Source: a virus. From it: a stretch of 54,137 nucleotides of DNA. The stretch lies in the IMG/VR virus record IMGVR_UViG_3300021400_000023. One strand, given 5' to 3'. Shown here in pieces: positions 1 through 54,137 of this stretch. The notes under the pieces are model-generated. The model searched no databases. It was not told where the DNA came from and saw only the letters and a program-made list of their open reading frames with translations. Numbering within the stretch: the stretch's first letter is position 1; every line of letters begins with the position of its first letter. The position numbers were made by a program, and so were the translations under genes.

Positions 1-107
1 CCTCGCGGGCATTGTCCAAATCCTGCGCGGTGATCCCGTTGTGCTCAATGATCTTGCGCACCTGTTCGCGCACTTCCATCTTCCGGCGAAATTTCTCCTG
101 GTTCGCC
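1..107. repeat. Terminal direct repeat copy 1 (identical to 54031-54137); circular-assembly overlap
   Basis: The first 107 nt (cctcgcgggcattgtcc...ctcctggttcgcc) recur exactly as the last 107 nt. The repeat lies inside an ORF. Confidence 0.9.
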
Positions 108-274
108 TCCATCATGCCCGTAAAGCCAGCGCGTCTTTCTTGAATATCCTTCAATTCCCGCTCGATGCGTTTCAGCTCGTCCTTGCTCATTTCCACCTGG
201 GGCTGCAAGGTTTTCAGTTGCTCGCTCGCGGCGTGTGCCCGCATCTGTCTGCGGCGTTCTGCTCTGTTTGCCAT
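1..274 (-). CDS. Hypothetical protein, 5' part of a junction-spanning gene (continues 54030 to 53780; about 174 aa in total)
   Basis: ATG at 274-272 is preceded by GGAGGCCAACACCACAC. Hand translation MANRAERRRQMRAHAASEQLKTLQ... runs in frame into MEVREQVRKIIEH of the 53780..54109 ORF. Confidence 0.6.
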   Translation of the reverse strand, partial: MANRAERRRQMRAHAASEQLKTLQPQVEMSKDELKRIERELKDIQERRAGFTGMMEANQEKFRRKMEVREQVRKIIEHNGITAQDLDNARE

Positions 275-293
275 GTGTGGTGTTGGCCTCCTC

Positions 294-1067
294 TCACTTC
301 CACGGAAATTCCTGCCGGAAATCGTCGCCCATCAGCGCCCGCAGGCTCTCTTTCATGAATATGGGCTTCTTGTACTTGTCGCACTCCTCGGCCAGCTCCA
401 TGATCCAGCCCTTTTCCGGGATAACCTTGTCCTTTCTGTTGCCTGTTTCCGCGCCCACGATTACCCAATCCGTCAGGGCTACGCTTCCGTGTGCGCTGCT
501 TTTGCCAAACCGTTCAAGGATCGGCTCAATGGACAGGAAGGTGTGATAATACCGTCCCTCCTGTGACGGTCTGCTCCAAAATGCCGGATCATCGGCCCTC
601 GGTGTCGATGTGCCGTACCAGAAATTGTCCTCGACAACCAGTATGTTTTTCAGCGCGGCGCGCGGGTATCTCTTTGGGTTTTTGGTCAGGAACAGGTAGC
701 GGTGCTGCGGAGCCGCAAGGCAGGCCGTGAGTATCTGGTCGATCCATTCATCCGGCACCCAGTCGCCGAACATATCCGCCATGCTGCACACGAAAATGGT
801 CTGCGGCTTTTTCCAGTCTTGCGGGATTTTCAGCCTGTACTTGTGATACGTCGGGTCGAACCTGTACGGATAGGGGTTTATCGTCCCGTCCTCCCGCCGG
901 ATCGGCGCGTCCAGAATGTATAGGTGGTCGTGCCCGGTGATGATCTTCCCGCCAAACCTCCGCGCCATGCCCGCCGCGTAGCAGTAGGGGCACCCGTGCA
1001 GGCAGCCGGTGATCGGATTCCAGGAGCTATCGCACCAGTCAATTTTTGTTTTTCTGCCCATGCTCAA
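294..1067 (-). CDS. Phage Gp37/Gp68 (DUF5131)-like protein
   Basis: The opening KTKIDWCDSSWNPITGCLHGCPYCYA matches the remembered conserved opening of this family. Confidence 0.7.
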   Translation of the reverse strand: MSMGRKTKIDWCDSSWNPITGCLHGCPYCYAAGMARRFGGKIITGHDHLYILDAPIRREDGTINPYPYRFDPTYHKYRLKIPQDWKKPQTIFVCSMADMFGDWVPDEWIDQILTACLAAPQHRYLFLTKNPKRYPRAALKNILVVEDNFWYGTSTPRADDPAFWSRPSQEGRYYHTFLSIEPILERFGKSSAHGSVALTDWVIVGAETGNRKDKVIPEKGWIMELAEECDKYKKPIFMKESLRALMGDDFRQEFPWK

Positions 1068-1561
1068 TCCCTCACATTGCGGATCGTCACTTTGATGTGC
1101 CGACCTAAAAAGTCAAGTCCGCGCCGTGTCAAGTAATAATACGGCATTTTCCCGGATGCTTCCGGCTCCAGCTTTTCCGCAAGCCCTAACGTCCCGCTGA
1201 AATAGTCCAGATACTTGTTGAAGCCCGCCCAATAGTTGCGATACGGCTTGTAAAACAATTTTCCGTGACGCCTGTACGGCTTATGCTTGAACATGTCCAA
1301 ACCGATCATGTGGCGCATGTCGTCCAAGGCTTTTTCCAGTTTCCAGCCTTTGTTATCAAAATCCATCTGGATTCCCATATCGTCGCCCATGTCGCCCAGG
1401 TAATCCGAATATTCTTCGTCCATTTTTTCAAGCTGCCGACGGGTGAGAGTGCATCCATCTTCTCCGTCTTTCCACGTCGTTTCTTTCCCTGTCCCTGGGC
1501 AATCCGGGTAATCTCCTGCTTCGCTCCGTGGAGGATTCCACGGACACTTGCTGCATTTCAT
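1064..1561 (-). CDS. Hypothetical protein
   Basis: 165-aa ORF. ATG is preceded by AAGGAGGCCAACACC. Its stop overlaps the next gene start. Confidence 0.6.
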   Translation of the reverse strand: MKCSKCPWNPPRSEAGDYPDCPGTGKETTWKDGEDGCTLTRRQLEKMDEEYSDYLGDMGDDMGIQMDFDNKGWKLEKALDDMRHMIGLDMFKHKPYRRHGKLFYKPYRNYWAGFNKYLDYFSGTLGLAEKLEPEASGKMPYYYLTRRGLDFLGRHIKVTIRNVRD

Positions 1562-1577
1562 GGTGTTGGCCTCCTTG

Positions 1578-1988
1578 TCAGCTTTCTTGTCTGGCGTTAT
1601 CCCGAACGTCCTGCTCCGCCGCCCGTCTGATCTCCGGCTTTAATACCTTCTCAAAGATCAACGGGCACTCAAAGCACCGTTCCTTGTCGCAATTCTCCTC
1701 GTAGTCCTCCTCCGAGCATTTTCCTTCGTGGTACAGGTCGTTGCACAGGTCGGAAAGCCACTCCCAAACTTCATCAAGGCTGTACTCGTCGCCGTCGTAC
1801 CAATCGGAGGCCAGATAGGCTTCCAGTAGCGCGTCGCAATGGATGTGCTGATGGAAGGTGTTTATCTCTCCATCGTACTTCTGGCTTACAAAGACATATT
1901 CGCGGCCTTTGAGGATCGGCTTTCCGCACACGTCGCACTTGTGGTCTTTCCGCGCTTTTCGCTGCTCCGTTCTGGAAAATTCAAGCAT
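1578..1988 (-). CDS. Hypothetical Cys-rich protein
   Basis: 136-aa ORF with an upstream GGAGGCCAGCACC-ATG context and CxxC pairs. Confidence 0.6.
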   Translation of the reverse strand: MLEFSRTEQRKARKDHKCDVCGKPILKGREYVFVSQKYDGEINTFHQHIHCDALLEAYLASDWYDGDEYSLDEVWEWLSDLCNDLYHEGKCSEEDYEENCDKERCFECPLIFEKVLKPEIRRAAEQDVRDNARQES

Positions 1989-2006
1989 GGTGCTGGCCTC
2001 CTCTCG

Positions 2007-2405
2007 TCAGAACGGCAGTTCTTCGTCGTCCACGGGCACAAATCCATCGTCCGGCGGCGGCGCTTCCTGGTCGCCCTCGTCCTCGGCTCTGCTGCTCAAA
2101 TACTCGATCTCCTTCACCTGGCGAATCTCCATGCTCACCCTCGGCTGGCCGTCGTTGCCCATGTAGGGGCGGCCCTCCACGGGGCCGGTCACGGCCACCT
2201 TGCGGCCCTTCGTCAGGTATTTCATGGCGTTGTCTGCTGCCCGCTCCCAAAGCGTCACCCGGAAATACTCGGCCACCTTCTTGCCTTTCACATAGCGGTT
2301 TGTCGCCACGGTGAAGTCGCAGACGGTGGATGTGCCGTTGGCTGTGTTCACCACCCGGCTTTTCGGGTTTGCCGTCAGGTTCCCGATGATGTGTAATGTG
2401 TTCAT
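2007..2405 (-). CDS. ssb: Single-stranded DNA-binding protein
   Basis: OB-fold SSB-like N-terminus (IIGNLTANP...) and an acidic C-terminal tail ending DDEELPF. Confidence 0.9.
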   Translation of the reverse strand: MNTLHIIGNLTANPKSRVVNTANGTSTVCDFTVATNRYVKGKKVAEYFRVTLWERAADNAMKYLTKGRKVAVTGPVEGRPYMGNDGQPRVSMEIRQVKEIEYLSSRAEDEGDQEAPPPDDGFVPVDDEELPF

Positions 2406-2869
2406 AGCTCGTCCTCCGTGTCCGGCAGATACATCGTCTGCCCGTCCTCAATGGCTGAAAAGCCCATTTTACCGCTGCCCAGGTTTGCCATATACGGCCC
2501 TTGCAGGATCGTATCAAGGCTCAATTCGTGCGAATCGCCGTCCCCGCGCAGCCTGTAAGCGTTTGCCGCAATGTATTCCTTGGCCTTTTGAACCTCCGGC
2601 GGGTCTGGAAACAGGCTTGTGCTACTGAACGCAGATTGATAGTACATGTCCTTGACCTTCTCCCTGATCTCCGCTACCGTTGGAAGCCACTTGCTTGTCG
2701 TCAGCAGTTGCATAAAGGCCAGCATGACAATATCCGCCGGGATGTCTTGCAGGGCAAAGGCCCAGCTTTGCACCAGCATGATCTTCTCCTGCTTCGTCAT
2801 GGTCTTAAAGGCGTAGCTGTAATTGGCCTTTGCCAATGCCAGCAGCTTGTTCGCGTCGTCTGCCGTCAC
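2402..2869 (-). CDS. Replicative helicase loader/inhibitor, SPP1 G39P-like
   Basis: The N-terminus LLALAKANYSYAFKTMTKQEKIMLVQSWAFAL...PTVAEIREKV resembles the remembered G39P pattern. It sits directly after the initiator gene. Confidence 0.5.
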   Translation of the reverse strand: MTADDANKLLALAKANYSYAFKTMTKQEKIMLVQSWAFALQDIPADIVMLAFMQLLTTSKWLPTVAEIREKVKDMYYQSAFSSTSLFPDPPEVQKAKEYIAANAYRLRGDGDSHELSLDTILQGPYMANLGSGKMGFSAIEDGQTMYLPDTEDEL

Positions 2870-2875
2870 GCCGCG

Positions 2876-3607
2876 TCACCCCCTGTCGTCCCAGGGGAGC
2901 GGTACAAGCCCCTCCGCGCCGGTGAAGTCGCTGTCCAGATCGACAAGCCCGAAGCCTCCGCGCTGTCGTTGCCGCATTTGATCGACGATGGCCGCCGCCC
3001 GCGCGCGCCCGCGCAGCGGTTCCCCTGCGTTTTCCCTTGTTTCTGCTCCTGCTTTTACCGTCCCCTGGTTTATATTTATATTAAATACATCAGGGTTAGA
3101 GGAAGAAGATAAGGGATCGCCTACACAATCGGGTGCATTTTTGCCCCTGGTAGGCGGTAGATCGGGAACAGTACCGGGTGCGGTATCGCCTACACAATCG
3201 GGTACACTATCACCTACACTATCGCCTACACTATCGGGTGCAATTCTGTCCACGTTTACCTGCGTATCAGGTACAATTTTGTACCCGATGTAACGGAGAT
3301 AAAAAATGCGGTACTCTGGATCGCTCTTGCGGCCATCACCTTTCTTAAAGTCCACCAGGCCGATTTGCTTAAACCGGTTTCTGATTGTCCGTATATTTCT
3401 TTCTTCCAAACCAGACCATGCCGCTATTTCCGAATTTGACACCGGGAAAAAGTCGTCGGGCCACTCATGGTTCGGGCTTCTCTGTGCCCATGTGTTCGCA
3501 ACATGGAACAACCCCAGCCAGAACATCCTTTCGTAGCTTGTCAGACCGTTTCTTCTGCCAAATTCCATGAACAGGTTGATTTGTTGAACGAAATTAACTT
3601 GGCTCAT
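2876..3607 (-). CDS. Putative replication initiator / replisome organiser (winged-helix N-terminus)
   Basis: 243-aa ORF placed upstream of the loader and SSB genes. Iteron repeats are embedded in its coding sequence (3116-3242). Confidence 0.55.
   Translation of the reverse strand: MSQVNFVQQINLFMEFGRRNGLTSYERMFWLGLFHVANTWAQRSPNHEWPDDFFPVSNSEIAAWSGLEERNIRTIRNRFKQIGLVDFKKGDGRKSDPEYRIFYLRYIGYKIVPDTQVNVDRIAPDSVGDSVGDSVPDCVGDTAPGTVPDLPPTRGKNAPDCVGDPLSSSSNPDVFNININQGTVKAGAETRENAGEPLRGRARAAAIVDQMRQRQRGGFGLVDLDSDFTGAEGLVPLPWDDRG
3069..3242. repeat. Putative replication origin: AT-rich tract plus 22-bp iterons
   Basis: atcgcctacacaatcgggtRca occurs at 3116-3137 and 3185-3206, with a variant at 3221-3242 and a half-unit at 3209-3220. 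The AT-rich tract tttatatttatattaaatacat lies at 3069-3090. Confidence 0.6.
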
Positions 3608-3631
3608 GGTGTTGGCTCCTTCACGCGCGGG

Positions 3632-4045
3632 TTATGTTCTCCCGGTACTTCCGAAACCGGCGTCCCCGCGTTCTCCGCCGTCGATCTCGTCCACGATTTC
3701 CACCGGCTCGTACAGCACGGGCAGGATTACAAGCTGGCTGATCTTATCGCCCTTCCTGATCGTGTAGTCGCGCCCGCCGTGGTTGTACAGTTTCACGGTG
3801 ATTTCGCCGCTGTACCCCTCGTCAATCAGGCCGGTGCTGGTGATCCCGTGCTTGACGTTCAGCCCGCTTTTGCTCACCAGGAGGCCCGCGCAGCCGTGCG
3901 GAAGCTGGACGTGGACGCCCGTCTTGAAGGTGGCGTCTCCCTTCGCTTCGATGATCCGATCCTCCAGCGCGTACAGGTCAAGCCCCGCGTCGATGTCGTG
4001 GGCGCGTGTCGGCTGGATCGCGCCTGGGTCAAGTTTGATTTTCAT
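3632..4045 (-). CDS. dut: dUTP diphosphatase (dUTPase)
   Basis: Motifs AGLDLY, GLIDEGYSGE and RGDAGFGSTG are present. Confidence 0.92.
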   Translation of the reverse strand: MKIKLDPGAIQPTRAHDIDAGLDLYALEDRIIEAKGDATFKTGVHVQLPHGCAGLLVSKSGLNVKHGITSTGLIDEGYSGEITVKLYNHGGRDYTIRKGDKISQLVILPVLYEPVEIVDEIDGGERGDAGFGSTGRT

Positions 4046-4092
4046 ACTTCCTTGCTCCTTTCAGTAGATGGAGATATACCGCGCTCACGCGG

Positions 4093-4656
4093 TTAATCCA
4101 ACGGGCGGGCAGGCGCTTCTTCACCATCCACACCCGAAGATTGTTCAGCCAGTTCAGCACGTTTTCTCGCCTCCTTCACAACGTCGCGGACGGTCAGCGC
4201 ATCGCTCCACATCCCGATCTGCTGCAAGGCGACGTTGTACTCATGCTTCGGGACTTCCCGCAGGCCGGAAACTCCATACCGGGACAGTACAGCCTTGCGG
4301 ATCGCGTTTCCCAGCTTCACCGTCGCCTTGCTGTCGTCCACGTCCCGCTTGTCCAGCAGATCGCGGGCGCGGGCGCGGATGGCGTCGTTGAGGTAGGAAA
4401 CCTGTTTCCCGGAAACCGGCGTTTGAAGCCGGATTTGCTTTTCCAGCGCTTCCAGCCGGTCATTCTGGACGGATTGCGCGGCGGAAAGCTGTTCCAGGGC
4501 CGCCGTGTTGTTTTCCAGCATCTTGCCGATGGTCTGCATGACGGGGCGCAACAGTTCTGTAATGACTTCACCGAGGGTTTCCACGGGCACCAGCGCCGTG
4601 CTGTGTTCAAGACCGCCGACCTTATCCGATTCGACGTGAATCATTTCTTTACTCAC
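4093..4656 (-). CDS. ORF6C-domain-like phage protein
   Basis: The C-terminus ...AIRKAVLSRYGVSGLREVPKHEYNVALQQIGMW resembles the remembered ORF6C signature. Confidence 0.45.
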   Translation of the reverse strand: MSKEMIHVESDKVGGLEHSTALVPVETLGEVITELLRPVMQTIGKMLENNTAALEQLSAAQSVQNDRLEALEKQIRLQTPVSGKQVSYLNDAIRARARDLLDKRDVDDSKATVKLGNAIRKAVLSRYGVSGLREVPKHEYNVALQQIGMWSDALTVRDVVKEARKRAELAEQSSGVDGEEAPARPLD

Positions 4657-5602
4657 TGTAAATCACCGTCCCGTCAATCATCGTCGTTTCCAGCGCCTTG
4701 CGGCTATCCTCCGCCCACTTTTCCACCGTTTCCAGCAATACGCTGTATTCCTGCTTCTGGTCGTAGGGCATGGATGCAAATACCATCCTCATGTGCGGCA
4801 GGCGGGCAACCGTCCCGATAAACGCCCGCACGGCGGACGCGAAAGCATCCGGCGTCAGTTGATCCGCAGGCACGCGCTCTGCGTCGCCCTTGGCAATGGC
4901 GCTCTGAACGTTCAAAAGCTCCTGCTGGGCGCGGTTGATGTCCTCCTGCTGTTCGGCCAGAAGGTCGTCCCGTTCCCGAATTTCCCGCTGCAAATCGGCG
5001 TTTTCCTTGGAAAGCCGACGCTGTTCCGCCAGGGCCTCCGTGCCCACGGCGGCCAGCCGCTCAACCTCCGTCCGTTGCTGGGCGATGGTTTCCCGGCTCT
5101 TTGCCAGCTCGTCCGTCAGTTCCGGGGGGATTTCCGGCGGCCTGCTCTCTGCTTCCTCGGCGCGGCGCTCGGCATCCATGCGGGCCTTACGCTCCCGGTC
5201 AATCTCCGCCTGCGCTTCCTCCCGCGCCTTTTTCACGGCCTCCTGCACTTCCCGCGTCGTCATGGCTGAAACGTCGTGCTCCTCCATGAACTTTTCTTCC
5301 GTCCCGGCGGGAAGGGGCAGGAGTTTGAAAGTCTTGGCCTGTCCCAGCCCTTCAAACTGCGGTTTCCCGCCGAAGCGCTTATAGGCCGCCATCATGTCCT
5401 GCGCGGTGCGCTCGCTCACGTCGGCGTTTTCCTCCACCCATTTACCAAACTGGCCGTGCGGTATGATCTCCTTCGCCTCGGTGAACACGCGGGCGAGCTG
5501 CCACATATTCATGTTGATGTTCATGCGCAGCGTGCGCGCCTGCATCGCAAGGCCGTCAAGCACGCTGATTTCCTGGGTTTCGGTGTTGGCTAATTCCGTC
5601 AT
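4649..5602 (-). CDS. DUF3102-like protein with coiled-coil region
   Basis: The start is reassigned to the ATG at 5602, which has GGAGGAAAC upstream. HGQFGKWVEENADVSERTAQDMM resembles the remembered DUF3102 motif. Confidence 0.5.
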   Translation of the reverse strand: MTELANTETQEISVLDGLAMQARTLRMNINMNMWQLARVFTEAKEIIPHGQFGKWVEENADVSERTAQDMMAAYKRFGGKPQFEGLGQAKTFKLLPLPAGTEEKFMEEHDVSAMTTREVQEAVKKAREEAQAEIDRERKARMDAERRAEEAESRPPEIPPELTDELAKSRETIAQQRTEVERLAAVGTEALAEQRRLSKENADLQREIRERDDLLAEQQEDINRAQQELLNVQSAIAKGDAERVPADQLTPDAFASAVRAFIGTVARLPHMRMVFASMPYDQKQEYSVLLETVEKWAEDSRKALETTMIDGTVIYSE

Positions 5603-5610
5603 GTTTCCTC

Positions 5611-5982
5611 CTAATCTGCGTTTGCACGCAATTCCTGGTAGTTGTCCGGCGGAGCGGGTCGCGGTGCCCACTTCCGCACGTCGCTGGGCTTTTCTACCTG
5701 ATGCCAGCCACGCACGCGCAGATCGCCGTGACTGTCAATGACGAGGATGCAGGATTGAGGGTCTGCGTCCTCCTTGGTCGGCAGCCTGTCGTGCGGGTCG
5801 ATCCACTCCGTCGGCGGCTCCTGCCAGTACACATTGAAGCGGTTTTCGCGGGCTTTGAGGGTGCTGTACACCATGGCCCCTTGAAAGACGTGCCACACGA
5901 TGATGTAGCGCGCGTCCTCCTTGTTCTCTGCAATCGGACAGGTGGATATGTCCTTCCATCCGTTATTGCCCATCCTGCCCAC
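5611..5982 (-). CDS. Hypothetical protein with DUF551-like WIxxxDRLP motif
   Basis: 123-aa ORF containing EWIDPHDRLPTKED. Confidence 0.45.
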   Translation of the reverse strand: MGRMGNNGWKDISTCPIAENKEDARYIIVWHVFQGAMVYSTLKARENRFNVYWQEPPTEWIDPHDRLPTKEDADPQSCILVIDSHGDLRVRGWHQVEKPSDVRKWAPRPAPPDNYQELRANAD

Positions 5983-6238
5983 CCTTTGCCGGGGTTTCCA
6001 GGATGATCCCGCGCTTTTTCAGCTTCTCCACCCATACAGCCTTTGTCATGTCCGTGCAATGGCTCATGGCGTCCCACCAGCTCGGAAAGCGCTTGTTCGC
6101 CTTGAAGAACTGGTTTTGATAGTACAGGCTGTCCCTGTCGTGGGGGTCGCGCTCGTCGTGCTTCGTTGCGCAGACGGGGCACGTTCCGGGCACCGGCGCT
6201 GTGATCCTGATTTCATCCATGCCGTCAGATGGACGCAT
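5963..6238 (-). CDS. Hypothetical protein
   Basis: An internal ATG at 6238 is preceded by AAGGAGGTTGCC. The longer track ORF lacks an RBS. Confidence 0.5.
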   Translation of the reverse strand: MRPSDGMDEIRITAPVPGTCPVCATKHDERDPHDRDSLYYQNQFFKANKRFPSWWDAMSHCTDMTKAVWVEKLKKRGIILETPAKGGQDGQ

Positions 6239-6576
6239 GGCAACCTCCTTTCCTGTGGTGTTGGCAAATGCCCGTCTTTCCGGGCTGTCATGGCTGCCGG
6301 ACGGCGGCTCACAGGCCGCCATTATCCGGCAAAATGGGCCGGTCTTTCCCGGCTGCCAGACAGAGAAAACGGCCTCTTGGTTGGCTGTCACAACCGCAAT
6401 TACAACGTGCCGCTTGAGGGGGATCATTCAGGACTTCTTACCCCATCCGACTGTCCCGTGACGGGCAATGATATTGCACCAGCACGTTAGGGAATCGAAC
6501 CCGCGCGTTTGCAGAATCGAACTGCGCTTCACATTGCCATAGTGCCCAGCTATGCCTCCCGGTGTCCACGGAGAAT

Positions 6577-6705
6577 TGGCGGGAATGGCCGGAATTGAAC
6601 CGGCGCCCTGCGGAATGGTTACGGGTTTTCCTCTAACAGCAATCCGCCCCGTCGGACGGGCTGCCACTTTCTTTACCACCGCTCTACCATTTGAGCTACA
6701 TTCCC
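6577..6705 (-). tRNA. tRNA-like gene with canonical acceptor, D and T arms and encoded CCA, but 129 nt long (about 53 extra nt in the anticodon region)
   Basis: Minus-strand read: GGGAATG-TA-GCTC-AAATGGTA-GAGC ...(76 nt)... GCCGG-TTCAATT-CCGGC-CATTCCC-G-CCA. Confidence 0.5.
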
Positions 6706-6786
6706 ATGTGTGCCCGTCTTTCCGGGCCGCCAGCGGTCTTTCCCGCCGCCATTATCATTGTGGAGGTCTTGCCCTGGATGTCGTCT

Positions 6787-6924
6787 TGGAGCTGCGGGGC
6801 GGAATCGAACCGCCCAGGCGTGCGTTCGGCGTGATTTTCGGTATAGTTAAGGAGGTCAATCCCAACAAAGAAGATTATCTGCAATGGTTCTTATCATCAC
6901 GCCCGCCTGCAAACCTGCCGCAGC
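6787..6924 (-). ncRNA. tRNA-like element (7-bp acceptor pairing, T arm, CCA) lacking canonical D and anticodon arms; 138 nt
   Basis: 5' GCTGCGG pairs with 3' CCGCAGC-T-CCA. The T arm is GGCGG-TTCGATT-CCGCC. Internal long-range pairings CAGGCG/CGCCTG and GGCGTGAT/ATCACGCC are visible. Confidence 0.4.
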
Positions 6925-6927
6925 GCG

Positions 6928-6990
6928 TCAGCTCGTCTTAATGATCCATGCGATAAACAGCACGATCAAAACCCACCAATACCACGCCAT
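6928..6990 (-). CDS. Possible 20-aa hydrophobic peptide (MAWYWWVLIVLFIAWIIKTS)
   Basis: GGAGG lies 7 nt upstream of the ATG at 6990. The ORF is very short and is unsupported otherwise. Confidence 0.25.
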   Translation of the reverse strand: MAWYWWVLIVLFIAWIIKTS

Positions 6991-7004
6991 AGCTCGCGCC
7001 TCCA

Positions 7005-7295
7005 TCAATCGTACACTTCCCGAAGGTTCTTCTCGCACCAGTTGAGTGCCAGGTTGTACCGAAGCGTCGCGCAGTACACCAATTCGCTGTTGGCGTCGAT
7101 CCGCACAACCTCGGCGATGCGGTGTATGTCCCCGGAAAAGCCGACAAAGATTTTATCGTCCCAGCGCGTCGTCCCGTTCCGGCGCTTCGCTGCCGTCCAG
7201 ACGCTCGCAATCGTGCCCAACTTTCCTTCCTTCACGAAAGTGGCCAATTCCCGCAGTTGATCCGGGTTTTCGATGTGAAAGCGCTTCGCAGCCAT
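7005..7295 (-). CDS. Hypothetical protein
   Basis: 96-aa ORF tightly packed after the DUF1064-like gene. Confidence 0.55.
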   Translation of the reverse strand: MAAKRFHIENPDQLRELATFVKEGKLGTIASVWTAAKRRNGTTRWDDKIFVGFSGDIHRIAEVVRIDANSELVYCATLRYNLALNWCEKNLREVYD

Positions 7296-7296
7296 G

Positions 7297-7803
7297 CTAT
7301 ACCTCCTGTATCTCGATCCCCCAGCAGGCTTTCATCTGCTTTTTCTTGTTGATGTACACCCGGTTTTGCTTCGTCGCGGGGCTTTTTGCGTCGTACACCC
7401 CTTCAATGGAGAAATCCGGCCTGATGGTCACAAAGTCCGCGACGTACACGATCCCGCCGGGAAGGTCAAATTTCACCTGGCGGCAGACGGTTTTCAGCTC
7501 TCCGGCCCGCACGCGGAGCATCAATTCCTGGTAAATGTTCGCCTCATGCTGGCTGTCAAACTTGATCCCGTCGATCTCTACCCGCTTATTGCCGTACTTC
7601 TGGCGTTTTGGCGCGTTCTTCCGTGCCATTGCGGCGGCGATGTCGCCTACGTCCGCGCTCGCCATATCGGCCACCGATACCCCGGACGCCCGCGCGGGCT
7701 GGCAGCACGTCGGCGCGGGCTGTGCCCGCCCGGAATAGTCCGGCTTCTGGACGATGCGCTGCTTGTGTCGCCGCTGAAACTCGGCGTATTCCTCCTCGGT
7801 CAT
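7297..7803 (-). CDS. DUF1064-like putative nuclease/resolvase
   Basis: KYGNKRVEIDGIKFDSQHEANIYQEL...VADFV resembles the remembered DUF1064 pattern. The start is set at the ATG at 7803, which forms an ATGA overlap with the upstream stop. Confidence 0.6.
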   Translation of the reverse strand: MTEEEYAEFQRRHKQRIVQKPDYSGRAQPAPTCCQPARASGVSVADMASADVGDIAAAMARKNAPKRQKYGNKRVEIDGIKFDSQHEANIYQELMLRVRAGELKTVCRQVKFDLPGGIVYVADFVTIRPDFSIEGVYDAKSPATKQNRVYINKKKQMKACWGIEIQEV

Positions 7804-8309
7804 GCGGAGCGCCATTTCTTCCACCAGCCTTTCAGCCTCTCCCATGCGGATTGATAGGGAGCCGGTATAACCGCTATCTCACCCGGCTTGCACAGGGAAA
7901 CGTCGGGAACGTCCACGACCTTGACGCTCGTCCTTTGCCAGCTCTTGATGGATAGGCTGCCCGTTTGGTATTCCCTGCGTACAATCGTCGTCGCGTTGTC
8001 GGAGTTGGAAACAAGCACGGATTTATCGTCCCAATACTCGGTGGCGTAGATTTTCCGGCTGTTATTTCCGAAATATGCCTTGTTCTCCTCCAGGTTGTCG
8101 TTCACGGCATCGAATTTCAGCCCATGATTGAGGCACCACATCACCGCCGCCTTTAGCTGTTCACCCTCCCGGCACGACCAGAGGATCAGTTTCGCGCCCT
8201 CGGCCTGCTGCCGGATAAGCTCATTGATAACCTGTTGGCGCGGCGCGCCGATGTCCGGCCATTTCCCGCCGCACAGGCAGCCGTCAAAATCCACGGCGAT
8301 GATCTTCAT
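7800..8309 (-). CDS. HAD-superfamily hydrolase-like protein
   Basis: N-terminal MKIIAVDFDGCL (HAD motif I) is followed by ...LILWSCREG. Confidence 0.55.
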   Translation of the reverse strand: MKIIAVDFDGCLCGGKWPDIGAPRQQVINELIRQQAEGAKLILWSCREGEQLKAAVMWCLNHGLKFDAVNDNLEENKAYFGNNSRKIYATEYWDDKSVLVSNSDNATTIVRREYQTGSLSIKSWQRTSVKVVDVPDVSLCKPGEIAVIPAPYQSAWERLKGWWKKWRSA

Positions 8310-8524
8310 ACCTCAACCCCCGCTTCCTTGCATCCGTCCATGTAGGCTTTCATCCGCATGGCAAACAGATTGCCGATGTCCTCAATAACCTTCTGCTCGG
8401 CCTCCGCCGCGCCGTCGCTCGCTTTGATGTACAGCGGCACCGCAGGCAGATAATCCCCGGTAGCAGGATCGCGCAGGGCGGTATATCCAATCTGGATGTA
8501 TTCATCCTTCTTTTCCGCCGCCAT
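8306..8524 (-). CDS. Hypothetical protein
   Basis: The ATG at 8524 is preceded by AAGGAGG. The longer track ORF would overlap the cro-like gene. Confidence 0.5.
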   Translation of the reverse strand: MAAEKKDEYIQIGYTALRDPATGDYLPAVPLYIKASDGAAEAEQKVIEDIGNLFAMRMKAYMDGCKEAGVEV

Positions 8525-8526
8525 GA

Positions 8527-8739
8527 TTACACAGCCTCCTTGGCCGGTTTGTAGTGGTACAGCTCTTCCGGGGTTTTCTTCAACACCTGGCACAGTCCGA
8601 AAAACTCATCCACGTCAACCTTGCGCTTACCGGCGAGCATGGCGCTGAAAGTAGGCTCGCTCATGCCGATACGGTCAGCGATGTACTTCTGCTTCAAGCC
8701 GCTGTCTGCGACTGCCGCGCTGATGCGTTCATTAACCAC
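8527..8739 (-). CDS. XRE-family HTH regulator (Cro-like)
   Basis: 70-aa HTH protein (LKQKYIADRIGMSEPTFSAMLAGKR) that is divergent from the CI-like gene. Confidence 0.8.
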   Translation of the reverse strand: MVNERISAAVADSGLKQKYIADRIGMSEPTFSAMLAGKRKVDVDEFFGLCQVLKKTPEELYHYKPAKEAV

Positions 8740-8760
8740 GCTGTTATCCTCCTCTCTTTT

Positions 8761-8777
8761 CTTCGGAATCTCCGAAG
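8761..8777. promoter_or_regulatory. Operator-like palindrome CTTCGGAATCTCCGAAG
   Basis: Perfect 7-bp arms lie just downstream of the leftward -10. A related site TTCAGAATTTCCGAAG is at 8824-8839. Confidence 0.55.
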
Positions 8778-8786
8778 TGTAGATAC

Positions 8787-8815
8787 ATTATAATTCGGCG
8801 TCGCCGTATTGTCAA
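8787..8815 (-). promoter_or_regulatory. Leftward early promoter (TTGACA-17-TATAAT)
   Basis: The reverse complement reads ttgaca (8815-8810), a 17-nt spacer, then tataat (8792-8787). Confidence 0.65.
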
Positions 8816-8823
8816 CAGAAAAA

Positions 8824-8839
8824 TTCAGAATTTCCGAAG
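8824..8839. promoter_or_regulatory. Second operator-like site TTCAGAATTTCCGAAG
   Basis: It is related to the 8761-8777 palindrome and lies between the two divergent -35 boxes. Confidence 0.45.
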
Positions 8840-8846
8840 TTTTTTA

Positions 8847-8875
8847 TTGCAAAGGGCCTCCCGATACGATATAAT
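8847..8875 (+). promoter_or_regulatory. Rightward repressor promoter (TTGCAA-17-TATAAT)
   Basis: ttgcaa at 8847-8852, a 17-nt spacer, then tataat at 8870-8875, upstream of the GTG at 8905. Confidence 0.6.
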
Positions 8876-8904
8876 CAAAGAGAACAACGCAAGGAGGCGA
8901 TTTT

Positions 8905-9276
8905 GTGGGAGAAATAAGAAAGACCGTAGGAGAGAATATTAAGAAGGTCTGCCAACTAAAGGGAATACGACAGGTTGATATATCGGAGCACATGAAGGTG
9001 TCGCAGGGCACCGTTTCTAACTGGTTCAAGGGTACGAACTCAATAGATATTGAAAACCTCGCCGAATTGTGCTCTTTCCTCGGCGTTTCATTGGATCAGA
9101 TTTTCGGCGTGGCCCCGCTGACGCCAGAAGTTACATTGTCACAGGAAGAAACCGACCTTTTGAGCATGTTCCGTGCTTTGAACAGCCAGGGGAAGGATAT
9201 GCTCATGAGCACAGCCCGCGCTTTTGCTGGCAATCCTGATATGCAAAAAGAAAGTACGAAGTCAAAGATGGCGTGA
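8905..9276 (+). CDS. XRE-family HTH repressor (CI-like, no peptidase domain)
   Basis: GTG start follows AAGGAGG. The HTH is LKGIRQVDISEHMKVSQGTVSNWFKG. At 123 aa there is no room for an S24 domain. Confidence 0.8.
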   Translation: MGEIRKTVGENIKKVCQLKGIRQVDISEHMKVSQGTVSNWFKGTNSIDIENLAELCSFLGVSLDQIFGVAPLTPEVTLSQEETDLLSMFRALNSQGKDMLMSTARAFAGNPDMQKESTKSKMA

Positions 9277-9289
9277 TCTACCCGGAACG

Positions 9290-9892
9290 ATGGTGGAAAG
9301 GAAGGGAAATTCCGTGAAGAAGATAATCGCCCTGGCGCTTGTGCTGCTGATGCTGCCCGTCGCTGCCTCCGCAGAAAAAACGGATAGGCGCGGGCTTGTG
9401 GAGTTTATCGAGCTGTACGCCTCGCGTTTCGCCGTCTATGCCTATGAAAACGGGTTGGAATTTGACACAGCCCCGTTGTCGTCGCTTCCTCCGTGGAAAA
9501 GCGGCGATCTGCTCATGTTTGAAACGAGCGCCGGGACGGCTGGCGTCTATCCCGGCGGCTATGATCTGCACGATCTGGTTATGACCTTCTACTCGTTGTC
9601 GGACGATGATGTGGACAATGAGCTGTATGCTACAAGCTGCGTAATTGCCATATCCGCCCTTGAATTTGATGCGCAGTATGAAGTCGGCCCGTCCCTCGCA
9701 AGAAAATCCGCCGTCGAAGATGCAGCCGCTATATTTGAAGAAATGGGAAACAGGCTGGAAGAAGCGCTGACGCAATCAATGGACGGAGGGGGCCGCGTCC
9801 TCATTTACTCCGGGAATTATGATTATTTTGTCGAATACATCACCATGGGCAACCGTGATTTCGTGTATCTGACAGCCGAAGAACGGCAATAA
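9290..9892 (+). CDS. Secreted protein (possible lysogenic-conversion or exclusion factor)
   Basis: Signal-peptide-like KKIIALALVLLMLPVAASA. An alternative GTG start at 9314 follows GGAAAGGAAGGG. Confidence 0.55.
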   Translation: MVERKGNSVKKIIALALVLLMLPVAASAEKTDRRGLVEFIELYASRFAVYAYENGLEFDTAPLSSLPPWKSGDLLMFETSAGTAGVYPGGYDLHDLVMTFYSLSDDDVDNELYATSCVIAISALEFDAQYEVGPSLARKSAVEDAAAIFEEMGNRLEEALTQSMDGGGRVLIYSGNYDYFVEYITMGNRDFVYLTAEERQ

Positions 9893-10004
9893 AAATGCCC
9901 GCCCCGGTTTCCCAGGACGGGCCGCAAAATCAGCCAACACCACTTGTCCGATTTGCTATTTCATTATAGCGCGGCGAGGGTTATTTGTCAAGGAGCGAAA
10001 ACGC

Positions 10005-11621
10005 ATGAAAACCGTTAAAACCCAAAGCGGCGCGACGAAAGCGGTAATCTATGCCCGCTATTCGTCCCACGGCCAGACGGAGCAATCCATAGAGGGCCAG
10101 TTGCATGATAACTACGCCTGGGCGAAACAGCAAGGGATCACCGTCATAGGCGAATATATAGACCGCGCCCTGACAGGTACAAAGGACGCCCGCCCGGACT
10201 TCCAGCGAATGATTGAGGACGCGGCCAAGCGTCAGTTTGAAATGGTGATCGTCTGGAAGCTGGACAGGTTCGCCCGCAATCGCTACGACAGCGCCATCTA
10301 CAAGGCCCGTCTGAAAAAGTACGGCGTCAAGGTCGTGTCCGTAAAAGAGAACATCACCGACAGCCCGGAAGGAATTATCCTGGAAGGGCTGCTGGAGAGC
10401 ATGGCGGAATACTACTCGGCCAATCTTTCGCAGAACGTCAAGCGCGGACTGCGCGAGAGCGTGGAAAAGGGGTATTACTGCGGCGGCAGCATCCCATACG
10501 GCTACAAGGCGGAAAACCACCGCCTTGTCCCGGACGAGAAAACCGCGCCCATCATCCGCTATGTGTTTGAGGAGTACGCCAAGGGCACGTCCAAGAAGGA
10601 GATCATCGACGAGCTGAACCGGCGCGGCGTGCGCAACGGGAAGGGAAACCCGCTGACATATACATCCTTCCAGCACGCCCTACGCATGACCACCTATATA
10701 GGGGAGTATGTCTATCAGGGAAAGGTCGTGCCCTGCGCCGATCCTCTGGTGACGCGGGAAGTGTTTGACAAGGTGCAGGCCCGCCTTGACCGGCGCGCTC
10801 ATGCTCCCGCCGCTGCCAAGGCCCGCGTCCCGTATCTGCTACAAGGGAAAGCCTGGTGCGGCCTGTGCGGCGCGCCCATGTTTGGGGAAAGCGGTACGTC
10901 GCACACCGGCGCGCTCCACACCTATTACTGCTGCTACAATCGGAAACGGAAAAAGGGATGCAAGAAGAAAACCGAGCGCCGCGATAAGCTGGAAACCTTC
11001 ATCGTCGCCCGGACGATGGATTATATCTTGACGCCATCCCGTATGAACAGGATAGCAAAGGCCGTCGTGCAGGAGTATAACAAGGAGTTCTCCGGCTCCC
11101 GCGTGGAGGATATGGAAAAGGCCATCGCACAGATAGACCGGGAAATGGACAAGCTGGTGGACGCCCTAATTGACGCGCCCAAGGCCGCGCACAAGAAAAT
11201 CTATGCCCGCATGGAAACGCTGGAAGTGCAGAAAGCGGAGTTTGAAACCGACGCGGCCAAGCTGCGCGTCGCTATGGGCCTCCGCCTGACGGAAAAGGAA
11301 GTCGTGTCCTGGCTAAAGACCTTCCGCGACGGCGATCCCGACGATCCCGATTTCCGCCGCCGTCTGGTGGACATCTTCATCAATGCTGTGTACGTCTACG
11401 ACGACAGGATCATAGTCTTTTATAACATCCGGGGAGGCAAACAGGTGTCGAGCAAAGACCTGTACGAAGCCCTGGAAAGCCCGAAAGATAAAGAAAATTC
11501 CAAACCCGAAACAGGTTCGGATTTGGAATCATCTGGCGGGGCGGGTAATTCTAAATCCGAACCCGAATTTGTATTTGTGCATGGCGTCTTTGGGTGCATT
11601 TTCCCATGGGGCGAGGGATGA
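10005..11621 (+). CDS. Large serine recombinase (integrase)
   Basis: Resolvase-type N-terminus AVIYARYSSHGQ...DRFARN, a recombinase domain, a Cys-rich zinc ribbon (CGLCGAPM...YYCCYNRKRKKGC) and a coiled-coil tail. 538 aa. Confidence 0.92.
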   Translation: MKTVKTQSGATKAVIYARYSSHGQTEQSIEGQLHDNYAWAKQQGITVIGEYIDRALTGTKDARPDFQRMIEDAAKRQFEMVIVWKLDRFARNRYDSAIYKARLKKYGVKVVSVKENITDSPEGIILEGLLESMAEYYSANLSQNVKRGLRESVEKGYYCGGSIPYGYKAENHRLVPDEKTAPIIRYVFEEYAKGTSKKEIIDELNRRGVRNGKGNPLTYTSFQHALRMTTYIGEYVYQGKVVPCADPLVTREVFDKVQARLDRRAHAPAAAKARVPYLLQGKAWCGLCGAPMFGESGTSHTGALHTYYCCYNRKRKKGCKKKTERRDKLETFIVARTMDYILTPSRMNRIAKAVVQEYNKEFSGSRVEDMEKAIAQIDREMDKLVDALIDAPKAAHKKIYARMETLEVQKAEFETDAAKLRVAMGLRLTEKEVVSWLKTFRDGDPDDPDFRRRLVDIFINAVYVYDDRIIVFYNIRGGKQVSSKDLYEALESPKDKENSKPETGSDLESSGGAGNSKSEPEFVFVHGVFGCIFPWGEG

Positions 11622-11651
11622 AATCGCCCAAACCATCAATTTCATTTTCAG

Positions 11652-11691
11652 AACCGGCGGCAGGGAAAGCCAAACCCAGCCGCCGGTTTTT
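11652..11691 (+). terminator. Intrinsic terminator after the integrase gene
   Basis: Stem AACCGGCGGC / GCCGCCGGTT is followed by TTTTT. Confidence 0.7.
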
Positions 11692-11820
11692 CACGTTTCT
11701 AATTATCCGCGCGCGCACGCGCGAGGGGCCGTTTGGGGCCGTCCAGGTGAATGAAATTCATAAAAAAATTAAAAAAATTAGCGAAATGGTGGGCTCCCAG
11801 CGCCCGCGAGAGAGGAAAAT

Positions 11821-12780
11821 GACGCGCGCAGTACCTACACGCGGAAGCGGGCGCGCGCGTACACGCGCGGGCGGGCGAGCGCGCGGCGCGACGCGAGCGC
11901 AGGGGCGCGGGGGCGCGCGGGGGCACGCGGCGCGTGACGCAGGGGCGCAGGGGTGCGCGGATGCGTAGCGCGCTGGCGTTGCGCGTTGCGCGGTAAAAGC
12001 AACCCCGTAGGGGTTGCATCCTGGGGCGCGTAGCGCCCGCGCGATGGCGCGGGGCGTGGCGCGGGGGCCGCGCGTCCAGGGGTGCGGCGCAGCGGGGCGC
12101 GGATCGCGGGCGGGGCCATGGGCGGCCATGGGCGCGGCGCGGGCCGTCGGGGCAATTCGGCAGCAGGCCGCCGGGGATCGCCGCCGGGGCCGGGGCCGTC
12201 TGGACGTGTCCAGGATCGCCGCCGGATGGATCGCCCGCCGGGACGGTTGACAGCTCCGGCGACGTGTCCAGGCGGCAGGCAGCCCCTCGCACGCGCGCCC
12301 GCATGGGCGGCCGGGGTGGCGTGTCCAGGATCGCCGCCGGGGATCGCGGCAGGCAGCAGGGGGCAGCACGCGCGCGGGCATGGGCGGCCATGGGCGCGGC
12401 AGGGGCCGCCGGGGATCGCCGCCCGCAAAGGGGCAGCATGTTTTTATTTCATTCGGCCTTGATTGTTTCCGCCGGGGATCGCGGGCGGCGTGTCCAGGGG
12501 CAGCAGGCCGCCGGGGATCGCCGCCGGGGCTGGGGCCGTGTCCAGGGGCAGCAGGCCGCCGGGGATCGCCGCCGGGGCCGTGGACGTGTCCAGGGCAGCG
12601 GGCCGCCGGATGGATCGCGGCAGGCAGCAGGGGCCGCCCGCGTCCAGGGGGCCGGATTATTTCAGCAGGGGCAGCAGGCCGCCGGGGCCGTGTCCATTTC
12701 GACGGGCGGCAGGGGCGCGGCGCGCATGGGCAGCGCGGGCAGGATCGCGCTCACGCATATACGCGGGAACATAAAACGCG
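11821..12780. repeat. Hyper-GC non-coding region with degenerate 46-47-bp repeats
   Basis: Recurrent words are gccgccggggatcgc, gtgtccagg, ggcagcagg and catgggcggccatgggcgcggc. All six frames are open with Arg/Gly/Pro/Ala-rich translations and no RBS. Confidence 0.8.
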
Positions 12781-12834
12781 CGTGCGCCCGTTGCCCCTCA
12801 AAAAAATTTTTTTATTCCCCGTAGGGGAATACCT

Positions 12835-12875
12835 GGCCCGAAAAACAGGGGTGTTTCCGCACGGGCCGTTTTTTT
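12835..12875 (+). terminator. Intrinsic terminator at the right edge of the GC-rich block
   Basis: GGCCCG ... CGGGCC stem is followed by a T7 run. Confidence 0.55.
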
Positions 12876-12968
12876 GTGCTATGCTTTTCACGTCGCAAGG
12901 CAAGCGGCCCGCCGGGGACGGCGGCAAGCCCCCGAAAAAATTTCCCGAAAAAAATTTTTGAAAAGGGC

Positions 12969-13021
12969 TTGACAAACGGGGTACACCGTGATAACATGGG
13001 CACCGTGGACGGGGTACACCG
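12969..13021 (+). promoter_or_regulatory. Island promoter cassette P1 (TTGACA-17-TAACAT) with two ACGGGGTACACCG repeats
   Basis: ttgaca at 12969-12974 and -10 at 12992-12997. The repeats are at 12976-12988 and 13009-13021. An A/T tract lies upstream. Confidence 0.7.
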
Positions 13022-13054
13022 AACACAAACGACAAACGACAGGAGGCCAACACC

Positions 13055-13327
13055 ATGACAACGATTAGCCGCGAACAATTCCGGGTGCTTGAAGGGATCG
13101 CATATTGGCGGGCGGAAATCGCCTGGACGGTTGAAAGATACGGGGCCGACGACGTGGATTTGCCAAAATTCCGCGCAACCCTTGAAAGCCTGCTTGACGA
13201 AGCGGATCGAAAGTCGATCCCGTGGGCGGTACAGAATAACGTGCTTGTGTTCGCTGAAAATTGGCGGGCCGAAAAAAGCCGCTATTTGGATTGCGTGCTG
13301 CTTGAAAAGGGCGTCAAGGTTGCGTAA
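13055..13327 (+). CDS. Hypothetical protein (first island gene)
   Basis: ATG is preceded by AGGAGGCCAACACC. 90 aa. Confidence 0.65.
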   Translation: MTTISREQFRVLEGIAYWRAEIAWTVERYGADDVDLPKFRATLESLLDEADRKSIPWAVQNNVLVFAENWRAEKSRYLDCVLLEKGVKVA

Positions 13328-13424
13328 AGTCGAAACGCGGCGGGGCCGCGTCCGCCGGGGATCGCCTCCCGGCGCTGATGATGGCAGGCGAACACAACAC
13401 CGAATTTTTAAGGAGGCCAACACC

Positions 13425-14321
13425 ATGAAGGATCTGTATTCTGAAATCACCAACGGTATTATTGAACAGCTGGAGCAGGGCGTTATCCCGTGGAAAAAGC
13501 CCTGGACGGGCGTCAATTCCGGCGCTATCAGTCACGCAACGGGCCGCGCGTATAGCCTGCTGAATCAGATGTTGCTTGCCCGCCCCGGTGAATATATCAC
13601 CTTCAATCAGTGCAAGCAGGAGGGCGGCAAGGTCAAGAAGGGCGCGAAGTCAAAAATTGTCGTGTTCTGGAAGGTGCTGCCCCGTGAAAAGAAGGACGCC
13701 GACGGAAACATTATCACCAACGCCGACGGCAAGCCGATCATTGAAGGGCTGCCCGTGCTCCGTTACTTCCAGGTGTTTCATATCGACGATTGTGAAGGGA
13801 TCGCCCCGAAATGGGAAAACAAGCTGCCCGCCGTCGCAAGCCCCGACGAACGCGCCGAAAATGTTTTGATGGATTATGTACGCCGGGAAAACATTCGTCT
13901 TGAAAACGTGATAGGCGACAGGGCGTATTATTCCCCCTCCCGTGACCTTATCCGGCTGCCGATCATGGAGCAATTCGACAGCACCGCCGAATATTACGGC
14001 ACCGCGTACCATGAAGCAACCCATAGCACCGGCCACGCAACGCGGCTAAACCGTTTCACCGGGGACGCTGCCGCCGCCGCTTTCGGCTCCGAATCGTACA
14101 GCAAAGAGGAGCTTGTCGCGGAAATCGGCTCCGCCTGCTGCCTGCATGAATTGGGCCTTGAAACGCCGTCCAGCTTCAAAAACTCCGCCGCCTATATTCA
14201 GTCCTGGCTCCGCGTTTTGAAGGACGACAAGCGAATGATTATCAGCGCCGCCGCCCGCGCCGAAAAGGCCGTCAAGCTGATTTTCAACATCACCGACAGC
14301 AAGCAGGCGGACGGGGAATAA
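13425..14321 (+). CDS. ardC: ArdC-like antirestriction protein (ssDNA-binding N-domain plus HExxH metalloprotease-like C-domain)
   Basis: ATG at 13425 follows AAGGAGGCCAACACC. Motifs are IPWKKPW, ...RYFQVFH... and YHEATHSTGH. Confidence 0.8.
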   Translation: MKDLYSEITNGIIEQLEQGVIPWKKPWTGVNSGAISHATGRAYSLLNQMLLARPGEYITFNQCKQEGGKVKKGAKSKIVVFWKVLPREKKDADGNIITNADGKPIIEGLPVLRYFQVFHIDDCEGIAPKWENKLPAVASPDERAENVLMDYVRRENIRLENVIGDRAYYSPSRDLIRLPIMEQFDSTAEYYGTAYHEATHSTGHATRLNRFTGDAAAAAFGSESYSKEELVAEIGSACCLHELGLETPSSFKNSAAYIQSWLRVLKDDKRMIISAAARAEKAVKLIFNITDSKQADGE

Positions 14322-14370
14322 TCCCCGCCCCCTGCAACGCCCCGAAATCATTTTGAAGGAGGCCAACACC

Positions 14371-14601
14371 ATGAAAAAGCTGCTTGCAATCGTCGCCGCC
14401 CTGGCTCTTGTCGCCGCTGCATCATTCGCCGCCGGACGGGCCGCCGGTATTCGGCACGCGATAGAGGACGCCGAAATATACACGGTTGAATGTTACGATC
14501 CCGACAACCCCGACGAAAACGCCCGCCCCGACGGCACCGATCAAACAATCTATATCGAGCTGGACGGGGAAATATACGAGCACGGCATGTATCAGGGGTG
14601 A
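14371..14601 (+). CDS. Small membrane or secreted protein
   Basis: ATG follows AAGGAGGCCAACACC. Hydrophobic N-terminus KKLLAIVAALALVAAASFAA. Confidence 0.65.
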   Translation: MKKLLAIVAALALVAAASFAAGRAAGIRHAIEDAEIYTVECYDPDNPDENARPDGTDQTIYIELDGEIYEHGMYQG

Positions 14602-14683
14602 ACGCCCCGAAATCATTCCGCCCGACGATGGCCCGCCGGTTACGGGCCGAAACGATCCCGCCGGGATCGTCGCGGAAAACCGC
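14601..14683 (+). repeat. Double-hairpin intergenic element, copy 1
   Basis: aacgccccgaaatcattccgcccgacgatGGCCCGccggttaCGGGCCgaaaCGATCCCgccGGGATCGtcgcggaaaaccgc. Near-identical copies are at 15413-15487 and 18243-18323. Confidence 0.85.
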
Positions 14684-14707
14684 CGAAAAAAATTTTCGGA
14701 AAAGGGG

Positions 14708-14760
14708 TTGACAAACGGGGTACACCGTGTTACAATCCCAAACGTGGACGGGGTACACCG
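14708..14760 (+). promoter_or_regulatory. Island promoter cassette P2 (TTGACA-17-TACAAT) with two ACGGGGTACACCG repeats
   Basis: ttgaca at 14708-14713 and tacaat at 14731-14736. The repeats are at 14715-14727 and 14748-14760. Confidence 0.75.
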
Positions 14761-14800
14761 AACACAACGCCGCAAAAACATTTTGAAGGAGGCCAACACC

Positions 14801-15406
14801 ATGAAAACCGTTTTCACCTTTACCGCCGACAGCATCACCGTCAAGGGCAAGACTTTCCCCGCTGAATACTCCGTTACCCCGTCCGGCTCCGTGTTCGTGT
14901 TCGTCCAGGAGGACGGCAAGCAGGAAAAAACCCGTATTCGCTTCAACCCCGATCATGCCGAATACGCCGCCGCCCTGGCCGCCGCCCGCAATGAGCAGCC
15001 CGCCCCCGCTGCCGATGAACGCCCCGAAATCATTCCCGCCGCCGATCCGGCCCCCGCCGCCGTGGAAGAAACGCCCGCCGCCCCCGCCGCCGATCCGGCC
15101 CCCGCTGCCGATCCTGTCCCCGTCGCCGACGGGAAAGCGACGCGCGGCCCCGTCCCGGAAAAGACCTTCATCGGTGAAAGCATCACCGGCAACGGCTGGA
15201 AAATCCTTTTCGACGGCGAAACGAGCCGCACGCGGATTATCTTTGAAAGCAAGCCCACGGACGCCGCCCGCGCCGCCCTGGACAAGGCCGGTTTCTTCTT
15301 CTCCTCCGCTATGAATAGCTGGAATAAGAAATTGACCTTCAAGGCATACCGCGCCGCGCAAGCCCTGGCCGGTGAATTGTCCGCCCTGTCCCCCGCCGCC
15401 GCTTGA
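14801..15406 (+). CDS. Hypothetical two-domain protein with Pro/Ala linker
   Basis: ATG follows AAGGAGGCCAACACC. The linker ERPEIIPAADPAPA... is encoded by a copy of the intergenic junction sequence. Confidence 0.65.
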   Translation: MKTVFTFTADSITVKGKTFPAEYSVTPSGSVFVFVQEDGKQEKTRIRFNPDHAEYAAALAAARNEQPAPAADERPEIIPAADPAPAAVEETPAAPAADPAPAADPVPVADGKATRGPVPEKTFIGESITGNGWKILFDGETSRTRIIFESKPTDAARAALDKAGFFFSSAMNSWNKKLTFKAYRAAQALAGELSALSPAAA

Positions 15407-15412
15407 CGGCGC

Positions 15413-15487
15413 GGGAACATTCCGCCCGATGATGGCCCGCCGGTTACGGGCCGAAACGATCCCGCCGGGATCGTCGCGGAAAACCGC
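15413..15487 (+). repeat. Double-hairpin intergenic element, copy 2
   Basis: Near-identical to 14601-14683. Confidence 0.85.
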
Positions 15488-15522
15488 AACGCCACGAAAT
15501 CATTTTGAAGGAGGCCAACACC

Positions 15523-16422
15523 ATGAAATACACCGAGAAAACCGCCGCCGCCGTGCTCAATTCCCTGCTCCGCGCCGCGCGGAAAACGCCCCGCGAAAGC
15601 CTGCACGACGCCTGGACGGATGAACAGGGCCGGACTTGTGCAATGGATGGATACCGCGCCTATTGTCTGAACGCCGCCCCCGCCGGGATGAAAGTAACCT
15701 GGACGAGCCGCCCCGATCCGGCCCGCGCTGCCGCCCGCGCCGCTGATAATAATAAAATCCTGGCCCACGTTTTCAATGCCCTGGACGCCGGGAAAACGGT
15801 TGAAATGCCTGCCCCGGACGCGGACGCCGTGAAATCATTCATGGCCGCCGACAAGGAGCAGGGCGGGCGCGGGGTGTATGACCTGGGGAAAGACTTTCCC
15901 GCTGTGAATGTCAAGTATTTGTGGGATATAATCAGGCTTTTCCCGGTTGCGAAATGGTATGTTCTGGCCGATCCCTACGCCCGCATGGTTAGCCCCATTT
16001 TCATCGTCGCCGACGAGGGCCGCGCCTGCCTGCTGCCGATCCGGCAGGATAGCAAGCCCTGGAAAGCCCCGGAAGCGCCCGCCCCGGCCCCTGCTGAAAA
16101 GCCCGACGCCGATGAACGCCCCGAAAACATTCCCGCCGATGAAAACCCCTGGAAGTGTGACTATTTTGTGTACTCCCGCCCCGCCGGTGAAAAGCGTTTC
16201 CTGTTGACAAATCTCCGCGAGGGCACCGTGGGCATGAAAAAGTTTTACGCCCCGATGTACAAGGAAAAGCACCTGGAGCAAATCAAGGAAATGCTTGACC
16301 TTGCCGCCGCTGAAAACCCCGGCGCGGTTTTCCAGCTCCGCAAGCTGGACGGGAAAAAGGTTGTATATACCGCCGTCCCGACGGTTACGCCGGAAATGTT
16401 CGCCGCAAGGATCGCCGCTTGA
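15523..16422 (+). CDS. Hypothetical protein; weak sliding-clamp (DnaN)-like motifs
   Basis: ATG follows AAGGAGGCCAACACC. AMDGYRAY and CLLPIR are reminiscent of clamp motifs, a resemblance that is weak and unverified. Confidence 0.6.
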   Translation: MKYTEKTAAAVLNSLLRAARKTPRESLHDAWTDEQGRTCAMDGYRAYCLNAAPAGMKVTWTSRPDPARAAARAADNNKILAHVFNALDAGKTVEMPAPDADAVKSFMAADKEQGGRGVYDLGKDFPAVNVKYLWDIIRLFPVAKWYVLADPYARMVSPIFIVADEGRACLLPIRQDSKPWKAPEAPAPAPAEKPDADERPENIPADENPWKCDYFVYSRPAGEKRFLLTNLREGTVGMKKFYAPMYKEKHLEQIKEMLDLAAAENPGAVFQLRKLDGKKVVYTAVPTVTPEMFAARIAA

Positions 16423-16432
16423 TTATTCCATC

Positions 16433-16459
16433 CGCCCGCCCGTGGGCATTGTACGCGGG
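16433..16459 (+). repeat. Hairpin abutting an RBS (gcccgcccgtgggcatWtacgcgggc), copy 1
   Basis: The same 26-27-nt hairpin recurs at 19202-19227. Both lie immediately 5' of a GGAGG RBS. Confidence 0.75.
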
Positions 16460-16475
16460 CAAGGAGGCCGCCCCG

Positions 16476-16892
16476 ATGAAGTATTATTATTTATATATCC
16501 CCGCTTTGGTTTTCTTCCTGCTGCCCCTGCTCAATGGCCTGCGTGCTTCCGTCGCGGCCCGCGCTGCCGCCCGCGAGAAGGAAGCGAAGCGCGCCGCCGC
16601 TGCCGCCGTGAAGGAGGCCGCCGAACAGGAGAAGAAAGCCCGCCAGGAGGCCCGCGCCGCTGCTGCTGCCGATCCGGCCCAGGAGCCGAAGCGCAAGCGC
16701 GGACGCCCGCGCAAGAATCCCATGCCGGAGCAACGCCACGAAATCATTTTGCCAGAGGAAACGCCCGCCGCCGTCCAGGAGGAGCCGCCCGCCGTCCAGA
16801 TTATGACGATCCAGCGCGCGAGCATCTTCCCGAACGTTGACAAGATGGAGCCGCCCTGCACCCCGGAAGAATTTGCGAAAAAATTTTGCTGA
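16476..16892 (+). CDS. Membrane-anchored protein with AT-hook-like KRKRGRPRK
   Basis: ATG follows AAGGAGG. The N-terminal hydrophobic segment is YLYIPALVFFLLPLL. Confidence 0.6.
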   Translation: MKYYYLYIPALVFFLLPLLNGLRASVAARAAAREKEAKRAAAAAVKEAAEQEKKARQEARAAAAADPAQEPKRKRGRPRKNPMPEQRHEIILPEETPAAVQEEPPAVQIMTIQRASIFPNVDKMEPPCTPEEFAKKFC

Positions 16893-16912
16893 AAAAAATT
16901 TGCGAAAAGGGG

Positions 16913-16965
16913 TTGACAAACGGGGTACACCGTGTTACAATCCCAAACGTGGACGGGGTACACCG
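16913..16965 (+). promoter_or_regulatory. Island promoter cassette P3 (TTGACA-17-TACAAT) with two ACGGGGTACACCG repeats
   Basis: ttgaca at 16913-16918 and tacaat at 16936-16941. The repeats are at 16920-16932 and 16953-16965. Confidence 0.75.
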
Positions 16966-17005
16966 AACACAACACCGCGAAATCATTTTGAAAGGAGCCA
17001 ACACC

Positions 17006-17548
17006 ATGAGCCGCTATTATCTTGACATCATCAACGCAGAGGAAACGGAGAACGCCCGCAAGAAAGCCGCTGCCGCCATTTCCGGGGATCGCCGCCGCGC
17101 TGCTATAAAGCGCATTGTCGCCGAAAAGCTAAAGGGCCAGTACATCACGAAGCGCATTGAGCCGAGTATGTTAGCCATGTTCCCCGGCGCTGTTCGCTGC
17201 TATATGAGCCAGTCTTATGACCACGTTGATTTGACCGTAACTTATAGCGCAACCAATTACAACAACCGTGAAACGATCATCCTTTGCCAGACCGACAACC
17301 GCCACATTGATGCGGAAAAGCTGATTCAGTCAGCCGAGCAGAACGAACGAGAGGCCGCCGCCCTGGAAGCAACCTTGCAGCATATTGAGGGGCTTGTCGC
17401 TGCCTACAATGGAATTGCTGAACAGTACGCCGCTATTCATAGCGATATGAACAAGCTCTTTGACGAAATCCCCTATGCGGATTATAGCCTTGAACGTAAA
17501 TTGCAGGGGATCACCCCGGAAAAGTTCGCCGAAACCATCCCGGCATAA
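17006..17548 (+). CDS. Hypothetical protein
   Basis: ATG follows AAAGGAGCCAACACC. 180 aa. Confidence 0.65.
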   Translation: MSRYYLDIINAEETENARKKAAAAISGDRRRAAIKRIVAEKLKGQYITKRIEPSMLAMFPGAVRCYMSQSYDHVDLTVTYSATNYNNRETIILCQTDNRHIDAEKLIQSAEQNEREAAALEATLQHIEGLVAAYNGIAEQYAAIHSDMNKLFDEIPYADYSLERKLQGITPEKFAETIPA

Positions 17549-17581
17549 CGCCGCAAAAACATTTTGAAGGAGGCCAACACC

Positions 17582-18244
17582 ATGAAAACCACCATCAACG
17601 CCATGTGCCCCGATTGCACCCGGTTCGGGAAGGATTGCCAGGGGACGAGCTGCCAGACCTGGACGGGCTGCATTTACAAGCAGCGCGCCGACGCCGACAA
17701 GACGATCTGCAAGCCGAAGCTGATTTATCAGCCGGACGCGCCCGAAGATGCCCGCTACAATGTCCAGTTGTGGTATAGCTATGACGGCGGCAAGACCTTC
17801 TATTATGCCGGTTATGGCCGCTTCTTCAAGGACTTCTACGAGGCGGAAGCGTGGCGGAAGCAGCAGCGCAAAAACCTGTCCTACGATCTCATGTTTGGCC
17901 GCCTGGGCAACGGGACAACGGTTTGCAACATGGCCCGCGAGGAGCACGGCGACTATCCCACCATCGCCCACATTGACGATTGCGGCGCGGTTCGCTGGTA
18001 TGTCGATGCAAAGAAGCTCCCGCCCTACGTCCTGGAGGACGTAAACGCCGCCGCGCTGCGGGATATGGCGGAGTTCAAGGAAAAGTTTTTGAAGCTCACC
18101 CCGCTGGAAGCCCTGCGCGCCGTGTATGATACCTTCCCCATGAACACGATCCGGAACGACGTAAGCAAAGAGACCGTCCCGGTGCTGTATGAAATCTATA
18201 CAGAGTTCATGGCCCAGCATGGCTACATGATGCCGGAACAATAA
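17582..18244 (+). CDS. Hypothetical Cys-rich N-terminus protein
   Basis: ATG follows AAGGAGGCCAACACC. 220 aa. Confidence 0.65.
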   Translation: MKTTINAMCPDCTRFGKDCQGTSCQTWTGCIYKQRADADKTICKPKLIYQPDAPEDARYNVQLWYSYDGGKTFYYAGYGRFFKDFYEAEAWRKQQRKNLSYDLMFGRLGNGTTVCNMAREEHGDYPTIAHIDDCGAVRWYVDAKKLPPYVLEDVNAAALRDMAEFKEKFLKLTPLEALRAVYDTFPMNTIRNDVSKETVPVLYEIYTEFMAQHGYMMPEQ

Positions 18245-18323
18245 CGCCGCGAAATCATTCCGCCCGATGATGGCCCGCCGGTTACGGGCCGAAACGATCC
18301 CGCCGGGATCGTCGCGGAAAACC
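18243..18323 (+). repeat. Double-hairpin intergenic element, copy 3
   Basis: Near-identical to 14601-14683. Confidence 0.85.
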
Positions 18324-18358
18324 AACGCCGCAAGATTATTTTCAAGGAGGCCAACACC

Positions 18359-18838
18359 ATGACCGTCAACAAAACCCGCTATTCCAGCTATAACTACAAG
18401 CGCCTTGCGCCCTTCCTGGAGGCCGTGCGCGAGCTGCCGGAACAGTCCTTCACTTTCACGCGCGAGGGCTACGAGCCGCTTTCCATCGAGAACCTGGAGT
18501 ACACTTTCAAGGGCTACCCCGTTTGGGGCATGATGCACACCTACAACATGAACGGCGACACCATGCGCGACCCGGACATGACCTTCCTTGTGGACTTCTC
18601 AACCGGCAACATCATCCCGCACACCTTCCAGCAGGATAATTGCCCCTTCACGCAGTATGGCACCCTGTATCAGGAGGTTTGGGAGGATGAAGGGCATTGG
18701 CGGCCCAGCCTGCGCGCCCAGCTTGACCGCTTCTTGAAAGACTGGATCACAAACATTCTGGAGCAAGGTTTTAAGCCGGAGCAGGCCAGGGAAAACGAAG
18801 TCACCCCGGAACAGTTTGCCGAAGCTGTCACCGAATAA
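18359..18838 (+). CDS. Hypothetical protein; motif H-x-Y-x-x-NGD-x-M-x-DP-x-M recalled from conjugative-element or polyvalent proteins
   Basis: ATG follows AAGGAGGCCAACACC. The motif appears as MMHTYNMNGDTMRDPDMTF. The family assignment is from memory only. Confidence 0.6.
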   Translation: MTVNKTRYSSYNYKRLAPFLEAVRELPEQSFTFTREGYEPLSIENLEYTFKGYPVWGMMHTYNMNGDTMRDPDMTFLVDFSTGNIIPHTFQQDNCPFTQYGTLYQEVWEDEGHWRPSLRAQLDRFLKDWITNILEQGFKPEQARENEVTPEQFAEAVTE

Positions 18839-18871
18839 CGCCGCGAAATCATTTTGAAAGGAGCGCTGAAC

Positions 18872-19192
18872 ATGACATACGAGGAGCTTTTAGAGATCAC
18901 CGCCGAGAAAAAGCGCGCTGCGGTTGCCCAGCTCAACAAGGCCCTGCAAGGCCCCGGCGGTTTCCTGGTAAAGGCCGAGATCGAGCGCAAGCCCGGAAGC
19001 GTCGCCTGGTTGTGGCTTGCGAAGGAGTTTTGTGAAACCCTGGCCCAGCACGTCGAGGAGTTTATGCAGCAGACCGGCGACGTGGATAGCCTGGAGGCCC
19101 GCGAGATCGGCGCTATCTATATGGCCTATGAGGACGACGACCCCGACCTGTACGAATTGCTCCCGCTGGAAGCACAACTATTCGCTGAATGA
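18872..19192 (+). CDS. Hypothetical acidic protein
   Basis: ATG follows AAAGGAG. 106 aa. Confidence 0.6.
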   Translation: MTYEELLEITAEKKRAAVAQLNKALQGPGGFLVKAEIERKPGSVAWLWLAKEFCETLAQHVEEFMQQTGDVDSLEAREIGAIYMAYEDDDPDLYELLPLEAQLFAE

Positions 19193-19201
19193 TGATAATA
19201 A

Positions 19202-19227
19202 GCCCGCCCGTGGGCATATACGCGGGC
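19202..19227 (+). repeat. Hairpin abutting an RBS, copy 2
   Basis: gcccgcccgtgggcatatacgcgggc lies directly before agaaGGAGG. Confidence 0.75.
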
Positions 19228-19242
19228 AGAAGGAGGTACATC

Positions 19243-19488
19243 ATGAAAAGCATCACATTCAAGACCAACGTCGCCGCAACCGGCGCGGCATCCGCCGAGA
19301 TCGTGAACGAGCTACCGGAGCTCGGCGACACCTTCCACGGGCACATTGTCCTGGAAGTAAGCCCCTTCCCCCTGGTGGACGAGCAGGACGATCCCGAAGT
19401 GTATCAATTCGCCGTCTGGAAGCTGCACCTGTCCGGCAACGTCTATAACTACGTTGCGATCCACGAAGCCGACGCCGAGAAAATCTAA
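19243..19488 (+). CDS. Hypothetical protein
   Basis: ATG follows GAAGGAGG. 81 aa. Confidence 0.6.
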   Translation: MKSITFKTNVAATGAASAEIVNELPELGDTFHGHIVLEVSPFPLVDEQDDPEVYQFAVWKLHLSGNVYNYVAIHEADAEKI

Positions 19489-19521
19489 CGCCGCGAAATC
19501 ATTTTGAAAGGAGCCAACACC

Positions 19522-19725
19522 ATGAAAGCCAACACCACCATTGCGAAGATTGCCCATTCCATCCGCCGCTTCTTTGTCGGCGAAGCGTACACCGTCGCCG
19601 CGTGCCTGCCCGGTTACGGCACGTTCACCTGTACCATCAAGGCCCCGAACCGGCAGCGCGCCATGCAGGAAGCGGAAGCGATGGCCGATCCCGGTTTTGT
19701 CCTGTCCTGCGAGCTGGCCGCCTGA
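19522..19725 (+). CDS. Hypothetical protein
   Basis: ATG follows AAAGGAGCCAACACC. 67 aa. Confidence 0.6.
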   Translation: MKANTTIAKIAHSIRRFFVGEAYTVAACLPGYGTFTCTIKAPNRQRAMQEAEAMADPGFVLSCELAA

Positions 19726-19742
19726 TCCCGTCGGGCCGCGCG

Positions 19743-19771
19743 TTGACAAACGGGGTACACTAATTTATAAT
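19743..19771 (+). promoter_or_regulatory. Island promoter cassette P4 (TTGACA-17-TATAAT) with one ACGGGGTACAC repeat
   Basis: ttgaca at 19743-19748 and tataat at 19766-19771. The repeat is at 19750-19760. Confidence 0.7.
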
Positions 19772-19797
19772 ATAGGCATCGAAAGGAGGCCGACACC

Positions 19798-20004
19798 ATG
19801 CCGAGAGGAAACACACCCGAACAGCGACGCGCAAAGAATATTCTTGGCGAGAAGTGGGACAAGGAAAACACCCGTCAAGTCAAGTTCAAGTTCAACATTC
19901 GCACAGACGCGGACATTATCGCCCATCTGGAAGCCCAGCAGAACATCCAGGGCTATGTGAAGCGTCTGATCCGGGACGACATCGCCCGCAGCAGCAAAGG
20001 CTAA
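19798..20004 (+). CDS. Ribbon-helix-helix-like small DNA-binding protein (candidate island regulator)
   Basis: The pattern is a beta strand (RQVKFKFNI), helix (DADIIAHLEA), then helix (IQGYVKRLIRDDI). ATG follows AAAGGAGGCCGACACC. Confidence 0.5.
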   Translation: MPRGNTPEQRRAKNILGEKWDKENTRQVKFKFNIRTDADIIAHLEAQQNIQGYVKRLIRDDIARSSKG

Positions 20005-20274
20005 AGCGTCACGATCATTCTAACGTGCATCTTTCCCGAAAAGGTGCGCGTTATTTTTATACCCCAGGAGGCCCCGCGCGCTCACTCCCGGCTTTGTCAT
20101 AATAGGAGGTTGTGTTAAACGCATACGGAGGAAATCGCTTCCTATTTTATGCGCTAAAAAATAGGCCGGTTTTGGATGTTGTGTTTTACCATGCCCCGAT
20201 ATGACAAACACAAGCCCCACGGCCTGGAAATGGGCATAAAAAGAGCGCCCCCGGATCGCTCCGAGGGCTGTTCT

Positions 20275-20496
20275 TCACTTCCTGCCTTGCTTCTGCCTGT
20301 ACCGTTTGATCGCCATAGCGCGCTTCATTCCGTGTGTGGCGGCCTCTTTCAGCGCCCTTTCCTCCGCCCGCTCCTTCCTCCGCTTCTCGCACCAGGCGGC
20401 AAAGCGGGCGTACCGCTCGCAATCTGCGTGACACGTTGCCGATCTTTCCGGGCAATCCTTTACGCATGGATTGTCCACCACGTCGCCCCTGCTCAT
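20275..20496 (-). CDS. Small Cys-rich protein
   Basis: The ATG at 20496 forms an ATGA overlap with the recombinase stop. The sequence contains CVKDCPERSATCHADC. Confidence 0.5.
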   Translation of the reverse strand: MSRGDVVDNPCVKDCPERSATCHADCERYARFAAWCEKRRKERAEERALKEAATHGMKRAMAIKRYRQKQGRK

Positions 20497-21101
20497 GCCC
20501 GCGCCCGCTTTCCCGTCAGCATGTTCAGCTTCATAAGGCTTTCGTCGATATTCTCCTGGATCACGCCGATGTAAACGAGCGTTTCCCGTTGGTAGCTGTG
20601 GCACAATATCCTTTGCAAGCTCACCACGTCGCCGGTCATTTTGTAATAGTGATAGCCGAAGGTCTTTCGCAGCGTATGGCACCCGATCCGCTCCTCTACG
20701 CCCGCCTCGCGGGCTATGTGGTTGATGATCTGATAGCACCGCTGCCGCGATATGGGCCGGTATTTGTGGGTAGCGCTGTCCTTCTGGCGGCTCTGGAGGA
20801 TATACTCGTCCGCCTTTCTTCCGGCCAGCAGACGGTTGATCTCCCGCCGCGCTTGGGGGTTTATCAGTATGCGGGCTTCCTTCCCGGTTTTCTTGGCCTG
20901 TATCTGCGCGTAGTCCTTGCCCCTCAAATCCTGCACCTTGAACCGCCGGAAGTCACTCACGCGCAGGCTGGTATTAAAGCCAATCAGCAAGATCAATTCC
21001 CAGCACACTTCCCCCGTTTTCCTGTGCTTGTCGTGCTCCCGCGCAATGTCGTAACACTTTTGCAATACATCCAGATCGCGGATGGGCTGCACAACCTTCA
21101 T
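20493..21101 (-). CDS. Short stand-alone tyrosine recombinase (catalytic domain only, 202 aa)
   Basis: Candidate catalytic residues are LRVSD (Arg), CHTLRKT (His-x-x-Arg) and HSYQRETLVYIG (His...Tyr). Confidence 0.7.
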   Translation of the reverse strand: MKVVQPIRDLDVLQKCYDIAREHDKHRKTGEVCWELILLIGFNTSLRVSDFRRFKVQDLRGKDYAQIQAKKTGKEARILINPQARREINRLLAGRKADEYILQSRQKDSATHKYRPISRQRCYQIINHIAREAGVEERIGCHTLRKTFGYHYYKMTGDVVSLQRILCHSYQRETLVYIGVIQENIDESLMKLNMLTGKRARA

Positions 21102-21141
21102 GTGTTTTCACTCCCTTCAATTATGACAAATATAAACGGTC

Positions 21142-21181
21142 AAAAAGAGAAAGCCCCGGCAAGGGCCGTTCCTGCCGGGGC
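21142..21181 (-). terminator. Intrinsic terminator after the holin gene
   Basis: On the minus strand, GCCCCGGCAgg...cTGCCGGGGC is followed by TTTCTCTTTTT. Confidence 0.65.
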
Positions 21182-21188
21182 GCGTCTG

Positions 21189-21701
21189 TCATTCCTTGAT
21201 AGGCTCCTCCGCCGTGTCGGGCGGTTCGTTCGTGCCTCCCTGGGTAATGACGCGGATGTAATCTTCTTTCGTCTTGCAGCCCTCCGCGTCGATCCCGTTG
21301 TCCTCGCAGAAAAGCGCGATGGTTTCCAGCGGCCAATCCTCCAGCGGGGCTATCACGTCGCCCTCAACCGGCGTAATGCCGCCGTCCGTGGCCTGCGAAT
21401 TGGTGATCTCCCTCGTCTTATCGTGATTGAAGTATTCAGATACGGCGGCTTCGATCTCGTCCACGTCAACGTCGAATCCATTTTCCAGCAGCTTTTCGCG
21501 CACATATTCCAGCTTCTTGTGGCCCTCTCCGGCCCCGTAGAGCTGTTCAGCCGCGAAAACGAGCACCTTCACCATGGCGCGAAGGTTGTTCTGCTGGCTT
21601 TCCGTGGTCTTGCTCCTGATCCACGGAATGAGCTTGTAGGTCACAAGCGCCGCAAGCAGCGCGATAATGGCCTGGAATACAGGCGTAAGGTCAATGTTCA
21701 T
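21189..21701 (-). CDS. Holin (LL-H-like)
   Basis: N-terminal TM segment (VFQAIIALLAALVTYKLI) then ...VLVFAAEQLYG...KLEYV. It is adjacent to the endolysin gene. Confidence 0.6.
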   Translation of the reverse strand: MNIDLTPVFQAIIALLAALVTYKLIPWIRSKTTESQQNNLRAMVKVLVFAAEQLYGAGEGHKKLEYVREKLLENGFDVDVDEIEAAVSEYFNHDKTREITNSQATDGGITPVEGDVIAPLEDWPLETIALFCEDNGIDAEGCKTKEDYIRVITQGGTNEPPDTAEEPIKE

Positions 21702-21769
21702 GAACTGTCCTCCTCATCTTGATTTCCTGCGGCGCGGTTGCCTCCGTCGCCGGACGTGCCGCCGGTTGT

Positions 21770-21793
21770 AAAACCGCGAGCGCTCGCGGTTTT
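21770..21793. terminator. Palindromic hairpin AAAACCGCGAGCGCTCGCGGTTTT
   Basis: Perfect palindrome flanked by A and T tracts. The same GCGAGCGCTCGC core recurs at 37650-37675 and 50086-50105. Confidence 0.6.
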
Positions 21794-22130
21794 ACTGTCT
21801 GCCGATGTTCCCCTGCAAATAGTGCATGATGTCGTCGCGCGCTTTTTGCATCTGCTCCCCGTTCCCGTTGTGCAGCTCATGATCCAGCAAGGCCATTATG
21901 CCAGAGCAGAGCACTTGATTGCTTTCCTGCAAATTCTGGATGGCCTTGTCGTGTGCGTCGAGCCGCGACTTATCGGCGGCGAGCTTCTTTGCCGTGTCGG
22001 TGCTGGGCGTCCGCCACTTCTTGAAGATGTCGATCACCTTATCCACCGTGACGATTGCCGCGAATACGGCCAGCAGCACAACCACGGTGTTCATAAGCTG
22101 ATCCGGCGTCACCTTGTCCATAGATTTCAC
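21792..22130 (-). CDS. Lysis-associated membrane protein (possible second holin)
   Basis: One TM segment (VVVLLAVFAAIVTV). It lies between the endolysin and holin genes. Confidence 0.45.
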   Translation of the reverse strand: MKSMDKVTPDQLMNTVVVLLAVFAAIVTVDKVIDIFKKWRTPSTDTAKKLAADKSRLDAHDKAIQNLQESNQVLCSGIMALLDHELHNGNGEQMQKARDDIMHYLQGNIGRQ

Positions 22131-23602
22131 CCCCTAACTTCCGCATACTTGCCGCTGATCCAGGCGACTTGCTTCTTGTACACCACCGCGTGCCAGCCGT
22201 TTTCTGCGGTCGCCACCCATTCCAGCATCGTTCCCCTGGAAACGGCGGTAATCCGGCTAAAGTTCGTGCCATTGCCTACGCGCACATTGACGCTGCTCGC
22301 GGTCACGACAACCGTCTTTCCCTTCGGTTCCTCGCCGGTTTCCGGCTTGTCGGGTTCGGGCTGGGTGGGTGTCGGCTGGATGGTGGTGCCTGCGGAATAG
22401 TTGGGGCGTCCGTACCCTGCGATACGGTTATAGTTGAGCTTGTATTTCTTCTTGGCGACGCCTCCGCCGTTGGCGACAACGCCGCTCGCGGTGCTGGTGT
22501 TGCCCTCCACGGTGTACACATAGGAGTTATCCACCTTGTACACAAGGCCGGTGTGGGAAATGGCGCTGCCGCCAATCCCGTCCGCCGGATAGAAGAAAAT
22601 CTGGTCGCCGGGTTCCGGGCTTTCAAACAGCCTGCCCTTGGCCTTGTAATACTGGCGGCTGTATTTGCATCCGGCCCCGCAGCTTTTCGTCGGCTGGCAC
22701 AGCAGCGCGCGCCCGTCGTCCACGCCGTAAGCCTGCACGAAGCACCAGTCCACAAACACGTCGCACCAGGCGACGCCCTGCTTCCTGCCGTTGTAGAATC
22801 CGGGAATTGCGTCCATGTCGCGGGCGTACTTGGTGTAGTTCTTCTTGCCCGCGTTCCCTGTCTTGCTGTCCAGGTCTTTGTTGCTGGCCTTTTCCAGATA
22901 GCCCTCCTCGGCCAAAGCGATGTCGATTACCTTCTGCCGGTCAAATCCCATGTTTCCCGCCTCCTCGTTTTCGTCGGTGTTGTCCTCGGTTTCTTCGGTG
23001 TCCTCCGCCTCCTGGGTGAACCATTCCAGCGGCTTGTCGCCGTAGAGCATATCCAAATCCACGTTGCCGCTGATCCCGTTTACGCGGCCCTTGCTGGTGT
23101 ATTGCCAAAGGTCGCAGTAGTATTTCGGCGCGTAGGATTTCGCGGGCACGTTGCCGTCGTTCTTCCCCCAATGTGGAATCCACATGATGTCACAAAGGGA
23201 GATTGCCTTTCCTGCCCATTTGTAGCGGGTGTTGATGTACAGGCCAATCTTTTCACAGCCCAGCTTTCGCAGCTCCTCCAGGAAAGCGACGCATACGGCC
23301 TCGGTAGTCGTCGCCGTCTGCGCGCTGTATTCGATGTCCGCGATGTAGAAAAGCGGCCTGCGCTTCGCCTTGTTCGCGCACTCCACGAAGAACCGGGCTT
23401 CCGTTCTGGCCGCCTCGGCGGTTCCGGCCTTGACGTAGTGATACGCGCCGTATGGAATCCCGCAGGCTTCCGTGTATTCAAGATAGCGCTTGTCCGCGTT
23501 GCTGCCGACGCTGGCGCGGAAAATCGCCATCTCCAGATCGTCCCTTGCCTTGCTCCAGTCGATAGCCCCCTGATAATGGCTGATGTCTGCAATCTTTTTC
23601 AC
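22127..23602 (-). CDS. Endolysin: GH25 muramidase, CHAP/NlpC-P60-like and SH3b-like domains
   Basis: N-terminus DISHYQGAIDW...DIEY (GH25). Middle AWCDVFVDWC...SHTGLVY (Cys/His peptidase). C-terminus VNVRVGNGTNFSRI...GWHAV (SH3-like). Confidence 0.85.
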   Translation of the reverse strand: MKKIADISHYQGAIDWSKARDDLEMAIFRASVGSNADKRYLEYTEACGIPYGAYHYVKAGTAEAARTEARFFVECANKAKRRPLFYIADIEYSAQTATTTEAVCVAFLEELRKLGCEKIGLYINTRYKWAGKAISLCDIMWIPHWGKNDGNVPAKSYAPKYYCDLWQYTSKGRVNGISGNVDLDMLYGDKPLEWFTQEAEDTEETEDNTDENEEAGNMGFDRQKVIDIALAEEGYLEKASNKDLDSKTGNAGKKNYTKYARDMDAIPGFYNGRKQGVAWCDVFVDWCFVQAYGVDDGRALLCQPTKSCGAGCKYSRQYYKAKGRLFESPEPGDQIFFYPADGIGGSAISHTGLVYKVDNSYVYTVEGNTSTASGVVANGGGVAKKKYKLNYNRIAGYGRPNYSAGTTIQPTPTQPEPDKPETGEEPKGKTVVVTASSVNVRVGNGTNFSRITAVSRGTMLEWVATAENGWHAVVYKKQVAWISGKYAEVRG

Positions 23603-23754
23603 GCCTTATCCTCCTTTTTGCGCTTTCGTCGTATTCCGTGCGGATAGTGCGTCCATGCGATGCCGACAATGCAAACCACGCTGAAAAGAATAAATAAAAG
23701 GGCCAGCGCCCCTATAAAGATCGCTGCTTCCAGCAGTTCACGCGGCAATTTCAT
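23599..23754 (-). CDS. Small transmembrane protein
   Basis: The ATG at 23754 forms an ATGA overlap with the RT stop. TM segment AAIFIGALALLFILFSVVCIVGIA. Confidence 0.45.
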   Translation of the reverse strand: MKLPRELLEAAIFIGALALLFILFSVVCIVGIAWTHYPHGIRRKRKKEDKA

Positions 23755-25154
23755 AAATAGACCACCTCCGCGCTGGCGCACCAGTCGTCATAGCGCGCCC
23801 TGATGTCCTCCTCCATCCCGTCGAACGGCTCCACGCCTCGCACAACGAGCATTTCCACGTCGTAGTCTGTCGCGCCGTCCTCCGTCGTCAGGGGCAGCAC
23901 ATGGGGCCGCAGATACACGTCTACCGTGCCGTCCTCCTGCTCCTGGATGGTATAAAAATGCCGCCTCCCCGGCGGCTGATCGCTCTCAATATTCATATTG
24001 TCGCACCTTTGAAGTACAAAGTGTTCCTCGATCCAGCGGATCATGTTGTGACCGTTACAATGCTTGCACATCCCGATATAGCAGATCACGCTTTCCATCG
24101 CCGCGTCATAGCTGATTTGCCATGCGGCAAAGGCCGCCATGATGAAGCGCAGGCTCCGCTTGATGTGTGTCGTGGTCTTTCGTCTCATGCGGATGCCGTG
24201 CGGCGTCAGCAGATAACCCACGAACTCAACCGGGGCCGTCGCCTTTTGGATTCTGCTTTTCGGGCTGATGTCAAGCAGCAGCTCGTCCCGAAGAAAGGTT
24301 TCGATGGCGGCGAATATTCGCTTTGCATTCTCCTTGCCCTTGACGAGGATGCAGAAATCGTCCATATAGCGCACATAGTAGTGTACTTTCAGCGTGCGCT
24401 TGATGAATTGATCCAGCTTGTCCAGAAACAGGTTGGCCGTTTCCTGGCTCGTCAGGTTGCCGATGGGCATACCCACATCAAAGAGCCGCCGCCATCGCGG
24501 GCAATCATCCGGCTTCATCCCCGGAGGCAGGCCGAAAGGCACGTCCGGGTTATTGATGATTGTCCGCATAAGCCAGCGAAACCAGGCGTCGTCTGATACC
24601 TCGTCGTAGGTATTCAGCACCTTCCCGTGTTCAACCCTGTAAAAGTATTTGCTGATGTCGCCCTTGATAAGATACCATTCGTCCGCGTCCGGCTTCCGGC
24701 TGATCTTCTGCTGCCAGTTTTGCAGGCACTCCGCCGCTGGCAGCGTTCCTTTGCCCTTCCGGCACCCGTAGCTGTGCGTGATATATCGCTTGTCCAGATA
24801 TGGGTTGATTTGCCGGTAAATGGCCCATTGCACAACGCGATCCCGAAAGCCCAGCGCCATGACGAGCCTCGGCTTCGGGTAGCGTACATAAAATTCCCGA
24901 TATGGCCCCACCTTGTAGGTCATATCCAGTAGCTCTTTCTGTATCTGGTGCAGATTCGCGCCCAGGTTGAAAGAGAAGTCCAAAACCTCATTGCGATACC
25001 GTTTCCCCTTTGCGGCGTCCCGGTAAGCGCCCATCAGGTTTTCAAAATCACAGATGCGGTCTTTCAGATTGTGCAGCCCTTCCAAAACATTCACCCCGCC
25101 CTGTGAACTGCCGCGCGTGACGTGTTCCGTCAGGCATAGACTGTAATGCCCCAA
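23751..25154 (-). CDS. DGR reverse transcriptase
   Basis: RT motifs include PIGNLTSQ (the DGR-type motif 4) and YVRYMDDF (YxDD box). 467 aa. Confidence 0.9.
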   Translation of the reverse strand: MGHYSLCLTEHVTRGSSQGGVNVLEGLHNLKDRICDFENLMGAYRDAAKGKRYRNEVLDFSFNLGANLHQIQKELLDMTYKVGPYREFYVRYPKPRLVMALGFRDRVVQWAIYRQINPYLDKRYITHSYGCRKGKGTLPAAECLQNWQQKISRKPDADEWYLIKGDISKYFYRVEHGKVLNTYDEVSDDAWFRWLMRTIINNPDVPFGLPPGMKPDDCPRWRRLFDVGMPIGNLTSQETANLFLDKLDQFIKRTLKVHYYVRYMDDFCILVKGKENAKRIFAAIETFLRDELLLDISPKSRIQKATAPVEFVGYLLTPHGIRMRRKTTTHIKRSLRFIMAAFAAWQISYDAAMESVICYIGMCKHCNGHNMIRWIEEHFVLQRCDNMNIESDQPPGRRHFYTIQEQEDGTVDVYLRPHVLPLTTEDGATDYDVEMLVVRGVEPFDGMEEDIRARYDDWCASAEVVYL

Positions 25155-25356
25155 ATCGCTTTAGGGTATGCTGCGGACAGCCATAGCCCGTTGCCCTTCC
25201 GGGCGCTTCGCGGTGATTCCTGCCGCGCGTTTCCTGCGGAGCGTTCTTGCCGCTGCGCGTCAGGATTTTTGTTTAGCCCCTTCGGGCCGAGGAAACGCAC
25301 CCCTCCCATCAGCGGATGGCCGCTGATTCGTAATCTCGCGGCGCGTAATATATGCT

Positions 25357-25476
25357 GGGAGCGGGGGCGGCACCCATAGTTGTTGTTGGCGTTGCCGCGC
25401 TCGTTGTTGGCATTGACATAGCCAAGCCCCGCGTTGCTGCCGTTGTTGTAGTTGCCGCCGCGACGGGGGAAGCGCT
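25357..25476 (-). repeat. DGR template repeat (TR)
   Basis: 120 bp matching 26085-26204 at 107 of 120 positions. In the sense strand it carries AAC/TAC/TAT codons at the sites that differ. Confidence 0.9.
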
Positions 25477-25505
25477 AAAGAACGCATGGATTCAGACCGT
25501 CCAAA

Positions 25506-25928
25506 TCACGGCACGTTCCCTCTGCTATCGCCACTCTTGCGGCCAGATACGCTATTCATCCAGCCGCCGATCAAAGCCCCGATCTCGTCAATCTTCTTTG
25601 ACCATTCGCCGTAGCTCTGATCCGTGAGCAATCGCCTTGTTTTTCCGCTCTTGTCCGTGAAAATGATCTTGTTCGCCTGCTGGATGAAGATGTCCAGCAC
25701 GGCCTTGCTGGTGTCCAAGTCGGCCAGCGTGCTTTTGTTCATGTACCGCAGGCGGGCCTTTGTTGCCAGCCGCAGCATCGTGTACATTTCCTGCATGATG
25801 TCCACGCCCAGGCTCCGCTTATGGAAGCTCGGCCAGCGCTCCACGATGGGGCGCGCGTATTGGATCATGTCGTCGATTTTCTGGCAGCATGGCCCCGGAT
25901 TGCTCCTGTCGTACTTAAATTCCGGCAT
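25506..25928 (-). CDS. avd: DGR accessory variability determinant (Avd, four-helix-bundle type)
   Basis: 140-aa basic helical protein located between VR and TR. The call rests on position and size. Confidence 0.75.
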   Translation of the reverse strand: MPEFKYDRSNPGPCCQKIDDMIQYARPIVERWPSFHKRSLGVDIMQEMYTMLRLATKARLRYMNKSTLADLDTSKAVLDIFIQQANKIIFTDKSGKTRRLLTDQSYGEWSKKIDEIGALIGGWMNSVSGRKSGDSRGNVP

Positions 25929-25964
25929 ATCATTCTCTCCGTCCGGCGGATATTATTTTCCCCA

Positions 25965-26002
25965 TCACGCGCGCGTCATGGAAACTATTAACGCGCGCGT
26001 GA
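25965..26002. promoter_or_regulatory. Perfect 12-bp inverted repeat (TCACGCGCGCGT-14 nt-ACGCGCGCGTGA) downstream of VR
   Basis: Read directly from the sequence. It lies between the target stop (26080) and the avd start (25928). Confidence 0.6.
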
Positions 26003-26079
26003 TAACGGGGAAAGGGATGTATGGGGCACGCCCTATCGGGCGGCCCCGGTCAGGGGTTCAGTATTCAGTTTCCAGGGGT

Positions 26080-27294
26080 TCAGAGGGAGCGGGGGCGGCA
26101 CCCATAGACGACGTAGGCGTTGCCGCGCTCGTTGTTGGCATTGACACAGCCAAGCCCCGCGCCGCTGCCGGAGTTGAAGGCGCCGCCGCGACGGGGGAAG
26201 CGCTCGCCCGCCACGAAGTTGACGTAGTAATAGCCGGGGGTGTCGTCGCCCGCGCCGGTCTTGATAAGGCCCAGCTCGTAAACGATGCTCGGCACATAAG
26301 GCAGGCGCGTGGTGTTCACCGCAACCGTGCTGAAACTTTCGCCCTTCGCGCCCACGGTCAGGTCGTCGCATTGCGTGTCCAGGGTGATATGCCCGTTCAG
26401 CCAGTTCCAATGGAGCGTGCCAGCCGTGCCGGGGGCGACGAGGGTATAGCCGTTGTCGCTGGTGTTCGGCAGGATCGCGCGCCACGCGGCGGAAGAAGCG
26501 GACAGGTCGGCGTCCGGGTCGGCGGCGTTGTTGTTCTCCAGGATTTGCAGCTCACAGTCCACGATGCGGTAGCCGTACTGCTGTTCCAGGCTGGAGCCGA
26601 TGATGTCCGCCAGCAGGGCCGGGTCGCTGCCCAGATACCAGTCCAGCGGGCCGGTGCCGTTCAGCGTCCGATAGCCGGTCTGATGGGCCGCGTCGGGCGT
26701 GCCGTCGTTGCTGATGCCGCCCACAAACTTGCCCTTCTCCCAATAGGTCGGGGCCAGGTCGGGCCGCAGCTCCGCCGCCGTGGTGTGGGCAATCAGGCAC
26801 TTGTAAATGTACCCGTTGTAGGCTCTTTCCGTGTTCACGGACAGCGCCTTGCCGGTTTCCCAGGCGCTCGCGTCCTGGTGTGCCTGCCCCCAGGCGGTAT
26901 TTCCGTGCGGCTTCCAGCCGTTCTTCTGCGCCAGCAGCTTGATAAAGCCGTAGTCCGCACAGGTCATGCCGGTAATGCCGGGGCCAGCCAGCTTCATGCG
27001 GGAAAGGCACTGATCCGCGCCCAGGCTCCGGGCCGGGTTGATGTTCGGCAGGCTCACCAGCGCGCCGCCGGAAACGCCGTTCTCGCCGCCCTTGTACTTG
27101 CCAAGCAGAATGTAATCCTGCTCCACGCCATTGATGATAAAGGCCGGGTGCGTGTGCTCCGGCAGCCCCGCCACCAGGTCGGAGCTTTTCATTTTGGGAA
27201 ATTTGACGAAGATACCGGCCACGTTGCCGTCCGCGTCGTACTTCACGACGTTACCGTACTTCTTCGCCAGAAATTCAAGAGGGCTGTTATTCAT
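26080..27294 (-). CDS. DGR target protein: putative receptor-binding tail fibre with C-terminal variable region
   Basis: It is the last gene of the tail module. The C-terminus ...RRGGAFNSGSGAGLGCVNANNERGNAYVVYGCR carries the VR. An internal CBM5/12-like motif reads AWETGKALSVNTERAYNGYIYKCLIAHT...PTYWE. Confidence 0.85.
   Translation of the reverse strand: MNNSPLEFLAKKYGNVVKYDADGNVAGIFVKFPKMKSSDLVAGLPEHTHPAFIINGVEQDYILLGKYKGGENGVSGGALVSLPNINPARSLGADQCLSRMKLAGPGITGMTCADYGFIKLLAQKNGWKPHGNTAWGQAHQDASAWETGKALSVNTERAYNGYIYKCLIAHTTAAELRPDLAPTYWEKGKFVGGISNDGTPDAAHQTGYRTLNGTGPLDWYLGSDPALLADIIGSSLEQQYGYRIVDCELQILENNNAADPDADLSASSAAWRAILPNTSDNGYTLVAPGTAGTLHWNWLNGHITLDTQCDDLTVGAKGESFSTVAVNTTRLPYVPSIVYELGLIKTGAGDDTPGYYYVNFVAGERFPRRGGAFNSGSGAGLGCVNANNERGNAYVVYGCRPRSL
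26085..26204 (-). repeat. DGR variable repeat (VR)
   Basis: It has 13 mismatches to TR. All are at plus-strand T, which is sense-strand A of TR. Confidence 0.9.
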
Positions 27295-27457
27295 CCGTGC
27301 CGCCCTCCTCCATCATTTCGACGAGTTCCTGGTACTCCTCCACGGTGATGCGGTCAGCCATCAGGAAAACGTCGAGCTTCTGCAAGGTGGATTCGCGGTC
27401 AAGATTGCCCTTCTTGATGCCGTTCTCGATGATCCGCTTCATCAGCTTGTAAGTCAT
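27287..27457 (-). CDS. XkdX-like small tail-module protein (paralog 2)
   Basis: The start is set at the internal ATG at 27457 after GGAGGTAAACACC. MTYKLMKRIIENGIKKG...ITVEEYQELV parallels the upstream paralog. Confidence 0.55.
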   Translation of the reverse strand: MTYKLMKRIIENGIKKGNLDRESTLQKLDVFLMADRITVEEYQELVEMMEEGGTDE

Positions 27458-27534
27458 GGTGTTTACCTCCATTCCTTTCAGAATTTTGTTATACTGCCGG
27501 TCAATGATTTTCCCGGCGATCCAGGCCGTCAGGC

Positions 27535-27696
27535 TCATTCGTCCATCAGCCCCACAAGCTCCCTGTACTGGTCGGCGGTCAGCCGGTCAGCGGCCAGAAA
27601 GGCGTCCAGCTTGTCCATGATCCCGGCCCGCTTTTCCTCCAGCGTGCCGTCCTTCTTCGCGTTCAGAATGATCCGCTTCATCAGGTTATAGGCCAT
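27535..27696 (-). CDS. XkdX-like small tail-module protein (paralog 1; below the ORF-track size cut-off)
   Basis: Hand translation gives MAYNLMKRIILNAKKDGTLEEKRAGIMDKLDAFLAADRLTADQYRELVGLMDE. Its stop overlaps the next ATG (ATGA). Confidence 0.55.
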   Translation of the reverse strand: MAYNLMKRIILNAKKDGTLEEKRAGIMDKLDAFLAADRLTADQYRELVGLMDE

Positions 27697-27699
27697 CTT

Positions 27700-27930
27700 T
27701 TATCCCTCCTTTTCTCCGAGTTCCAGCATCGTAACCTCATACAAGGTTTCGGCCATCAGCTCGTCGTGTTCGTTGATCTGGGCACGCAGGGCCTTGAAAG
27801 GGGCCAGCTCCGCTTCCCATGCTTCCTTGCGCTTGCGATCCCATTCCTCCGGGTCGTCCTCCGGCACGTCGGGCATAACTTCCTCCGCCGTGATTTCCTC
27901 CTCCGGGGTCAGGATTTCGTTTTCATCCAT
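27700..27930 (-). CDS. Hypothetical acidic protein
   Basis: 76-aa ORF within the tail-fibre region. Confidence 0.5.
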   Translation of the reverse strand: MDENEILTPEEEITAEEVMPDVPEDDPEEWDRKRKEAWEAELAPFKALRAQINEHDELMAETLYEVTMLELGEKEG

Positions 27931-27949
27931 CGGGGTGTCCTCCTCTCAA

Positions 27950-28237
27950 TCAGCTTGTCAGGGTCGCAACCTGGGCTTCCAGGGTTTCGATCCGTTTCTG
28001 TGCGTCCCGAACCTCCGCCTGGTGAATCGTCATGAGCATATCGTAGGCGATGCTGATATGCTGCAAGGCTTCATCCATGGTGTTGAAGTTGGTCGCGCTC
28101 TGTGCCGTGCCCTGCTGGATCACCGTTCCGGGCGCGGGCGTAAAGGTCTTGCTCCCGTCGCTGTTGGTCGCTTCGGTGTACGTCCTGGGGCGCTGCACCA
28201 CATGGTCTTTCCATCCGATCCGCTTGTTGTAGCTCAT
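27950..28237 (-). CDS. Putative tail fibre-associated protein
   Basis: WKDHVVQRPRTYTEATNSDGSKTFTPAPGTVIQQGT resembles N-termini of Firmicute prophage fibre proteins (from memory). Confidence 0.45.
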   Translation of the reverse strand: MSYNKRIGWKDHVVQRPRTYTEATNSDGSKTFTPAPGTVIQQGTAQSATNFNTMDEALQHISIAYDMLMTIHQAEVRDAQKRIETLEAQVATLTS

Positions 28238-28257
28238 ACTGTTTTCACCTTCTCCCT

Positions 28258-28617
28258 TTACAGCGCGTCATACGCGCCCGTCCTGCTGGTGTTCTCCGTG
28301 ACCTGGAACAGTTGGAACCGGCAAACATACAAAATGCCCTCGGTGGCGTCCGCCCTCGCAATGCTCACCGCCTTGCTGCCGATCCTCACGCCGTTGTGGT
28401 CGTACAGCTCGACGCCCGTCACCGTAATGTTGCCGCTTACGGTGTGGTCAATCAGGAATGTCACTTCCACAACGCCGCTGTTCAGCACTTCGGCCTTTTC
28501 GATCTTTGCCTGATACCAAGTGCTCCCCACCTTGTACCGCGCGTAGGAAGGATCATTCTTGATCTCCTTCCGCTTCGCCGCAAGGTAGGTGCTGTCCAGC
28601 GTGAATACATCCGCCAT
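28258..28617 (-). CDS. Hypothetical tail-module protein
   Basis: 119-aa ORF located between the gpI-like and fibre-like genes. Confidence 0.5.
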   Translation of the reverse strand: MADVFTLDSTYLAAKRKEIKNDPSYARYKVGSTWYQAKIEKAEVLNSGVVEVTFLIDHTVSGNITVTGVELYDHNGVRIGSKAVSIARADATEGILYVCRFQLFQVTENTSRTGAYDAL

Positions 28618-28637
28618 TGTCTTAATCCTCCTTTTCG

Positions 28638-29534
28638 TCAGATTTCATCCGCGCCGCACATCTTGTAAAGGATTCGGGCGTATGTGTCCTCCGCTTGTGC
28701 GGCCTGGATGTCGTTTTCTCCGACGATGCCCAGGGTGTTTTCCTGCGGGATGGTGCCCGCCTGCACGCCCTCGCTCGTCATGGGGTAGCCGAAAGGATAG
28801 GCCGCCGCGTCGCCGCGCATACCGGCCTTTGCTTCGCCCACAGTGCCCAGGGTGTTGATCTCCGGGCGCGTGCCGGTCATGGGATACGGGAAGCGGTGGC
28901 CCTCGGCCTCCGCCCCGATGCCCGCTTTCATACTCTCGTCGATGATGCCGATGGTGTTCTCCTGCGGCCAGCGTCCGGCCCAATTCTCCGTGCCGGTCAG
29001 CGGGTAGCCGAAGCGCGCCAGAACCTCGCCCGTGGCGATGATCCCGATCTTGCACTTGCTTCCGATGCGCAGGCTGTCAAGCACGCTGCGCACGTTCTTT
29101 GCCGTGCCGATGGCCTTTCTTGCCCACGCCTCGTTTTCCGGCGTCCATTCTCCTTCCACAGTCACGCGGAAGTGATACGGGTCGCCGCCGTACTGCCAGT
29201 TTTCTTCCAGGTCAACGGCCCCGAAATAGCTGCCGATGTACTGATAAACCGCCTGCGGAGTGCCGAACAGGCGGTACAGAGGGATCGCGTTCTTGATCCA
29301 TCGGCGCTTTGTTTCCAGGTCGGCGTTGTAGTCGTACAGGCAGTTGGTTTCCCAGGCCAGTTCATCAAGCCGCCATTCTGGCATCGTGTCGTAGTTCAGC
29401 ACGCAATCGACGCCCTGCTGGATCGTGTCGTTCATGATCTGCACAGCGGCCTCGATGGCCTTTGCCACGGCGTACCCGTTCTTGTCTTGCAGGATAAAGC
29501 GCGGGACGTGCCTTGTTACGTCAAACGTGAACAT
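28638..29534 (-). CDS. Baseplate/tail protein, P2 gpI-like, with three internal C-terminal repeats
   Basis: The N-terminus ...MPEWRLDELAWETNCLYDYNADLETKRRWI resembles gpI. The C-terminus has three units ending PQENT(I/L)GI(I/V). Confidence 0.6.
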   Translation of the reverse strand: MFTFDVTRHVPRFILQDKNGYAVAKAIEAAVQIMNDTIQQGVDCVLNYDTMPEWRLDELAWETNCLYDYNADLETKRRWIKNAIPLYRLFGTPQAVYQYIGSYFGAVDLEENWQYGGDPYHFRVTVEGEWTPENEAWARKAIGTAKNVRSVLDSLRIGSKCKIGIIATGEVLARFGYPLTGTENWAGRWPQENTIGIIDESMKAGIGAEAEGHRFPYPMTGTRPEINTLGTVGEAKAGMRGDAAAYPFGYPMTSEGVQAGTIPQENTLGIVGENDIQAAQAEDTYARILYKMCGADEI

Positions 29535-29549
29535 TCTTCGTCACCGCCT

Positions 29550-30647
29550 TTAGGAAAGGGCCGTCAAGGTGATAGTGCCCTTGCATCGCTGGCTGGCCCC
29601 GATCTCGGTATAGGTGACGGCCCCGCCGTTGAAGTTGCTGCCGTCGCCCCAGGTAACGCGCGTCGCGCCCGCCTGGTAGATGGCCGCCATCAGCCGGTCA
29701 GGATTGAAAGCCCGCCCGATTACCTGATCCTGCCACGTCTGGTAGTCGCTCACCGCCGCCGCAATCGCCGCGCTTGTGGCGCTGCTGTTGTCGCTCGCAT
29801 AGCGCACATTCAGCGTATAGGCCACGTCCGCCGCGCGGTAAACGCTCACGTTGTCGGTCAGAGGCCGCACGTCCTCCGCCGAAAGCGCGTCCAGAACGCT
29901 TTGCATGATGGCCGCCGCGCCCGTGTCGCTTGCCAGAAGCAGATATACGCCCACGTTGCCCGCGCCCATGTTCAGCGCCTTGGCGTCCAGAATTTCGGAG
30001 CTTACGGCCTTTGCCACGGCTTCGTACTGCTGTTCTGGGCCGGTGGAAACGCTCGCAAGGCCGTATTCCCGGATGCGGGCGCGGTAGGTTTCGTCGTCCT
30101 CCTCCTCGTTTCCGCCGCTGGCGTCCGTCGCCACGATGATGCTGTTTACGCCGCTGTTGGTAATGGCAAGGCCCATTTCCGATCCGGCCAGCAGGCCGTT
30201 TCCGACGCTGCCCGCGCGGTCTGCGACAACCTCCACCGTCACCGTCTGCGCGTAGCCCGTCAGGGTCAAATCCTCCACCAGCAGATAGAAGATTTCGCCG
30301 TCCGCTGTCATGGCCGTGCCCGCCTCCAGCACGTCGGATTTGCCCGTCGCGTTGGTGGTGATGGTCACGGTGGCCGTCGCCGCCGTCGCCTGGATGCGCG
30401 GACAGCTCCTTTGCTCGCCCAGCACGTCCAGATAGTCGCCCACGGCGTAGCGCAGGGTCGCCATGCGCAGGGCGTTATCCACGCCCGCGAAAACCTGTAC
30501 GATGTCCTCCTGCACGCTCCGCAGCAGCATGTACTTTTCGTCGCCCGGATAGAGGATGTCGCCGCCCGCCTCGACGTAGTTAATCATCATCTGCTCCCAT
30601 ATCGCGTCAGGGTCATAGGTCAGATAATGAAGCTCGGTATTGTCCAT
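29550..30647 (-). CDS. Baseplate J-like protein
   Basis: It follows the gp25/W-like gene. Size and position fit. The start is set at the ATG at 30647 (MDNTELHYL). Confidence 0.65.
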   Translation of the reverse strand: MDNTELHYLTYDPDAIWEQMMINYVEAGGDILYPGDEKYMLLRSVQEDIVQVFAGVDNALRMATLRYAVGDYLDVLGEQRSCPRIQATAATATVTITTNATGKSDVLEAGTAMTADGEIFYLLVEDLTLTGYAQTVTVEVVADRAGSVGNGLLAGSEMGLAITNSGVNSIIVATDASGGNEEEDDETYRARIREYGLASVSTGPEQQYEAVAKAVSSEILDAKALNMGAGNVGVYLLLASDTGAAAIMQSVLDALSAEDVRPLTDNVSVYRAADVAYTLNVRYASDNSSATSAAIAAAVSDYQTWQDQVIGRAFNPDRLMAAIYQAGATRVTWGDGSNFNGGAVTYTEIGASQRCKGTITLTALS

Positions 30648-30663
30648 GTTTTCACCGTCCTTT

Positions 30664-30984
30664 CTATGCCCCTTCTTCAAAGGTCACTTCGATAATCACT
30701 TTGATGTAAACGCTTCCGTCGTCAAGGATGGTCGCCTCCGCGTCCACCACTTCCACGTCCGGCTCCCACATCATCACGCGGTCAAGTTCCGGCAGCAGCT
30801 CCGCCCGCAATTCTTCAATGGGCAGATCATACAGCGCCGGATCAAACCCAATGTATCGGTCATATGGCACTTCGCCCATCCTGCACATGAGAAGGTTTTT
30901 CGCGTTTTGAAGCGTCCGCTGTACGATGTCGTCCTCCTGCCAGTCGATGGGAGAGGCGATATTGTCAATCTGATATTGTGCCAT
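30664..30984 (-). CDS. Baseplate wedge protein (gpW/gp25-like)
   Basis: 106 aa. ...LLMCRMGEVPYDRYIGFD... is typical of gp25-like proteins. Confidence 0.6.
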   Translation of the reverse strand: MAQYQIDNIASPIDWQEDDIVQRTLQNAKNLLMCRMGEVPYDRYIGFDPALYDLPIEELRAELLPELDRVMMWEPDVEVVDAEATILDDGSVYIKVIIEVTFEEGA

Positions 30985-30996
30985 GCCCGCCCCTCC

Positions 30997-31791
30997 TTAC
31001 TTTTTCTTAAACAGGCTTGTAACCTTGCTCACAACGCTCTTGATCTTGCTCAACGCCGAGCTGGTGGTGGTTGCTTTCTTGACGGTACTCACCGCCTTGG
31101 CCGCTGTCACAACCTTCTTCACGGCGGAAACGCCCGCCTTGACGGCGCTCGTCACGGCGCTGGCGACGCTGGTCTTGCCGGTCAGTACATTCTTGACGGT
31201 GGTCACGGCCTTTTTTACGCCGTTGACAACCTTTGTCGCCACGTTTTTGACGCCCTCGGCGATCTTCTGGACAATATTCGTGCTCTTGGTGGTCGTCGTG
31301 GAGGTCTTTTTCACGGAAACCTTTTTGCTCCCGCCGCCTCCGCCTCCTCCGCCGCCGCCCCCGCCAGAGCCGGAACCTCCGCCGGAAGCGCCGTCGTTCT
31401 TGCTGCATTGCTTCATCGTCACCTGTACGTCGGCCTGCGTCCAGGTGCCCTTGTTTATCAGGCCGATTTCCTTCACCGTCGCGTCCGTCAGCATGAGCTG
31501 GCACGTCACCAGCTTTTTGTTGCCGACGTAGAAGTAATCCTTTTTCCCGGCCCGCGCCTCGGACACAAATTTGAGCGCTTCGCTTCGCACGTTGCATCCC
31601 AGGCGGGCGTTAAGGTGGATGGTAAAGCTCACTTCAACCGGCTTTCCCTTCTTCCGGGAAACGTATTTCTGGCTTCCGTCCTCCTTGTCCTCGGTTTCGC
31701 TCGATCCCTTGATTTGCAGGCCGGTAAAGCTCCGTATCAGGCTGCTGGACACTTCAAATTTGTGCCCGTTCCATCTTCCGATCTCTGCCAT
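30997..31791 (-). CDS. Tail/baseplate protein (gpU-like N-domain) with poly-Gly linker and K/V/T/A low-complexity C-terminus
   Basis: The N-terminal 130 aa look globular. They are followed by GGGSGSGGGGGGGGGGGGS and then about 110 aa of repetitive VKKAVTTVKNV-type sequence. Confidence 0.4.
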   Translation of the reverse strand: MAEIGRWNGHKFEVSSSLIRSFTGLQIKGSSETEDKEDGSQKYVSRKKGKPVEVSFTIHLNARLGCNVRSEALKFVSEARAGKKDYFYVGNKKLVTCQLMLTDATVKEIGLINKGTWTQADVQVTMKQCSKNDGASGGGSGSGGGGGGGGGGGGSKKVSVKKTSTTTTKSTNIVQKIAEGVKNVATKVVNGVKKAVTTVKNVLTGKTSVASAVTSAVKAGVSAVKKVVTAAKAVSTVKKATTTSSALSKIKSVVSKVTSLFKKK

Positions 31792-31794
31792 GTG

Positions 31795-32031
31795 CTACGC
31801 CTCCTTCCACGGGGGCACGTCCGGCATTTTGGCCTCCTCGTCCTCGTCCTCCGGCATTTCGATCACCGGGAGCAGGAGCATTTCGCCGCCCGTGAATACC
31901 GGGATCGTGCAAAGGTGAGGGTTGGCGTTCAGAAGCTCGGCGGCGTATTTTTCATCGCCGTAAAGCAGCAGCGCCACGCTGTCGAAGGTTTCCCCGGCGC
32001 TGCAAGGGTAGCCCTTTCCGCTAAGCGTCAT
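31795..32031 (-). CDS. Tail protein X-like (LysM-like)
   Basis: The ATG at 32031 forms an ATGA overlap with the TMP stop. GETFDSVALLLYGDEKYAAELLNANP resembles P2 gpX. Confidence 0.5.
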   Translation of the reverse strand: MTLSGKGYPCSAGETFDSVALLLYGDEKYAAELLNANPHLCTIPVFTGGEMLLLPVIEMPEDEDEEAKMPDVPPWKEA

Positions 32032-35000
32032 GAATACACCTCCACTTGATCCCGCATCTTCTTTTCCTCGTACCATTTATCCAGCCGCTTCTTGTCCTCC
32101 TGGAGCACCTGATCGACGCCCGTTGCGTCCGCCGCGTGGATGGTCGGGCTGTAAATGATCGTCGTCGGCTGGTTGTCCGGGTTGCTGTTCAGTCCGCCGA
32201 ACCGGGCCAGGATGTCCGGCCAGGTGAAGCCGCTGGCCTCCCTCGCCGCGTTCAGCAGGGCCGCCGTCCGTTCGCTGTGTTCCTCTGGGATGGCCCATTC
32301 TGGCCCAGCCTCTCCAAATATGGAAGCGCTGGTCGCGCGTCCGCCCTCGGCAAACAGCTTTCGTCCCGTGATGTTGACCGTGATCGTCCGCCCGTTATAG
32401 CTGCTGATGATGGCCGCCAGGGAGGAAGCGTTGCCCGTCACATTCTCGGTCAGCACGCGCCCGTCCTGATCCGTGATGGTCATTGTGAGGTCGGTCGCGT
32501 CGCCGCTGACGTACTCCATCAGGGTTTGTCCGTCCGCGCCGTCGATGGTGGCCGTCAGCTCCGTTGCGTCTGCGCCAACGTCCACAGTCACGCCCTGATC
32601 TTGCAGGCTGGTCATGGCGTCCTCGCCCTCAACCTTCGGCGTGATGTCAACGGGGATAGGCGGGATGTCCGGCGTTTCGCCAATCTGCGGGTCGATCTCT
32701 ACGGGTAGCTTGTAATCCTCCGCGTGCTGGCTGGCCTCTCCATAGAGCAAATCCCACATGGCGTAGTAGTCAGAAAGGCCGCTCTGTGCGAAATCCTCTC
32801 CCATGTCCCGCGCCACGGCGTCGAAGTCGTAGATTGCCGCCATCTGCTCATACATCCGGCCAAGCTCACGGTTGGCAATGCCAGAAAGCGCGCTGTCTGC
32901 CGAAACGATGTCCTGGCCTGTAAAGCCTTGCGTGCCATTGACGACCTCGCCGATGGTCTGCATCAGTCCGGCGATGCTCTTTGTGCCATCACCCAGGAAA
33001 TCAATAGTCGCCCTTGCCGTGTCGAGGTTAAAGCCGGTATCTCCCAAAAGCAGCGCGTCCGTGCTCTTTCGGTTGATCCCGTTCGCGATGTATTCATCCT
33101 GGTTGGTGTTGACGTAATCGCTGGACAGATTGAGGATGTCCCACGCGGGCTTTTCAAGAACCATGCTTTGCCCGAAACCGTTTACAAGCTGTTCCATGGC
33201 GTACATCTGCCGCAGACGGCCCGCCATAGCCTGATCTCCGATGCCCTCATAGTAGGCGATGCGCTCCTGCACGCCGCTGTCGCCGCCCATGCTGCCGACC
33301 ATATAGCCCATCATCCGGCCAAGCTGCGCCCGGTCTGTGCCTTTCAAAGAAGGTGCCCAGCCCGCGTCCCCTGCGTAAATGCTGCCGCCCATGCTGTCCT
33401 TTATCATGGACATAATGCTGTCTGCGGAGAGCTGGCCGCTCATGTATTGCTGGGCGTACCCGGCCAGGGCCGCGTAATTCTCGCCCTGTCCGCTCTGCTG
33501 GATTTGGCTGTCCCAAAGAGTAAAAAGGAACTCGTCATACGCGGCGTTTACGCGCATCTGTTCCTGCTGGTGCAGGGCCTCGGCCCGCGCCAGGGTTTCG
33601 GCGTCCGCGCCTCGATACTGTGCCCGGAAATACTCGGTCTGGAACCGATCTTCCTGATCCGCAAGAATCTGGTCGCGCTCGCTGGTCGCGGTGGTGGCAA
33701 GTGTCTGAATGTCCTCCAGGCTCGCGCCCTGGGCCTGTTTCAGCCATTTGCCCATCTTGATATAATCTTCTTCGCTCTGGGCCTCGGCTGCCGCGCGGGC
33801 AATGGCGTCATTGTAGGAGCGCATATAGGACAGAATGTTTTGATATTCGTCGTTGCTGATCTGTCCGTCCGCAAAGGCGCTCGTCATGGCCGCCCGCAGG
33901 CCCTCGCTGATGCTGGAAGCCTCGGCCAATGCGTCCTCGTATGCCTGGTTCGTCAGCTCGATAATCTGTGCGTAGGCCGGATCGTATTCTGCCGTGCCGT
34001 CGCCTCCGAAAAGCGTCTGCCAGTAGCTCATACTGGCCGCCGTGCTGTTGGTAATGGCCTCCTGTACGGCGGTGTACATGTCGATACCCAACTGTTGAAG
34101 CTGCTGCTTATCCGCCTCCGTCAGCTTCGTGTTGGTAAGCATGTCCTGGAACAGGGTCGCGCTGAACGTTGTGCTGGCCGTCTGATAGCTCGTAACCGCG
34201 TTATCAAGGGCTGTTTTGAAGCCGTCAACCTCCGTATAGGCGGCCTTGAAATCGTCGCCCAGGCTCTTGACGTAGCTCTGGATGCCCTGCGTGTCCAGCT
34301 CCAGATTGCCGAAGTTCTTTGCAAAGTCCGCTTCTTCCAGTTGCTTGATGGCCGCCGCTGCCGCCGTCAGGGCGATAAGGCCCATTCCGATGCCGCCCGC
34401 AGGCGTCAGCAGATAGCCGATCATGCGGAAAGCGCCGCCCGCCAGCATCAGGCCAGGGCCAGCCGCCGCGATCACTTCAAGGCCCGTCACCAGCGCGCCC
34501 AGGTTGTCGCTGTCCATTGCCGCAAGGCTGTCAACCATGCCGCCGATAAAGCCGGTAGCCTGCTCCACCTGGCCGGAAAGCTCCTCGCCGACGAGCTGCT
34601 TTAGGCGCTCCACCTTGCTTTCAAAGGTTTCGATCTTGCCGTCCAGCGTGTCCATCATGGTTTCGGCTGCGTACTGGCCGTAGCCCTCGGCGTCGCCGCC
34701 GCGCATGGCTTCGTACAGGCCGTCGTATCCCTCCGCCGCGCCCCGCAGCAGGGTCAATGCCTCGGTGACGGTTCTGGTCGGGAAGATGGCGGAAAGCACG
34801 CCCAGCGCGTCGCCGTTGCGGTCTATGTTCTCATAGCCGCCCGCAATGTCGCCCAGGGCGACGTACAGCTCCCGGTAGATGTCCAGCACGTTCTTCATCT
34901 GGCCCTTTTGCGGGCCGTCCTGATAAAACGCGCTGAATCCGTGGGCCGCCAGCTCCGCGTTGGCTGCCGCCAGCGCCTCGTCGCCCAGGAGGGCCGCCGT

Positions 35001-35741
35001 TTCCGTGCTGGTCGCACCGAGCTGTGCCATGGCCTTTCCGGCCTTGTCCGTCGGGGCAATCAGGCGCATCATGGAATTGCGGATCATGGTGCCCGCTTCG
35101 CTGCCGACGGAACCGGCGTTCGCCGTCACGGCGATAAGGGTCATAAGCTCCTCGGTGTTGCCCGCAAAGCGCATCGTGCTGCCCATGCGCAGCATGGCGT
35201 CGCCAAATTCGCCGATGGTGCTTGCGCTGCTGTTCGCCGCGAAAGCCCACAGGTCGATAAAGTGGCCCATGTCCTCAAAGCCGATGCCCGCCGCGTTGGT
35301 GCTCTTGACGATGTAGTTTACCGCTTCGGACAGGTCAAGCCCGCCCGCCTGGGCAAGCTGCATCGCCGCCGGGATGCCGCTCATGATCTGGTCGAAATCC
35401 CAGCCTGCATGTGCCGCCTCGGATATTGCGTTTGCTACGTCGTTTGTGTGGAAGATCGTCGTCGCAGCCCACTCCGTCGCCGCAACGTCAAGCTGGCTCA
35501 TGACGGTGTTAAGCTGCTGTGTGCCCCGTCCGTAGGTGGTGGAAAGGGCCACCTGGGCGTCCGCCATGCTCTTTTCGTATTCACGATAGACGTTTACGCT
35601 GTCCTTGCCGAAGTTGATAAGCTGCTGGCTGATTCCGTTTACCATGCTTCCGAGTTCGGTCAACGTCGCGCCTACCTGGGAAAAACCGTTACCTACTCGC
35701 GCGTTTATCGCAATAACGGTTTCAAGCGTTTGGCTCGCCAC
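32028..35741 (-). CDS. Tail tape measure protein
   Basis: 1237 aa, helical and Ala/Gly-rich, with a TP901-type N-terminal region. It lies downstream of the frameshifted chaperone. Confidence 0.9.
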   Translation of the reverse strand: MASQTLETVIAINARVGNGFSQVGATLTELGSMVNGISQQLINFGKDSVNVYREYEKSMADAQVALSTTYGRGTQQLNTVMSQLDVAATEWAATTIFHTNDVANAISEAAHAGWDFDQIMSGIPAAMQLAQAGGLDLSEAVNYIVKSTNAAGIGFEDMGHFIDLWAFAANSSASTIGEFGDAMLRMGSTMRFAGNTEELMTLIAVTANAGSVGSEAGTMIRNSMMRLIAPTDKAGKAMAQLGATSTETAALLGDEALAAANAELAAHGFSAFYQDGPQKGQMKNVLDIYRELYVALGDIAGGYENIDRNGDALGVLSAIFPTRTVTEALTLLRGAAEGYDGLYEAMRGGDAEGYGQYAAETMMDTLDGKIETFESKVERLKQLVGEELSGQVEQATGFIGGMVDSLAAMDSDNLGALVTGLEVIAAAGPGLMLAGGAFRMIGYLLTPAGGIGMGLIALTAAAAAIKQLEEADFAKNFGNLELDTQGIQSYVKSLGDDFKAAYTEVDGFKTALDNAVTSYQTASTTFSATLFQDMLTNTKLTEADKQQLQQLGIDMYTAVQEAITNSTAASMSYWQTLFGGDGTAEYDPAYAQIIELTNQAYEDALAEASSISEGLRAAMTSAFADGQISNDEYQNILSYMRSYNDAIARAAAEAQSEEDYIKMGKWLKQAQGASLEDIQTLATTATSERDQILADQEDRFQTEYFRAQYRGADAETLARAEALHQQEQMRVNAAYDEFLFTLWDSQIQQSGQGENYAALAGYAQQYMSGQLSADSIMSMIKDSMGGSIYAGDAGWAPSLKGTDRAQLGRMMGYMVGSMGGDSGVQERIAYYEGIGDQAMAGRLRQMYAMEQLVNGFGQSMVLEKPAWDILNLSSDYVNTNQDEYIANGINRKSTDALLLGDTGFNLDTARATIDFLGDGTKSIAGLMQTIGEVVNGTQGFTGQDIVSADSALSGIANRELGRMYEQMAAIYDFDAVARDMGEDFAQSGLSDYYAMWDLLYGEASQHAEDYKLPVEIDPQIGETPDIPPIPVDITPKVEGEDAMTSLQDQGVTVDVGADATELTATIDGADGQTLMEYVSGDATDLTMTITDQDGRVLTENVTGNASSLAAIISSYNGRTITVNITGRKLFAEGGRATSASIFGEAGPEWAIPEEHSERTAALLNAAREASGFTWPDILARFGGLNSNPDNQPTTIIYSPTIHAADATGVDQVLQEDKKRLDKWYEEKKMRDQVEVYS

Positions 35742-35767
35742 AATCTCACCGCCCTTTTATCCTGCGG

Positions 35768-35968
35768 TCATTCCCCGCAGAGTATTTTTCCCGTGCCATC
35801 CGGGAACAGAAAGAAATACACCATGTCGCCCTTGGCGTAGGTGCTGCTGTCTATGGGTTTGATCGGGGGCGTTTCGATGCCGTCCCGGTCATAGGAGGCC
35901 ACATAATAGGCCCCGTCCGCCGCCACATCCAGAATGTAGCCGCGCTCTATGCTCACGCCTTTGTCCAT
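35768..35968 (-). CDS. Small OB-fold-like protein (possible spike/gpV-like fragment)
   Basis: 66 aa. The pattern is G.I..V......Y.V......G......Y..GD.V.F......G.IL. Confidence 0.35.
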   Translation of the reverse strand: MDKGVSIERGYILDVAADGAYYVASYDRDGIETPPIKPIDSSTYAKGDMVYFFLFPDGTGKILCGE

Positions 35969-35981
35969 GCTCCGCCTCCTG

Positions 35982-36917
35982 CTATTGGATGGTGTAGATA
36001 CACCTGTACAGCTTCGCCCTGGATTTTCGGTTGTAAAAGTCGTGCTCCGCTTCCTCGATGATCCAGTCCCCGGTTGCGTCCGTGCCGCCCACGATGTCGA
36101 TGCGCGTCATGGAGGAAAAGCCGGGGTTAAATTCGCTTTCGATGGTCAGCGTTTCCGCCTGCCGGTTGTGGTGCATCAGAACGCCCCGCGCCCATCGTCC
36201 GGCCTGGATGTCGTTTCTGGCCGGTAGATTGATCGTGATTTGCTGGTGCGTGCTCGCCACAAGCAAGTCCTCCGCCGTCGCCTTGGCAAACGGCGTCTTG
36301 ACGGTCACGCTCTTGTAGGTCGCTCCGCCTCGCCGGTATTCCGTCCCCGCCTGCTTCGCGCCTATTTCAATGGTCTGGTATGCGGGCCGCGTCTGCGCGT
36401 AGGAAATTCCGATGGCGGTATAGCGCCCGTTTACGCATTTCAGCGCCGCGCCCTCAAATTTCAGCAGCCTGTAAAGGAGCGCCGCCGCGCTCTCGTTCTC
36501 CTGCTGGATGTAGGGGATCACCGCCTGCCCGTCGATGCCGAAGATGGCAAAATCCATCCCCGACGCCATGCCGCAGGCCCGCATGATCTCCTCGATGGTC
36601 TTTCCCGTGAAGCTCCTGTATTGCTTCTTTCGGGCCGCGCAGGGAAGCGCCGTCGCCAGGATGCGGAAATGCCCGTCCTCCGGCAGCACCGTATTCAGAT
36701 ACATAATTCCCGTATCATACCCGTTGTGGGAAACAATGATCTGGTCGTCCTCCTCCGGCCCCCAGTTGTACCATCCGGCGGCGTTGTCAAATTCGATTTC
36801 CAGGCTGTCGCAGCGCCCGCCGCTGGTGTCCCGCGCGATGCACTTCCGAACCTGTACCATGCCCGTGATGTCCGCGCCCTGGTAGTAAATCTCCACGCTG
36901 CCGCCTCCCTTCTGCAA
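35982..36917 (-). CDS. Tail hub protein (gpD/XkdQ-like)
   Basis: It is about 305-311 aa. The track start is TTG, and an alternative GTG at 36896 follows GGGAGG. The overall pattern resembles XkdQ/late control D (from memory). Confidence 0.5.
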   Translation of the reverse strand: MQKGGGSVEIYYQGADITGMVQVRKCIARDTSGGRCDSLEIEFDNAAGWYNWGPEEDDQIIVSHNGYDTGIMYLNTVLPEDGHFRILATALPCAARKKQYRSFTGKTIEEIMRACGMASGMDFAIFGIDGQAVIPYIQQENESAAALLYRLLKFEGAALKCVNGRYTAIGISYAQTRPAYQTIEIGAKQAGTEYRRGGATYKSVTVKTPFAKATAEDLLVASTHQQITINLPARNDIQAGRWARGVLMHHNRQAETLTIESEFNPGFSSMTRIDIVGGTDATGDWIIEEAEHDFYNRKSRAKLYRCIYTIQ

Positions 36918-36948
36918 AGAAAGGGCGGCGAGGATGCCCCGCCGCCGC

Positions 36949-37619
36949 TTAATGATTGTTCTTGCGCTTGTCCAGCACGTCGCACACCGCGACGAGCACC
37001 CGGTAAAAGCGCCGTATTTCCATCTGCATCAGATCTACAATCGACGTGTGCGTTACCATCCCGGCAAGGATCACCTTTTCGAGATACGCAGACGGCCCGC
37101 CCGCGTCGATGCGTTGAAAAAAAGGGTTGCAAGCTGCACGCCCTCCACCGCGTCGGTCACGCCGATTTGCGATACGATGTCCTGCATATCCAGCCGGTCA
37201 GTCTGCTTCGCCGCCGCCTTGGCGAACAGGGAAAGCGCCTGCCGGTAGGTGATGCGGTAATTGCCCGTCGCGTTGGGATCGCTGTCCATCGCGTCGGTAT
37301 ATTCCATGCCGTTGAGGGCCGTAAAGTCGTAGATCAATTCGGTGATTTCCTCGTCACCGCTCTTGATGGGGGTTTCCAGCGTCAGCCTGCCCTTGCCCTG
37401 GCTCATGGCAACCTGGGCTTCTTCCGTCCTGCGCCGTACCTCCTCCATCTTTTCCTTCATGATTTTTTGCAGCTCCTCCCGCGTGGGCTGGGGCTGTTCC
37501 GCCGCCTGCTCCGTGGGGTTCTTTGCTGTCTGCTCCGCCGGGGCCTCCTGGGGCTTCTCCGCCGGGGTGGTTGCCGCCTGCATCGGCGTCAAATGCTTCT
37601 CGTTTTCCATATCGGACAA
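36949..37619 (-). CDS. Tail assembly chaperone, -1 frameshift fusion product (gpE+E'/G-GT analogue)
   Basis: A slip at T_TTT_TTC (37122-37116) opens a 55-codon extension, QRIDAGGPSAYLEKVILAGMVTHTSIVDLMQMEIRRFYRVLVAVCDVLDKRKNNH, ending at the TAA at 36951-36949. Confidence 0.7.
37071..37619 (-). CDS. Tail assembly chaperone (zero-frame product)
   Basis: 182-aa ORF located between the tube gene and the tape measure region. Confidence 0.7.
   Translation of the reverse strand: MSDMENEKHLTPMQAATTPAEKPQEAPAEQTAKNPTEQAAEQPQPTREELQKIMKEKMEEVRRRTEEAQVAMSQGKGRLTLETPIKSGDEEITELIYDFTALNGMEYTDAMDSDPNATGNYRITYRQALSLFAKAAAKQTDRLDMQDIVSQIGVTDAVEGVQLATLFFNASTRAGRLRISKR
37116..37122 (-). promoter_or_regulatory. 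-1 programmed frameshift slippery heptamer T_TTT_TTC
   Basis: The zero frame reads ctt ttt ttc and the A7 run on the plus strand is at 37117-37123. Confidence 0.7.
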
Positions 37620-37649
37620 TTCCTTTCTGAAAAATCAGGCGGGGAAAAG

Positions 37650-37675
37650 CGAAAAGCGCGAGCGCTCGCGCTTTT
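37650..37675. terminator. Palindromic hairpin GAAAAGCGCGAGCGCTCGCGCTTTTC between the tube and chaperone genes
   Basis: Perfect 26-bp palindrome. Confidence 0.6.
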
Positions 37676-37701
37676 CCCCGTCTGTCGTGTTGGCTTCCTG
37701 C

Positions 37702-38217
37702 TTATTTCAACAGATTGTCAACTTTGCTGGTGCAATCCTTACCGTTGAACTTGATAAGGCCCGCCATCGCGTCGGCGATGATCGTCACCTTGCCGTTGAC
37801 TTCCTCCTCATAGCGGAGCACGGAGTATTTCTCGGTGCTTCCGTAGGGGTTGCCGGTTTCCACGTCGCCCTTCTGGGTTTCGACATGTACACAGGTGATG
37901 CGGAACTTCACGCTCTCATGGGCGATTTCGCCCTTGGGCACATCATAGCGCTGGCGCGCGGTGCGGGCCTCGATGAAGTGCTTGCCGGGTTCCGCGAGGT
38001 ACTGGCAGTTTACGCCGTTGTTGTGGTAGATGGTGAAATCCATCGCGTTCAGATGGGTCACATCCGGCATATCCACGTCCATAGCCATTCCGGCGCTCTT
38101 GACGGTGGTCGTGGGGTGCTGGATCGTGGGCAGGCCGAACTTGGTCACGTCCTCGATCTCGCGCTTATTGTCCAGGATGCGGTGCTTCTCGATGTTGCAA
38201 TAAACCTTCTGCGGCAT
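37702..38217 (-). CDS. Tail tube protein (P2 FII-like)
   Basis: 171 aa, immediately downstream of the sheath gene. Confidence 0.8.
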   Translation of the reverse strand: MPQKVYCNIEKHRILDNKREIEDVTKFGLPTIQHPTTTVKSAGMAMDVDMPDVTHLNAMDFTIYHNNGVNCQYLAEPGKHFIEARTARQRYDVPKGEIAHESVKFRITCVHVETQKGDVETGNPYGSTEKYSVLRYEEEVNGKVTIIADAMAGLIKFNGKDCTSKVDNLLK

Positions 38218-38236
38218 TGTTCAGTCCCTCCTTTCC

Positions 38237-39721
38237 TTAGTCGCCCACGCTCTCAAAGTAGGTGACAAAGCCCTCGTCAGTCCAGTTGACGATAGCCGTC
38301 AGGCTCTTTGCGAGCGGGGTCGTGGTGATGTCGAACAGGAAGGAGTAGTCGCCGTTCATGATGTCGCTGCGAGCCTGCGCGTCCGCGTTCAGCGTCACGA
38401 CGCCACGGGTCAGCGCGCCGATGTTCAGCAGCGCGTCAACGCGGGTCTGCTCCTCGGCGATGATGGTCTGAAGATCATTCGCCGTCATGGGCTTGTCAAC
38501 GTCGGGCGTCCGGCGATGCTGGAAATCATTGCTGATGTAGTACAGCATCATGCGGTTGGTTTCCGCGACGTTGATCTGGTCGCCGTTCTCCTGGTCGTAA
38601 TCGGCGCTGTGGCAGCCCCAAATGGCCCAGCGTCCGCCCACATACGCGGCGGAAGCGATGCCGTTCTTGTTCAGCTTCTCATTGATAATGCTGTCGTCAT
38701 AGATGCGCCCGGTGTTGGAAGCACCCAGATACAGGTTCTCGATGAGGGAACAATCGGTATTGCTCGCCGTCTTGTAGGGGATGCCGTCCTGGGCAAGCAG
38801 CAGCTCCTGGAAGTTGGCGGCGGCCAGCACGGACAGATGGTAAATCTTGCCGTCGGTGCCCTGCGCCAGCGGGAAGAATACCGTTTCGTTCTCCTTGGTG
38901 TAGCCGTTGCCGTTCTTGTAGGTCTTGGCCGTGTCCAGGGTCAGCGGGGTTTCGCCGTTCACGATGGGCAGATCGACGAACATGTACACGTCCCAATGCC
39001 CGTTGACCTTCACGCTGTTCTGATACATCGCCGCATGGACAGCGGGAACAGAGGAGAAGCCAGGGGCCGCCAGATAGGCAGGGATGTAGCCGGTGAGCTG
39101 GTACACGTTCTTGATGGCGAAGATGCCCGTGTTGAGGCCCAGCCCGTCAGACGCGCCGATCACGTCCGCCGTGGTGACGGCGCTCGCGTCGATGGTGTTG
39201 TAGGTGATAGTCAGGGCAGAAGTCCCCAGCGCCCCGGCGGTCAGCTCGGAAATGGTGATGGTTTTCTTCTCGACGTTGTACGCAATCGCGTAATCGGTGC
39301 CCTTGATCTTGGCGGTGTTGCCGCTCTTGACAACCACGCTGTCCAGAATGATGTCCTGGGCGGCGGGGATGGTGACGCGGCCATTTTCCGGGGTCTTGGA
39401 AACGGTGCCGGATTCGCTGGCCTTGTGGGTCGCAGGATTCAGCACGTTAATGAAAACCAGAGGGCCGACGCCCTTGTTTTCCAGATGGACGTGCATCGCC
39501 TCGCAGAGCGTGTACTTGTCCCACTCGTCAGAGTAGCCGAAATACTTCCGCGCCTCGGCGATGTTGTTCACGACGATAGGCTTGTTGACGTTGTTCGCGC
39601 CGCCCTCCACGTTATGCACGGGGGCCGTGCCAACGTAAACGATAGCGCCCTGGCTTTCGTCCGCCACGCGGGAACCGACAGCCTGGATAACGCCATACGC
39701 GCCATGCTTGTAATCAGCCAT
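38237..39721 (-). CDS. Contractile tail sheath protein
   Basis: 494 aa with a sheath-like N-terminus, MADYKHGAYGVIQAVGSRVA.... Confidence 0.88.
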   Translation of the reverse strand: MADYKHGAYGVIQAVGSRVADESQGAIVYVGTAPVHNVEGGANNVNKPIVVNNIAEARKYFGYSDEWDKYTLCEAMHVHLENKGVGPLVFINVLNPATHKASESGTVSKTPENGRVTIPAAQDIILDSVVVKSGNTAKIKGTDYAIAYNVEKKTITISELTAGALGTSALTITYNTIDASAVTTADVIGASDGLGLNTGIFAIKNVYQLTGYIPAYLAAPGFSSVPAVHAAMYQNSVKVNGHWDVYMFVDLPIVNGETPLTLDTAKTYKNGNGYTKENETVFFPLAQGTDGKIYHLSVLAAANFQELLLAQDGIPYKTASNTDCSLIENLYLGASNTGRIYDDSIINEKLNKNGIASAAYVGGRWAIWGCHSADYDQENGDQINVAETNRMMLYYISNDFQHRRTPDVDKPMTANDLQTIIAEEQTRVDALLNIGALTRGVVTLNADAQARSDIMNGDYSFLFDITTTPLAKSLTAIVNWTDEGFVTYFESVGD

Positions 39722-39740
39722 GGGTTAATTCCTCCTTCAC

Positions 39741-40397
39741 TTACAAAAGTTTTTCAATGTCCGGGTTGTAGCCCTCGTTGACATGGCAGCCAAAGACGAC
39801 GTTCACAAACCCGTAATAGATGGGCCGCCTGTCCACGACGTAGCTTTGATCCGTGTACAGGCTGTACGTTACGGTGTCCTCCTGCACGAAAAGGTCTGTT
39901 TTCGGGATCATCTTCTGTCCCAGCAGCTTTTCCATACAGTCGTCCATCCAGTTCATCAGCGTAAAAAGGCCCTGCTCCGTGCCCTCCAGAATGAGGGACG
40001 TATCAAGGCCCGCGCCCTTTTCGCCCACGCTGTCCACGAAACCAGGAAGCCGGACGCCGGGTTCATATACGCTGAAAAGGATGCTGACGGCAAGGTGCTG
40101 GCCCATTTCCTGCGGTCTGTGCACGTTGTTGTAGCGGTCAAACCGCTTTTCCTCCATGTACTTCGCGTAGGTCTGGTTGGGCATAATCAGGATGCCGGGG
40201 ACGGTGGAAAGTGGAATCTCTTTCAGATTGCCCGCCTTGTCCACCCGCGCCGGTGCCCATGCAAGGTACACGGGCGGCTCCTGCCGGTTGATGGTTCCAA
40301 TGTCCATGTTCTCGGCAGGGGCTTTCATCATGCGGCCCTTGCACAGCTCCTTGTACGTCCAGTTTTTAAGGCCGGTAAGCCTTTCGGAAAACCGCAT
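39741..40397 (-). CDS. Hypothetical virion protein (tail completion region)
   Basis: 218-aa ORF between the connector genes and the sheath gene. Confidence 0.5.
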   Translation of the reverse strand: MRFSERLTGLKNWTYKELCKGRMMKAPAENMDIGTINRQEPPVYLAWAPARVDKAGNLKEIPLSTVPGILIMPNQTYAKYMEEKRFDRYNNVHRPQEMGQHLAVSILFSVYEPGVRLPGFVDSVGEKGAGLDTSLILEGTEQGLFTLMNWMDDCMEKLLGQKMIPKTDLFVQEDTVTYSLYTDQSYVVDRRPIYYGFVNVVFGCHVNEGYNPDIEKLL

Positions 40398-40399
40398 CG

Positions 40400-40744
40400 C
40401 TACATAACCTCCCTCGGATCGCGCGCTTCCAGCAGAATATCCAGCATCCCCATGTTGATATTGACATCCAGCACGCGCATGGGCTTTCTGTCAAAGAAAA
40501 CATGGGTGTTCGGCTCCGGCGCTTCGCCGCCGGGGAACTCGCTTTCGTTGACGTGAATAAGGATTTTCCGGGTGTTTGAATCCCAGCTAATATCATTCAC
40601 GTTGTTGTTCTTGCGTTTCAGCGCTTCTTCTTCATCGTGTACACAGGTGATTTCCTCGCCGTTCCAGTAGTGCGTTTCCGCAAAGTGATCCATTTGCAGG
40701 AACACGCGGTTGATGTCCTCGGCGATTCGATCTTTCAGCGCCAC
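40400..40744 (-). CDS. Hypothetical head-tail connector region protein
   Basis: 114-aa ORF. Confidence 0.5.
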   Translation of the reverse strand: MALKDRIAEDINRVFLQMDHFAETHYWNGEEITCVHDEEEALKRKNNNVNDISWDSNTRKILIHVNESEFPGGEAPEPNTHVFFDRKPMRVLDVNINMGMLDILLEARDPREVM

Positions 40745-40747
40745 GGT

Positions 40748-40942
40748 TTACTTCTTCTTCGCGCCCTTGGTTTCCCTGGCGGGCGCTTCCGCCTCCTCGG
40801 CGGCTTCCTCGGCGGGCATTTCCTGGGCTTCCTGCGGCTCGTCCTTGGACGGGATCACGGCCTTGCCCTGTTCGATCATGCGCGCGCCGTAGCTGTCATT
40901 GACTTCAATGACTTTTTTGCTGCGGAGTTCCAAAACCTTCAC
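40748..40942 (-). CDS. Hypothetical protein
   Basis: 64-aa ORF. Confidence 0.45.
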   Translation of the reverse strand: MKVLELRSKKVIEVNDSYGARMIEQGKAVIPSKDEPQEAQEMPAEEAAEEAEAPARETKGAKKK

Positions 40943-41343
40943 TTGGTTTTACCTCCTTTCGCCGCCTTTCCGGCGCTCTTGCGGGCCGCCGTCCGGGCAG
41001 ACTTTTTCTCCTCGGCGGGGGCAGTTACCAGGCCGTCCATCACGTCGATTTCGGGGGCCTCCGCCTCCTCGTCGATCTCGTCCTCCGGCTCCTCGTCCTG
41101 CGGTTCCTCCTCGGCGGTTTCCGGCTCCTGCTCGTCGTCAGGCGCGGCGGGGGTTTCCGGCTCGTCGGTGCTCTCCGGCTCCTCCTCGGTTTCCTCCGGC
41201 GCGGCGGGCCGTCCGGGAGCAGGCGCGGCCTTGCGGATCGCGCCTGCCTCCAGCAGCCATTTCACCTCATCGGCGGGCAGATTGTCAGGCAGGATTTCGC
41301 CGGGTGTATATTTCTTGCCGATATACTTGATGGCGATATACAT
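40939..41343 (-). CDS. Hypothetical acidic low-complexity protein
   Basis: 134-aa ORF with an E/P-rich centre, downstream of the capsid gene. Confidence 0.5.
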   Translation of the reverse strand: MYIAIKYIGKKYTPGEILPDNLPADEVKWLLEAGAIRKAAPAPGRPAAPEETEEEPESTDEPETPAAPDDEQEPETAEEEPQDEEPEDEIDEEAEAPEIDVMDGLVTAPAEEKKSARTAARKSAGKAAKGGKTK

Positions 41344-41364
41344 TCTGGCTTTCTCCTTTCTGCC

Positions 41365-42402
41365 TTACAGCACCGTCGCCACGCACCAGCCGTCCACATT
41401 CTCCGGGACGACAGTCGGGCAGGAAGTCAGACGGTTCTTGATGGAATTGCCGTCGATGCTGCCGTAGCGCAGAGGCACCTGCTTCTTGATGTAGGTCTTG
41501 TGCTGGGCGTTCACGCCCGGTTCCTCGACCTGGGTCACGGGGCCGAAGTACATTTTCAGCATGTCGGCGCTGCCCGCAATCAGGGTACCGGACGGGATCA
41601 CGGCCTTGGCGGTGCCGTCGTCGTCGATGAAGGTGCCGCTCATGCTGTACATCTCCACGCCGTCGCTGTTCCAGCCGATGAAGCGGATGCCGCTTCCGCG
41701 ATACTGGGTGTTGATCTTGCCCATGTCGATGTTGCGCCCGTCGAACTGCTTGATATACTTGCTGTTGTCGATCATGGCGTCTGCCACGTCGGGAGCCATG
41801 AAGATGCGATCCACATAGCCCAGGCCGTCGTACACCAGATCGAAGATGCTGCGCATATCGGCGTCGATCTTCGCACCAGCCTGATCCCATTTGGTCTGGG
41901 GCACATAGTTGTTGGTGAAGCCATAGTCGGCAATCATGCTCGCCTCGATGCCCCGGCCCTCGTTGGTGTAGTTGAACACGGACAGCTTGCCGGTGAGGAT
42001 CACCTGGCGCACCATCCACTCATACCGGCGCTGAATGGCCTTGCGCATGTCCACAAGGTCTTTCGCCATCATCTTGCGCTCGCGCTCCTGGGGCGTCATA
42101 GCACCCAGCACGCGCTCACCGAACATCCGGCCTTTGAGGTTGGAATCTTCGATGATGCGCTCCGGGGCCACGCAGCAGAAGCCGATTTCGCGGGTTTCGT
42201 AGCCGTCGCGATCCATCAGGACGCCGCCAGCGCCGGGGCGCACGGTGGGAGCCATGCGGCGGCTGCCCTTGCGGAAGTCCCAGATGGCCTTTTCGTCCTC
42301 GACGGTGCCAGCGTCGCGGCAGAAGAAGTCAAACAGCGCGGAATACTCGCGGGGCAGAAGTTCGATAGCCGCGAGCTGCGCACGGGTGGAATAAATATCC
42401 AT
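41365..42402 (-). CDS. Major capsid protein (lambda gpE-like)
   Basis: 345 aa. The opening MDIYSTRAQLAAIELLP parallels lambda E. It sits after the decoration-like gene. Confidence 0.8.
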   Translation of the reverse strand: MDIYSTRAQLAAIELLPREYSALFDFFCRDAGTVEDEKAIWDFRKGSRRMAPTVRPGAGGVLMDRDGYETREIGFCCVAPERIIEDSNLKGRMFGERVLGAMTPQERERKMMAKDLVDMRKAIQRRYEWMVRQVILTGKLSVFNYTNEGRGIEASMIADYGFTNNYVPQTKWDQAGAKIDADMRSIFDLVYDGLGYVDRIFMAPDVADAMIDNSKYIKQFDGRNIDMGKINTQYRGSGIRFIGWNSDGVEMYSMSGTFIDDDGTAKAVIPSGTLIAGSADMLKMYFGPVTQVEEPGVNAQHKTYIKKQVPLRYGSIDGNSIKNRLTSCPTVVPENVDGWCVATVL

Positions 42403-42439
42403 AGTCGGTTAATCTCCTTTCGCTTTGTTTCGGCCCTTA

Positions 42440-42865
42440 TCAGGAGCCGGTCACGGTGTTGGTGAAGGTGGTCGTGCTCTCCTTCTTGTCGAACACGATG
42501 CCCTGCTGCCGCAGGATCACCTTGTGGGCGTCGGTCAGGGCCGCACCGGCGGTCAGCTTCACAGCGCCGTCGATGAAGCAGCCCGCGCGATAGGCAAGGC
42601 CGTCCTCGGCAACGGCGGTTACGCCGGAAGCCGGGGCGTTGCCGGAGGCGACGGCCTCTTTCAGCACCGCGAGCTGGTTGGTATTCACAACCTGGGCGGC
42701 GGCGGCGGGTGCCCACAGGCCGGAAGCCTTGCGGTACATCAGCGTACCGGCGGGAATGTCGCCGTTGCCGGGTTCGCAGGGAATGGCGATCTTGTCCGCG
42801 CCCTGCGGGTCGGCCAGCAGATTGACGGGGGTGCTGGTGCCGATCACTCCATAGATTTCAGCCAT
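42440..42865 (-). CDS. Head decoration protein (lambda gpD-like)
   Basis: 141 aa, located between the protease and capsid genes as in lambda. Confidence 0.55.
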   Translation of the reverse strand: MAEIYGVIGTSTPVNLLADPQGADKIAIPCEPGNGDIPAGTLMYRKASGLWAPAAAAQVVNTNQLAVLKEAVASGNAPASGVTAVAEDGLAYRAGCFIDGAVKLTAGAALTDAHKVILRQQGIVFDKKESTTTFTNTVTGS

Positions 42866-42901
42866 TGTTAATGTCCTCCTTTACGTTCTTCTGGCCGGAA
42901 A

Positions 42902-44191
42902 TCAGAACATGGTTTCGTTGCCGCTGCCCGCGTACTGCTTGGCATACTCGGCAACGGCCTTTGCGTTGTCCTGGATTTCCTGTTCCTCGGTCTTGTGGTT
43001 GCTGGCGGGTTCGCCGCCGGGGACGTTCTGCGCGGGGGCGGTTTCCTGCTGCCGCGCGGCCATGAAGCCCGCGCCCTTGGCTTTCTTGGCCTGGACGAGC
43101 TGCTTCACGAAGTCGGCGGGGCTGGTGCCGTTGGCCTTGGCCTGGGCGGCCAGCTCCTCATAGCCCGGATCGGTCAGGGCGTCGATCTCGTCCTGGCGCG
43201 CGCGCTCGGCGGCAACCGCGCTCTGCTGAATCTGCTCAAGCAGCGCCGGGTTTTCCGCACGAAGCTGATCCACGTTGATGTCCTTGATGTCCATGGTGTC
43301 ATGTTCCTCCTCGTGTTGATTTATTTCAGTCGAGGCCCCGGCAACTGGAGCTTCGTGACTGACGGTTTGAAGTGCGGCCCGTGCCGCTTCGGCAAGATTC
43401 TTGACGGTCATTTCAACCTGCCCAGGGGGAAGGATAAACTCCCGTCCTTCTTCGCCCTCAATGAAGGTGCTGGTTTGTTTTATATTCCCACCTTCTTGCA
43501 TCTCGGCAATCTGTTCCGGCACGGCCTTGTACAGGTTGCGCATGGTCGCCATGACGCGGCTCGTCACGCACGCGGCGGCGGGCGTTTCGCCCTTGACCTC
43601 GGCTTCCAGAACCTCGTCCGCGAAGCCGTATTCCACGGCCTGATCCGCCGTGAACCACGTTTCCGCGTCCATCCAGTCCTTGATCTGCTCCTCTGCCTGC
43701 CCCGTGCGTTTCATGTAAAAGCCCCGCGACATCTTTTCGATGTTGCGGAGCCGGTCAATGGTGTGTTCAAGCTCGTTGGCATTGCCCAGCGCGTAGCACC
43801 AGGGGTTGTGAATCATGTATTCGCTTCCCTCGGCAATGGCGACGTGTGCCCCCGGCAGGGTGGCAATATCTGTCGCCGCGCTGGCGCACATCCCTTCAAT
43901 GCGGATGTTGATTTCCTCAAATCCGGCATTGGCAAGGATGCTCCGCATGGCGACGCTCTCCGTGCAAACGCCGCCGGGGCTGTTGATCCGAAGCAGCAGC
44001 TTCTTGGCTCCGGCTTTCAGCACGTCCTTGATGGCTTTGTCGAAGTCGGCGGCGCTCTTGTCCTCCTCGCTCCACTTCCACCATTTCGGCCCGTCCTCCA
44101 CGATTTCGCCATACAGCATCACTTCCGCCGTGTCGCTGTTCTCGGCCTCCATGTGGACGTTGTATGCCAGTCTGAAAATATCCCTCGGCAT
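42902..44191 (-). CDS. Head maturation protease (ClpP/S49-like) fused to a scaffold-like C-terminus
   Basis: LRINSPGGVCTES and a protease fold are followed by a helical Ala/Glu/Gln-rich tail. Confidence 0.85.
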   Translation of the reverse strand: MPRDIFRLAYNVHMEAENSDTAEVMLYGEIVEDGPKWWKWSEEDKSAADFDKAIKDVLKAGAKKLLLRINSPGGVCTESVAMRSILANAGFEEINIRIEGMCASAATDIATLPGAHVAIAEGSEYMIHNPWCYALGNANELEHTIDRLRNIEKMSRGFYMKRTGQAEEQIKDWMDAETWFTADQAVEYGFADEVLEAEVKGETPAAACVTSRVMATMRNLYKAVPEQIAEMQEGGNIKQTSTFIEGEEGREFILPPGQVEMTVKNLAEAARAALQTVSHEAPVAGASTEINQHEEEHDTMDIKDINVDQLRAENPALLEQIQQSAVAAERARQDEIDALTDPGYEELAAQAKANGTSPADFVKQLVQAKKAKGAGFMAARQQETAPAQNVPGGEPASNHKTEEQEIQDNAKAVAEYAKQYAGSGNETMF

Positions 44192-45846
44192 TACTCCTCG
44201 TCCTCCTCTTTCTCCTCGTCGTCGGCCTGCTGGCCGTCGTCGCTCTCCTGCGCGGCTCCGCCCATTTCCGCCCTTTCGGCGATTTCCTTCTTGCGCTGCC
44301 GCACGATGGCCGATCTGTCGTTGCCGTTGTATTCCATAGCTTCCTGCTCCTCGGTGGTGATATTGTTGCGGATGCGAACCTCCGCCGCGTTGACCTCTTT
44401 CAGCGGGTCAACATGGCCCATGCTCGCGCCCATCCAACTGCACCCGCACCAGGCGAGCCGCACGGCGGGATCGTCAAAAAAACCGGGCGCGTCAATGCGT
44501 CCGGTTGCCACGGCCTCTGAAAGCCATTGCTCGTAGATCGGTTGGTTGAAAGCGGTATTGAACCGCGTCCTGTACACCCTCACCGTCCGCCAGAAATCCA
44601 GCAGCGCGGCGCGGGCAGCCGTGTAATTGCTCTCGTACTTCTTGATAAGCACTTCCTTGGGGATGCCCATAGAGGAGGCAATCACGGTAATACAGGTGTT
44701 GACGAAGCTCTCAAACTGCGTGTCGCTGCGCTTCGGGTCAACGGTGGTTACGTCCTTTCCGGGCGGCAGATCATAGATCGCGCCGGGGGCAAGCTCCAAT
44801 TTCAACTCGTCGTCCGTAACCTTCTCGTCCTCGTTTACTGCGTCCTCCATGCCCGCCTTGCCGTCGTCCTCCTTGGACGTGATAAACAGCGTCAGCATGG
44901 CGGAAACGACCTTGCCCGCAAGCTCCGCGTTCATGTACCGCGTGAATTGCTTGATAAGCTCGATCTCCGCCGAAACGAAGGGGATGCCGCGCCGCTGCTC
45001 CGGCCTCTCGTAGGTCATGACTTGCAGGATGTTCGGGTAGCCCGTGTCCTTGCCGTAGGCGTCAATGGGCGTCCACGTCAATTCGCTGCTGTCGTTGCCC
45101 GCGTTCGGGCTGCGGCTGGCGATGTGATACTTGATTACGGCCCCTTCCTTGTCGATCTCCACGCCGTCGATGATCCGGCCCCCGCTCTCGGTTTCCGTGC
45201 TCTCGCTGCTGCCGGAGCTGTCCGGGTTGCAGATGCGGTCTGCCTCCAAAAGGCGGATGGTGGTCTGGTAGGGTGTCCGCTTGTTTGGCTTCATCCCGAA
45301 CAGGGCGAACACGTCCCCGGACATGAGCATGGACAGAAAAGCGAGCTGCTGCAATCCGTAAAAGTTTTGCTGCCGCTGCGCGTCGCACATGGTATTGTCG
45401 GCCCACAGCTTCCACTCCCGAAGGATGGCCTGCTCTGCTTCCTCCCGCGCCTTGTCCGTCATGCCCAGGAAAGCGCCGTCAATCTTGGGCTTGGGCTGGA
45501 TGCCCCATCCCACAACGGAGGTTGTCAGGGTTTCCGGCCCGCTTCTGGCAAGGCCGCCGCCCTCGTAAAGATCGCGCGCCCGCTGCCGCAGGGTGGAGCT
45601 TTGGAGGTCAATATCGTCCTCCGCATTGCCCGCGTCCACGATCCAGCCGACCAGGCTGTTGAGCGTCTGGCTGGCCCCGTGGCTCGCGTAGCTCATACGC
45701 GGGCCGCTGCGGCTCCTCTCGCGGCTTTCCGCCGCGCCTTGCTCCTTGGCCCTTTCCTCGCGCAGGCGCTTGTTATAGGCGTCATTCCCGCGCTTTGGGC
45801 TGAACAGGTAAAGGGCGCGCTCGCTGAATTTCGGTCTTTCGTTCAT
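44191..45846 (-). CDS. Portal protein (lambda-type)
   Basis: 551 aa. It follows the gpW-like gene and the terminase. Confidence 0.8.
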   Translation of the reverse strand: MNERPKFSERALYLFSPKRGNDAYNKRLREERAKEQGAAESRERSRSGPRMSYASHGASQTLNSLVGWIVDAGNAEDDIDLQSSTLRQRARDLYEGGGLARSGPETLTTSVVGWGIQPKPKIDGAFLGMTDKAREEAEQAILREWKLWADNTMCDAQRQQNFYGLQQLAFLSMLMSGDVFALFGMKPNKRTPYQTTIRLLEADRICNPDSSGSSESTETESGGRIIDGVEIDKEGAVIKYHIASRSPNAGNDSSELTWTPIDAYGKDTGYPNILQVMTYERPEQRRGIPFVSAEIELIKQFTRYMNAELAGKVVSAMLTLFITSKEDDGKAGMEDAVNEDEKVTDDELKLELAPGAIYDLPPGKDVTTVDPKRSDTQFESFVNTCITVIASSMGIPKEVLIKKYESNYTAARAALLDFWRTVRVYRTRFNTAFNQPIYEQWLSEAVATGRIDAPGFFDDPAVRLAWCGCSWMGASMGHVDPLKEVNAAEVRIRNNITTEEQEAMEYNGNDRSAIVRQRKKEIAERAEMGGAAQESDDGQQADDEEKEEDEE

Positions 45847-45860
45847 CCGTCACGCCCTCC

Positions 45861-46103
45861 TCACAGATCGCGCGGCACCACGCGGGTCACGCGCTTGGTT
45901 CTCACTTCGCCGGACAGGGCTTCCACCAGATTGCCGAAATAGTTGATCGCGGCCCTGATGTCCTCCATGTCAACAAGCGTACATTCCCGCGTGCCCACAC
46001 GGTAGCTTGTCACCTGTCCGCTCGCCAAAGCCTTTTCGGCGCTTTTCCACAGTTCCAGCATTTCCCTGGCTTCCGCCAGCGTGTATGCGGAGATTGCCGC
46101 CAT
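45861..46103 (-). CDS. Head-tail joining protein (lambda gpW-like)
   Basis: 80 aa, located between terminase large subunit and portal as in lambda. Confidence 0.5.
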   Translation of the reverse strand: MAAISAYTLAEAREMLELWKSAEKALASGQVTSYRVGTRECTLVDMEDIRAAINYFGNLVEALSGEVRTKRVTRVVPRDL

Positions 46104-46118
46104 GCTTTCACGCTCCTT

Positions 46119-47981
46119 TTATACTTGGATTCCACGGCTCACCACGCGGCGCTGTTTCCGCTTGGTTTCCTCGGTCTTGGTGATGATCTTCTTCGGCTCC
46201 TCGATGCCGTTCACGATGCGCTCCAACTCGTCAAACCGCCAATGGAAGTAGCGGTAGGCCATGCGCGCATAATTGCGGCAGTCCAGCGGTTCGTTGCGCT
46301 CGTAGAATTGTTCCCATACGATCACGCCCTGGCCGCCGCGCCGGTGTATCTCCATCCGCTCCGAAATCAGGCCCTTGAAATACTCCATGTCATAGCCTGC
46401 CCGGTAGTCAATGGGGAAGTGCATGTAGTTGGGGCCGGGTTCCTCCACGGCGGCCTCGTACATGATGCCCTCCTTGCCAGCGTCAACGCCCAGCATGAAT
46501 TTGGCACCTTCGCCCTGGCCGCGCTTCATAGGGCGGCACTCCGGCTTTCCTTCGCCCTTCTCGCCCTTGATAGGCCAGATGCGCTTGCTCGCCCGCTTCG
46601 CGCAGGCTTTGTATATGGCCGTCGTGAAGTGGCCGCCGGAGTCAATGAACGTCGCAAGGATTTTCATTTTCATGCCGTTGGCAAGCCGCCATTCACGATC
46701 CAGCAGCGCGTCCACTTCCTCCCAAACGCCGGGAGCGTCGGCCCGTCCAGGGATCACGCCCCGGCTGATGCCCCAGCTTTGCCCGTTCCGATCCCAGCCC
46801 ACAACCTCGTATTCCAGGCGGTTATCCTGCGTGTCCATGCCCATTGTCAGCAGCAGAACGCCCGTCGGCACCTCCGCGTCGTAGTGCTCGCGGCGCTTGT
46901 ACAGCGTTTCGTCAAGTCCGCTGTTGGTGTGTACCTCCCAGCTTTCGCCCAAAATCGTGTTGTAGAAGGTCTTTAGCTTCTCCGGGTCTTTATGGGCTTT
47001 GAGGAATTTCCAGACAATATCCTTCCAGTCGCTCCAGGGCGACATAAAGGCGTTGAGGCGGAAGGAGCGGATGCCGTTCTGAATGGCTTTCGGGTTCTTC
47101 TGCACCCATTTGGCAGGCAGGCGCTTGCACTCGTATTCGCCGATGTCGCGCTTGCACGTCGGGCACCGCCACGTTACAACCTTGACGTGATAATCCTCGT
47201 CGCCGCCCTCGTTCACATAGTCCTCTTTCTCGAAGTGGATGTCAGCGAAGCGGATGTAGTTGTAGGTGTGACAATGCGGGCACTCGGTATGCCATTCCTC
47301 CTGTGTGCCGTTCATGTAATCCGTTTCAATCTTGGATTTCCCCTTTATCGTCGGCGTGCTGGTCTTAACTATCTTGCGGTTATGCCGGAAAGTTTCGGTT
47401 CGGCGCTCGGCCAATTCCTGCGGGTCGCCCTCTGTTCCGGCGCTGGCCGGGAAGCGGTCTGTTTCGTCCATGAAGATGTACCTCACCGGCTTACTGGATA
47501 GGTCGGCGGGGCTGTTGGCCCCGATGATGGCAAGGCTGCCGCCGGGAAAGGTTTTCATGCTGATGGTGTTTGCCGCGTCGCGGCTCCGCGCCTTGAACAC
47601 TTTTTCCCGCAGCGTCGGGCACGCCTGGATCATGGGGGCGATACGCCGCTTGGAATAGTCCTCCGCCACCTTGTCCGTCGGCTGAATGTAGAGCATCGGG
47701 CCGGGGTCGTTGTCGATGGCGCACCCCATCATGTTCAGCTCGATTTCGGATTTGCCTACCTGGGCGCTCGCCATAATCACGATCTGCCATATTCCCGGCT
47801 GGGTGAAGGCGTCCATAATCTCCCGCTGATAGGGGGCGCGGTCAGTTCGCCATGCGCCGGGTTCCGCGCTGCTCTCCGAAACGAGCACGCGGTTTGCGTC
47901 CGCCCATTCCGACACCGTTTGCTGTGCCGGGGGCCGGAACATCGAATAGGTGTATCGGGCGAGTTCGGCTATGGCGCTCAT
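46119..47981 (-). CDS. terL: Terminase large subunit (lambda gpA-like)
   Basis: Walker A-like ASAQVGKSE and IFMDETDRFP. 620 aa. Confidence 0.9.
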   Translation of the reverse strand: MSAIAELARYTYSMFRPPAQQTVSEWADANRVLVSESSAEPGAWRTDRAPYQREIMDAFTQPGIWQIVIMASAQVGKSEIELNMMGCAIDNDPGPMLYIQPTDKVAEDYSKRRIAPMIQACPTLREKVFKARSRDAANTISMKTFPGGSLAIIGANSPADLSSKPVRYIFMDETDRFPASAGTEGDPQELAERRTETFRHNRKIVKTSTPTIKGKSKIETDYMNGTQEEWHTECPHCHTYNYIRFADIHFEKEDYVNEGGDEDYHVKVVTWRCPTCKRDIGEYECKRLPAKWVQKNPKAIQNGIRSFRLNAFMSPWSDWKDIVWKFLKAHKDPEKLKTFYNTILGESWEVHTNSGLDETLYKRREHYDAEVPTGVLLLTMGMDTQDNRLEYEVVGWDRNGQSWGISRGVIPGRADAPGVWEEVDALLDREWRLANGMKMKILATFIDSGGHFTTAIYKACAKRASKRIWPIKGEKGEGKPECRPMKRGQGEGAKFMLGVDAGKEGIMYEAAVEEPGPNYMHFPIDYRAGYDMEYFKGLISERMEIHRRGGQGVIVWEQFYERNEPLDCRNYARMAYRYFHWRFDELERIVNGIEEPKKIITKTEETKRKQRRVVSRGIQV

Positions 47982-47984
47982 GCG

Positions 47985-48512
47985 TTATACCTCCTCGTCG
48001 CCCTCCTCCTCGCTTTCTTCGCCGCTCTCCTCCGCCGCGTAGGTTGGCAGGGGAGTATCGGCGATTTCCTCCAGCGCTGCGCGGATTTCCTTGCCGATCA
48101 TGTCCGCGATCACTTCCGCGTTATCCTGCATCAGCAGCATGGGGGCAAGTTTACTCGGAAGGTGGATCATGTTTTGCATGACGGTGTTTGCGATGTCGCC
48201 CCAAAGCCGCTTCACGTCCTGCACGTCGATCAACTGGCCGCGCATCCGGGCTACTTCCAGCTCGGTTTTCTGCGTCTTGACCACTTCATGCCGCGCCTTT
48301 ACCGTGTCCAGGTCGTCCACTTCGGAGGCTTCATTGTTGACGTTGTAATCAACCCACCGCTGCACAAAAATAGCGAGGTCGTACTTGCCGCCCTCGCTCT
48401 CTACAAACAGTTTCTTTTCCTGCGGTTGATCCCGGTCTATGTCGTACAACCGCCGGTATGTATAGCCTGCGATCTGCGCAAGCTCTTTTTTTGTCATGCC
48501 AGGAATCGCCAT
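47985..48512 (-). CDS. terS: Terminase small subunit (Nu1-like)
   Basis: N-terminal HTH-like MTKKELAQIAGYTYRRLYDI and an acidic C-terminus, directly upstream of terL. Confidence 0.6.
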   Translation of the reverse strand: MAIPGMTKKELAQIAGYTYRRLYDIDRDQPQEKKLFVESEGGKYDLAIFVQRWVDYNVNNEASEVDDLDTVKARHEVVKTQKTELEVARMRGQLIDVQDVKRLWGDIANTVMQNMIHLPSKLAPMLLMQDNAEVIADMIGKEIRAALEEIADTPLPTYAAEESGEESEEEGDEEV

Positions 48513-48514
48513 GC

Positions 48515-49132
48515 TTACACCCTCATAGCCCGCATAAACTCATGTTCGATGCGCTGCTTCATGTACTCCAGGATGTCCTTCTGCACTTCCGCCTCGCTTC
48601 GGTTCATGGGCATCTGTGGAATGGCGATACCGACAACCTTTTTGATGGGGAAGCGCCGTTTCCCGGCGCGGGTGAAGGTCAGGCCGCCCAGCTTGCTTCC
48701 CAGATTACGGAAAGGAGGCTGGCCGCCGTAGCTGCTCATGGTGGCCGGAAGCGTGCTCACGCCCGCCTTGACGACGCGGCCCTTGACGCGGTATTTTCTC
48801 CGCAGGCTGTTCCAGCCGTGCGCGCCGCCGCTGGCGCTGTACCGTCCGCCGATGCTGCCCCGGCTGTCCCGGATGGGGATAGTGCATCCCAGGCCGCCCG
48901 CGCTGGATGTCATTTTCGCGTTTCCCACGGCGCTGCTGATCTGCCCCGCCTTAACGTGGTATTCATGGGGAAGGTCTTGCCGCAGGATCATCTTCACATG
49001 GCCGCCCGTCCGCTGGAAGATGGAATACATGATCTGGTTGAACCGCTCCGGCGTAACCACCGCTTTCAGCGCGTTCACTTTATCCTGCAATTCGCTGGCG
49101 TCGATTTCCAGGTATATGCTCGGATTTGCCAC
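48515..49132 (-). CDS. Hypothetical virion-associated protein (weak gpZ-like resemblance)
   Basis: GTG start follows GAGGGGGTGG. It is the first gene after the late promoter and terminator. Confidence 0.4.
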   Translation of the reverse strand: MANPSIYLEIDASELQDKVNALKAVVTPERFNQIMYSIFQRTGGHVKMILRQDLPHEYHVKAGQISSAVGNAKMTSSAGGLGCTIPIRDSRGSIGGRYSASGGAHGWNSLRRKYRVKGRVVKAGVSTLPATMSSYGGQPPFRNLGSKLGGLTFTRAGKRRFPIKKVVGIAIPQMPMNRSEAEVQKDILEYMKQRIEHEFMRAMRV

Positions 49133-49152
49133 GTTTCCACCCCCTCACGGGC

Positions 49153-49188
49153 ATAAAAATAAGCGGGCAACGATGTGTTGTCCGCTTT
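49153..49188 (-). terminator. Intrinsic terminator within the late leader
   Basis: On the minus strand, AAGCGGACAAcacatcgTTGCCCGCTT is followed by ATTTTTAT. Confidence 0.65.
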
Positions 49189-49208
49189 CCACTTCTGGCG
49201 ACGTTATC

Positions 49209-49237
49209 ATAATAGCACATTCAGCTTTTTATTTCAA
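49209..49237 (-). promoter_or_regulatory. Putative late promoter (TTGAAA-17-TATTAT)
   Basis: The reverse complement reads ttgaaa (49237-49232), a 17-nt spacer, then tattat (49214-49209). Confidence 0.5.
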
Positions 49238-49270
49238 CCCGCTTTTTGGAAAAATTTTTGGAGCCTGTTT

Positions 49271-49783
49271 TTATTCCTTCTGCACAACGATATAGCGCTC
49301 CTGCCACTTCACCGCCGCCATGCTCGGCGCGCCCTCCACGGCCCGCCGCGCCCGGTCAAACCCGCGCCACGTCATGTTAAGCTCCTGCCTGATTTTCACG
49401 TCCGGCACGTCCATGACATACTTCATCATGACAAAGGTTCGCATGGTCTGGCTCTCGATGCTGTTCAGTATCTTTTGAGCCTTGCGGAGCTGCCGCGCGT
49501 ACTCCTTGCATTGCGTTTCCTGCTCCTCGTCCAGCTCGGACAGCATGGCAAAGGCGCTGTCAAGCCCTGTGGGCAGGCCGCCGCCTCCCGGCATCCCCGT
49601 CAAGTGCTGGGTGATGTTCGTCATTCTGTCGCGCTGCCAGTCCCGCCGCTCCTCGATCTGGCGTACCATCTGCATGATGTACAGAATTTCGGACAGCAAA
49701 GGGATGTCCCTGTTGCGTACCTCAACCGGCCTTTGCTCCTTCTCCACGGCCCCGCCCTGGGCAGGCGCTTTCTCGTTGCTCAT
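49271..49783 (-). CDS. Putative late-gene regulator (sigma region-4-like / ArpU-RinA-like HTH)
   Basis: The C-terminus RTFVMMKYVMDVPDVKIRQELNMTWRGFDRARRAVE looks HTH-like. It sits immediately upstream of the late promoter/terminator. Confidence 0.4.
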   Translation of the reverse strand: MSNEKAPAQGGAVEKEQRPVEVRNRDIPLLSEILYIMQMVRQIEERRDWQRDRMTNITQHLTGMPGGGGLPTGLDSAFAMLSELDEEQETQCKEYARQLRKAQKILNSIESQTMRTFVMMKYVMDVPDVKIRQELNMTWRGFDRARRAVEGAPSMAAVKWQERYIVVQKE

Positions 49784-49786
49784 GGT

Positions 49787-50083
49787 TCATCCCTCCAACT
49801 GGCGCTTTTTCATGCTCTTTTTGTAGGCAAGCCGTTCTCTGAAATGATCCGCCCTGCCGATGTGGATTTTTCCCGCTTCTATTTCATCGTCAATGAAAAT
49901 CCGAATACCTGACAGCGCATACATCGCGGAGTACGATTGCGGTTCCCCGATCTCTTTCTTCAAGGCTTCGTATGTTTCGCCGTTCATAGCTACGGCGTCC
50001 GCATGAAGCCCTACCTCCGCCATATCGCGCCCGATCATCTCTTGAATCTCCGCCAGAATATGCCTCATAATTCCGTCCTCCAA
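49787..50083 (-). CDS. Hypothetical protein
   Basis: 98-aa ORF. Confidence 0.5.
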   Translation of the reverse strand: MEDGIMRHILAEIQEMIGRDMAEVGLHADAVAMNGETYEALKKEIGEPQSYSAMYALSGIRIFIDDEIEAGKIHIGRADHFRERLAYKKSMKKRQLEG

Positions 50084-50085
50084 AT

Positions 50086-50105
50086 CCGCGAGCGCTCGCG
50101 GTTTT
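50086..50105. terminator. Palindromic hairpin CCGCGAGCGCTCGCGG plus T-run
   Basis: 16-bp perfect palindrome with the same core as 21770-21793 and 37650-37675. Confidence 0.55.
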
Positions 50106-50111
50106 CTATGT

Positions 50112-50609
50112 TCAAAACTTCCTCGGCGGGTCTGCGTATCTCGGCGTCCCGCAATCTCTGTCAGGCAGATTTACGAAACACGATTCCCCATCCGGCAGTT
50201 CCGCATAGTCCGTATCGGGTAGCGGGATATACCCGGAAATATCGTAGCCGTGGAAACCTCCGCAGAAAGGGCATCGAATACCGAATGGCACCGGCTTTCT
50301 GTCTGGGCAGTTCTTTTCTTCCAGTCCCTTTTCAAGGTACATAACCCATCGTGTGCCGCAATCCTGGCAGCCGTAGATCATCGCCCCGTGAATGATGATC
50401 TTTCTCTCAAAATGTACAGGCTCTTTTCTCATGGATTCCATGATTGCCCGCATCATGTCCTCGCGGCGTGTTTTTGCCAGGGCAGCCCGCGCCGCCTGTT
50501 CCGCTTTCTCTTTGGCCCTACGCTCGTTGGCCGTGCATGGCTTCCGGCAATACTTCGCCCGTCTGCAATCCTTGCAGTTTCCGCTATCCTTCCACGCTTC
50601 TTTACTCAT
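50112..50609 (-). CDS. Hypothetical Cys-rich (zinc-ribbon-like) protein
   Basis: 165 aa with several CxxC pairs. Confidence 0.55.
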   Translation of the reverse strand: MSKEAWKDSGNCKDCRRAKYCRKPCTANERRAKEKAEQAARAALAKTRREDMMRAIMESMRKEPVHFERKIIIHGAMIYGCQDCGTRWVMYLEKGLEEKNCPDRKPVPFGIRCPFCGGFHGYDISGYIPLPDTDYAELPDGESCFVNLPDRDCGTPRYADPPRKF

Positions 50610-50938
50610 ACATACCCCGCTTTCTTCGCCCGTTTCTCCCAGCGATTTTGTGCTCTATCATCCCAGCCCTTAATCACATCTTCCACGCAGTCAAGGCAAT
50701 CATGAATATAGTATGGCGCACCGTCGATAAAGCACTTTTCGCCGAGCGCCTGATCTCCCGCGTGGATTGTAGCCCCGCAATAATGGCACGTCGTATCTTT
50801 CCGAACCTTAACGAGCTTGCTATGATAACACTCTAAATAGTCGTCCATATCGTCAGTTGGCATCATAAGGTCTTTATATTCGTCCGGCTTATACTTTGCC
50901 TGTCTGCTCATTGATAAGCGCCTCCATTCGCTTTTCAA
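50606..50938 (-). CDS. Hypothetical Cys/His-rich protein
   Basis: 110 aa with overlapping stop and start. Confidence 0.55.
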   Translation of the reverse strand: MKSEWRRLSMSRQAKYKPDEYKDLMMPTDDMDDYLECYHSKLVKVRKDTTCHYCGATIHAGDQALGEKCFIDGAPYYIHDCLDCVEDVIKGWDDRAQNRWEKRAKKAGYV

Positions 50939-51107
50939 GCTCCCGGTGTTCCTTACTGGTTTCCCGCGTCTTGCACCTTTGATATTCCTGCCGCCCCTCC
51001 CATACTGTCATAACGCTATGCCAAGACAGGGCAACCTTCTTCGCCGTGCATACGCCCTTGTCGTTGTTGAACGAACATCCAACGTCAGCGCAGTATATCT
51101 TTGCCAT
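50889..51107 (-). CDS. DUF1540-like small Cys-rich protein
   Basis: The ATG at 51107 follows AAGGAGGACGAC. IYCADVGCSFNNDKGVCTAKKVAL resembles DUF1540. Confidence 0.5.
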   Translation of the reverse strand: MAKIYCADVGCSFNNDKGVCTAKKVALSWHSVMTVWEGRQEYQRCKTRETSKEHRELEKRMEALINEQTGKV

Positions 51108-51258
51108 TGTCGTCCTCCTTCGCTTTCGCCTCAAAGAATCTTTTGCACTCTCCGCAGCACATGGCAAAGTACATCCCGTTTTCGCCGTTCTTTTTCAGTA
51201 GCGTACCAAACAGAAGTTTGACTTCCCCACAAGACCAGCACTTGCCTTTTGTCGGCAT
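51085..51258 (-). CDS. Small zinc-ribbon protein (57 aa, below the ORF-track cut-off)
   Basis: Hand translation gives MPTKGKCWSCGEVKLL...MCCGECKRFFEAK. The ATG directly follows the methyltransferase stop. Confidence 0.4.
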   Translation of the reverse strand: MPTKGKCWSCGEVKLLFGTLLKKNGENGMYFAMCCGECKRFFEAKAKEDDNGKDILR

Positions 51259-52836
51259 TTATACCGCCTCCTTGCAGAACTCCGGCAGATTGGCCCGGAC
51301 AAGTGCCGTCGGGATCGGCGGGCACACCGCGTTTCCGCAGCGCGCCACCTGTTCGGATTTCGGATAGGGCTTTCCGTCCGCGTCCACGTCGATGATGTAA
51401 TCCTTCGGGAAGCCCTGGGCATTGAAAAGCTCCCTCGGCGTCAGCATCCGCAGGCCAATATCGACGATCTGGTAATCCTGTCCGCGCACGGTCACAAGGC
51501 CCATTCTGTCCTTTGCTGTCACCGTCGGGGCTGGTTTGTCGCATGGCACGGCGTTGTCGCCGTTCCCGTAATACTTCACCAGGAAAGCGCATACCTCGCC
51601 GAAGTGGTTTGTCTGCGCCGTCATGGTGTTCAGCGGCTTCGTCACTTCCTGTCCGACGCTGTAATGGTTGAATTGCGTCACGGCCACGGCGCACACCGCG
51701 TTATGGTCAATGGCCGTCACCGTCGGCAGGGGCTTGTCCACGCCTGCGGCCACGTTATCCCCGCCGTAATACTTGCTTATGAAGGTTGATACCAGCCCGT
51801 AACGGTTGCTGGCGTCCACCGTCATAAGCGGATCGTCTACTTCCTGGCCGCGCACATCGCCTCCCTGCTCGTCGTGGTATTGGATCAGGTTCGGCGCTAT
51901 TCTATCTTCTCCGTCCACGCTCACGATGAACGGGTGCGGGTTCTCAATGACAAACTTCTGGATGCCGCGCGCAATCCTGCGCATGGTCGCGTCTGCAAGC
52001 GGCCTCACGGCCCGGATGCCGTACTGCTCGTAGATTTCCTCGCTCGTCGCAAAGATGGACGGGCACGGCAGAGAAAAGTCCAGCACGTCCGCAACCGGCT
52101 TCCAGGGCTTCTTCATCCCTGCCGCCACTTCCAGGCTGTCCGGGTCGCCGTGGGTCGCTTTCGGCCAGACAATCGGCTTCCCGTCGCACCTGGCAATCAG
52201 AAAAAAGCGCTTTCGGATCGTCGGTGCGCCGTAATCACAGGCCCGCAGCTCCCGGTGTTCGACGTGATAGCCCAGCCCCATAGCCAGCTTCATAGCCTGC
52301 TGCGCGTCCGGCTTCAAGAAATCGCACGCCTCATGAAAGGCCGGATGATCCAATGCAATGCCGGTTGTCAGCATGGAGATAAAGCCCTTGAAGGTTTCAC
52401 CGGCCCGCGCCGGGTTTGGCACGGTCTTTCCGTCCTTTCGCTTCATCAGCGGCCCCCATGTCTGTATTTCCTCCACGTTCTCCATCATAATCACACGGGG
52501 GCGCACCGTCATAGCCCAGCGCAGGATCACCCAGGAAAGGCCCCGGATATGCTTGCTGACGGGCTTTCCGCCCTTTGCTTTGGAAAAGTGTTTGCAATCC
52601 GGCGAAAACCACGCCAGCCCTACGGGGTGCCCTTCGCAGGCTTCCACGGGATCAACCATCCAAATATCTTCCGTGTAATGTTTGCTCGTCGGATGATTGG
52701 CCCGGTGCATGGCGATGGCAGCAGGATCATGATTGATTGCCACGTCCACGCTCCGGCCTATGGCTATCTCAATGCCGGTGCTCGCGCCTCCGCCCCCGGC
52801 GAAATTGTCCACAACGATTTCTCCCGTGCTGTTCAT
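51259..52836 (-). CDS. DNA (cytosine-5)-methyltransferase
   Basis: Motif I DNFAGGGGAS, motif IV SPDCKHFS, motif VI MMENVEE, TIRKRFF and C-terminal GNAVCPP. There are repeated PLxT(V/M)TA units in the variable region. Confidence 0.9.
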   Translation of the reverse strand: MNSTGEIVVDNFAGGGGASTGIEIAIGRSVDVAINHDPAAIAMHRANHPTSKHYTEDIWMVDPVEACEGHPVGLAWFSPDCKHFSKAKGGKPVSKHIRGLSWVILRWAMTVRPRVIMMENVEEIQTWGPLMKRKDGKTVPNPARAGETFKGFISMLTTGIALDHPAFHEACDFLKPDAQQAMKLAMGLGYHVEHRELRACDYGAPTIRKRFFLIARCDGKPIVWPKATHGDPDSLEVAAGMKKPWKPVADVLDFSLPCPSIFATSEEIYEQYGIRAVRPLADATMRRIARGIQKFVIENPHPFIVSVDGEDRIAPNLIQYHDEQGGDVRGQEVDDPLMTVDASNRYGLVSTFISKYYGGDNVAAGVDKPLPTVTAIDHNAVCAVAVTQFNHYSVGQEVTKPLNTMTAQTNHFGEVCAFLVKYYGNGDNAVPCDKPAPTVTAKDRMGLVTVRGQDYQIVDIGLRMLTPRELFNAQGFPKDYIIDVDADGKPYPKSEQVARCGNAVCPPIPTALVRANLPEFCKEAV

Positions 52837-53273
52837 GCTTCCATCCTTCCTGTCGCTTTCAGCAGCTTCTTTCCGATGCTGTGTGCCACGCCTCCGATAT
52901 TGTTAAGGCTCGTCCGCCCGTCCTGCCATTTCTCCTTGAAAGCCTCGGCCTTTGCCGGATCGTCGATGGCCTCCAGGGCGGCGTTGTATCTCGCCCTGTC
53001 CTCAAAGTGCCCCAGCATGAAGGACGCCAGCGCGTCGCCGACCTCTTTCTTTCTGGCCGCCATGCCCTCCGTCGGCGTCCTGCCGAACTCCTCTTGATAC
53101 CACTCGTCGAAGCCGCCGAACATGAAGATCGGCACCCTGTCCGCCTCGGCCTCGTCCTTCGTTTCCGCTCCGAAAGAAAGGCTCAAATTCCCAATGACCA
53201 GCGCGGCAACCTCTTTGTCTGCCGCAACAAATGTATATGGATCGCTCGGATTGATAAGCTCATACTCCGTCAT
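52833..53273 (-). CDS. Hypothetical protein
   Basis: The start is set at the ATG at 53273, which forms an ATGA overlap with the upstream stop. 146 aa. Confidence 0.5.
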   Translation of the reverse strand: MTEYELINPSDPYTFVAADKEVAALVIGNLSLSFGAETKDEAEADRVPIFMFGGFDEWYQEEFGRTPTEGMAARKKEVGDALASFMLGHFEDRARYNAALEAIDDPAKAEAFKEKWQDGRTSLNNIGGVAHSIGKKLLKATGRMEA

Positions 53274-53482
53274 AGTGCCTTTTTCTCCTTCATCAAATCG
53301 AATAATGTCAACTGGCCCTTTGCAGGCTTTTCCCGCTGCCGCGTCGGCTCCTGCCGGAACGGGTACAGGTTGCATCCCTTGATCCTGCAATTCTGTACCT
53401 CCTTCCGGCTGCCTCCGCTGCACTCCAGGCAATGCCGGTGTATGGCAACCAGCAATTCGTCGGGTGTTGGCTTTGTGCTCAT
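53270..53482 (-). CDS. Small zinc-binding protein
   Basis: HCLECSGGSRKEVQNCRIKGCNLYPFR. 70 aa. Confidence 0.55.
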   Translation of the reverse strand: MSTKPTPDELLVAIHRHCLECSGGSRKEVQNCRIKGCNLYPFRQEPTRQREKPAKGQLTLFDLMKEKKAL

Positions 53483-53763
53483 AGGCCATATTCACCCTTT
53501 TGCAGATACTCGATTTCCCGCAAAAGGTCGTTGACCATTACCTGATAGACGCGCTCCCTGGTGTGCTGTTTGCCCCATAGGGGCCGGTTTTTCCCGTTTC
53601 GTTTCTCCCATGTCTTGACGCATTTCGGGCAGTAGAAAGCATCCCCGAAGCTGTCCCATCCCGCATTGACAATCTCCTCCGCCGGTTCTATCCGGCTGAA
53701 CCTGTCATACTTGAATTTCCTGCTTCTATGCCCGCAGCAGGAGCACATGATCTGCAAATACAT
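53479..53763 (-). CDS. Hypothetical Cys-rich protein
   Basis: ATG follows AAGGAGGCCAACACCGCT. 94 aa. Confidence 0.55.
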   Translation of the reverse strand: MYLQIMCSCCGHRSRKFKYDRFSRIEPAEEIVNAGWDSFGDAFYCPKCVKTWEKRNGKNRPLWGKQHTRERVYQVMVNDLLREIEYLQKGEYGL

Positions 53764-53779
53764 AGCGGTGTTGGCCTCC

Positions 53780-54137
53780 TTATTTCTCTATCTTCTGCAC
53801 TCGTTCAAATGGTTCATCAAGCAGCAGTTCAAGGCCGGTCTTTGCCAGCACTTCGTCGCACAGCTCCGAATGATTGAGCGCCCAAATGATCTTCTCGTCC
53901 ACGGCCTTGATGGCCCGGAAAGCCCGGTTTTCCCCGAAACCAAATTCATCATGCAGCGCAAGGATGATCCCCGCGTAACAGCACTTGATGATCGGCTCCG
54001 CCGCCTGCCGGAAGCCCTCTTGGCGGCCCTCCTCGCGGGCATTGTCCAAATCCTGCGCGGTGATCCCGTTGTGCTCAATGATCTTGCGCACCTGTTCGCG
54101 CACTTCCATCTTCCGGCGAAATTTCTCCTGGTTCGCC
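53780..54137 (-). CDS. 3' part of the junction-spanning hypothetical gene (5' end truncated by the window edge; see 1..274)
   Basis: The frame is continuous across the 107-bp overlap. The track Met at 54109 is internal (Met66). Confidence 0.6.
   Translation of the reverse strand, partial: ANQEKFRRKMEVREQVRKIIEHNGITAQDLDNAREEGRQEGFRQAAEPIIKCCYAGIILALHDEFGFGENRAFRAIKAVDEKIIWALNHSELCDEVLAKTGLELLLDEPFERVQKIEK
54031..54137. repeat. Terminal direct repeat copy 2
   Basis: Identical to bases 1-107. Confidence 0.9.

Follow-up and report, generated by a model that had tools for sequence, protein, structure and literature searches.

A modular non-coding array of tRNA-shaped elements in the early operon of a temperate siphovirus of rumen Clostridia

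Annotation of phage genomes rests almost wholly on protein genes and canonical tRNAs. A tRNA-shaped fold can also serve as a processing handle, since it recruits RNase P and 3′-end enzymes, e.g. in mitochondrial tRNA punctuation, in MALAT1 mascRNA, in tRNA scaffolds and in tRNA-guide arrays; in engineered tRNA scaffolds, the cargo RNA replaces the anticodon arm. The array described in this study resembles these handles in its design, and may be considered a candidate natural case from a bacterial virus, provided with a dedicated leader hairpin.

In bacteriophage T4, RNAC and RNAD (species 1 and 2) are small stable RNAs whose genes lie among those for the phage tRNAs, with which they are co-transcribed; they still have no known role (PMC3014915). 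By description, the units of our array may be RNAs of the same kind. Unlike RNAC and RNAD, they are located in the early operon of a temperate siphovirus without any canonical tRNA, each unit has its leader hairpin, and the modules are swapped between close relatives. We found no published description of such an array.

Location of the array in the early operon

The window analysed here, i.e. the whole stretch of 54,137 nt (IMG/VR record IMGVR_UViG_3300021400_000023), represents a temperate siphovirus, a prophage of rumen Clostridia. On its minus strand, approximately 700 bases without genes (6240-6935) constitute a modular non-coding array carried by the leftward early transcript. The array is flanked by two genes of the same strand: (i) an upstream gene (7005-7295; 96 codons), whose annotation gives no function and which was used as a synteny anchor, and (ii) a downstream gene (5963-6238; 91 codons), which closes the array and encodes a protein with a Cys-x-x-Cys motif and without a Pfam family. 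The relatives of the upstream gene share 74-97% identity with it, and a tRNA-shaped element is located directly downstream in every case.

A predicted sigma-70-type consensus promoter of the leftward early operon (8787-8815, minus strand; 12 of 12 hexamer matches, 17-nt spacer) is the sole promoter-like site on this strand within positions 5800-9000. Between this promoter and the array no terminator-like site was detected on the minus strand, with the exception of a weak call within element B, and there is no convincing terminator inside the array.

ARAGORN called neither a canonical tRNA nor a tmRNA in the whole window, and the program rejected both element A and element B. These are the tRNA-like elements that a sequence-only reading had placed in the early operon, and they are indeed present on the minus strand, at the same positions or within 1 base of them. 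Searches for self-cleaving ribozymes of Rfam (hammerhead, HDV-like, twister, pistol and hatchet) gave no match in the region 6000-7300 at E values up to 10. The only hammerhead of the window recognised by Rfam is located outside the array (13328-13393).

A BLAST search with the region 5000-9000 against cultured phages gave no match. When 401 genomes from the nearest family were searched at the DNA level, only genome G001 was identified, plus matches of approximately 30 nt to host tRNA genes; over this length, tRNA-Thr and tRNA-Gly genes of the host have a likeness to parts of elements A and B.

Elements A and B

Element B (6577-6705, minus strand; 129 nt) has the complete frame of a tRNA, in which the anticodon arm is enlarged. 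The proposed Infernal/Rfam scan placed it above the gathering score of the tRNA model RF00005 (50.1 bits versus 29; E value 8e-8), with 62 nt replacing 9. All parts of the frame that had been read from the sequence were confirmed: a 7-bp acceptor, U8, a D arm (4-bp stem, 8-nt loop with the two G residues), a T arm (5-bp stem, standard 7-nt loop), a discriminator base (G) and an encoded CCA. The oversized interior, 76 nt between the D arm and the T arm, was also as described. According to the Rfam placement, an insert of 62 nt (6614-6675) occupies the 9 central positions of the anticodon arm, and its core is predicted to fold into a rod of 12-13 bp (6634-6666) with a 4-nt loop (6650-6653). The predicted folds of element B form a closed rod, in which we found no anticodon stem with a 7-nt loop (U33, purine 37).

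The acceptor and T stems of the element B frame are 100% paired in five sequences, with three compensatory pairs. In a near-identical contig (L158), one G-U pair of the rod is replaced by G-C, and a relative in contig L038, which carries a 59-nt insert, matches the Rfam tRNA model with 45.9 bits. Across the relatives, the top half of element B is retained, while the lower half is hypervariable, the insert being conserved in two short blocks only. Since the insert is unconserved outside these blocks, element B may lack a function of its own and be a variant that is simply tolerated. Exact patterns for the 5′ and 3′ parts of element B gave no matches in IMG/VR.

We also performed trial excisions on element B (1278) and on its L038 relative (990), which revealed no common anticodon; the commonest products (anticodons GAA and CGU) lack U33. 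No intron family of Rfam matched the region 6000-7300, even at an E value of 10. A group I intron, the catalytic core of which comprises about 200 nt or more, was rejected for element B, which has no core match and an insert of 62 nt. A generic tRNA intron was rejected as well: excision restores no canonical anticodon arm, and the homologues share neither anticodon nor insert. The archaeal type of tRNA intron has a 3-4-3 bulge-helix-bulge where it joins the exons and depends on a splicing endonuclease, which bacteria of the Clostridia type are not known to possess.

Element A (6787-6924, minus strand; 138 nt) is a minihelix, composed of an acceptor, a T arm and an encoded CCA, with a long rod. 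The order of its parts is as follows: 7-bp acceptor, 8-nt linker, two-part rod, large inner region, T arm, U discriminator and CCA. The T arm is attached straight onto the rod, and the D and anticodon arms are absent. The acceptor pairing, T arm and CCA were correctly recognised by the sequence-only reading, and both of the long-range helices that it named are present and are kept in relatives with compensatory changes. In an alignment of 9 sequences from 3 lineages, 98.3% of cells are paired; eight pairs with compensatory changes are spread over all four helices, and the covariation score was reached by none of 500 shuffles (slid controls pair at 38-50%). The interior of the element is also conserved.

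The base stretch previously noticed inside element A is a pyrimidine stretch (6849-6856), carried by an apical hairpin (6846-6866, minus strand). It is identical to the last conserved bases of 16S rRNA, the well-established end of which is the anti-Shine-Dalgarno tail. Seven of its bases are invariant in all 9 sequences of element A, and the flanks vary. This stretch forms the hairpin tip in each of the three lineages, among which the letters of the stem vary; in two lineages it is partly paired inside its own hairpin. A gapped pattern for element A retrieved from IMG/VR only four contigs, all known beforehand, and an exact pattern for its 3′ part retrieved none.

Compared with a canonical tRNA (RF00005), element B has all of the upper-half elements, while element A keeps only the acceptor, T arm, discriminator and CCA; neither contains a 7-nt anticodon loop, and they are 129 and 138 nt long, respectively. 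Since their anticodon domain has been replaced by other RNA, elements A and B cannot decode. Element A also resembles tmRNA: it contains the acceptor, T arm and CCA of the tRNA-like domain, a single-stranded linker with two G residues in place of the D arm, and a long helix extending from the junction. It differs from tmRNA in the lack of G3-U70 (pair 3-70 is U-A or G-C), of a tag frame and of pseudoknots, and the Rfam tmRNA models recognised only its 17-nt T arm (12.6 bits versus a threshold of 47).

In single-sequence folding, elements A and B scored mildly better than shuffles (z of -2.3 and -2.1, respectively). The fold energies of the element C region (z of +0.8) and of the inserts (z of -0.4 to -1.05; element B insert, -0.4) were not better than those of shuffles.

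Element C, the leader hairpin and module exchange

Element C (6360-6576, minus strand) is a structured RNA of 217 nt, defined from an alignment of 8 sequences. It begins immediately after the CCA that ends element B. Positions 6532-6538 pair with 6464-6470 in a 7-bp stem, which surrounds two hairpins of T-loop sequence (6511-6525 and 6491-6501), and two more domains follow. The two extra T-arm-like motifs previously noticed in 6476-6570 correspond to these hairpins, but they are part of element C rather than loose motifs. The alignment (56 pairs) is 97% paired, with 16 compensatory pairs, and none of 500 shuffles reached its score; the compensatory changes support 13 helices, and the interior is conserved. 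A covariance model of the element C core found no match among 151 genomes of the family, none of which is known to hold the element, and one weak match (19.4 bits) over 100 hairpin-bearing viral loci. On the basis of these searches, element C seems to be confined to this phage group.

Theta (minimal HDV-like) ribozymes are structured RNAs located at most 5 nt from phage tRNAs, for which a role in processing of the 3′ trailer has been proposed (PMC10879173). Element C likewise starts right after a CCA, but it is 217 nt long and has no Rfam ribozyme match. An HDV-like or theta fold at its start was rejected by eye, as the first 60 nt cannot nest an HDV-type fold.

Contigs from RNA libraries of three studies cover positions 6355-6565 (element C) and leave element B without cover; this evidence consists of contigs rather than reads, and RNA libraries can hold DNA. 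Two of these contigs stop at 6355, the 5′ edge of leader hairpin 2, with no loose end, which is a weak hint of processing. Four RNA libraries, in which element B lacks cover, yielded neither a joined form nor usable starts or ends, and parts lacking cover do not count as evidence.

In the leader hairpin (23 nt), a stem of 5 bp carries a loop of six purines, and an A trails the stem. The array contains three copies, all on the minus strand: (i) hairpin 1 (6711-6733; core 6712-6727), whose last base lies 6 nt from the first one of element B, (ii) hairpin 2 (6337-6359; core 6338-6353), which has the full consensus form, and (iii) hairpin 3 (6269-6291; core 6270-6285), followed at a distance of 19 nt by the ribosome-binding site that serves the next gene. 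The first and third had already been noticed as repeated hairpins (at 6712 and 6271); the second is an addition. A short hairpin of 4 bp (6733-6746, minus strand) has the same six-purine loop. The hairpin pattern has 4 matches in the window, versus 0.09 expected; a hairpin-like match at 20438-20453 lies within a coding sequence and lacks the 5′ flank. The other repeated motifs reported between the elements proved to be a 12-nt repeat (2 matches versus 0.03 expected). One copy (6745-6756) contains a -10-like hexamer and precedes the short hairpin; the second (6315-6326) also has a -10-like hexamer and is followed by a 6-bp hairpin (6303-6326 in all, minus strand).

The leader hairpin was found in at least 119 viral contigs, in up to five copies per array. 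The phages that carry it belong to several phyla of bacteria, with hosts ranging from Clostridia to Proteobacteria and cyanobacteria, and 22 nt are identical between phages that are otherwise unrelated. In Stenotrophomonas phage BUCT708 and in mEp390 it follows the repressor region, within the leader of the early operon. Only one stem pair varies, and its bases are complementary in all 112 distinct copies. All 44 tRNAs called by ARAGORN within 400 nt of a leader hairpin are on the strand of the hairpin, and 17 of them begin 0-8 nt downstream of it; strict tRNA frames are found 3-8 nt downstream of 25 of 113 hairpin copies, five of these frames being 103-133 nt long. This co-orientation (44 to 0) and the fixed distance of 3-8 nt from the tRNA 5′ ends point to a role at the RNA level, and the strict conservation of the loop and 5′ flank is more than a plain stabiliser would explain. 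A hairpin placed 3-8 nt from a cleavage site might hinder, rather than help, RNase P. An all-against-all comparison of 2731 ORFs from the 119 loci revealed no shared protein partner, as no family occurs in more than 19 loci.

The hairpin is similar to boxB of phage lambda, which has a 5-bp G+C stem and a short all-purine loop, is flanked by A and is located in an early-operon leader. The two differ in the length of the loop (six versus five bases). In addition, in contrast to the lambda nut site, the hairpin lacks boxA and a recognisable N gene, and it is located at a fixed distance from tRNA 5′ ends; the positions upstream of its 4-nt flank carry no information, and no N-like family was recognised, although such proteins are so short and varied that one may be present. 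Three other readings of the hairpin were rejected: (i) a sigma-70 promoter with the 5′ flank as the -35 box, since the start site would fall within the tRNA beginning 3-8 nt past the hairpin, and positions 19-24 after the flank hold only 0.04-0.26 bits, (ii) a sigma-54 promoter, for which the spacing does not fit (by eye), and (iii) a hammerhead core in the 5′ flank, two core positions being swapped (by eye). Neither a full-text literature search with the letters of the hairpin nor a search by phrase, aimed at stem-loops that lead phage tRNAs, gave a relevant paper; a preprint on the Pas/STnc100 prophage sRNA concerns another motif.

Relatives from rumen metagenomes retain elements A, B and C, with compensatory base changes. 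A covariation check in homologues had been recommended; the compensatory pairs it yielded (8 in A, 16 in C, 3 in the frame of B) come from 3-5 lineages, and therefore reflect few independent events. The slot preceding element C is occupied by element B or one of two further B forms, by an odd tRNA-Trp or one of two further tRNA-shaped units, or by a true tRNA-Ser(GCU). At this slot, some relatives have an insert unrelated to that of element B or a sealed loop of 12 nt, and others have real tRNAs that differ in identity; each unit seen has its acceptor, T loop, discriminator and CCA intact. Element C starts at the base after the CCA in all 11 extracted copies (9 distinct). Varied contents of the slot and a constant start of element C are what a processing handle predicts. 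The content of the array varies among phages that are 96-99% identical in the flanks, and a comparison of the window with G001 and contig L165 located the junctions of the alternative modules in or at the hairpins.

Proposed processing and alternative explanations

The units of the array look like deliberately kept RNA modules rather than split or dead tRNA genes. We consider it probable, although far from certain, that the array is a tRNA-punctuated early transcript, from which the tRNA-processing enzymes of the host produce stable non-decoding RNAs. This explanation is based on the observed anatomy, conservation, covariation, module swapping and absence of an anticodon, from which we infer transcription from 8787-8815, cleavage by RNase P and a 3′ enzyme, the stability of the products and every function considered below.

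Elements A and B keep the tRNA parts (acceptor, T arm, elbow, discriminator and CCA) by which RNase P, the 3′-end trimming enzymes and the CCA enzyme recognise a tRNA. The long transcript may be cut at these tRNA-shaped modules by the host maturation enzymes ("tRNA punctuation"), with the release of stable small RNAs of 138 nt (A), 129 nt (B) and about 217 nt (C). The 5′ end of element C would be fixed by the 3′ end of the preceding tRNA-like unit, and cleavage would leave each flanking mRNA with a new end that bears a hairpin. The cargo of element A, a hairpin tip copying the anti-Shine-Dalgarno tail, could pair with ribosome-binding sites. Element B appears to be mainly a handle for processing and stability, with a lower half that is free to vary. 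Of the original proposal of tRNA-derived regulatory RNAs, the tRNA-derived, non-decoding part fits best, but the term regulatory goes beyond the evidence.

It is possible, though we propose this only tentatively, that all parts of the array jointly serve as RNA tools of the phage, i.e. elements A and C, the tRNA shape and the leader hairpin. Effector RNAs would then owe their stability, and their processing by the host, to the tRNA shape. By mimicking the 3′ tail of 16S rRNA in trans, element A might cover ribosome-binding sites or soak up a tail-directed factor, and element C, with its two T-loop hairpins, might dock on tRNA elbows or on tRNA-binding machinery. The hairpin would constitute an RNA signal not described before, and its reader would be a machine that many phyla have in common, such as RNase P, RNA polymerase or the ribosome.

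It is unlikely that the units are decaying tRNA pseudogenes or recombination debris, merely tolerated in a non-essential spacer. Compensatory changes keep the helices in elements A and C and in the frame of element B, the loop motif of element A is invariant, and the leader hairpin and the theme of oversized tRNAs recur in unrelated phages; moreover, the acceptor, T loop, discriminator and CCA remain intact throughout the units seen. The variable content of arrays with nearly identical flanks, the poorly conserved insert of element B with its ordinary fold energy, and the short likenesses to host tRNA-Thr and tRNA-Gly genes would agree with decay. The earlier suggestion of decayed tRNAs is nevertheless poorly supported, as every lineage keeps its acceptor and T stems 100% paired, with compensatory changes, and the interiors of elements A and C are conserved.

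Phage tRNAs are known to counter tRNA-cutting defences, in T5 and other phages, which brings to mind a decoy or sponge function of the tRNA-shaped RNAs, directed at tRNA-binding or tRNA-cutting proteins of the host (e.g. anticodon nucleases of anti-phage systems, or tRNA-modifying enzymes), with an arms race in the variable half. The retained top half, the hypervariable anticodon domain at one slot and the position of the array in an early transcript (with its predicted promoter) would suit such a function. We find it equally unlikely, since a decoy for an anticodon nuclease should retain an anticodon loop, which these units lack, and neither defence nor counter-defence genes were recognised next to the array.

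PeSLs are short conserved promoter/stem-loop units of a regulatory nature that flank variable modules in T4-type phages (PMC2839356, PMC4122927). They could serve as a precedent for cassettes, the leader hairpin being mainly an exchange point at the DNA level, the units mobile cassettes, and the array a product of cassette traffic rather than of RNA function. The position of the module junctions in or at the hairpins and the 22-nt identity across otherwise unrelated phages are in line with this, and both PeSL and the hairpin are located at module exchange points. However, PeSL is a promoter-terminator unit of one phage group, while the hairpin has no conserved -10 box and spans several phyla. 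Its uniform orientation and spacing relative to tRNAs, the lack of a recombinase or protein family shared by the flanks (the best family occurs in 19 of 119 loci), and the fact that a conserved RNA signal can give rise to module exchange as a side effect make this explanation quite improbable.

Finally, it is very improbable that element B, and perhaps A, are working tRNA genes with short introns or insertions that are removed to give decoding tRNAs, as one of the initial suggestions had it: the frame of element B is high-scoring, with the extra RNA exactly in the anticodon arm, and anticodon-loop introns occur in some phage and bacterial tRNAs according to a preprint (bioRxiv 10.1101/2020.01.27.920355), but the 62-nt insert matches no intron or ribozyme of Rfam at E values up to 10, its trial excisions are inconsistent, the inserts of relatives differ or are absent, the same slot holding real tRNAs of other identities, and element A has neither a D arm nor an anticodon arm.

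As the array shows, 700 bases in the early operon of a temperate phage can be given over to conserved RNAs which tRNA finders reject and which are absent from Rfam. If the tRNA frame is a natural handle for processing and stability, the array would be the bacterial-virus counterpart of mitochondrial punctuation and of the tRNA scaffolds of biotechnology. The leader hairpin, nearly letter-identical across distant hosts and placed at a fixed short distance from tRNA 5′ ends, is a concrete candidate for a new signal in tRNA or mRNA maturation. If element A acts in trans, its displayed copy of the anti-Shine-Dalgarno tail would be a simple means of phage interference with translation initiation.

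The array in the prophage

The window is a temperate siphovirus-type prophage, carrying genes for a large terminase, a portal and a tape measure protein, with a serine integrase gene on the plus strand and the genes for a RusA-type resolvase and a helicase loader on the minus strand. Near-identical contigs are assigned to MAGs of rumen Clostridia, and the nearest genome (G001) has 58% of the window's words in common. Two minus-strand genes, of 96 codons (7005-7295) and 91 codons (5963-6238), flank a gene-free stretch of 700 bases. This stretch contains, on the same strand, an array (6240-6935) of three elements, A (6787-6924), B (6577-6705) and C (6360-6576), together with copies of a leader hairpin, a 23-nt element with a 5-bp stem, a six-purine loop and a trailing A. 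Within 5800-9000 the sole strong minus-strand promoter lies at 8787-8815 (12/12 matches), and we therefore infer that the leftward early transcript most likely includes the array.

Two further features were recorded in this prophage. A tryptophan-rich, hydrophobic mini-ORF of 20 codons (6928-6990, minus strand) separates the upstream gene from element A and has a ribosome-binding site of its own; it was found in the lineages of the window, G001 and contig L165, and is missing from the L035 lineage, in which element A begins a few bases past the stop codon of the upstream gene. The plus-strand accessory island contains a type II hammerhead ribozyme (13328-13393; 50.8 bits versus a gathering score of 37).

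Structure of elements A, B and C

All the features listed by the sequence-only reading, which had described a cluster of oversized tRNA-like genes, were found in the window. Its repeated hairpins and 12-nt repeat greatly exceed the frequencies in shuffled controls: the hairpin cores occur 4 times versus 0.09 in shuffled sequences, and the 12-nt repeat twice versus 0.03. Homologues provide covariation for each element, with 8 compensatory pairs in A, 16 in C and 3 in the frame of B. ARAGORN identified no tRNA or tmRNA across the whole window, and in 6000-7300 no Rfam family beyond tRNA was found at E 10, except T-arm fragments (13-17 nt) of tmRNA models and noise.

The Rfam tRNA model fits 6580-6705 of element B end to end (50.1 bits; gathering score 29), and 62 nt take the place of the 9 central positions of the anticodon arm. 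Across five sequences, every acceptor-stem and T-stem pair is kept (100%), and U8, A14, the two D-loop G residues and the T loop are all standard. The lower half is highly variable among relatives: in the window and in contig L158 it forms a 12-13-bp rod with a four-base closing loop, a single substitution in the latter converting a G-U pair to G-C; the form of contig L038 has a 59-nt insert with only two short blocks in common, which are mutually paired in both versions; and those of L162 and L165 have a short arm ending in a sealed 12-nt loop. The B-type inserts are of ordinary stability (z from -0.4 to -1.05), and for this reason we make no claim that the structure of the insert is conserved.

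It had been suggested that B might be an intron-containing tRNA. Deleting each segment of at least 30 nt in turn gave 1278 variants of B and 990 of the L038 form, which were submitted to ARAGORN. The program was permissive and called many tRNAs, the commonest anticodons being GAA for B versus CGU for the L038 form, in loops without U33, and no excision was common to the two. Given these inconsistent results and the lack of any match to an Rfam intron model in 6000-7300, the intron reading fails.

The structure proposed for element A, with its acceptor, long-range helices and T arm, was borne out by nine distinct sequences from three lineages (80% identity). It consists of a 7-bp acceptor, a single-stranded linker of 8 nt that contains two G residues, a rod of 6-bp and 8-bp helices split by a 7-nt 3′ bulge, and a directly attached T arm. 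Pairing reaches 98.3%, versus 38-50% when partners are slid by 1-3 columns; the compensatory pairs are distributed across all four helices, and the covariation score was reached by 0/500 shuffles. Element A is not a small tmRNA, since both the G3-U70 pair and a tag frame are missing. The inner region of A (66 nt) includes the stretch 6849-6856, of which seven bases are invariant in the nine sequences; with their neighbours, these form a copy of 8-9 bases of the 16S rRNA 3′ tail. This copy is placed at a hairpin tip in every lineage, while the stem letters vary between lineages, and it is the only pointer to a possible action of A on ribosome-binding sites.

The two additional T-arm-like motifs noticed earlier do form hairpins, but they are not separate T arms; they are parts of a larger RNA, element C, in which both are enclosed by a 7-bp stem with three covarying positions. 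Eight distinct sequences, obtained from a pattern scan and from syntenic loci, gave an RNAalifold structure of 56 pairs in three domains, with 97% of cells paired (34-47% in slid controls) and observed values reached by 0/500 shuffles. A covariance model of its core did not find C in 151 nearest-family genomes, and gave a single weak hit (19.4 bits) among 100 other viral loci with the hairpin. Eleven copies of C were extracted (9 distinct sequences), and each starts immediately after the CCA of the unit before it; this unit may be B, another tRNA-shaped RNA, an odd tRNA-Trp or a genuine tRNA-Ser(GCU) of class II. Metatranscriptome contigs from three studies cover 6355-6565, although RNA libraries can hold DNA; two of them end at 6355, the 5′ edge of the second hairpin (6337-6359), with no loose end, although contigs cannot prove RNA ends.

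Module exchange and the leader hairpin

Fourteen syntenic loci were gathered via the flanking genes from IMG/VR, JGI metagenomes and GTDB genomes, and G001 was added. The array of L158 matches that of the window save for a few substitutions; the remaining loci carry differing combinations of modules flanked by the same two genes, namely element A, an 82-nt tRNA-shaped unit, B or its forms, element C, an odd tRNA-Trp(CCA), other tRNA-shaped units (72-134 nt) and one or two small protein genes. The joints between alternative modules are located at CCA ends and within hairpins.

Several of these modules are unusual. The 82-nt unit (L035:3512-3593; in G001 at L001:1321-1402, minus strand; also L162 and L165) has two hairpins in place of the D and anticodon arms, and, since their loops resemble that of the leader hairpin, it may bind the same partner. 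The tRNA-Trp(CCA) (L035:3969-4041; also L166), which occupies the slot held by B in the window, combines a normal anticodon arm with a non-standard T loop and a D loop of 5 nt that lacks the two G residues. Oversized tRNA-shaped units with a distinct insert family are present in L160:2820-2953 (134 nt), where the unit replaces element A immediately after the upstream gene, and in L174:1405-1540 (~136 nt). Related arrays include a gene of ~100 codons with a run of 9 G (L035:3711-3719, L038 and L160, the counts for the last two being approximate) or 10 G (L162, L165), and the length of the run determines the reading frame of this gene; slippage, phase variation or assembly error could account for this variation.

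An 18-nt pattern of the leader hairpin with one free stem pair matched at least 119 IMG/VR contigs. Among the matches listed, the free pair is complementary in 112/112 distinct copies (74 in one orientation, 38 in the other). In these copies conservation extends to four bases upstream and one A downstream, and positions further out carry no information. Weaker variants in the arrays keep the first and last bases of the loop and have an altered stem. All 44 ARAGORN tRNAs within 400 nt of the motif, among the matches listed, are on its strand, and 17 of them start 0-8 nt after the hairpin. In the same matches, a strict tRNA frame (acceptor 7/7, T stem 5/5) follows 3-8 nt after 25/113 copies; five of these frames, of 103-133 nt, are rejected by ARAGORN. 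Some copies are instead located upstream of ribosome-binding sites or terminator-like hairpins. No protein family in the hairpin flanks is common to the loci compared, and a full-text literature search found no paper with the letters of the hairpin. A near-copy of the core at 20438-20453 is probably a chance match, being part of a coding sequence and not preceded by the conserved 5′ flank.

The hairpin also occurs in cultured phages of Stenotrophomonas, E. coli (mEp390), Klebsiella, Acinetobacter and Pseudomonas, in gene-free early leaders of 0.5-0.8 kb; raw BLAST matches extend to Cronobacter, Aeromonas phages and cyanophages, some of the 141 records being chance matches in coding sequence. 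The leaders of Stenotrophomonas phage BUCT708 (L167:3540-4330), mEp390 (L178:2040-2760) and Klebsiella phage P7641 (L180:320-1020) have several conserved blocks in common, and the loop motif occurs in them, complete or in part, as many as six times; those of mEp390 and the Klebsiella phage also share sequence blocks other than the hairpin, and those of BUCT708 and mEp390 are located 3′ of the repressor gene.

Known systems and a possible role for the tRNA shapes

The closest published parallel to the array is found in the tRNA region of T4, which encodes two small RNAs whose role is still unknown (PMC3014915). Theta ribozymes, an RNA class adjoining phage tRNAs, are like the array RNAs in this placement (PMC10879173), and the PeSL cassettes of T4-type phages (PMC2839356, PMC4122927) offer a precedent for conserved exchange points. 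The B form with the 62-nt rod and the hypervariability of the B slot are new in the window; also new are the excision scan that counters the intron reading, the structure of C together with its controls, and the hairpin statistics on strand and spacing.

The tRNA parts required for decoding are absent or freely varying in the array units. Those that are retained are the ones recognised by RNase P, the 3′ trimming enzymes and the CCA enzyme. The slot before C is open to any tRNA-like unit, and C always starts at the 3′ end of that unit. On the simplest reading, the tRNA shapes would serve as punctuation in the early transcript; this does not explain the strict sequence conservation of the hairpin. 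Such punctuation would give A, B, C and the neighbouring mRNAs defined, protected ends, with functional cargo carried by A and probably by C too.

Follow-up and report, generated by a model that had tools for sequence, protein, structure and literature searches.

A hyper-GC array of oriented words beside a putative cos site at the virion chromosome end of a rumen temperate myovirus

The GC-rich non-coding block at 11820-12780 of the window (the whole stretch of 54,137 nucleotides analyzed here, IMG/VR record IMGVR_UViG_3300021400_000023) forms one end, ~1 kb long, of the virion chromosome in a temperate myovirus of the cos type. The source is a ~54 kb phage of rumen Clostridia. On sequence grounds, a previously unmarked, lambda-style cos with fixed chromosome ends is placed at 11794-11804, directly beside the block. 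The block is conserved as DNA words, and neither as a reading frame nor as a fold. A role in the packaging or the entry of the DNA is probable.

The chromosome termini were deduced from the contig ends of many independent assemblies. Four contigs (L001, L006, L014, and L132) terminate at 11804, two (L133 and L137) terminate at 11804 with an untemplated A, and two run past this position by 1 nt (L009) and 3 nt (L007). Altogether, 7 or 8 truncated contigs, which come from diverged lineages and were built by different assemblers, stop at most 3 nt from 11804. Two genome-length contigs, L146 (53,865 bp) and L039 (55,131 bp), begin at 11794, and contigs of the left end share 11 nt with those of the right end. 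These 11 nt, common to both chromosome ends, form the cosN-like cut site CTCCCAGCGCC (11794..11804), a putative 5' cohesive end. We infer the 5' polarity of the overhang from its retention at both ends and from the terminase family. GC content and repeats as the sole cause of the assembly breaks cannot account for the precise stops at 11804 and starts at 11794. Other breaks do fit such a cause, namely those of L135 and L136 at 12014 (within hairpin H1, described below), the L010/L119 overlap, and the poly-G start of L038. The presence of a cos site would explain why metagenomic contigs of this clade of rumen phages break here so often. The site lies 17-27 nt to the left of where the original prediction, in which it went unnoticed, had the block begin.

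Both sides of the cut carry elements expected of a cos region. On the block side, a cosQ-like heptamer AGGTACT is found on the minus strand at 11830..11836, 25 nt before the nick along the presumed packaging direction; the sequence CAGTACCT is invariant here across all lineages and stays at a fixed distance to the cut. On the other side, the presumed packaging-initiation side, the cosB-like flank at 11697..11793 is the most conserved non-coding stretch and is better conserved across lineages than int. It contains a conserved GC hairpin with GGGGCC..GGGGCC at 11705-11746, the palindrome ATGAAATTCAT, and two phased A7 tracts at 11748-11785. The 11705-11746 segment also gave a sub-threshold Rfam gut-2 match of 23 bits, across cos from the block.

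The terminase proteins are in line with this type of end. The large subunit TerL matched phrog_15 at 1.7e-225, with gpA-annotated matches, and belongs to the lambda GpA family. The small subunit TerS matched phrog_57 and is a distant relative of the Nu1-like TerS of the Faecalibacterium phage Lagaffe (22% identity, E=1e-5). The terS gene lies at 47985-48512, ~17 kb from cos, and is abutted by the neck gene with a gap of 0. In Lagaffe and the Roseburia phage Shimadzu, whose TerL proteins are 48% identical to that of the window, the position between the neck gene and terS holds cos. Judged from this gene and site order, cos has moved in the window lineage from the terminase genes to the attP end.

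The new neighbors of cos are attP and int. The attP site (11514..11563) consists of the inverted repeats GGTTCGGATTTGGAAT and ATTCTAAATCCGAACC around a core, TGGCGGGGCGGGT (11534-11546). The core has its match at the 3' end of a host tRNA gene, and the site sits within the 3' end of int. In the integrated prophage L022, phage sequence gives way to a host tRNA and pyrR at 11546, and at the opposite junction, in L145, host DNA is joined at 11534. The integrase is a serine integrase. A terminator-like element follows int on the plus strand (11652..11695; an inverted repeat of 14 nt with 93% complementarity, then TTTTT). This hairpin is missing from the listing of the consensus terminator scan; other lineages keep a hairpin of different sequence at the same post-int position. 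The block had been proposed to be attP-proximal, which holds in that attP lies ~250 bp to its left; the site itself is inside int and outside the block. The suggestion of integrase accessory sites was rejected, as the attP half-sites GGTTCGGATTT and the words of the block are dissimilar.

The putative cos core, heptamer, and A/T flank are homologous between the window and the two relatives. When flipped, the window reads AGGTACT-N25-(GGCGCTGGGAG)-CCCACC..A/T tract..TTTCG, and Lagaffe reads AGGTACT-N23-(GTGCTGGCGAG)-CCCAAAAC..A/T tract..GTTTCG beside terS, where the parentheses mark the cut. The cosB-like flank thereby matches by position the A/T-tract and TTTCG side that adjoins terS in Lagaffe and Shimadzu. 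The Shimadzu record carries an 11-nt terminal duplication. The heptamer is AGGTACT in Lagaffe and Pioen and AGGTTCT in Shimadzu, 23-25 nt before their own cos. Similarly, in Lagaffe and Shimadzu cosQ is directly preceded by 180-350 nt of repetitive non-coding DNA that is strand-biased and T-poor. This stretch is, however, A/C-rich (CAAAGC-type), shorter, not GC-extreme, and without GGATCG or GTCCAGG, and it may be a late-operon leader. Compared with lambda-type cos sites cut by Nu1/GpA terminases, which likewise give fixed ends, the window has an overlap of 11 nt instead of 12 nt, the heptamer AGGTACT 25 nt from the nick instead of GGGTCCT 23 nt before the right end, and the same A/T-tract flank on the other side of the cut. 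An A-tract beside the cut on the TerS side is found in both HK97 and lambda (PMC11331095, PMC4856287). The lambda cos is ~200 bp long and adjoins the terminase genes, whereas the window cos lies beside attP and int. The ~1 kb hyper-GC array of oriented repeats on the cosQ side has no lambda counterpart.

The composition of the block is extreme. It contains 441 G, 304 C, 115 A, and 101 T, which equals 77.5% GC against 58% in the rest of the window. GATC occurs 12 times against 1.75 predicted from mononucleotide composition, and all 12 sites lie inside plus-strand GGATCGC, with no reverse-complement copy. The earlier description of a hyper-GC, GATC-studded stretch of non-coding degenerate repeats between the integrase and the next gene module is therefore confirmed, as is the excess of plus-strand G runs (40 GGGG against 2 CCCC). 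The words are strictly one-stranded: GGATCGC is present 12 times, GTCCAGG 8 times, and GGCAGCAGG 6 times. GTGTCCAGG has 6 exact copies, and neither it nor GGCAGCAGG has a reverse-complement copy in the block. At least seven copies had been claimed for GCCGCCGGGGATCGC. Five are exact (12167, 12333, 12405, 12507, and 12555), one has a single mismatch (12468), and two more are GCCGCCGGATGGATCGC variants, so that the claim stands only when variants are counted; the chance expectation with up to 2 mismatches allowed is 0.55. The local repeat period is 48 nt (Tandem Repeats Finder, TRF: 12489-12618, 2.7 copies, 91% matches, score 207), and not the 46-47 bp proposed. CATGGGCGGCCATGGGCGCGGC occurs twice, and the palindrome CTGGACGTGTCCAG is real, at 12200-12213, one base from where it had been placed.

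The block is built from an ordered series of elements. A CpG/GCGCG-rich segment on the plus strand (11837..11998), near-free of A/T and enriched in the oriented word GGGCGCG, is followed by the hairpin or palindrome H1 (11999..12017; GCAACCCC-GTA-GGGGTTGC, then ATCCTGGG). H1 is kept in L004, L010, L131, and L140. In L039 its position holds GCAAAGCC-ATAA-GGCTTTGC, in which both arms have changed and the pairing is preserved. The array proper (12074..12748, plus strand) begins ~280 bp from the cut, lies on one side of the cut only, and consists of a variable number of composite units of the pattern [C/T]GCCGG - GGATCG - ([C/T]GCCGG) - GTCCAGG, which in the window lineage are joined by GGCAGCAGG. 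Its most regular part is the plus-strand stretch at 12489..12618, with 2.7 copies of the 48-nt unit. Both AT islands noted before are present. The one within the array (12438..12470) is T-rich on the plus strand and contains ATTTCATTC; it is retained by close strains and missing from L004, and L140 has T-rich islands at the equivalent place. The array ends at the conserved right junction GCGCTCACGCATAYACGCGGGAACATAAAACGCGCGTGCGCCCGTT (12747..12792), which is near-identical in L004 despite an integrase protein identity of only 69%.

Homologous blocks with the same landmarks were recovered from more than 10 independent assemblies, which rules against the block being an assembly artefact. Raised GC is found at the block in all six diverged lineages, by 8 to 24 points, and is the only feature that persists across the six. 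The oriented words GGATCG, GTCCAGG, and GGGCGCG persist in the four lineages with complete blocks. The persistence of these words and of raised GC thereby spans lineages with integrase identities of only 59-69% and genomes of 46 to 61% GC. In the four with complete blocks, GTCCAGG is present 8, 5, 7, and 6 times and GGATCG 12, 5, 6, and 10 times, without any reverse-complement copy; GGGCGCG is present 8, 9, 3, and 4 times against 1, 1, 0, and 2 in reverse complement. Shuffled blocks share 0-0.17 such k-mers. The block has no DNA match among GenBank phages, a hyper-GC block near ardC was found in the close clade only among 80 ardC loci, and no description of such a block was found in the literature. 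An apparent hyper-GC block near ardC in L042 is a coding region.

To the right, the block is closed by a second palindrome and a terminator. Palindrome H2 (TATTCCCC-GTA-GGGGAATA, 12813..12831) reads TACCCCC-GTA-GGGGGTA in L004, L039, L056, and L140, with its symmetry preserved. Locus L120 (9.4 kb) contains 16 copies of this element, and all five copies read there lie just upstream of an early promoter. The intrinsic terminator on the plus strand (12835..12876; stem GGCCCG/CGGGCC, then T7) is kept in L004, L056, and L131. It is followed by the first early promoter on the plus strand, promoter P1 (12969..12997; TTGACA-17-TAACAT with an extended -10 and two GGGGTACACC operators), which scored 10/12 in the promoter scan with the TG present. 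Three more copies of this promoter module are found in the window. Promoter P1 drives an operon with a hammerhead ribozyme and ardC, whose ArdC domains were found by domain search; the Hammerhead_II ribozyme is at 13328-13393. The block words were considered as extra early-promoter operators and rejected, because L039 and the window share the block words and have different operators.

Of the functions first suggested for the block, a protein-binding array remains the best fit. Our best explanation, held tentatively, is a cis-acting array beside cos that serves either the approach and termination of the terminase at cos or the entering DNA end. The packaging direction is taken from homology to the two relatives, whose termini come from the layout of their records and from PMC5883640. 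By the cos homology to Lagaffe and Shimadzu, the terminase would bind the integrase side of the cut and package away from the block, and the motor would cross the block just before the terminal cosQ and cosN. With packaging starting from the integrase side, the block would be the last DNA packaged. In tailed phages, as a general rule, the last-packaged DNA is the first injected. The block would thus be the last-packaged and first-injected kilobase. The unusually GC-rich array of GGATCG, [C/T]GCCGG, and GTCCAGG, at 5-13 copies, might serve as a one-direction platform for the packaging machinery, with TerS, the terminase, or an accessory protein as candidate readers. It might reduce the speed of the motor, or prime it, for recognition and cleavage of the downstream cos, and it may have a second role when the DNA end enters.

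A more specific version of the packaging array, which we consider doubtful, is a sequence-encoded "approach zone" of 5-13 oriented putative protein-binding words that would slow or re-configure the motor before cosQ/cosN. Such a zone could compensate for the move of cos away from the terminase genes, and the array may double as a telomere-like platform that protects the first-injected end. In HK97, stalling and termination directed by cos require TerS and gain efficiency when packaging is slow (PMC11331095); a termination that depends on TerS and is favored by slow translocation gives a rationale for a slow-down zone. HK97 TerS has a site with an A-tract a few tens of bp past the cut on the initiation side (PMC11331095, PMC10359639). 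This HK97 site differs from the array: it consists of one stretch of 15 bp, lies on the opposite side of the cut, and belongs to a system with a 3' overhang, an HNH partner, and no repeat array. Several points count against the packaging array. We know of no cos phage that needs a kilobase-long array. Tandem duplication could by itself have kept the words in one orientation, and the spacing between GATC sites is irregular (13-130 nt). The pac site of phage P1 has GATC hexamers on both sides of the cut within 162 bp and works through Dam methylation in a headful packaging system. The window resembles it in that clusters of short GATC-containing repeats adjoin a packaging cleavage site, and differs from it in its fixed ends, its one-sided array, and a C5 enzyme as the only methylase identified.

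If the role lies in entry and not in packaging, the block could be a leader of the entering end, which buffers or protects it, or binds a host or virion protein, until the ends anneal and ardC is expressed. The near-absence of A/T would in addition leave few targets for adenine-dependent restriction or BREX. We regard this as possible but on the unlikely side. It draws on the order of cos, block, terminator, strong early promoters, and ardC, with the early genes transcribed along the presumed direction of DNA entry, on raised GC in every lineage, and on the tolerance of the array to copy-number change. By description, the arrangement is like that of T7 and T5, where a non-coding, repeat-rich first-entering end is followed by early anti-host genes; the repeats differ. 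T7 has short-repeat arrays by its terminal repeat and T5 has a first-step-transfer region, both with direct terminal repeats and other terminases. However, the benefit of a non-coding buffer is not obvious, since cutting or degrading the buffer still destroys the cohesive end. Protection by Chi-like sites was rejected: given the established polarity of RecBCD and AddAB, the strand that holds the G-rich words would be the wrong one for an exonuclease that comes in from the block end.

An unlikely explanation is that the block has little or no sequence-specific function and is a tolerated, recombination-prone expansion of GC repeats that drifts in copy number, in a genome with no other long non-coding slot. 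Near-identical strains do gain and lose units, with 9-13 GGATCG, 7-12 GTCCAGG, and a distance from cosQ to promoter P1 of 1043-1296 nt, and the inner array aligns poorly between lineages, as does the block in a five-lineage alignment. Drift of this kind is hard to reconcile with the persistence of three oriented words and raised GC across lineages as diverged as those described above, and with block flanks and hairpins that are better conserved than the neighboring genes.

It is quite improbable that the block is transcribed from the plus strand as a ~1.1 kb non-coding RNA, for example a sponge with multiple GGAUCG (GGA) sites, ending at the 12835-12876 terminator. All words are on the plus strand, which is the early-gene strand, with that plus-strand terminator downstream. 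The 15-mer CCGCCGGGGATCGCC recurs in a stem of the Hammerhead_II ribozyme, and L039 has some GGAUCG in the loops of CCGCC...GGCGG hairpins. However, no sigma-70-type promoter was found upstream of the block, where the int terminator and the cos site lie instead, and transcription would have to begin at the chromosome end or cross cos. The repeats fold no better than shuffles (z +1.1 on the plus strand and -1.1 on the minus strand), and no Rfam family matched in the block, the Rfam scan giving only the hammerhead outside the block and the sub-threshold gut-2. The earlier idea of a structured transcript is not supported by these results. The G-quadruplex idea fails similarly, because G-richness and the motifs are not conserved: the window block has two canonical motifs (G3+N1-7, four runs), L039 is C-rich, and L131, L140, L039, and L010+L119 are motif-free.

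A replication origin or partition centromere, with iterons and AT-rich unwinding islands, had also been suggested. Direct repeats, the two AT islands, and the GATC clusters are compatible with it, but it is very improbable. The replication genes (for a DnaD-like loader, a G39P-like loader, and DUF3102) lie 3-9 kb off on the other strand, no initiator, ParA, ParB, or Rep match was found among the gene products scanned, the repeats have no helical phasing, and the phage integrates by its serine integrase. A link to the phage reverse transcriptase was also rejected, since the retroelement repeat pair (25357-25476 and 26085-26204) is unrelated to the block. That the block encodes a repetitive Pro/Arg/Ala/Gly-rich protein, such as the 246-aa minus-strand ORF at 11699-12439, can practically be dismissed. 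Each of the six frames does contain long open stretches, and ORFs are called here in some assemblies, but these frames are non-protein-like as first described, with no Pfam match and no conserved frame. Even close strains disagree on which strand and phase are open, and none of the length differences (-65, -85, and -97 nt) is divisible by 3. Translations match one another across several frames and on both strands, and the block ORFs lack the AGGAGG ribosome-binding site of the real genes of this phage.

For this uncultured rumen phage clade, the annotation gains a putative cos, an 11-nt end, a cosQ-like heptamer, and an attP within int. The move of cos to the attP end would make the prophage and virion maps almost collinear and place the anti-restriction operon at the predicted leading end. 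In HK97 and lambda, termination depends on motor speed and cosQ, and to our knowledge no sequence-encoded motor brake has been described. Should the array have a packaging role, it would offer the first natural case of a cos terminase being conditioned by a long cis element ahead of its cut site.

The window is a temperate myovirus of rumen Clostridia of about 54 kb. The portal, head, sheath, tape measure and lysin genes lie on the minus strand at 22-46 kb, the large terminase gene (TerL) at 46119-47981, the small terminase gene (TerS) at 47985-48512, a CI/Cro-like pair at 8527-9276, and a large serine integrase at 10005-11621. Early genes, including ardC, run from 13055 on the plus strand. 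In two integrated copies, phage sequence ends at 11546, followed by a host tRNA gene and pyrR (L022), or begins at 11534 (L145). These junctions therefore place attP at 11514-11563, within the 3' end of int, and the block between the integrase gene and the early genes occupies the distal end of the prophage. The attP core (11534-11546) lies within the last ~25 int codons and matches the 3' end of the host tRNA (L022:7520-7640). Because attP is inside the end of int, integration alters the integrase C-terminus; the protein has 525-526 aa in prophages versus 538 aa in the free form.

A reverse transcriptase gene (23751-25154, minus strand; phrog_1423, E about 1e-110) is adjoined by a 120-nt repeat pair (25357-25476 and 26085-26204, 89% identical), and together, beside the tail genes, they are probably a diversity-generating retroelement. 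An Rfam tRNA match of 50.1 bits at 6580-6705 (minus strand) spans 126 nt, and tRNA matches occur at the equivalent position in L004 and L010. An ARAGORN scan of the whole window returned no tRNA, and the match could represent a tRNA interrupted by an insertion or intron.

Many contigs coming from the integrase side end at one homologous base, directly after GGGCTCNCAGCGCC (window 11804). Four stop there exactly (L001, L006, L014, L132), L009 and L007 stop 1 and 3 nt beyond, and L133 and L137 stop with one additional A absent from the genome, as expected if a real fragment end had been A-tailed and then trimmed. Both samples and assemblers differ among these contigs, whose integrases are 59-100% identical to that of the window. 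Conversely, two genome-length contigs, L146 of the same species (53,865 bp) and L039 of a diverged lineage (55,131 bp), begin at CTC[A/C]CAGCGCC, window 11794. The contigs ending at 11804 and those starting at 11794 share an 11-nt overlap. The contig termini indicate a putative cos site bordering the block on its left, which makes the block the terminal kilobase beside it. Contigs reading through this point are circular, concatemeric or integrated forms. Breaks within the block are of the usual kind, caused by repeats or GC: contigs L135 and L136 stop at hairpin H1 (11999-12017), L010 and L119 overlap via an internal repeat, and L038 begins in poly-G. A cos-like GGGCGCGTAGCGCCCGCG with three mismatches to the cos core lies directly after H1, at 12024-12041 (plus strand).

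TerL is a member of the lambda GpA family, with 47-49% identity to its counterparts in Roseburia phage Shimadzu and in Faecalibacterium phages Lagaffe and Taranis. TerS is a distant relative of the Nu1-like TerS of Lagaffe, a phage whose cos has been mapped to a position upstream of terS (PMC5883640). The bottom strand of the window was compared with the cos regions of Lagaffe (MG711461.1, 47970-48211 and 1-84) and Shimadzu (LR596903.1, 44616-44991). In the window, AGGTACT (11830-11836) is followed after 25 nt by the nick, the cohesive end GGCGCTGGGAG, and then CCCACC, T-tracts and TTTCG-like words. In Lagaffe, AGGTACT is 23 nt from the nick, followed by the cohesive end GTGCTGGCGAG, CCCAAAAC, an A/T tract, GTTTCG repeats and terS. 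In Shimadzu, AGGTTCT is also 23 nt from the nick, and the cohesive end GTGCTTGCGAG, 11 nt present at both ends of the record, precedes an A/T tract, GTTTCG and terS. Lambda has GGGTCCT, its cosQ, 23 nt before the nick at the right end of its record. CAGTACCT, at a fixed distance from the cut, is invariant in every lineage compared; the 7-bp cosQ is likewise highly conserved among lambda-like phages (PMC4669245).

By the line-up with Lagaffe and Shimadzu, the A-tract flank on the integrase side (11697-11793) would correspond to the TerS/cosB side, and the block would lie on the cosQ side. We infer from it the packaging direction: packaging would start at this flank, and the motor would cross the block shortly ahead of the final cut. 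The overhang would be of 5' polarity. The block would be the last DNA packaged and, since in tailed phages the last-packaged DNA is generally the first injected, the first to enter the host. The neck gene and terS have no gap between them in the window (48512-48515), whereas Lagaffe and Shimadzu have cos in that slot; this genomic comparison suggests relocation of cos to the attP end in this clade. Lagaffe and Shimadzu also carry a T-poor, CAAAGC-type repeat stretch of 180-350 nt immediately before their own cos. The packaging machinery approaching cos could use the repeat array as a cis-acting DNA platform, a proposal made because cos termination requires TerS, requires cosQ for arrest and improves at low motor speed (PMC11331095, PMC4856287, PMC10359639). 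Alternatively, as DNA that would be injected first, the block may serve the entry end.

The block (11820-12780) has a GC content of 77.5% versus 58% in the remaining window. It holds 12 GATC sites versus 1.75 predicted from composition, bearing out the hyper-GC, GATC-studded repeat block of the original prediction, and all 12 are within GGATCGC on the plus strand. GTCCAGG occurs 8 times, GGCAGCAGG 6 times and CCGCCGG 13 times, with no reverse complement of any of them in the block, and the GGGG:CCCC ratio is 40:2. GCCGCCGGGGATCGC has five exact copies and one single-mismatch copy (chance expectation 0.55). The most regular stretch, 12489-12618, contains 2.7 copies of a 48-nt unit; the predicted repeat positions were correct to 1-2 nt, and the period of 46-47 nt is revised to 48. 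The block is very rich in short CpG-containing palindromes, and the phage also encodes a C5 cytosine methylase of 525 aa (51259-52836, minus strand).

The block, a conserved non-coding sequence, varies in copy number. Its GC exceeds that of the surroundings by 8-24 points in six lineages (genome GC 46-61%). When the k-mers of four lineages were compared without bias, only a few words reached at least 3 copies in each: GTCCAGG (8, 5, 7 and 6 copies) and GGATCG (12, 5, 6 and 10), both with zero reverse complements in all four, and GGGCGCG (8, 9, 3 and 4; reverse complements 1, 1, 0 and 2). Shuffled sequences shared 0-0.17 words at this criterion. Together the words make up a composite unit, [C/T]GCCGG-GGATCG-([C/T]GCCGG)-GTCCAGG, with lineage-dependent internal spacing; G-richness as such is not kept across lineages. 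Strains of one species carry 9 to 13 GGATCG copies, and their distance from cosQ to the first early promoter, P1 (12969-12997), varies by about 250 nt between fixed flanks. In the left, CpG-rich half, point substitutions are no denser than in neighbouring genes. Near-neutral repeat turnover is a further possible account of the block, beside a role at the entry end.

Reading the block as a plus-strand RNA is a weak alternative. Its one point of interest is that the 15-mer CCGCCGGGGATCGCC recurs in a stem of the hammerhead ribozyme (13328-13393). The block is not a known RNA: Rfam has no match inside it, and on both strands the repeats form folds no more stable than those of shuffled sequence. 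The suggested quadruplex formation is not supported, with only two canonical motifs here and zero in several relatives. Every frame is open as a result of the scarcity of A and T, and a protein gene is ruled out: no block ORF matches Pfam, the open frames switch strand and phase even among close strains, and strain length differences are not multiples of three. Block translations cross-match in several frames on both strands, and the earlier view of non-coding, non-protein-like frames stands. An assembly artefact is ruled out, since >10 independent assemblies contain homologous blocks that share its landmarks.

In this clade the GC block is closed off by the palindrome TTACCCCC-GTA-GGGGGTAA (12813-12831), which has 16 copies in L120, a 9.4-kb locus of a low-GC phage; there, each of the five copies read precedes an early promoter at short distance. 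This palindrome could serve as a terminator or as a shared regulator site. Four near-identical promoter modules beginning TTGACAAACGGGG are at 12969, 14708, 16913 and 19743 (plus strand); the first three have two GGGGTACACC repeats each and the last has none. Eight copies of the start context AGGAGGCCAACACCATG are present, and the early module resembles a set of separately promoted cassettes under common regulation. The Hammerhead_II ribozyme (13328-13393, plus strand, 50.8 bits) lies just upstream of ardC, and L039 has a Pistol ribozyme (1682-1749, 65.9 bits) in the same intergenic slot; different self-cleaving ribozymes therefore share one position. An intergenic sequence at 14640-14700 (plus strand), CGAAAC-GATCCCG..GGGATC-GTC-GCGGAAAACCGC, is hammerhead-core-like without CUGAUGA, perhaps a ribozyme that has decayed.

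No described counterpart was found for such a kilobase-long array of oriented, GC-rich repeats ahead of cosQ. The context of the block is explained by a chromosome end beside a cos site that appears relocated, and its core, the oriented GC-rich kilobase preceding cosQ, is open to direct test.

What the first reader, a model, noticed from the sequence alone, without database searches (positions are those of the whole stretch)
12935..20004. Plus-strand island of about 13 small genes driven by four near-identical consensus promoter cassettes
Between the integrase and the lysis genes, on the strand opposite to nearly all other genes, sit 13 ORFs. Only one has a recognisable function (ArdC-like antirestriction, 13425-14321). 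Others have membrane anchors, an AT-hook, or motifs I recall only from conjugative-element or polyvalent proteins. Transcription signals are duplicated almost verbatim. An A/T tract plus TTGACA, exactly 17 nt, then TACAAT, TAACAT or TATAAT occurs at 12969, 14708, 16913 and 19743. ArdC together with many unknown small genes and strong repeated promoters resembles the anti-defence leading regions of conjugative plasmids. Here that layout is embedded in a temperate phage at the moron position. I propose it is an early-expressed anti-defence or host-takeover island, but the functions are unknown.
Basis: partly seen in the sequence, partly recalled or inferred. Interest (0 to 1): 0.75.

Follow-up and report, generated by a model that had tools for sequence, protein, structure and literature searches.

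The report
Ribozyme-punctuated phage accessory gene cassettes
A temperate phage of rumen Clostridia carries a 7-kb array of 13 small accessory genes, one of them an ArdC-type anti-restriction gene, assembled from repeated standard parts (consensus promoters sharing an operator, four hammerhead self-cleaving ribozymes, a common ribosome-binding leader), and close relatives show genes swapped, lost, reordered and fused at these parts.

Summary
In detail: there are 13 plus-strand genes and four TTGACA-N17-TAnnAT promoters, against 0.01 expected by chance. (1) There are four hammerhead ribozymes. A type II copy at 13328-13393 scores 50.8 bits in Rfam (threshold 37). Three 71-nt type I copies lie at 14612, 15416 and 18254. 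Their fold shows compensatory changes across relatives, but in this lineage the core reads CCGAYGA (U4C) instead of CUGANGA. (2) A 14-bp near-palindrome, ACGGGGTACACCGT, occurs twice in each of P1-P3 and once, degenerate, in P4. (3) A ~36-nt stop-to-start leader precedes most genes. Relatives from about 14 rumen contigs, 97-99% identical in shared genes, differ by whole-gene swaps, indels and one reordering bounded by these parts. Copies of the junction motif inside g4, g5 and g6 mark in-frame gene fusions. Only ArdC is a firm functional assignment. The g5 N-domain has a beta-clamp-like fold. Best reading: a hyperplastic accessory array of repressor-controlled, ribozyme-insulated expression cassettes, probably transcribed as an early burst with an anti-restriction or takeover role. 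Clustered prophage hammerheads and recombining regulatory cassettes (PeSLs) are both known, so this is a new variant, not a new kind.

The parts
12859..12889 (+). terminator-like hairpin plus T-run just upstream of P1; would shield the island from upstream transcription
12931..13025 (+). Promoter cassette P1: A/T tract, -35 TTGACA 12969-12974, operator O1 ACGGGGTACACCGT 12976-12989 in the spacer, TG-extended -10 TAACAT 12992-12997, operator O2 13009-13021
13055..13327 (+). g1 (90 aa), no family; replaced by an unrelated 84-aa gene in L021, L010 and L008
13328..13393 (+). Type II hammerhead ribozyme starting right after the g1 stop codon; predicted cleavage after C13352 (GUC|C)
   Evidence: Rfam RF02276 50.8 bits against a gathering score of 37, E 3e-8 to 3e-10; conserved in L021, L005 and L004
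13425..14321 (+). g2, ArdC-like: ArdcN ssDNA-binding domain plus zincin metallopeptidase with HEATH motif
   Evidence: motif read
14371..14601 (+). g3 (76 aa), N-terminal hydrophobic anchor or signal, no family
14612..14682 (+). Type I hammerhead copy a (core CCGACGA, U4C); predicted cleavage after C14671
   Evidence: (D5)
14683..14765 (+). Promoter cassette P2: -35 14708, O1 14715-14728, -10 TACAAT 14731-14736, O2 14748-14760; the whole cassette is absent in L010 and L008
14801..15406 (+). g4 (201 aa): N-domain, then fossil junction 15018-15034 (DERPEIIP) with a Pro/Ala linker, then a C-domain that exists alone as 84-88-aa proteins
   Evidence: (D7, D13)
15416..15486 (+). Type I hammerhead copy b (CCGAUGA); predicted cleavage after C15475
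15523..16422 (+). g5 (299 aa): beta-clamp-like N-domain (1-186), disordered linker 187-210 containing fossil junction 16115-16131 (DERPENIP), small C-domain (211-299)
16434..16467 (+). conserved hairpin GCCCGC-N15-GCGGGC abutting the SD of g6
16476..16892 (+). g6 (138 aa): TM helix, Ala/Lys/Glu-rich stretch, AT-hook KRKRGRPRK, fossil junction 16732-16748 (EQRHEIILP), 45-aa tail
   Evidence: (L004 homology stops at aa 91)
16886..16970 (+). Promoter cassette P3: -35 16913, O1 16920-16933, -10 TACAAT 16936-16941, O2 16953-16965
17006..17548 (+). g7 (180 aa), no family; absent from L021, L007, L006 and L009
17582..18244 (+). g8 (220 aa), Cys-rich N-terminus, no family; exchanged in position with g4 in L009
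18254..18324 (+). Type I hammerhead copy c (CCGAUGA); predicted cleavage after C18313
18359..18838 (+). g9 (159 aa), DUF6908
   Evidence: 9.2e-25
18872..19192 (+). g10 (106 aa), no family; replaced by an unrelated 125-aa gene in most relatives
19202..19236 (+). second copy of the hairpin-plus-SD leader, before g11
19243..19488 (+). g11 (81 aa), no family; a divergent allele (31-38% identity) in most relatives
19522..19725 (+). g12 (67 aa), no family, conserved
19743..19771 (+). Promoter P4 (TTGACA-17-TATAAT, 12/12 match) with one degenerate operator (ACGGGGTACACTA) and no A/T tract or O2
19798..20004 (+). g13 (68 aa), the most conserved island gene; candidate repressor for the operators (inferred, not shown)
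20021..20060 (+). only plus-strand terminator-like site after P1; closes the island

Best explanation
The island is a hyperplastic accessory-gene array of a temperate phage of rumen Clostridia, built from four kinds of standard part. (1) Strong host-type promoters: A/T tract, TTGACA, a 17-bp spacer and a TG-extended -10. Each of P1-P3 carries two copies of a 14-bp near-palindromic operator, one in the spacer and one just downstream of the -10 hexamer. (2) Hammerhead ribozymes, one type II and three type I, placed directly after g1, g3, g4 and g8. (3) A ~36-nt stop-to-start leader, TAACGCCGCGAAATCATTTTGAAGGAGGCCAACACCATG, that gives most genes the same ribosome-binding context. (4) A terminator-like site at each end and none inside.

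Inferred mechanism. When naive phage DNA enters a cell, host RNA polymerase fires P1-P3. Transcripts read through the whole array because nothing terminates them. The ribozymes cut them into defined units (g1 | g2-g3 | g4 | g5-g8 | g9 onward). After cleavage each downstream unit starts with a 5'-OH and a standard leader, and each upstream unit ends in ribozyme stems. Expression of any cargo gene therefore does not depend on its neighbours. A dedicated repressor then binds the operators and shuts P1-P3 down, giving a transient burst. The best candidate is g13, which has its own promoter P4 with a weakened operator. The payload includes an ArdC-type anti-restriction protein and is most likely an early anti-restriction or host-takeover set.

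Because the parts are repeated, homologous recombination between them swaps, deletes, inserts and reorders whole genes. The junction and leader sequence is also the point at which neighbouring genes have been fused in frame (g4, g5, g6).

Shown here: the parts and their excess over chance, the ribozyme fold and its covariation, cargo shuffling at cassette edges, and the fusions. Inferred: promoter activity, cleavage in vivo, the identity of the repressor, expression timing and payload function.
For: Promoters. Operator: the exact 13-mer ACGGGGTACACCG occurs six times in the window, only in P1-P3, plus one 2-mismatch copy in P4. At up to 2 mismatches the pattern gave 12 hits against 1.1 expected. 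The operator is conserved in the distant relatives L022, L004 and L023, whose flanks differ.

Ribozymes: Rfam Hammerhead_II scores 50.8 bits against a threshold of 37. The type I fold over 14 distinct copies is 98.9% paired, with 6 pairs changed on both sides; 0 of 500 shuffles reached this and slid controls fell to 30-49% paired. Relatives carry canonical CUGA(U/A/C)GA cores. A covariance model finds exactly three full copies in the window. No plus-strand terminator-like site lies between 12889 and 20021.

Leader and junction: 14 and 15 matches against 0.2 and 0.04 expected.

Shuffling, with shared genes at 97-100% amino-acid identity: g1 is swapped in L021, L010 and L008. g7 is present or absent. 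g10 and g11 are swapped. P2 is absent in L010 and L008. g4 and g8 have exchanged places in L009. The breakpoints fall at 13058/13327, 14683/14765, 17009/17544 and 18864.

Fusions: the junction motif lies inside g4, g5 and g6. In the g5 model, two folded domains are joined by a linker with pLDDT below 50 at exactly that site. Stand-alone versions exist of the g5 N-domain (P0022, 181 aa; BFVD 163-aa protein, TM 0.79), of the g5 C-domain (phrog_35407; 69-aa BFVD protein) and of the g4 C-domain (P0104 and P0105). In L005 a different N-domain is joined to the g4 C-domain through the same ERPEII motif.

Payload: ArdC. Precedents: hammerheads clustered around genes in prophages near integrases, including around ardA (PMC3088659), and strong promoters under tight negative feedback giving a burst of ardC after transfer of R388 (PMC3937220).
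Against: All three type I copies here carry U4C, a change reported to lower activity considerably in vitro (PMC3088659), so cleavage at three of the four sites may be slow or absent. Rfam's own models do not recognise the type I copies, not even canonical-core relatives.

g13 has no Pfam hit and no Foldseek PDB hit. Its link to the operator is therefore only positional and by co-occurrence.

Only one payload gene has a firm function. The beta-clamp-like fold of g5 and the primase-like hit of g4 point as much to DNA metabolism as to anti-defence. The island shares its strand with the CI-like repressor and the integrase, and it sits at the prophage end. That layout is typical of genes expressed in lysogens.

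Breakpoints between relatives will tend to map to conserved segments by construction, so their position at cassettes is weaker evidence for mechanism than it looks.
Confidence: 0.6

Rival explanations
1. The array is a set of lysogenic-conversion genes (morons) expressed from the resident prophage for the benefit of the host, for example superinfection exclusion or membrane functions, and not an early anti-defence burst.
For: It shares its strand with the CI-like repressor, a secreted protein and the integrase. In the integrated relative L023 the island lies at the very left end of the prophage, next to the host tRNA gene. It has autonomous sigma-70-type promoters and terminator-like sites at both ends. 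g3 and g6 have membrane anchors. Cargo turnover is high, as is typical of morons.
Against: The promoters carry operators, which implies repression rather than constitutive expression. ArdC-type proteins act on incoming DNA (PMC7213743, listed). No toxin, exclusion or surface-modification family was detected.
Confidence: 0.2
2. The island is an auxiliary DNA-replication or repair module (clamp-like protein, ssDNA binder, primase-associated domain) that complements the replication genes on the other strand.
For: The top 50 Foldseek PDB hits of the g5 model are all DnaN beta clamps (E about 2e-3, probability 0.99). BFVD hits include 'PolIII beta-like processivity factor'. The g4 C-domain matches the C-terminus of a 'primase' PHROG (1.6e-6). 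ArdcN is an ssDNA-binding domain.
Against: A replication module already lies on the minus strand: a G39P-like loader, DUF1064 and others. The clamp similarity is weak in TM-score (0.3) and covers a truncated fold. Gene content varies among 97-99% identical phages, which is unlike essential replication genes. No polymerase, helicase or primase catalytic domain was found.
Confidence: 0.12
3. The cassettes are moved by site-specific recombination, as in an integron or shufflon, catalysed by the small tyrosine recombinase encoded next to the island (20493-21101, minus strand). The junction motif or the ribozyme DNA would serve as the recombination site.
For: A 202-aa Phage_integrase-family protein (Pfam 3.6e-20; PHROG integrase 2.4e-44) sits directly beside the array and is conserved there in L023 and L024, although the phage already has a serine integrase. 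A 17-nt junction motif recurs at 12 or more gene and domain boundaries. One protein in the database reads into an inverted promoter cassette (P0011).
Against: Breakpoints fall at several different positions: the ATG, the stop codon, the ribozyme edge and promoter edges. They do not share one core site. The flanking repeats of 40-118 nt at 90-100% identity are long enough for homologous recombination. No attC-like imperfect palindrome follows each gene. There are several internal promoters, not one Pc.
Confidence: 0.07
4. The three type I hammerhead copies are dead relics (U4C) that persist only as repeated DNA or as plain stem-loops. RNA processing plays no part at those sites, and only the promoters and leaders matter.
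For: All copies in this lineage have C at core position 4. U4C is reported to lower activity considerably in vitro (PMC3088659). Rfam models do not detect them.
Against: The stems remain fully paired in about 20 copies across about 10 phages, including changes that keep pairing only through G-U (L007). That argues for selection at the RNA level. The same paper notes that a U4C hammerhead keeps enough activity in vivo for viroid infectivity. A phage that carries two C4 copies also carries a canonical U4 copy (L018 and L012). All other core positions are intact.
Confidence: 0.3

Closest known systems
Clustered hammerhead ribozymes in prophages (Perreault et al. 2011, PMC3088659)
   Same: Several hammerheads of different types flank single genes or short gene blocks in a prophage, close to an integrase. 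An anti-restriction gene lies directly downstream of a hammerhead (ardA there, an ArdC-like gene here). Pseudoknot-type tertiary contacts and natural core variants occur in both.
   Different: Here the ribozymes are one component of a composite repeated cassette that also includes a promoter, an operator and a leader. Comparison of near-identical phages shows cargo exchange at the cassettes. All three type I copies carry U4C. Junction sequence adjoining a ribozyme has been absorbed into coding sequence as a linker.
PeSL mobile regulatory cassettes of T4-type phages (Arbiol et al. 2010, PMC2839356; Comeau et al. 2014, PMC4122927)
   Same: [quoted passage not shown] Insertions, deletions and replacements between close relatives are bounded by the cassettes.
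   Different: The PeSL stem-loop is a transcription terminator. Here the structured element is a self-cleaving ribozyme with no U-tract. These promoters carry an operator. The phage is a temperate Clostridia phage, not a virulent T4-like myovirus. Mini-circles were not tested.
ArdK-repressed maintenance/establishment regulon of plasmid R388 (Fernandez-Lopez et al. 2014, PMC3937220; ArdC: PMC7213743)
   Same: An ardC-type gene and small genes of unknown function are expressed from several strong promoters that share a repressor site. Negative feedback is predicted, and in R388 shown, to give a burst on entry into a naive cell.
   Different: This element is a phage, not a conjugative plasmid, with no oriT or ssDNA entry. 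The repressor is not identified. R388 has no ribozymes.
Polyvalent proteins of phages and conjugative elements (Iyer et al. 2017; cited from memory, not read here)
   Same: They share domains: ArdcN and MPTase-PolyVal, DUF3849 in a relative, and a weak fold match of g5 to a 'large polyvalent protein-associated domain' protein. The domains are joined by low-complexity linkers.
   Different: Here the domains are mostly separate small genes. Only two- or three-module fusions occur, and there is no giant protein.
RiboJ-type synthetic ribozyme insulators (Lou et al. 2012; cited from memory)
   Same: A hammerhead placed upstream of a standard RBS trims the 5' UTR, so that expression does not depend on upstream context.
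   Different: RiboJ is an engineered part. Insulation by the natural elements here is inferred, not measured.

Membership tests
Hammerhead ribozyme, type II (Rfam RF02276) | Covariance-model score at or above the curated gathering score | tested here: met
   50.8 bits against 37, full-length match 1-66/66 at 13328-13393
Hammerhead ribozyme, type II (Rfam RF02276) | Conserved core CUGAUGA ... GAAA and a cleavage triplet NUH | tested here: met
   CUGAUGA, CGAAAC and GUC|C are all present in the alignment
Hammerhead ribozyme, type II (Rfam RF02276) | Self-cleavage activity | not testable with these tools
   needs an in vitro transcription and cleavage assay
Hammerhead ribozyme, type I (the 71-nt repeat) | Core C3-U4-G5-A6-N7-G8-A9 | tested here: not met
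   The window copies read CCGA(C/U)GA, with C at position 4. Relatives L004, L005, L012, L022 and L023 read CUGA(U/A/C)GA
Hammerhead ribozyme, type I (the 71-nt repeat) | GAAA, the A15.1-U16.1 closing pair and H17 at the cleavage site | tested here: met
   GAAAC ... GUC|G is invariant in 14 distinct copies
Hammerhead ribozyme, type I (the 71-nt repeat) | Three helices around the core, supported by covariation | tested here: met
   20 pairs, 98.9% paired, 6 pairs with changes on both sides, 0 of 500 shuffles as high, slid controls 30-49% paired
Hammerhead ribozyme, type I (the 71-nt repeat) | Recognition by Rfam hammerhead models | tested here: not met
   No hammerhead hit at E up to 10 on the window copy. 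The canonical-core copy in L022 gave only a 15.8-bit partial Hammerhead_II match
ArdC anti-restriction family | N-terminal ArdcN ssDNA-binding domain | tested here: met
   PF08401, 8.6e-25, residues 2-118
ArdC anti-restriction family | C-terminal zincin metallopeptidase with HExxH | tested here: met
   PF18818, 3.6e-37; the HEATH motif is read in the translation
ArdC anti-restriction family | Alleviation of type I restriction | not testable with these tools
   needs a plating or conjugation assay against hsdRMS hosts
PeSL-type mobile regulatory cassette | Strong sigma-70-like promoter repeated in a hyperplastic region | tested here: met
   10-12 of 12 consensus positions at four sites; promoter activity not measured
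PeSL-type mobile regulatory cassette | Stem-loop that acts as a transcription terminator | tested here: not met
   No terminator-like site on the plus strand inside the island; the structured elements are hammerheads without a U-tract
PeSL-type mobile regulatory cassette | Indels and replacements between close relatives bounded by the cassettes | tested here: met
Integron / shufflon | Recombination site of fixed structure after every cassette, and a single common promoter | tested here: not met
   Intergenic parts are heterogeneous, there are four promoters, and breakpoints fall at varied positions
Ribbon-helix-helix repressor (g13) | Sequence or fold match to an RHH family | tested here: inconclusive
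   The strand-helix-helix pattern is seen by eye only. The AF2 monomer (pLDDT 85) shows a coil at 25-37 followed by two helices. There is no Pfam, PDB-sequence or Foldseek hit, and hhalign against Arc and CopG was negative
DnaN beta-clamp fold (g5 N-domain) | Structural similarity of a confident model to sliding clamps | tested here: inconclusive
   The model has pLDDT 84. All 50 top PDB hits are DnaN, but with E about 2e-3 and TM about 0.3. BFVD hits to clamp-like phage proteins reach E 1e-7 to 1e-4

The most novel reading that the evidence does not exclude
The array is a natural plug-and-play expression platform. Self-cleaving ribozymes plus a standard leader insulate each cargo gene from its neighbours, as the synthetic RiboJ part does. 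Any gene recombined between two cassettes is therefore expressed at once. The same intergenic junctions, which lack stop codons in the reading frame of the flanking genes at several sites, act as seeds for in-frame gene fusion, so that junction and leader sequence is turned into protein linkers. On this reading the locus is a snapshot of how multi-domain polyvalent anti-defence proteins are assembled from single-domain genes. The spread of the U4C core would be a tuning of cleavage rate, not decay.
Probability: 0.2. Interest if true: 0.8.

Novelty: new variant of a known kind. Interest (0 to 1): 0.6.

Why it matters
Clustered hammerheads in prophages have been known since 2011, but no biological role has been established for them. 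This locus, with about 14 natural variants of it, places them in a defined functional setting: between a repressor-controlled consensus promoter and a standardised ribosome-binding leader, around fast-turning-over cargo that includes an anti-restriction gene. That turns 'what are phage hammerheads for?' into concrete tests of insulation, differential stability, and C4 versus U4 kinetics. It also extends the idea of recombining regulatory cassettes from virulent T4-like phages to temperate Clostridia phages. Finally, it documents a simple route from adjacent small genes to fused multi-domain proteins. The cassettes themselves (promoter/operator, ribozyme, leader) could serve as ready-made parts for engineering Clostridia.

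Tried and rejected
- Megablast of the island against INPHARED phages found no match, so no annotated relative was available.
- Pfam and PHROGs found no family above the curated cut-off for 10 of the 13 proteins. The RFX5 hit of g6 is below the cut-off and reflects low complexity.
- The 81-nt repeat first looked like a pair of hairpins or a terminator. Single-sequence folding was not better than shuffles (z -0.9 to -1.7), and Rfam did not recognise it. It was identified as a hammerhead by reading the core, then by canonical cores in relatives and by covariation.
- I tested whether the GC-rich 1.2-kb stretch upstream (11700-12860) is an array of degenerate hammerheads. Neither Rfam nor the covariance model R1 finds anything there, so this is rejected.
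- g13 as a ribbon-helix-helix protein: Foldseek PDB gave no hits, the profile search of PDB sequences gave only noise, and hhalign against Arc and CopG was negative. It remains a conjecture.
- CI as the operator-binding protein is unlikely. No copy of the operator (up to 2 mismatches) lies in the CI/Cro switch region 8500-9000.
- The fact that the ribozyme and leader spacers are open in frame is not in itself significant for GC-rich DNA, and I do not count it as evidence.
- ARAGORN finds no tRNA in the window, although Rfam reports one.

Full report

Yes. Between 12935 and 20004 the plus strand holds 13 ORFs with Shine-Dalgarno sites (sequence). The pattern TTGACA-N17-TANAAT occurs five times in the 54-kb window against 0.01 expected. 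Three of these are at 14708, 16913 and 19743. The fourth island promoter, at 12969, has TAACAT. P1-P3 also have a TG-extended -10 and an upstream A/T tract. P4 has neither. g2 is ArdC-like: ArdcN 8.6e-25, MPTase-PolyVal 3.6e-37, and PHROG 'anti-restriction protein' 4.8e-71.

**2.

Repeat analysis showed that the promoters are only one of several repeated parts.

- *Operator.* ACGGGGTACACCGT is a 14-bp near-palindrome. It sits in the spacer of P1-P3 and again about 12 nt downstream of the -10. P4 has one degenerate copy. The window has no other convincing copy: 12 hits at up to 2 mismatches against 1.1 expected, and the exact copies are all in promoters. The whole cassette is conserved in distant relatives with different flanks.
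- *Leader.* A stop-to-start leader, TAACGCCGCGAAATCATTTTGAAGGAGGCCAACACCATG, precedes most genes. Its 3' part gives 15 matches against 0.04 expected and its 5' 'junction' part gives 14 against 0.2.
- *Type II hammerhead.* Rfam finds one at 13328-13393, immediately after the g1 stop codon. It scores 50.8 bits against a gathering score of 37, with CUGAUGA, GAAA and GUC|C all present. The same element precedes the ArdC gene in L021, L005 and L004.
- *Type I hammerheads.* The 81-nt repeat (three copies) is a type I hammerhead. It has stem I UUCCGC/GCGGAA, a 7-nt core, stem II GGCCCG/CGGGCC, GAAA, stem III, and GUC|G.
  - Rfam does not detect this repeat, not even copies with a canonical core.
  - Relatives carry CUGAUGA, CUGACGA or CUGAAGA.
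  - On 14 distinct copies the fold is 98.9% paired with six pairs changed on both sides. None of 500 shuffles reached this, and slid controls fell to 30-49% paired.
  - A covariance model finds exactly three full copies in the window: 14612-14682, 15416-15486 and 18254-18324.
  - In this phage and its nearest relatives every copy has C at core position 4 (CCGAYGA). According to Perreault et al., U4C lowers activity considerably in vitro but still supports viroid infectivity in vivo (PMC3088659).
- *Second leader type.* A hairpin, GCCCGC-N14/15-GCGGGC, abuts the Shine-Dalgarno site before g6 and g11.
- *Terminators.* The only plus-strand terminator-like sites are just upstream of P1 and just after g13.

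**3. Genome context**

The element is a temperate tailed phage.

- On the minus strand lie a replication/early module (G39P-like loader, DUF1064, DUF3102, DUF5131), a C5 methyltransferase, structural genes, an endolysin and a small tyrosine recombinase.
- On the plus strand lie a CI-like HTH repressor, a secreted protein, a large serine integrase, a 72%-GC non-coding stretch, and then the island.
- Related sequences come from sheep-rumen and roe-deer-omasum 'Clostridia bacterium' MAG contigs and from IMG/VR contigs of about 54 kb.
- In an integrated relative (L023, a 91-kb contig) host genes and a tRNA gene abut sequence homologous to the last ~25 codons of the integrase gene. The GC-rich stretch, P1, a type II hammerhead and the island follow. 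attP therefore lies in the 3' end of int, and the island is at the prophage's left end, reading inward.

**4. Comparative evidence for cassette-mediated shuffling**

Shared genes are 97-100% identical in amino acid sequence, yet gene content and order differ.

| Difference from the window | Relatives | Breakpoints in the window |
|---|---|---|
| g1 replaced by an unrelated gene | L021, L010, L008 | 13058 (leader/ATG) and 13327 (hammerhead start) |
| P2 cassette absent | L010, L008 | 14683 / 14765 |
| g7 absent | L021, L007, L006, L009 | 17009 / 17544, both in leaders |
| g10 and g11 replaced | most relatives | 18864 / 19449 |
| extra small genes inserted | L006, L007 | after g8 and after g13 |
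| g4 and g8 exchanged between identical promoter-leader and hammerhead flanks | L009 | within the repeats |

The array has about 25 cargo families across these contigs, nearly all without annotation. Exceptions are a weak Lar-like protein in L004 (Pfam 3.5e-4, PHROG 8.5e-4, both below cut-offs), DUF3849 in L005, and a J-domain protein in L022 and L023. This is the behaviour described for PeSL cassettes in T4-type phages (PMC2839356).

**5. Gene fusions at the junction**

The junction motif also lies inside g4 (15018), g5 (16115) and g6 (16732). It is read in frame there as DERPEIIP, DERPENIP and EQRHEIILP.

- *g5.* The AlphaFold model has two confident domains joined by a linker of pLDDT below 50 at residues 187-210, exactly at the motif. 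The N-domain exists alone (P0022, 181 aa; BFVD proteins of 163-250 aa, E 5e-12 to 1e-7). So does the C-domain (62-aa phrog_35407; a 69-aa BFVD protein, TM 0.82).
- *g4.* The C-domain exists alone (P0104 of 84 aa and P0105 of 88 aa). It is also joined to other N-domains through the same ERPxII motif (L005, P0102).
- *g6.* Homology to the L004 protein stops at residue 91, which is the motif.

The junction is therefore a boundary at which both genes and domains are exchanged and fused.

**6. Protein functions**

- Firm: g2 is ArdC-like, and g9 belongs to DUF6908 (function unknown).
- Tentative: the g5 N-domain has a DnaN beta-clamp-like fold. All top 50 PDB hits are clamps, but with E about 2e-3 and TM about 0.3. 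BFVD hits include phage 'PolIII beta-like' proteins and one polyvalent protein.
- Conjecture: g13 is a small repressor. It is the most conserved island gene, it has its own promoter with a weakened operator, and it co-occurs with the operator in L022's contig and in L023. It has no family or fold match.
- g5, g6, g7 and g9 end in (T/S)PExFA. These are the only four of 478 stop-to-stop ORFs in the window with this tail, and the motif persists in g5 homologues of 45% identity.

**7. Most likely mechanism**

Host RNA polymerase starts at P1-P3 on naive DNA. Transcription reads through the array because nothing terminates it. The hammerheads cut the RNA into units with standard 5' leaders. A repressor made from the array, probably g13, then closes the promoters. 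The result is a transient burst, as measured for ardC and its neighbours in R388 after transfer (PMC3937220). Repetition of the parts makes the array recombinogenic and keeps newly acquired cargo expressible. Every step from promoter firing onward is inferred from sequence.

**8. Comparison with known systems and verdict**

Clustered prophage hammerheads near integrases are already known, including three around ardA in Agrobacterium tumefaciens and one upstream of ardA in Legionella (PMC3088659). Recombining promoter/stem-loop cassettes are known in T4-type phages. The following appear to be new:

- the union of promoter-operator, ribozyme and leader into one modular system in a temperate Clostridia phage;
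- direct comparative evidence that these parts bound cargo exchange;
- the lineage-wide U4C core with intact stems;
- the conversion of junction sequence into interdomain linkers.

I rate this a new variant of a known kind with moderate-to-good interest. The anti-defence reading is plausible but rests mainly on ArdC and analogy.

Noticed in passing
window 11540-11621; L023 4000-4200: In an integrated relative, a host tRNA gene abuts sequence homologous to the last ~25 codons of the serine integrase gene. attP therefore appears to lie inside the 3' end of int, and integration would replace the integrase C-terminus.
   Followed up: partly
window 11700-12860: A 1.2-kb non-coding stretch of 72% GC lies between int and the island. 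It has variable tandem repeats (a 48-nt unit x2.7 at 12489-12618). Copy number differs in L021, and L023 has different ~100-nt repeats. No Rfam or hammerhead-model hit. Function unknown.
   Followed up: partly
window 9897-9991 (minus strand): A perfect consensus promoter (TTGACA-17-TATAAT, 9991-9963) is followed about 40 nt later by a strong terminator-like hairpin (9922-9897). This is a candidate ~60-nt small RNA between the secreted-protein gene and int.
   Followed up: no
window 6580-6705 (minus strand): Rfam tRNA hit (50 bits) spanning 126 nt, with a 62-nt stretch where the anticodon loop should be. ARAGORN calls no tRNA. Possibly a tRNA-like element or a tRNA gene with an unusual short insertion.
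   Followed up: partly
window 1559-1576, 1986-2003, 276-293, 53764-53781 (minus strand): The island's ribosome-binding leader AAGGAGGCCAACACC(ATG) also precedes small genes in the minus-strand early region. The standard leader is therefore not confined to the island.
   Followed up: no
window 16385-16422, 16850-16892, 17510-17548, 18800-18838: g5, g6, g7 and g9 all end with (T/S)PExFA plus 4-5 residues. These are the only 4 of 478 ORFs in the window with this tail, and it is conserved in distant homologues and in other cargo (L004). It could be a shared docking, degradation or packaging signal.
   Followed up: partly
window 20493-21101 (minus strand): A 202-aa tyrosine recombinase lies directly next to the array in a phage that already has a serine integrase. 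It is conserved at this position in L023 and L024. Role unknown (dimer resolution, or cassette or inversion recombination).
   Followed up: partly
L023 5964-6047 and 8441-8515: In canonical-core type I hammerheads of a relative, the UGA of the CUGAYGA core is the stop codon of the upstream gene. The coding sequence therefore overlaps stem I and the catalytic core.
   Followed up: no
L023 14362-16206; L024 7576-9420: Relatives carry a diversity-generating retroelement (RVT_1 reverse transcriptase plus bAvd) next to the tail genes. The corresponding window region, about 24000-26000, is homologous at 77%.
   Followed up: no
window 8527-9276: Lysogeny switch: a CI-like XRE HTH protein (8905-9276, plus strand) diverges from a Cro-like HTH protein (8527-8739, minus strand), with a consensus promoter at 8815-8787 (minus strand). 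Read by eye only.
   Followed up: no
protein P0011 (homologue of g5): After the g5 N-domain and junction, one database protein reads into the reverse complement of a promoter cassette. This implies an inverted cassette in that contig.
   Followed up: no

Follow-up and report, generated by a model that had tools for sequence, protein, structure and literature searches.

Organization of the locus

The window, by which we mean the whole 54,137-nt stretch of DNA that was analysed (IMGVR_UViG_3300021400_000023), constitutes an entire genome, in which the terminal repeat is 107 nt long. It comes from a temperate, myovirus-like phage of Clostridia in the rumen or gut, and the lineage of this phage derives from rumen or herbivore-gut MAGs. 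Baseplate J-like and P2-I-like genes are followed by small genes, the target gene of a diversity-generating retroelement (DGR), avd, the template repeat (TR), the reverse transcriptase (RT) gene and lysis genes, with the DGR features on the minus strand (Table 1). The first-pass annotation had proposed a complete DGR comprising a 404-aa target gene, a 140-aa Avd-like gene, a TR and an RT with the motifs PIGNLTSQ and YVRYMDD. All three open-reading frames and both motifs are present as described, and the case for completeness is extended by conserved, covarying cis elements, namely a GRNA-loop hairpin, TR:spacer and avd:spacer duplexes and a structured spacer.

Table 1 Features of the DGR locus, with positions counted from the first base of the window
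Feature	Position	Strand	Remarks
DGR reverse transcriptase	23751..25085	-	Likely TTG start; open frame reaches 25154
Small 81-aa gene	23751..23996	-	RT C-terminus when read in frame; own ATG at 23996
Spacer (Sp) of DGR RNA, 271 nt, structured	25086..25356	-	Consensus fold with covariation
Spacer stem-loop plus A-rich tract	25263-25290	-	After both duplexes
Spacer strand of stop duplex	25291-25301	-	Pairs with 25510-25520
Candidate primer strand UGGGAG	25303-25308	-	Pairs with TR 3′ end CUCCCA at 25356-25361
Spacer stem-loop	25319-25342	-	Consensus fold
Template repeat (TR)	25357..25476	-	28 adenines; 11 AAC/AAT codons in VR reading frame
avd, 140-aa accessory variability determinant	25506..25928	-	Pfam bAvd, PHROG
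5′ strand of avd:spacer RNA duplex, GGGAACGUGCC	25510..25520	-	Final avd codons; pairs with 25291-25301
Second hairpin, 13-bp perfect stem	25957..26013	-	Between target gene and avd; fold prediction
Target-site hairpin/cruciform	26023..26047	-	GC-rich stem of ~10 bp, 4-nt loop GATA (GRNA consensus); 37 nt after VR
VR-specific non-coding spacer	26048..26084	-	Stop codon and repeated CTGA(A) motifs; conserved in relatives
Target gene, 404-aa DGR variable protein	26080..27294	-	TaqVP/Mtd-like, C-terminal VR; ORF and homology
Variable repeat (VR)	26085..26204	-	Target codons 364-403 of 404; 120 nt
CBM5/12-like (chitin-binding type) module	26737..26865	-	aa 144-186, insertion in TaqVP-like scaffold; Pfam and profile

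The target gene and its product

The target protein matched PDB entry 5vf4 by sequence (E = 6.7e-33) and by profile (E = 2e-38 over aa 203-402). This entry is TaqVP, a DGR variable protein from Thermus aquaticus whose C-type lectin fold displays the variable residues (PMC6328139). Among solved structures it is the best homologue, and the match extends over almost the entire target, C-terminal VR segment included. Mtd gave no direct PDB sequence match to the target, TaqVP being the closer of the two. Over aa 1-400 the target shows 29% identity to the "BPP-1 major tropism-determinant-like protein" encoded by phage FP_Lagaffe. Assignment of the target to the TaqVP/Mtd class of variable proteins with a C-terminal VR is supported by these matches. 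The AF2 model was poor, with a mean pLDDT of 58 and low-confidence values below 50 in the VR segment, so the C-type lectin fold is proposed on sequence homology only. Unlike TaqVP, which is cellular rather than phage-encoded, the window protein carries a 40-aa CBM5/12-like insertion where the alignment breaks (aa 150-185). This segment, over which the 5vf4 alignment passes, matched Pfam CBM_5_12 (E = 3.3e-5) at 24.3 bits, slightly below the gathering score of 26.2, and the chitinase A1 binding domain 1ed7 by profile (E = 2.2e-5), with an AF2 pLDDT of 74-87.

The position of the gene and its homology to TaqVP and the Lagaffe Mtd-like protein suggest that it encodes a receptor-binding tail protein, variation of which would alter host range. 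The same element could instead be active in diversifying a virion-borne or secreted adhesin for glycans, mucus-like or other environmental ligands, with no switching of tropism, which we regard as unlikely, though the best placed of the alternatives. Such an adhesin would fit the CBM5/12-like module and the lack of a tail-fibre family match in Pfam or PHROG, where the only hit was a weak PHROG "tail protein" match limited to the VR region; moreover, Hoc-like decoration proteins are the targets of other gut-phage DGRs (PMC5883640), and the authors of the Faecalibacterium work state the function of the targets as unknown (PMC11792537). Against it, the homologues are of the Mtd/TaqVP class, and the gene is placed immediately behind the baseplate J and P2-I-like genes and the small tail-end genes, ahead of the lysis cassette, just as the Mtd-like target is in Lagaffe; nothing else between baseplate and lysis genes is a candidate for receptor binding.

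Template and variable repeats

A repeat search returned a single direct repeat of 120 nt with 89% identity, corresponding to the TR and the VR, and MAFFT paired the two copies over their full length with zero gaps. The hand alignment of the first-pass annotation, which had given the same coordinates with 107 of 120 matches and placed all mismatches at TR adenines, was reproduced by machine, down to its example of plus-strand TR ttgttgtt opposite VR acgacgta. An exact tally for the sense strand, here the minus strand, places 13 of 13 mismatches where the TR has A, and none at any other base; the TR-to-VR changes are A to G (five), A to T (five) and A to C (three). Only 28 of the 120 TR positions are adenine, and the hypergeometric probability that 13 random mismatches would all land on A is 4.3e-10.

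Codon enumeration indicated that adenine mutagenesis cannot produce a stop codon from any codon of the TR, and that the accessible VR space amounts to 7.2e16 DNA sequences and 3.5e16 peptides. Across 119 target homologues, codon entropy peaks at ~3 bits at the positions that are AAC or AAT in the TR. Neither a second VR nor a second copy of the target was found within the window. In one relative the TR is interrupted by a group I intron.

Reverse transcriptase and the in-frame small gene

The RT most likely starts at the TTG at 25085, giving a predicted product of 444 aa; this TTG is conserved, and a GGAGG-type ribosome-binding site lies upstream of it in relatives. The protein matched Pfam RVT_1 (E = 7.5e-20), PHROG_1423 (E = 9e-111) and, over aa 28-380, PDB entry 8ub7 (E = 6.6e-40), which we infer to be bRT, the DGR RT of the Bordetella phage, from its 328-aa sequence and from nine co-deposited entries that correspond to the nine complexes reported in bioRxiv 10.1101/2023.10.23.563531. 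Deposited chains of group II intron and "retron-type" RTs matched at 1.9e-13 (6ar1) or weaker. In NCBIfam, a library apparently without a DGR-RT model and with no DGR-RT family among the RT matches, the group II RT model scored 102 bits (cutoff 300) and the retron RT model 32 (cutoff 235). When loci were recovered by RT homology alone, 44 of 51 bore adenine-specific TR/VR pairs of 112-122 nt. Taken together, these database comparisons support grouping of the RT with DGR RTs, not with the group II intron or retron RTs that the first-pass annotation had named as grounds for rejecting its proposal.

The final 81 codons of the RT open-reading frame are a neighbouring small gene in the same frame. 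This gene has AAGGTG 7 nt upstream of its ATG, is translationally coupled (ATGA) to a downstream 51-aa membrane protein and endolysin, and has homologues that are nearly all standalone proteins of 65-135 aa (103 homologues). In many relatives it is separate or out of frame, and the in-frame arrangement, in which no stop codons intervene, occurs only in the subclade with RT identities of ~72% or higher and in one further relative, L013 (~66%). Its product had no match in Pfam, PHROGs, PDB or BFVD, and its AF2 model reached a pLDDT of 86. It is very unlikely that the extension serves as a functional C-terminal accessory domain of the RT, accidental read-through into the adjoining gene being the alternative; were it such a domain, it might tether the RT-Avd-RNA particle or link retrohoming to late or lysis-gene expression.

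Avd and the structured spacer RNA

The Avd assignment is supported by matches to Pfam bAvd PF22296 (E = 8.5e-19; 68.5 bits, above the gathering score of 40) and to the PHROG "Avd protein of DGR" (E = 5e-23), while NCBIfam DivGenRetAVD scored 69.3 bits, under its cutoff of 80, and no direct PDB sequence match was found.

The spacer that separates the TR from the RT gene has a consensus fold of 45 pairs, with compensatory changes among relatives in 22 of them and further long-range helices within its 271 nt. In this fold, 97.8% of cells are paired, compared with 37-46% in slid controls, a value matched by none of 500 shuffles, and the spacer had no match to an Rfam family. Two of its segments pair outside the spacer, one with the TR end and the other with the last codons of avd, and these duplexes lie 1 nt apart and are 98-100% paired in 17 relatives. 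The TR:spacer helix is invariant except for a single AU-to-GC swap. The avd:spacer duplex has 11 pairs, with 98.9% of cells paired in 17 sequences, compensatory changes at three pairs and wobble-compatible one-sided changes at five. Beyond the duplexes and the stem-loop lies an A-rich stretch, UAAACAAAAAUCC. In this arrangement the avd:spacer duplex is the counterpart of the "cPRT Stop" duplex of BPP-1, as described in the RNP model for that phage (bioRxiv 10.1101/2023.10.23.563531).

The DNA target site downstream of the VR

The VR ends in a GC-rich sequence, GGGTGCCGCCCCCGCTCCC, and similarity between TR and VR stops right after GCTCCC. The VR-specific non-coding spacer that follows has no counterpart after the TR, and its CTG/CTGAA columns are invariant across 12 relatives. 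It may be a directionality-setting part of the target site, analogous to an IMH.

Beyond this element lies a hairpin, in a region whose predicted DNA fold has a z score of -6.7. Among 12 relatives, seven of nine pairs show compensatory changes, 93.5% of cells are paired, compared with 36-64% in slid controls, and the loop always reads G[A/G][T/C]A. Retrohoming in BPP-1 requires a hairpin with a GC stem of 7-10 bp and a GRNA loop 4-34 bp from the VR (PMC3240598). The hairpin described here matches that element, although its distance of 37 nt from the VR slightly exceeds the span given for other phage DGRs (4-34 bp; PMC3240598). A second hairpin, found in the window and in L001, L008 and L009 and absent or different in the other relatives, may be a terminator or attenuator and is not a conserved part of the DGR.

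Activity in the lineage

Seven genomes that are ~98% identical have no difference in 120 TR positions, yet carry seven distinct VRs, which diverge by 13-17% between genomes that differ by ~2% overall. In six VRs of these near-identical genomes, 25 of the 28 adenine sites are substituted in at least one, and a single non-adenine change was seen, a C-to-T in L053. Because an identical TR is accompanied by seven VRs that differ at adenine sites, the DGR has been recently active in this lineage. The suggestion that the element is "apparently active" thus holds at the level of the lineage and no further.

It is unlikely, somewhat more so than the adhesin reading, that the DGR looks intact but is now silent or decaying, the VR differences recording past activity of a copy that no longer retrohomes. 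There is precedent in cultured Faecalibacterium prophages, Lagaffe_CP among them, which have intact DGRs but showed no VR heterogeneity in sequencing reads (PMC11792537), and the lack of an RT stop codon before the next gene could in principle impair the enzyme. However, that in-frame layout is common to many relatives with adenine-specific VRs, every open-reading frame and catalytic motif is intact, the TR is perfectly conserved with its cis RNA elements under structural selection, and genomes only ~2% apart all differ in their VRs by the amounts given above.

Comparison with described DGRs

The locus has the order and orientation of the BPP-1 DGR (mtd-avd-TR-brt), with a target bearing a 3′ VR followed by avd, TR, spacer and RT. 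The two also share adenine-only TR-to-VR differences, the RT motifs IGxxxSQ (here IGNLTSQ) and YMDD (best PDB match of the RT, E = 6.6e-40), a GC-rich repeat end with a GRNA-loop hairpin after the VR, and a TR:spacer duplex directly followed by the avd:spacer duplex, a stem-loop and an A-rich tract. They differ in the spacer, 140 nt in BPP-1 and 271 nt here, in the 37-nt gap between VR and hairpin, filled here by conserved CTGA repeats, in a target nearer to TaqVP than to Mtd and with a CBM5/12-like insertion, in an RT open-reading frame that runs in frame into an unrelated 81-aa gene, and in the host, here a Gram-positive anaerobe.

DGRs of this architecture are already known from cultured Faecalibacterium phages (Cornuault et al. 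2018, PMC5883640; PMC11792537), and the closest described relative is that of Faecalibacterium phage FP_Lagaffe (Lagaffevirus). Like the phage described here, Lagaffe is temperate and comes from gut Clostridia, and it has the same succession of baseplate J-like, P2 I-like and three small genes, Mtd-like target, Avd-like gene, RT and lysis genes, with RTs 46% identical, targets 29% identical across their full length, and a TR/VR pair of its own (115 nt) in which 13 of 13 mismatches are at A. In contrast, the genomes have no similarity at the nucleotide level, a second VR and target are reported for Lagaffe (PMC11792537) where the window has one, the Lagaffe RT is without the in-frame small-gene extension, and the lineage of the window derives from rumen or herbivore-gut MAGs.

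Interpretation

Very probably this minus-strand locus, from a temperate myovirus-like phage of Clostridia in the rumen or gut, is a complete DGR of the BPP-1 type. None of its parts is missing or broken, its RNA and DNA structures show conservation, and within the lineage the VR has turned over in an adenine-specific manner. That the repeat is instead an ordinary drifted duplication next to an unrelated group II intron or retron RT, for which the top NCBIfam match of the RT, a group II intron RT/maturase model, might speak, is refuted to a practically negligible probability by the score of that match (102 bits, cutoff 300), the restriction of mismatches to adenines (P = 4e-10) and its recurrence in 44 of 51 RT-related loci, the much closer match of the RT to 8ub7, the adjoining avd, and the absence of any Rfam match at E ≤ 1, group II introns included, in positions 24900-26300.

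The DGR of the window is a fresh example of a well-known system, and by homology to BPP-1 the biochemical steps of retrohoming would be as follows. A transcript that takes in the 3′ end of avd, the TR and the 271-nt spacer would fold, bringing CUCCCA at the TR 3′ end into a duplex with UGGGAG of the spacer, and the 3′ end of avd into another with the spacer segment next to it. The RT and an Avd pentamer would then copy the TR to cDNA, misincorporating at the 28 template adenines, and this cDNA would replace the 3′-terminal VR of the 404-aa target gene, guided there by the GC-rich repeat end and, 37 nt farther downstream, the GRNA-loop hairpin. In the C-terminal ligand-binding face of the TaqVP/Mtd-like protein, as many as 16 codons (11 being Asn AAC/AAT) would thus be randomised without introducing stops, and, if that protein binds the receptor at the phage tail, the host range of the phage would vary with it.

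Template and variable repeats

A repeat search found a single long direct repeat in the region, pairing the template repeat (TR) with the variable repeat (VR) over 120 nt at 89% identity. The two aligned without gaps in MAFFT, with identity collapsing beyond both repeat edges, and the repeat closes with a GC-rich stretch, GGGTGCCGCCCCCGCTCCC, immediately beyond which VR and TR diverge. Read on the sense (minus) strand, the two copies mismatch at 13 positions, and the TR base is A in 13/13; with 28 A in the 120 nt of TR, the probability that 13 random mismatches would all fall on A is 4.3e-10. The first-pass annotation had claimed this ungapped, adenine-only alignment from the sequence, and the claim holds, as do its ORF calls (a 404-aa target, a 140-aa gene and a reverse transcriptase (RT) with the expected motifs). 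The adenines give a coding capacity of 4^28 = 7.2e16 DNA sequences and 3.5e16 peptides, and no substitution at any of them can produce a stop codon. A second VR or target, as reported for the Faecalibacterium phage FP_Lagaffe (Lagaffe), was rejected for the window, since an A-tolerant TR scan, sensitive blastn and tblastn with the target protein found none on either strand; the diversity-generating retroelement (DGR) therefore has one target.

Features of the window and of the DGR cassette
Feature	Coordinates	Strand	Description
Target gene	26080-27294	-	404-aa ORF; VR is its last 40 codons
VR	26085-26204	-	
Target hairpin	26023-26047	-	GC-rich, GGGGCCGCCC-GATA-GGGCGTGCCCC, 37 nt downstream of VR
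avd	25506-25928	-	140-aa ORF
TR	25357-25476	-	
Stem-loop directly after TR	25319-25342	-	7/8 pairs compensatory
TR:Sp duplex	25356-25361 and 25303-25308	-	TR 3' end CUCCCA pairs with spacer UGGGAG
avd:Sp duplex	25291-25301 and 25510-25520	-	spacer GGUGCGUUUCC pairs with GGGAACGUGCC in last avd codons
RT ORF	23751-25154	-	PIGNLTSQ and YVRYMDD motifs
Small gene	23751-23996	-	81 aa; in-frame RT C-terminus
Paralogous small genes	27287-27538 and 27535-27696	-	83 aa and 53 aa
Large serine recombinase	10005-11621		
Tyrosine integrase-like protein	20493-21101		
Type II hammerhead ribozyme	13328-13393	+	RF02276
tRNA-like gene	6580-6705	-	RF00005
Direct terminal repeat	1-107 and 54031-54137		exact, 107 nt

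Proteins of the cassette

The RT matched Pfam RVT_1 (E=7.5e-20), and its best solved relative was 8ub7 (E=6.6e-40), aligned from RT residues 28-380 to residues 6-324 of 328. From its length, its IGSLTSQ/YMDD sequence and nine same-sequence entries that parallel the nine complexes of bioRxiv 10.1101/2023.10.23.563531, rather than from a database label, we infer that 8ub7 is bRT, the RT of Bordetella phage BPP-1. Far weaker matches (~1e-13) came from group II intron RTs and from chains deposited under the name 'retron-type', which places the enzyme with the DGR RTs, as the first-pass annotation had it; the top NCBIfam match was a group II intron RT model, scoring 102 bits where the cutoff is 300. 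The accessory protein Avd scored above the Pfam bAvd threshold (68.5 bits, gathering score 40) and matched the PHROG family 'Avd protein of DGR', while falling under the NCBIfam Avd cutoff (69 vs 80 bits).

By sequence, the target is clearly homologous to the DGR variable protein of Thermus aquaticus (PDB entry 5vf4), which has a C-type lectin fold (PMC6328139); the sequence match has E=6.7e-33 and the profile match, over aa 203-402, E=2e-38. The only Pfam match in the target was a borderline CBM5/12 module (aa 144-186), and the 5vf4 alignment breaks exactly at this module, indicating that it is an insertion. An AlphaFold2 model of the target built from 46 close homologues reached a pLDDT of 58, with an unusable VR segment, because the alignment was too shallow (75-88% identity); the C-type lectin fold is accordingly predicted from sequence homology.

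Target-site hairpin and DGR RNA

In BPP-1, retrohoming requires a hairpin/cruciform with a GC stem of 7-10 bp and a 4-nt GRNA loop, and in other phage DGRs such hairpins lie 4-34 bp from VR (PMC3240598). The target hairpin of the window matches this element, at a distance of 37 nt. Across 12 relatives, compensatory changes were present in 7/9 aligned pairs, 93.5% of cells were paired compared to 36-64% in slid controls, and the loop was G[A/G][T/C]A in every relative compared. Between the target stop codon and the hairpin (26048-26084, minus strand), all relatives carry conserved CTGA(A) motifs 7-8 nt apart. Another hairpin, at 25957-26013 with a stem of 13 bp, was rejected as the target hairpin since relatives do not conserve it.

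The RT most probably starts at a conserved TTG at 25085, giving a spacer (Sp) of 271 nt between TR and RT, twice as long as that of BPP-1. The consensus fold of the spacer, from an alignment of 11 relatives, contains 45 pairs with compensatory changes in 22; 97.8% of cells were paired compared to 37-46% in slid controls, and the observed covariation was reached by 0/500 shuffles. No Rfam family matched the spacer RNA. The BPP-1 RT-Avd-RNA structure, which served as a guide for locating the duplexes of the window, contains a TR:Sp template:primer duplex, then an avd:Sp 'cPRT Stop' duplex, a short stem-loop and unpaired adenosines (bioRxiv 10.1101/2023.10.23.563531). The same order of elements is present in the window, where the spacer strand of the avd:Sp duplex begins 1 nt past that of the TR:Sp duplex and the stem-loop and UAAACAAAAAUCC come next. 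Among 17 relatives, the avd:Sp helix was 98.9% paired, with three compensatory and five wobble-compatible positions, and the TR:Sp helix was invariant but for one AU-to-GC swap.

Variation among related genomes

Searches with the target returned 566 homologues, the best 120 of which are 75-88% identical, many on contigs of ~50-54 kb. Across 119 target homologues, per-column entropy was mostly <1.5 bits, rising to ~3 bits at residues 372, 374, 375, 378, 385, 387, 388, 392, 394, 395 and 396, which coincide exactly with the AAC/AAT codons of TR; residue 376 was also raised (2.2 bits), despite a GGC in the TR of the window. When loci were fetched by RT homology alone, with TR playing no part, a TR/VR pair of 112-122 nt with mismatches all or nearly all at TR A was present in 44/51 viral loci and in 12/14 of the closest genome loci.

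Across the cassette, six related contigs (L001, L002, L003, L052, L053 and L126) share 97.8-98.5% identity with the window. All six carry the TR of the window unchanged (0/120 differences), whereas their VRs differ from its VR at 13-20/120 positions and all seven VRs are distinct. Across six of these VRs, 25/28 adenine sites are substituted at least once, and roughly one in two of all adenine sites differs, with substitutions to G, T and C all represented; the sole non-adenine change is a C-to-T in L053. An invariant TR with differing VRs is what repeated, recent rounds of mutagenic retrohoming in the lineage would be expected to leave. The earlier description of the DGR as apparently active thus stands for the lineage, with an identical TR and seven VRs in seven ~98% identical genomes; it does not establish current activity of the copy in the window. 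Some cultured Faecalibacterium prophages have intact DGRs, yet reads without VR heterogeneity (PMC11792537).

Two of these contigs carry a 1752-bp tandem duplication (L001:1446-4412 and L003:5065-8031) of the target gene and its flanks, corresponding to window 27592..25826. The VRs of the two target copies are identical inside each contig and different between contigs; the duplication is either very recent or an artefact of assembling a hypervariable site. The nearest genomes to the window are MAG contigs of Clostridia and Oscillospiraceae from herbivore or gut sources, sheep rumen included. No near-identical cultured phage was present in INPHARED, nor any nucleotide-level match to a phage there.

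C-terminal extension of the RT

The RT ORF extends ~85 residues beyond the ends of bRT and the Lagaffe RT, into a segment that also forms an 81-aa protein of a widespread, uncharacterised small phage family with conserved FYxI...DGTVDVYL...VRGV.P...EEDIRxRYxxW. A DGR-specific domain was considered for this extension and rejected as the main reading, as its 103 homologues in a search of 1.8 billion representative proteins are almost all standalone proteins of 65-135 aa and many relatives have the gene out of frame or apart from the RT. In L073-75 and L051 it forms an ORF of its own that overlaps the RT end or closely follows it, and in L076-78 two genes separate it from a different, upstream DGR RT, with a membrane protein and endolysin immediately after it. 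Only in the subclade with RTs at least ~72% identical (plus L013, ~66%) is it in frame and stop-free; elsewhere it is out of frame. In the window, the small gene keeps a start codon, the ATG at 23996, which AAGGTG precedes by 7 nt, and at its other end the stop codon and the start of the next gene overlap (ATGA); this translational coupling to the lysis cassette also argues against a DGR-specific domain. Most simply, the stop codon of the RT has been lost in the subclade, so that the RT runs on into a late gene already resident there. The AF2 model of the small protein was confident (pLDDT 86), with no significant structural match in PDB or BFVD and no Pfam or PHROG family.

Genome context and other DGRs at the same site

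On the minus strand, genes for tape-measure, baseplate wedge, Baseplate_J and Tail_P2_I proteins, three small proteins and the paralogous 53-aa and 83-aa proteins lie upstream of the cassette, and genes for a 51-aa membrane protein, a GH25/SH3 endolysin, a holin and an integrase lie downstream of the RT, placing the cassette at the tail-lysis junction. The paralogues, directly upstream of the target, share a 78-nt DNA repeat (71% identity) and both match phrog_2310; we take the pair to resemble XkdX-type tail-end proteins. The phage is temperate, with a contractile-tail-type baseplate, and the window holds both a serine recombinase and a tyrosine integrase-like gene. The terminal repeat indicates that the window is a complete, circularly assembled phage genome of ~54 kb.

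Elsewhere in the window, the hammerhead ribozyme (50.8 bits, gathering score 37) lies just upstream of where an anti-restriction-like phrog_7245 match starts inside ORF 13089-14321, which probably puts the ribozyme in the 5' leader of the corresponding gene. The tRNA-like gene (50.1 bits) has intact acceptor, D and T arms, with 62 nt in place of the 9-nt anticodon-loop region of the model; this insert folds as its own hairpin, ARAGORN made no call, and the gene could be an intron-containing or disrupted tRNA. A scan for promoters and terminators gave nothing beyond shuffled expectation.

A related prophage carries a different DGR at the same junction (L076:2714-4500), with a 141-nt TR/VR pair in which 13/13 mismatches are at A, a 571-aa target and an RT only 24% identical, itself absent from the output of the gene caller; no Avd homologue was detected there. 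This rules out L076-78 as DGR-less relatives, and the tail-lysis junction appears to be a recurrent DGR site. In another contig (L007, also recorded as L093; IMGVR_UViG_3300026522_000005), with an RT 79% identical, TR (5354-5721) is split by a 248-nt insertion (5412-5659) that Rfam identifies as a group I catalytic intron (RF00028, 78.7 bits, gathering score 50, E=2e-20). The TR halves match VR contiguously with adenine-only mismatches (5+8); the last nucleotide of the 5' exon is U and that of the insert is G. Since TR functions at the RNA level, removal of the intron by self-splicing would yield an intact template. This TR-borne intron is found in one contig only, the 46 matches of its core 28-mer on other contigs being unrelated phage group I introns.

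Comparison with known elements and implications

With target, avd, TR/VR, RT, target hairpin and RNA duplexes all present, the initial reading of the element as a complete DGR is supported. Judged at the sequence level, where it agreed in every applicable test of membership, it would work like the BPP-1 DGR. The closest described element is the Lagaffe DGR (described in 2018 and re-examined in 2024; PMC5883640, PMC11792537), which has the same synteny, an RT 46% and a target 29% identical to those of the window, and a 115-nt TR/VR pair with 13/13 mismatches at A. Tropism switching by target variation is a reasonable inference.

The element belongs to a known kind of system, and knowledge of how DGRs work is unchanged by it. 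What it contributes is a well-resolved DGR of an uncultured phage lineage of rumen or gut Clostridia, in which seven naturally occurring VRs accompany one invariant TR, and the covariation shows that the BPP-1 RT-Avd-RNA architecture is kept in a distant Gram-positive phage despite a longer spacer. The set of natural VRs and the covariation evidence that the RNA is organised as in BPP-1 are a modest addition, of use in annotating DGR boundaries and in choosing compact DGRs for engineering. In this phage group, DGRs of more than one type appear to occupy the tail-end/lysis junction repeatedly.
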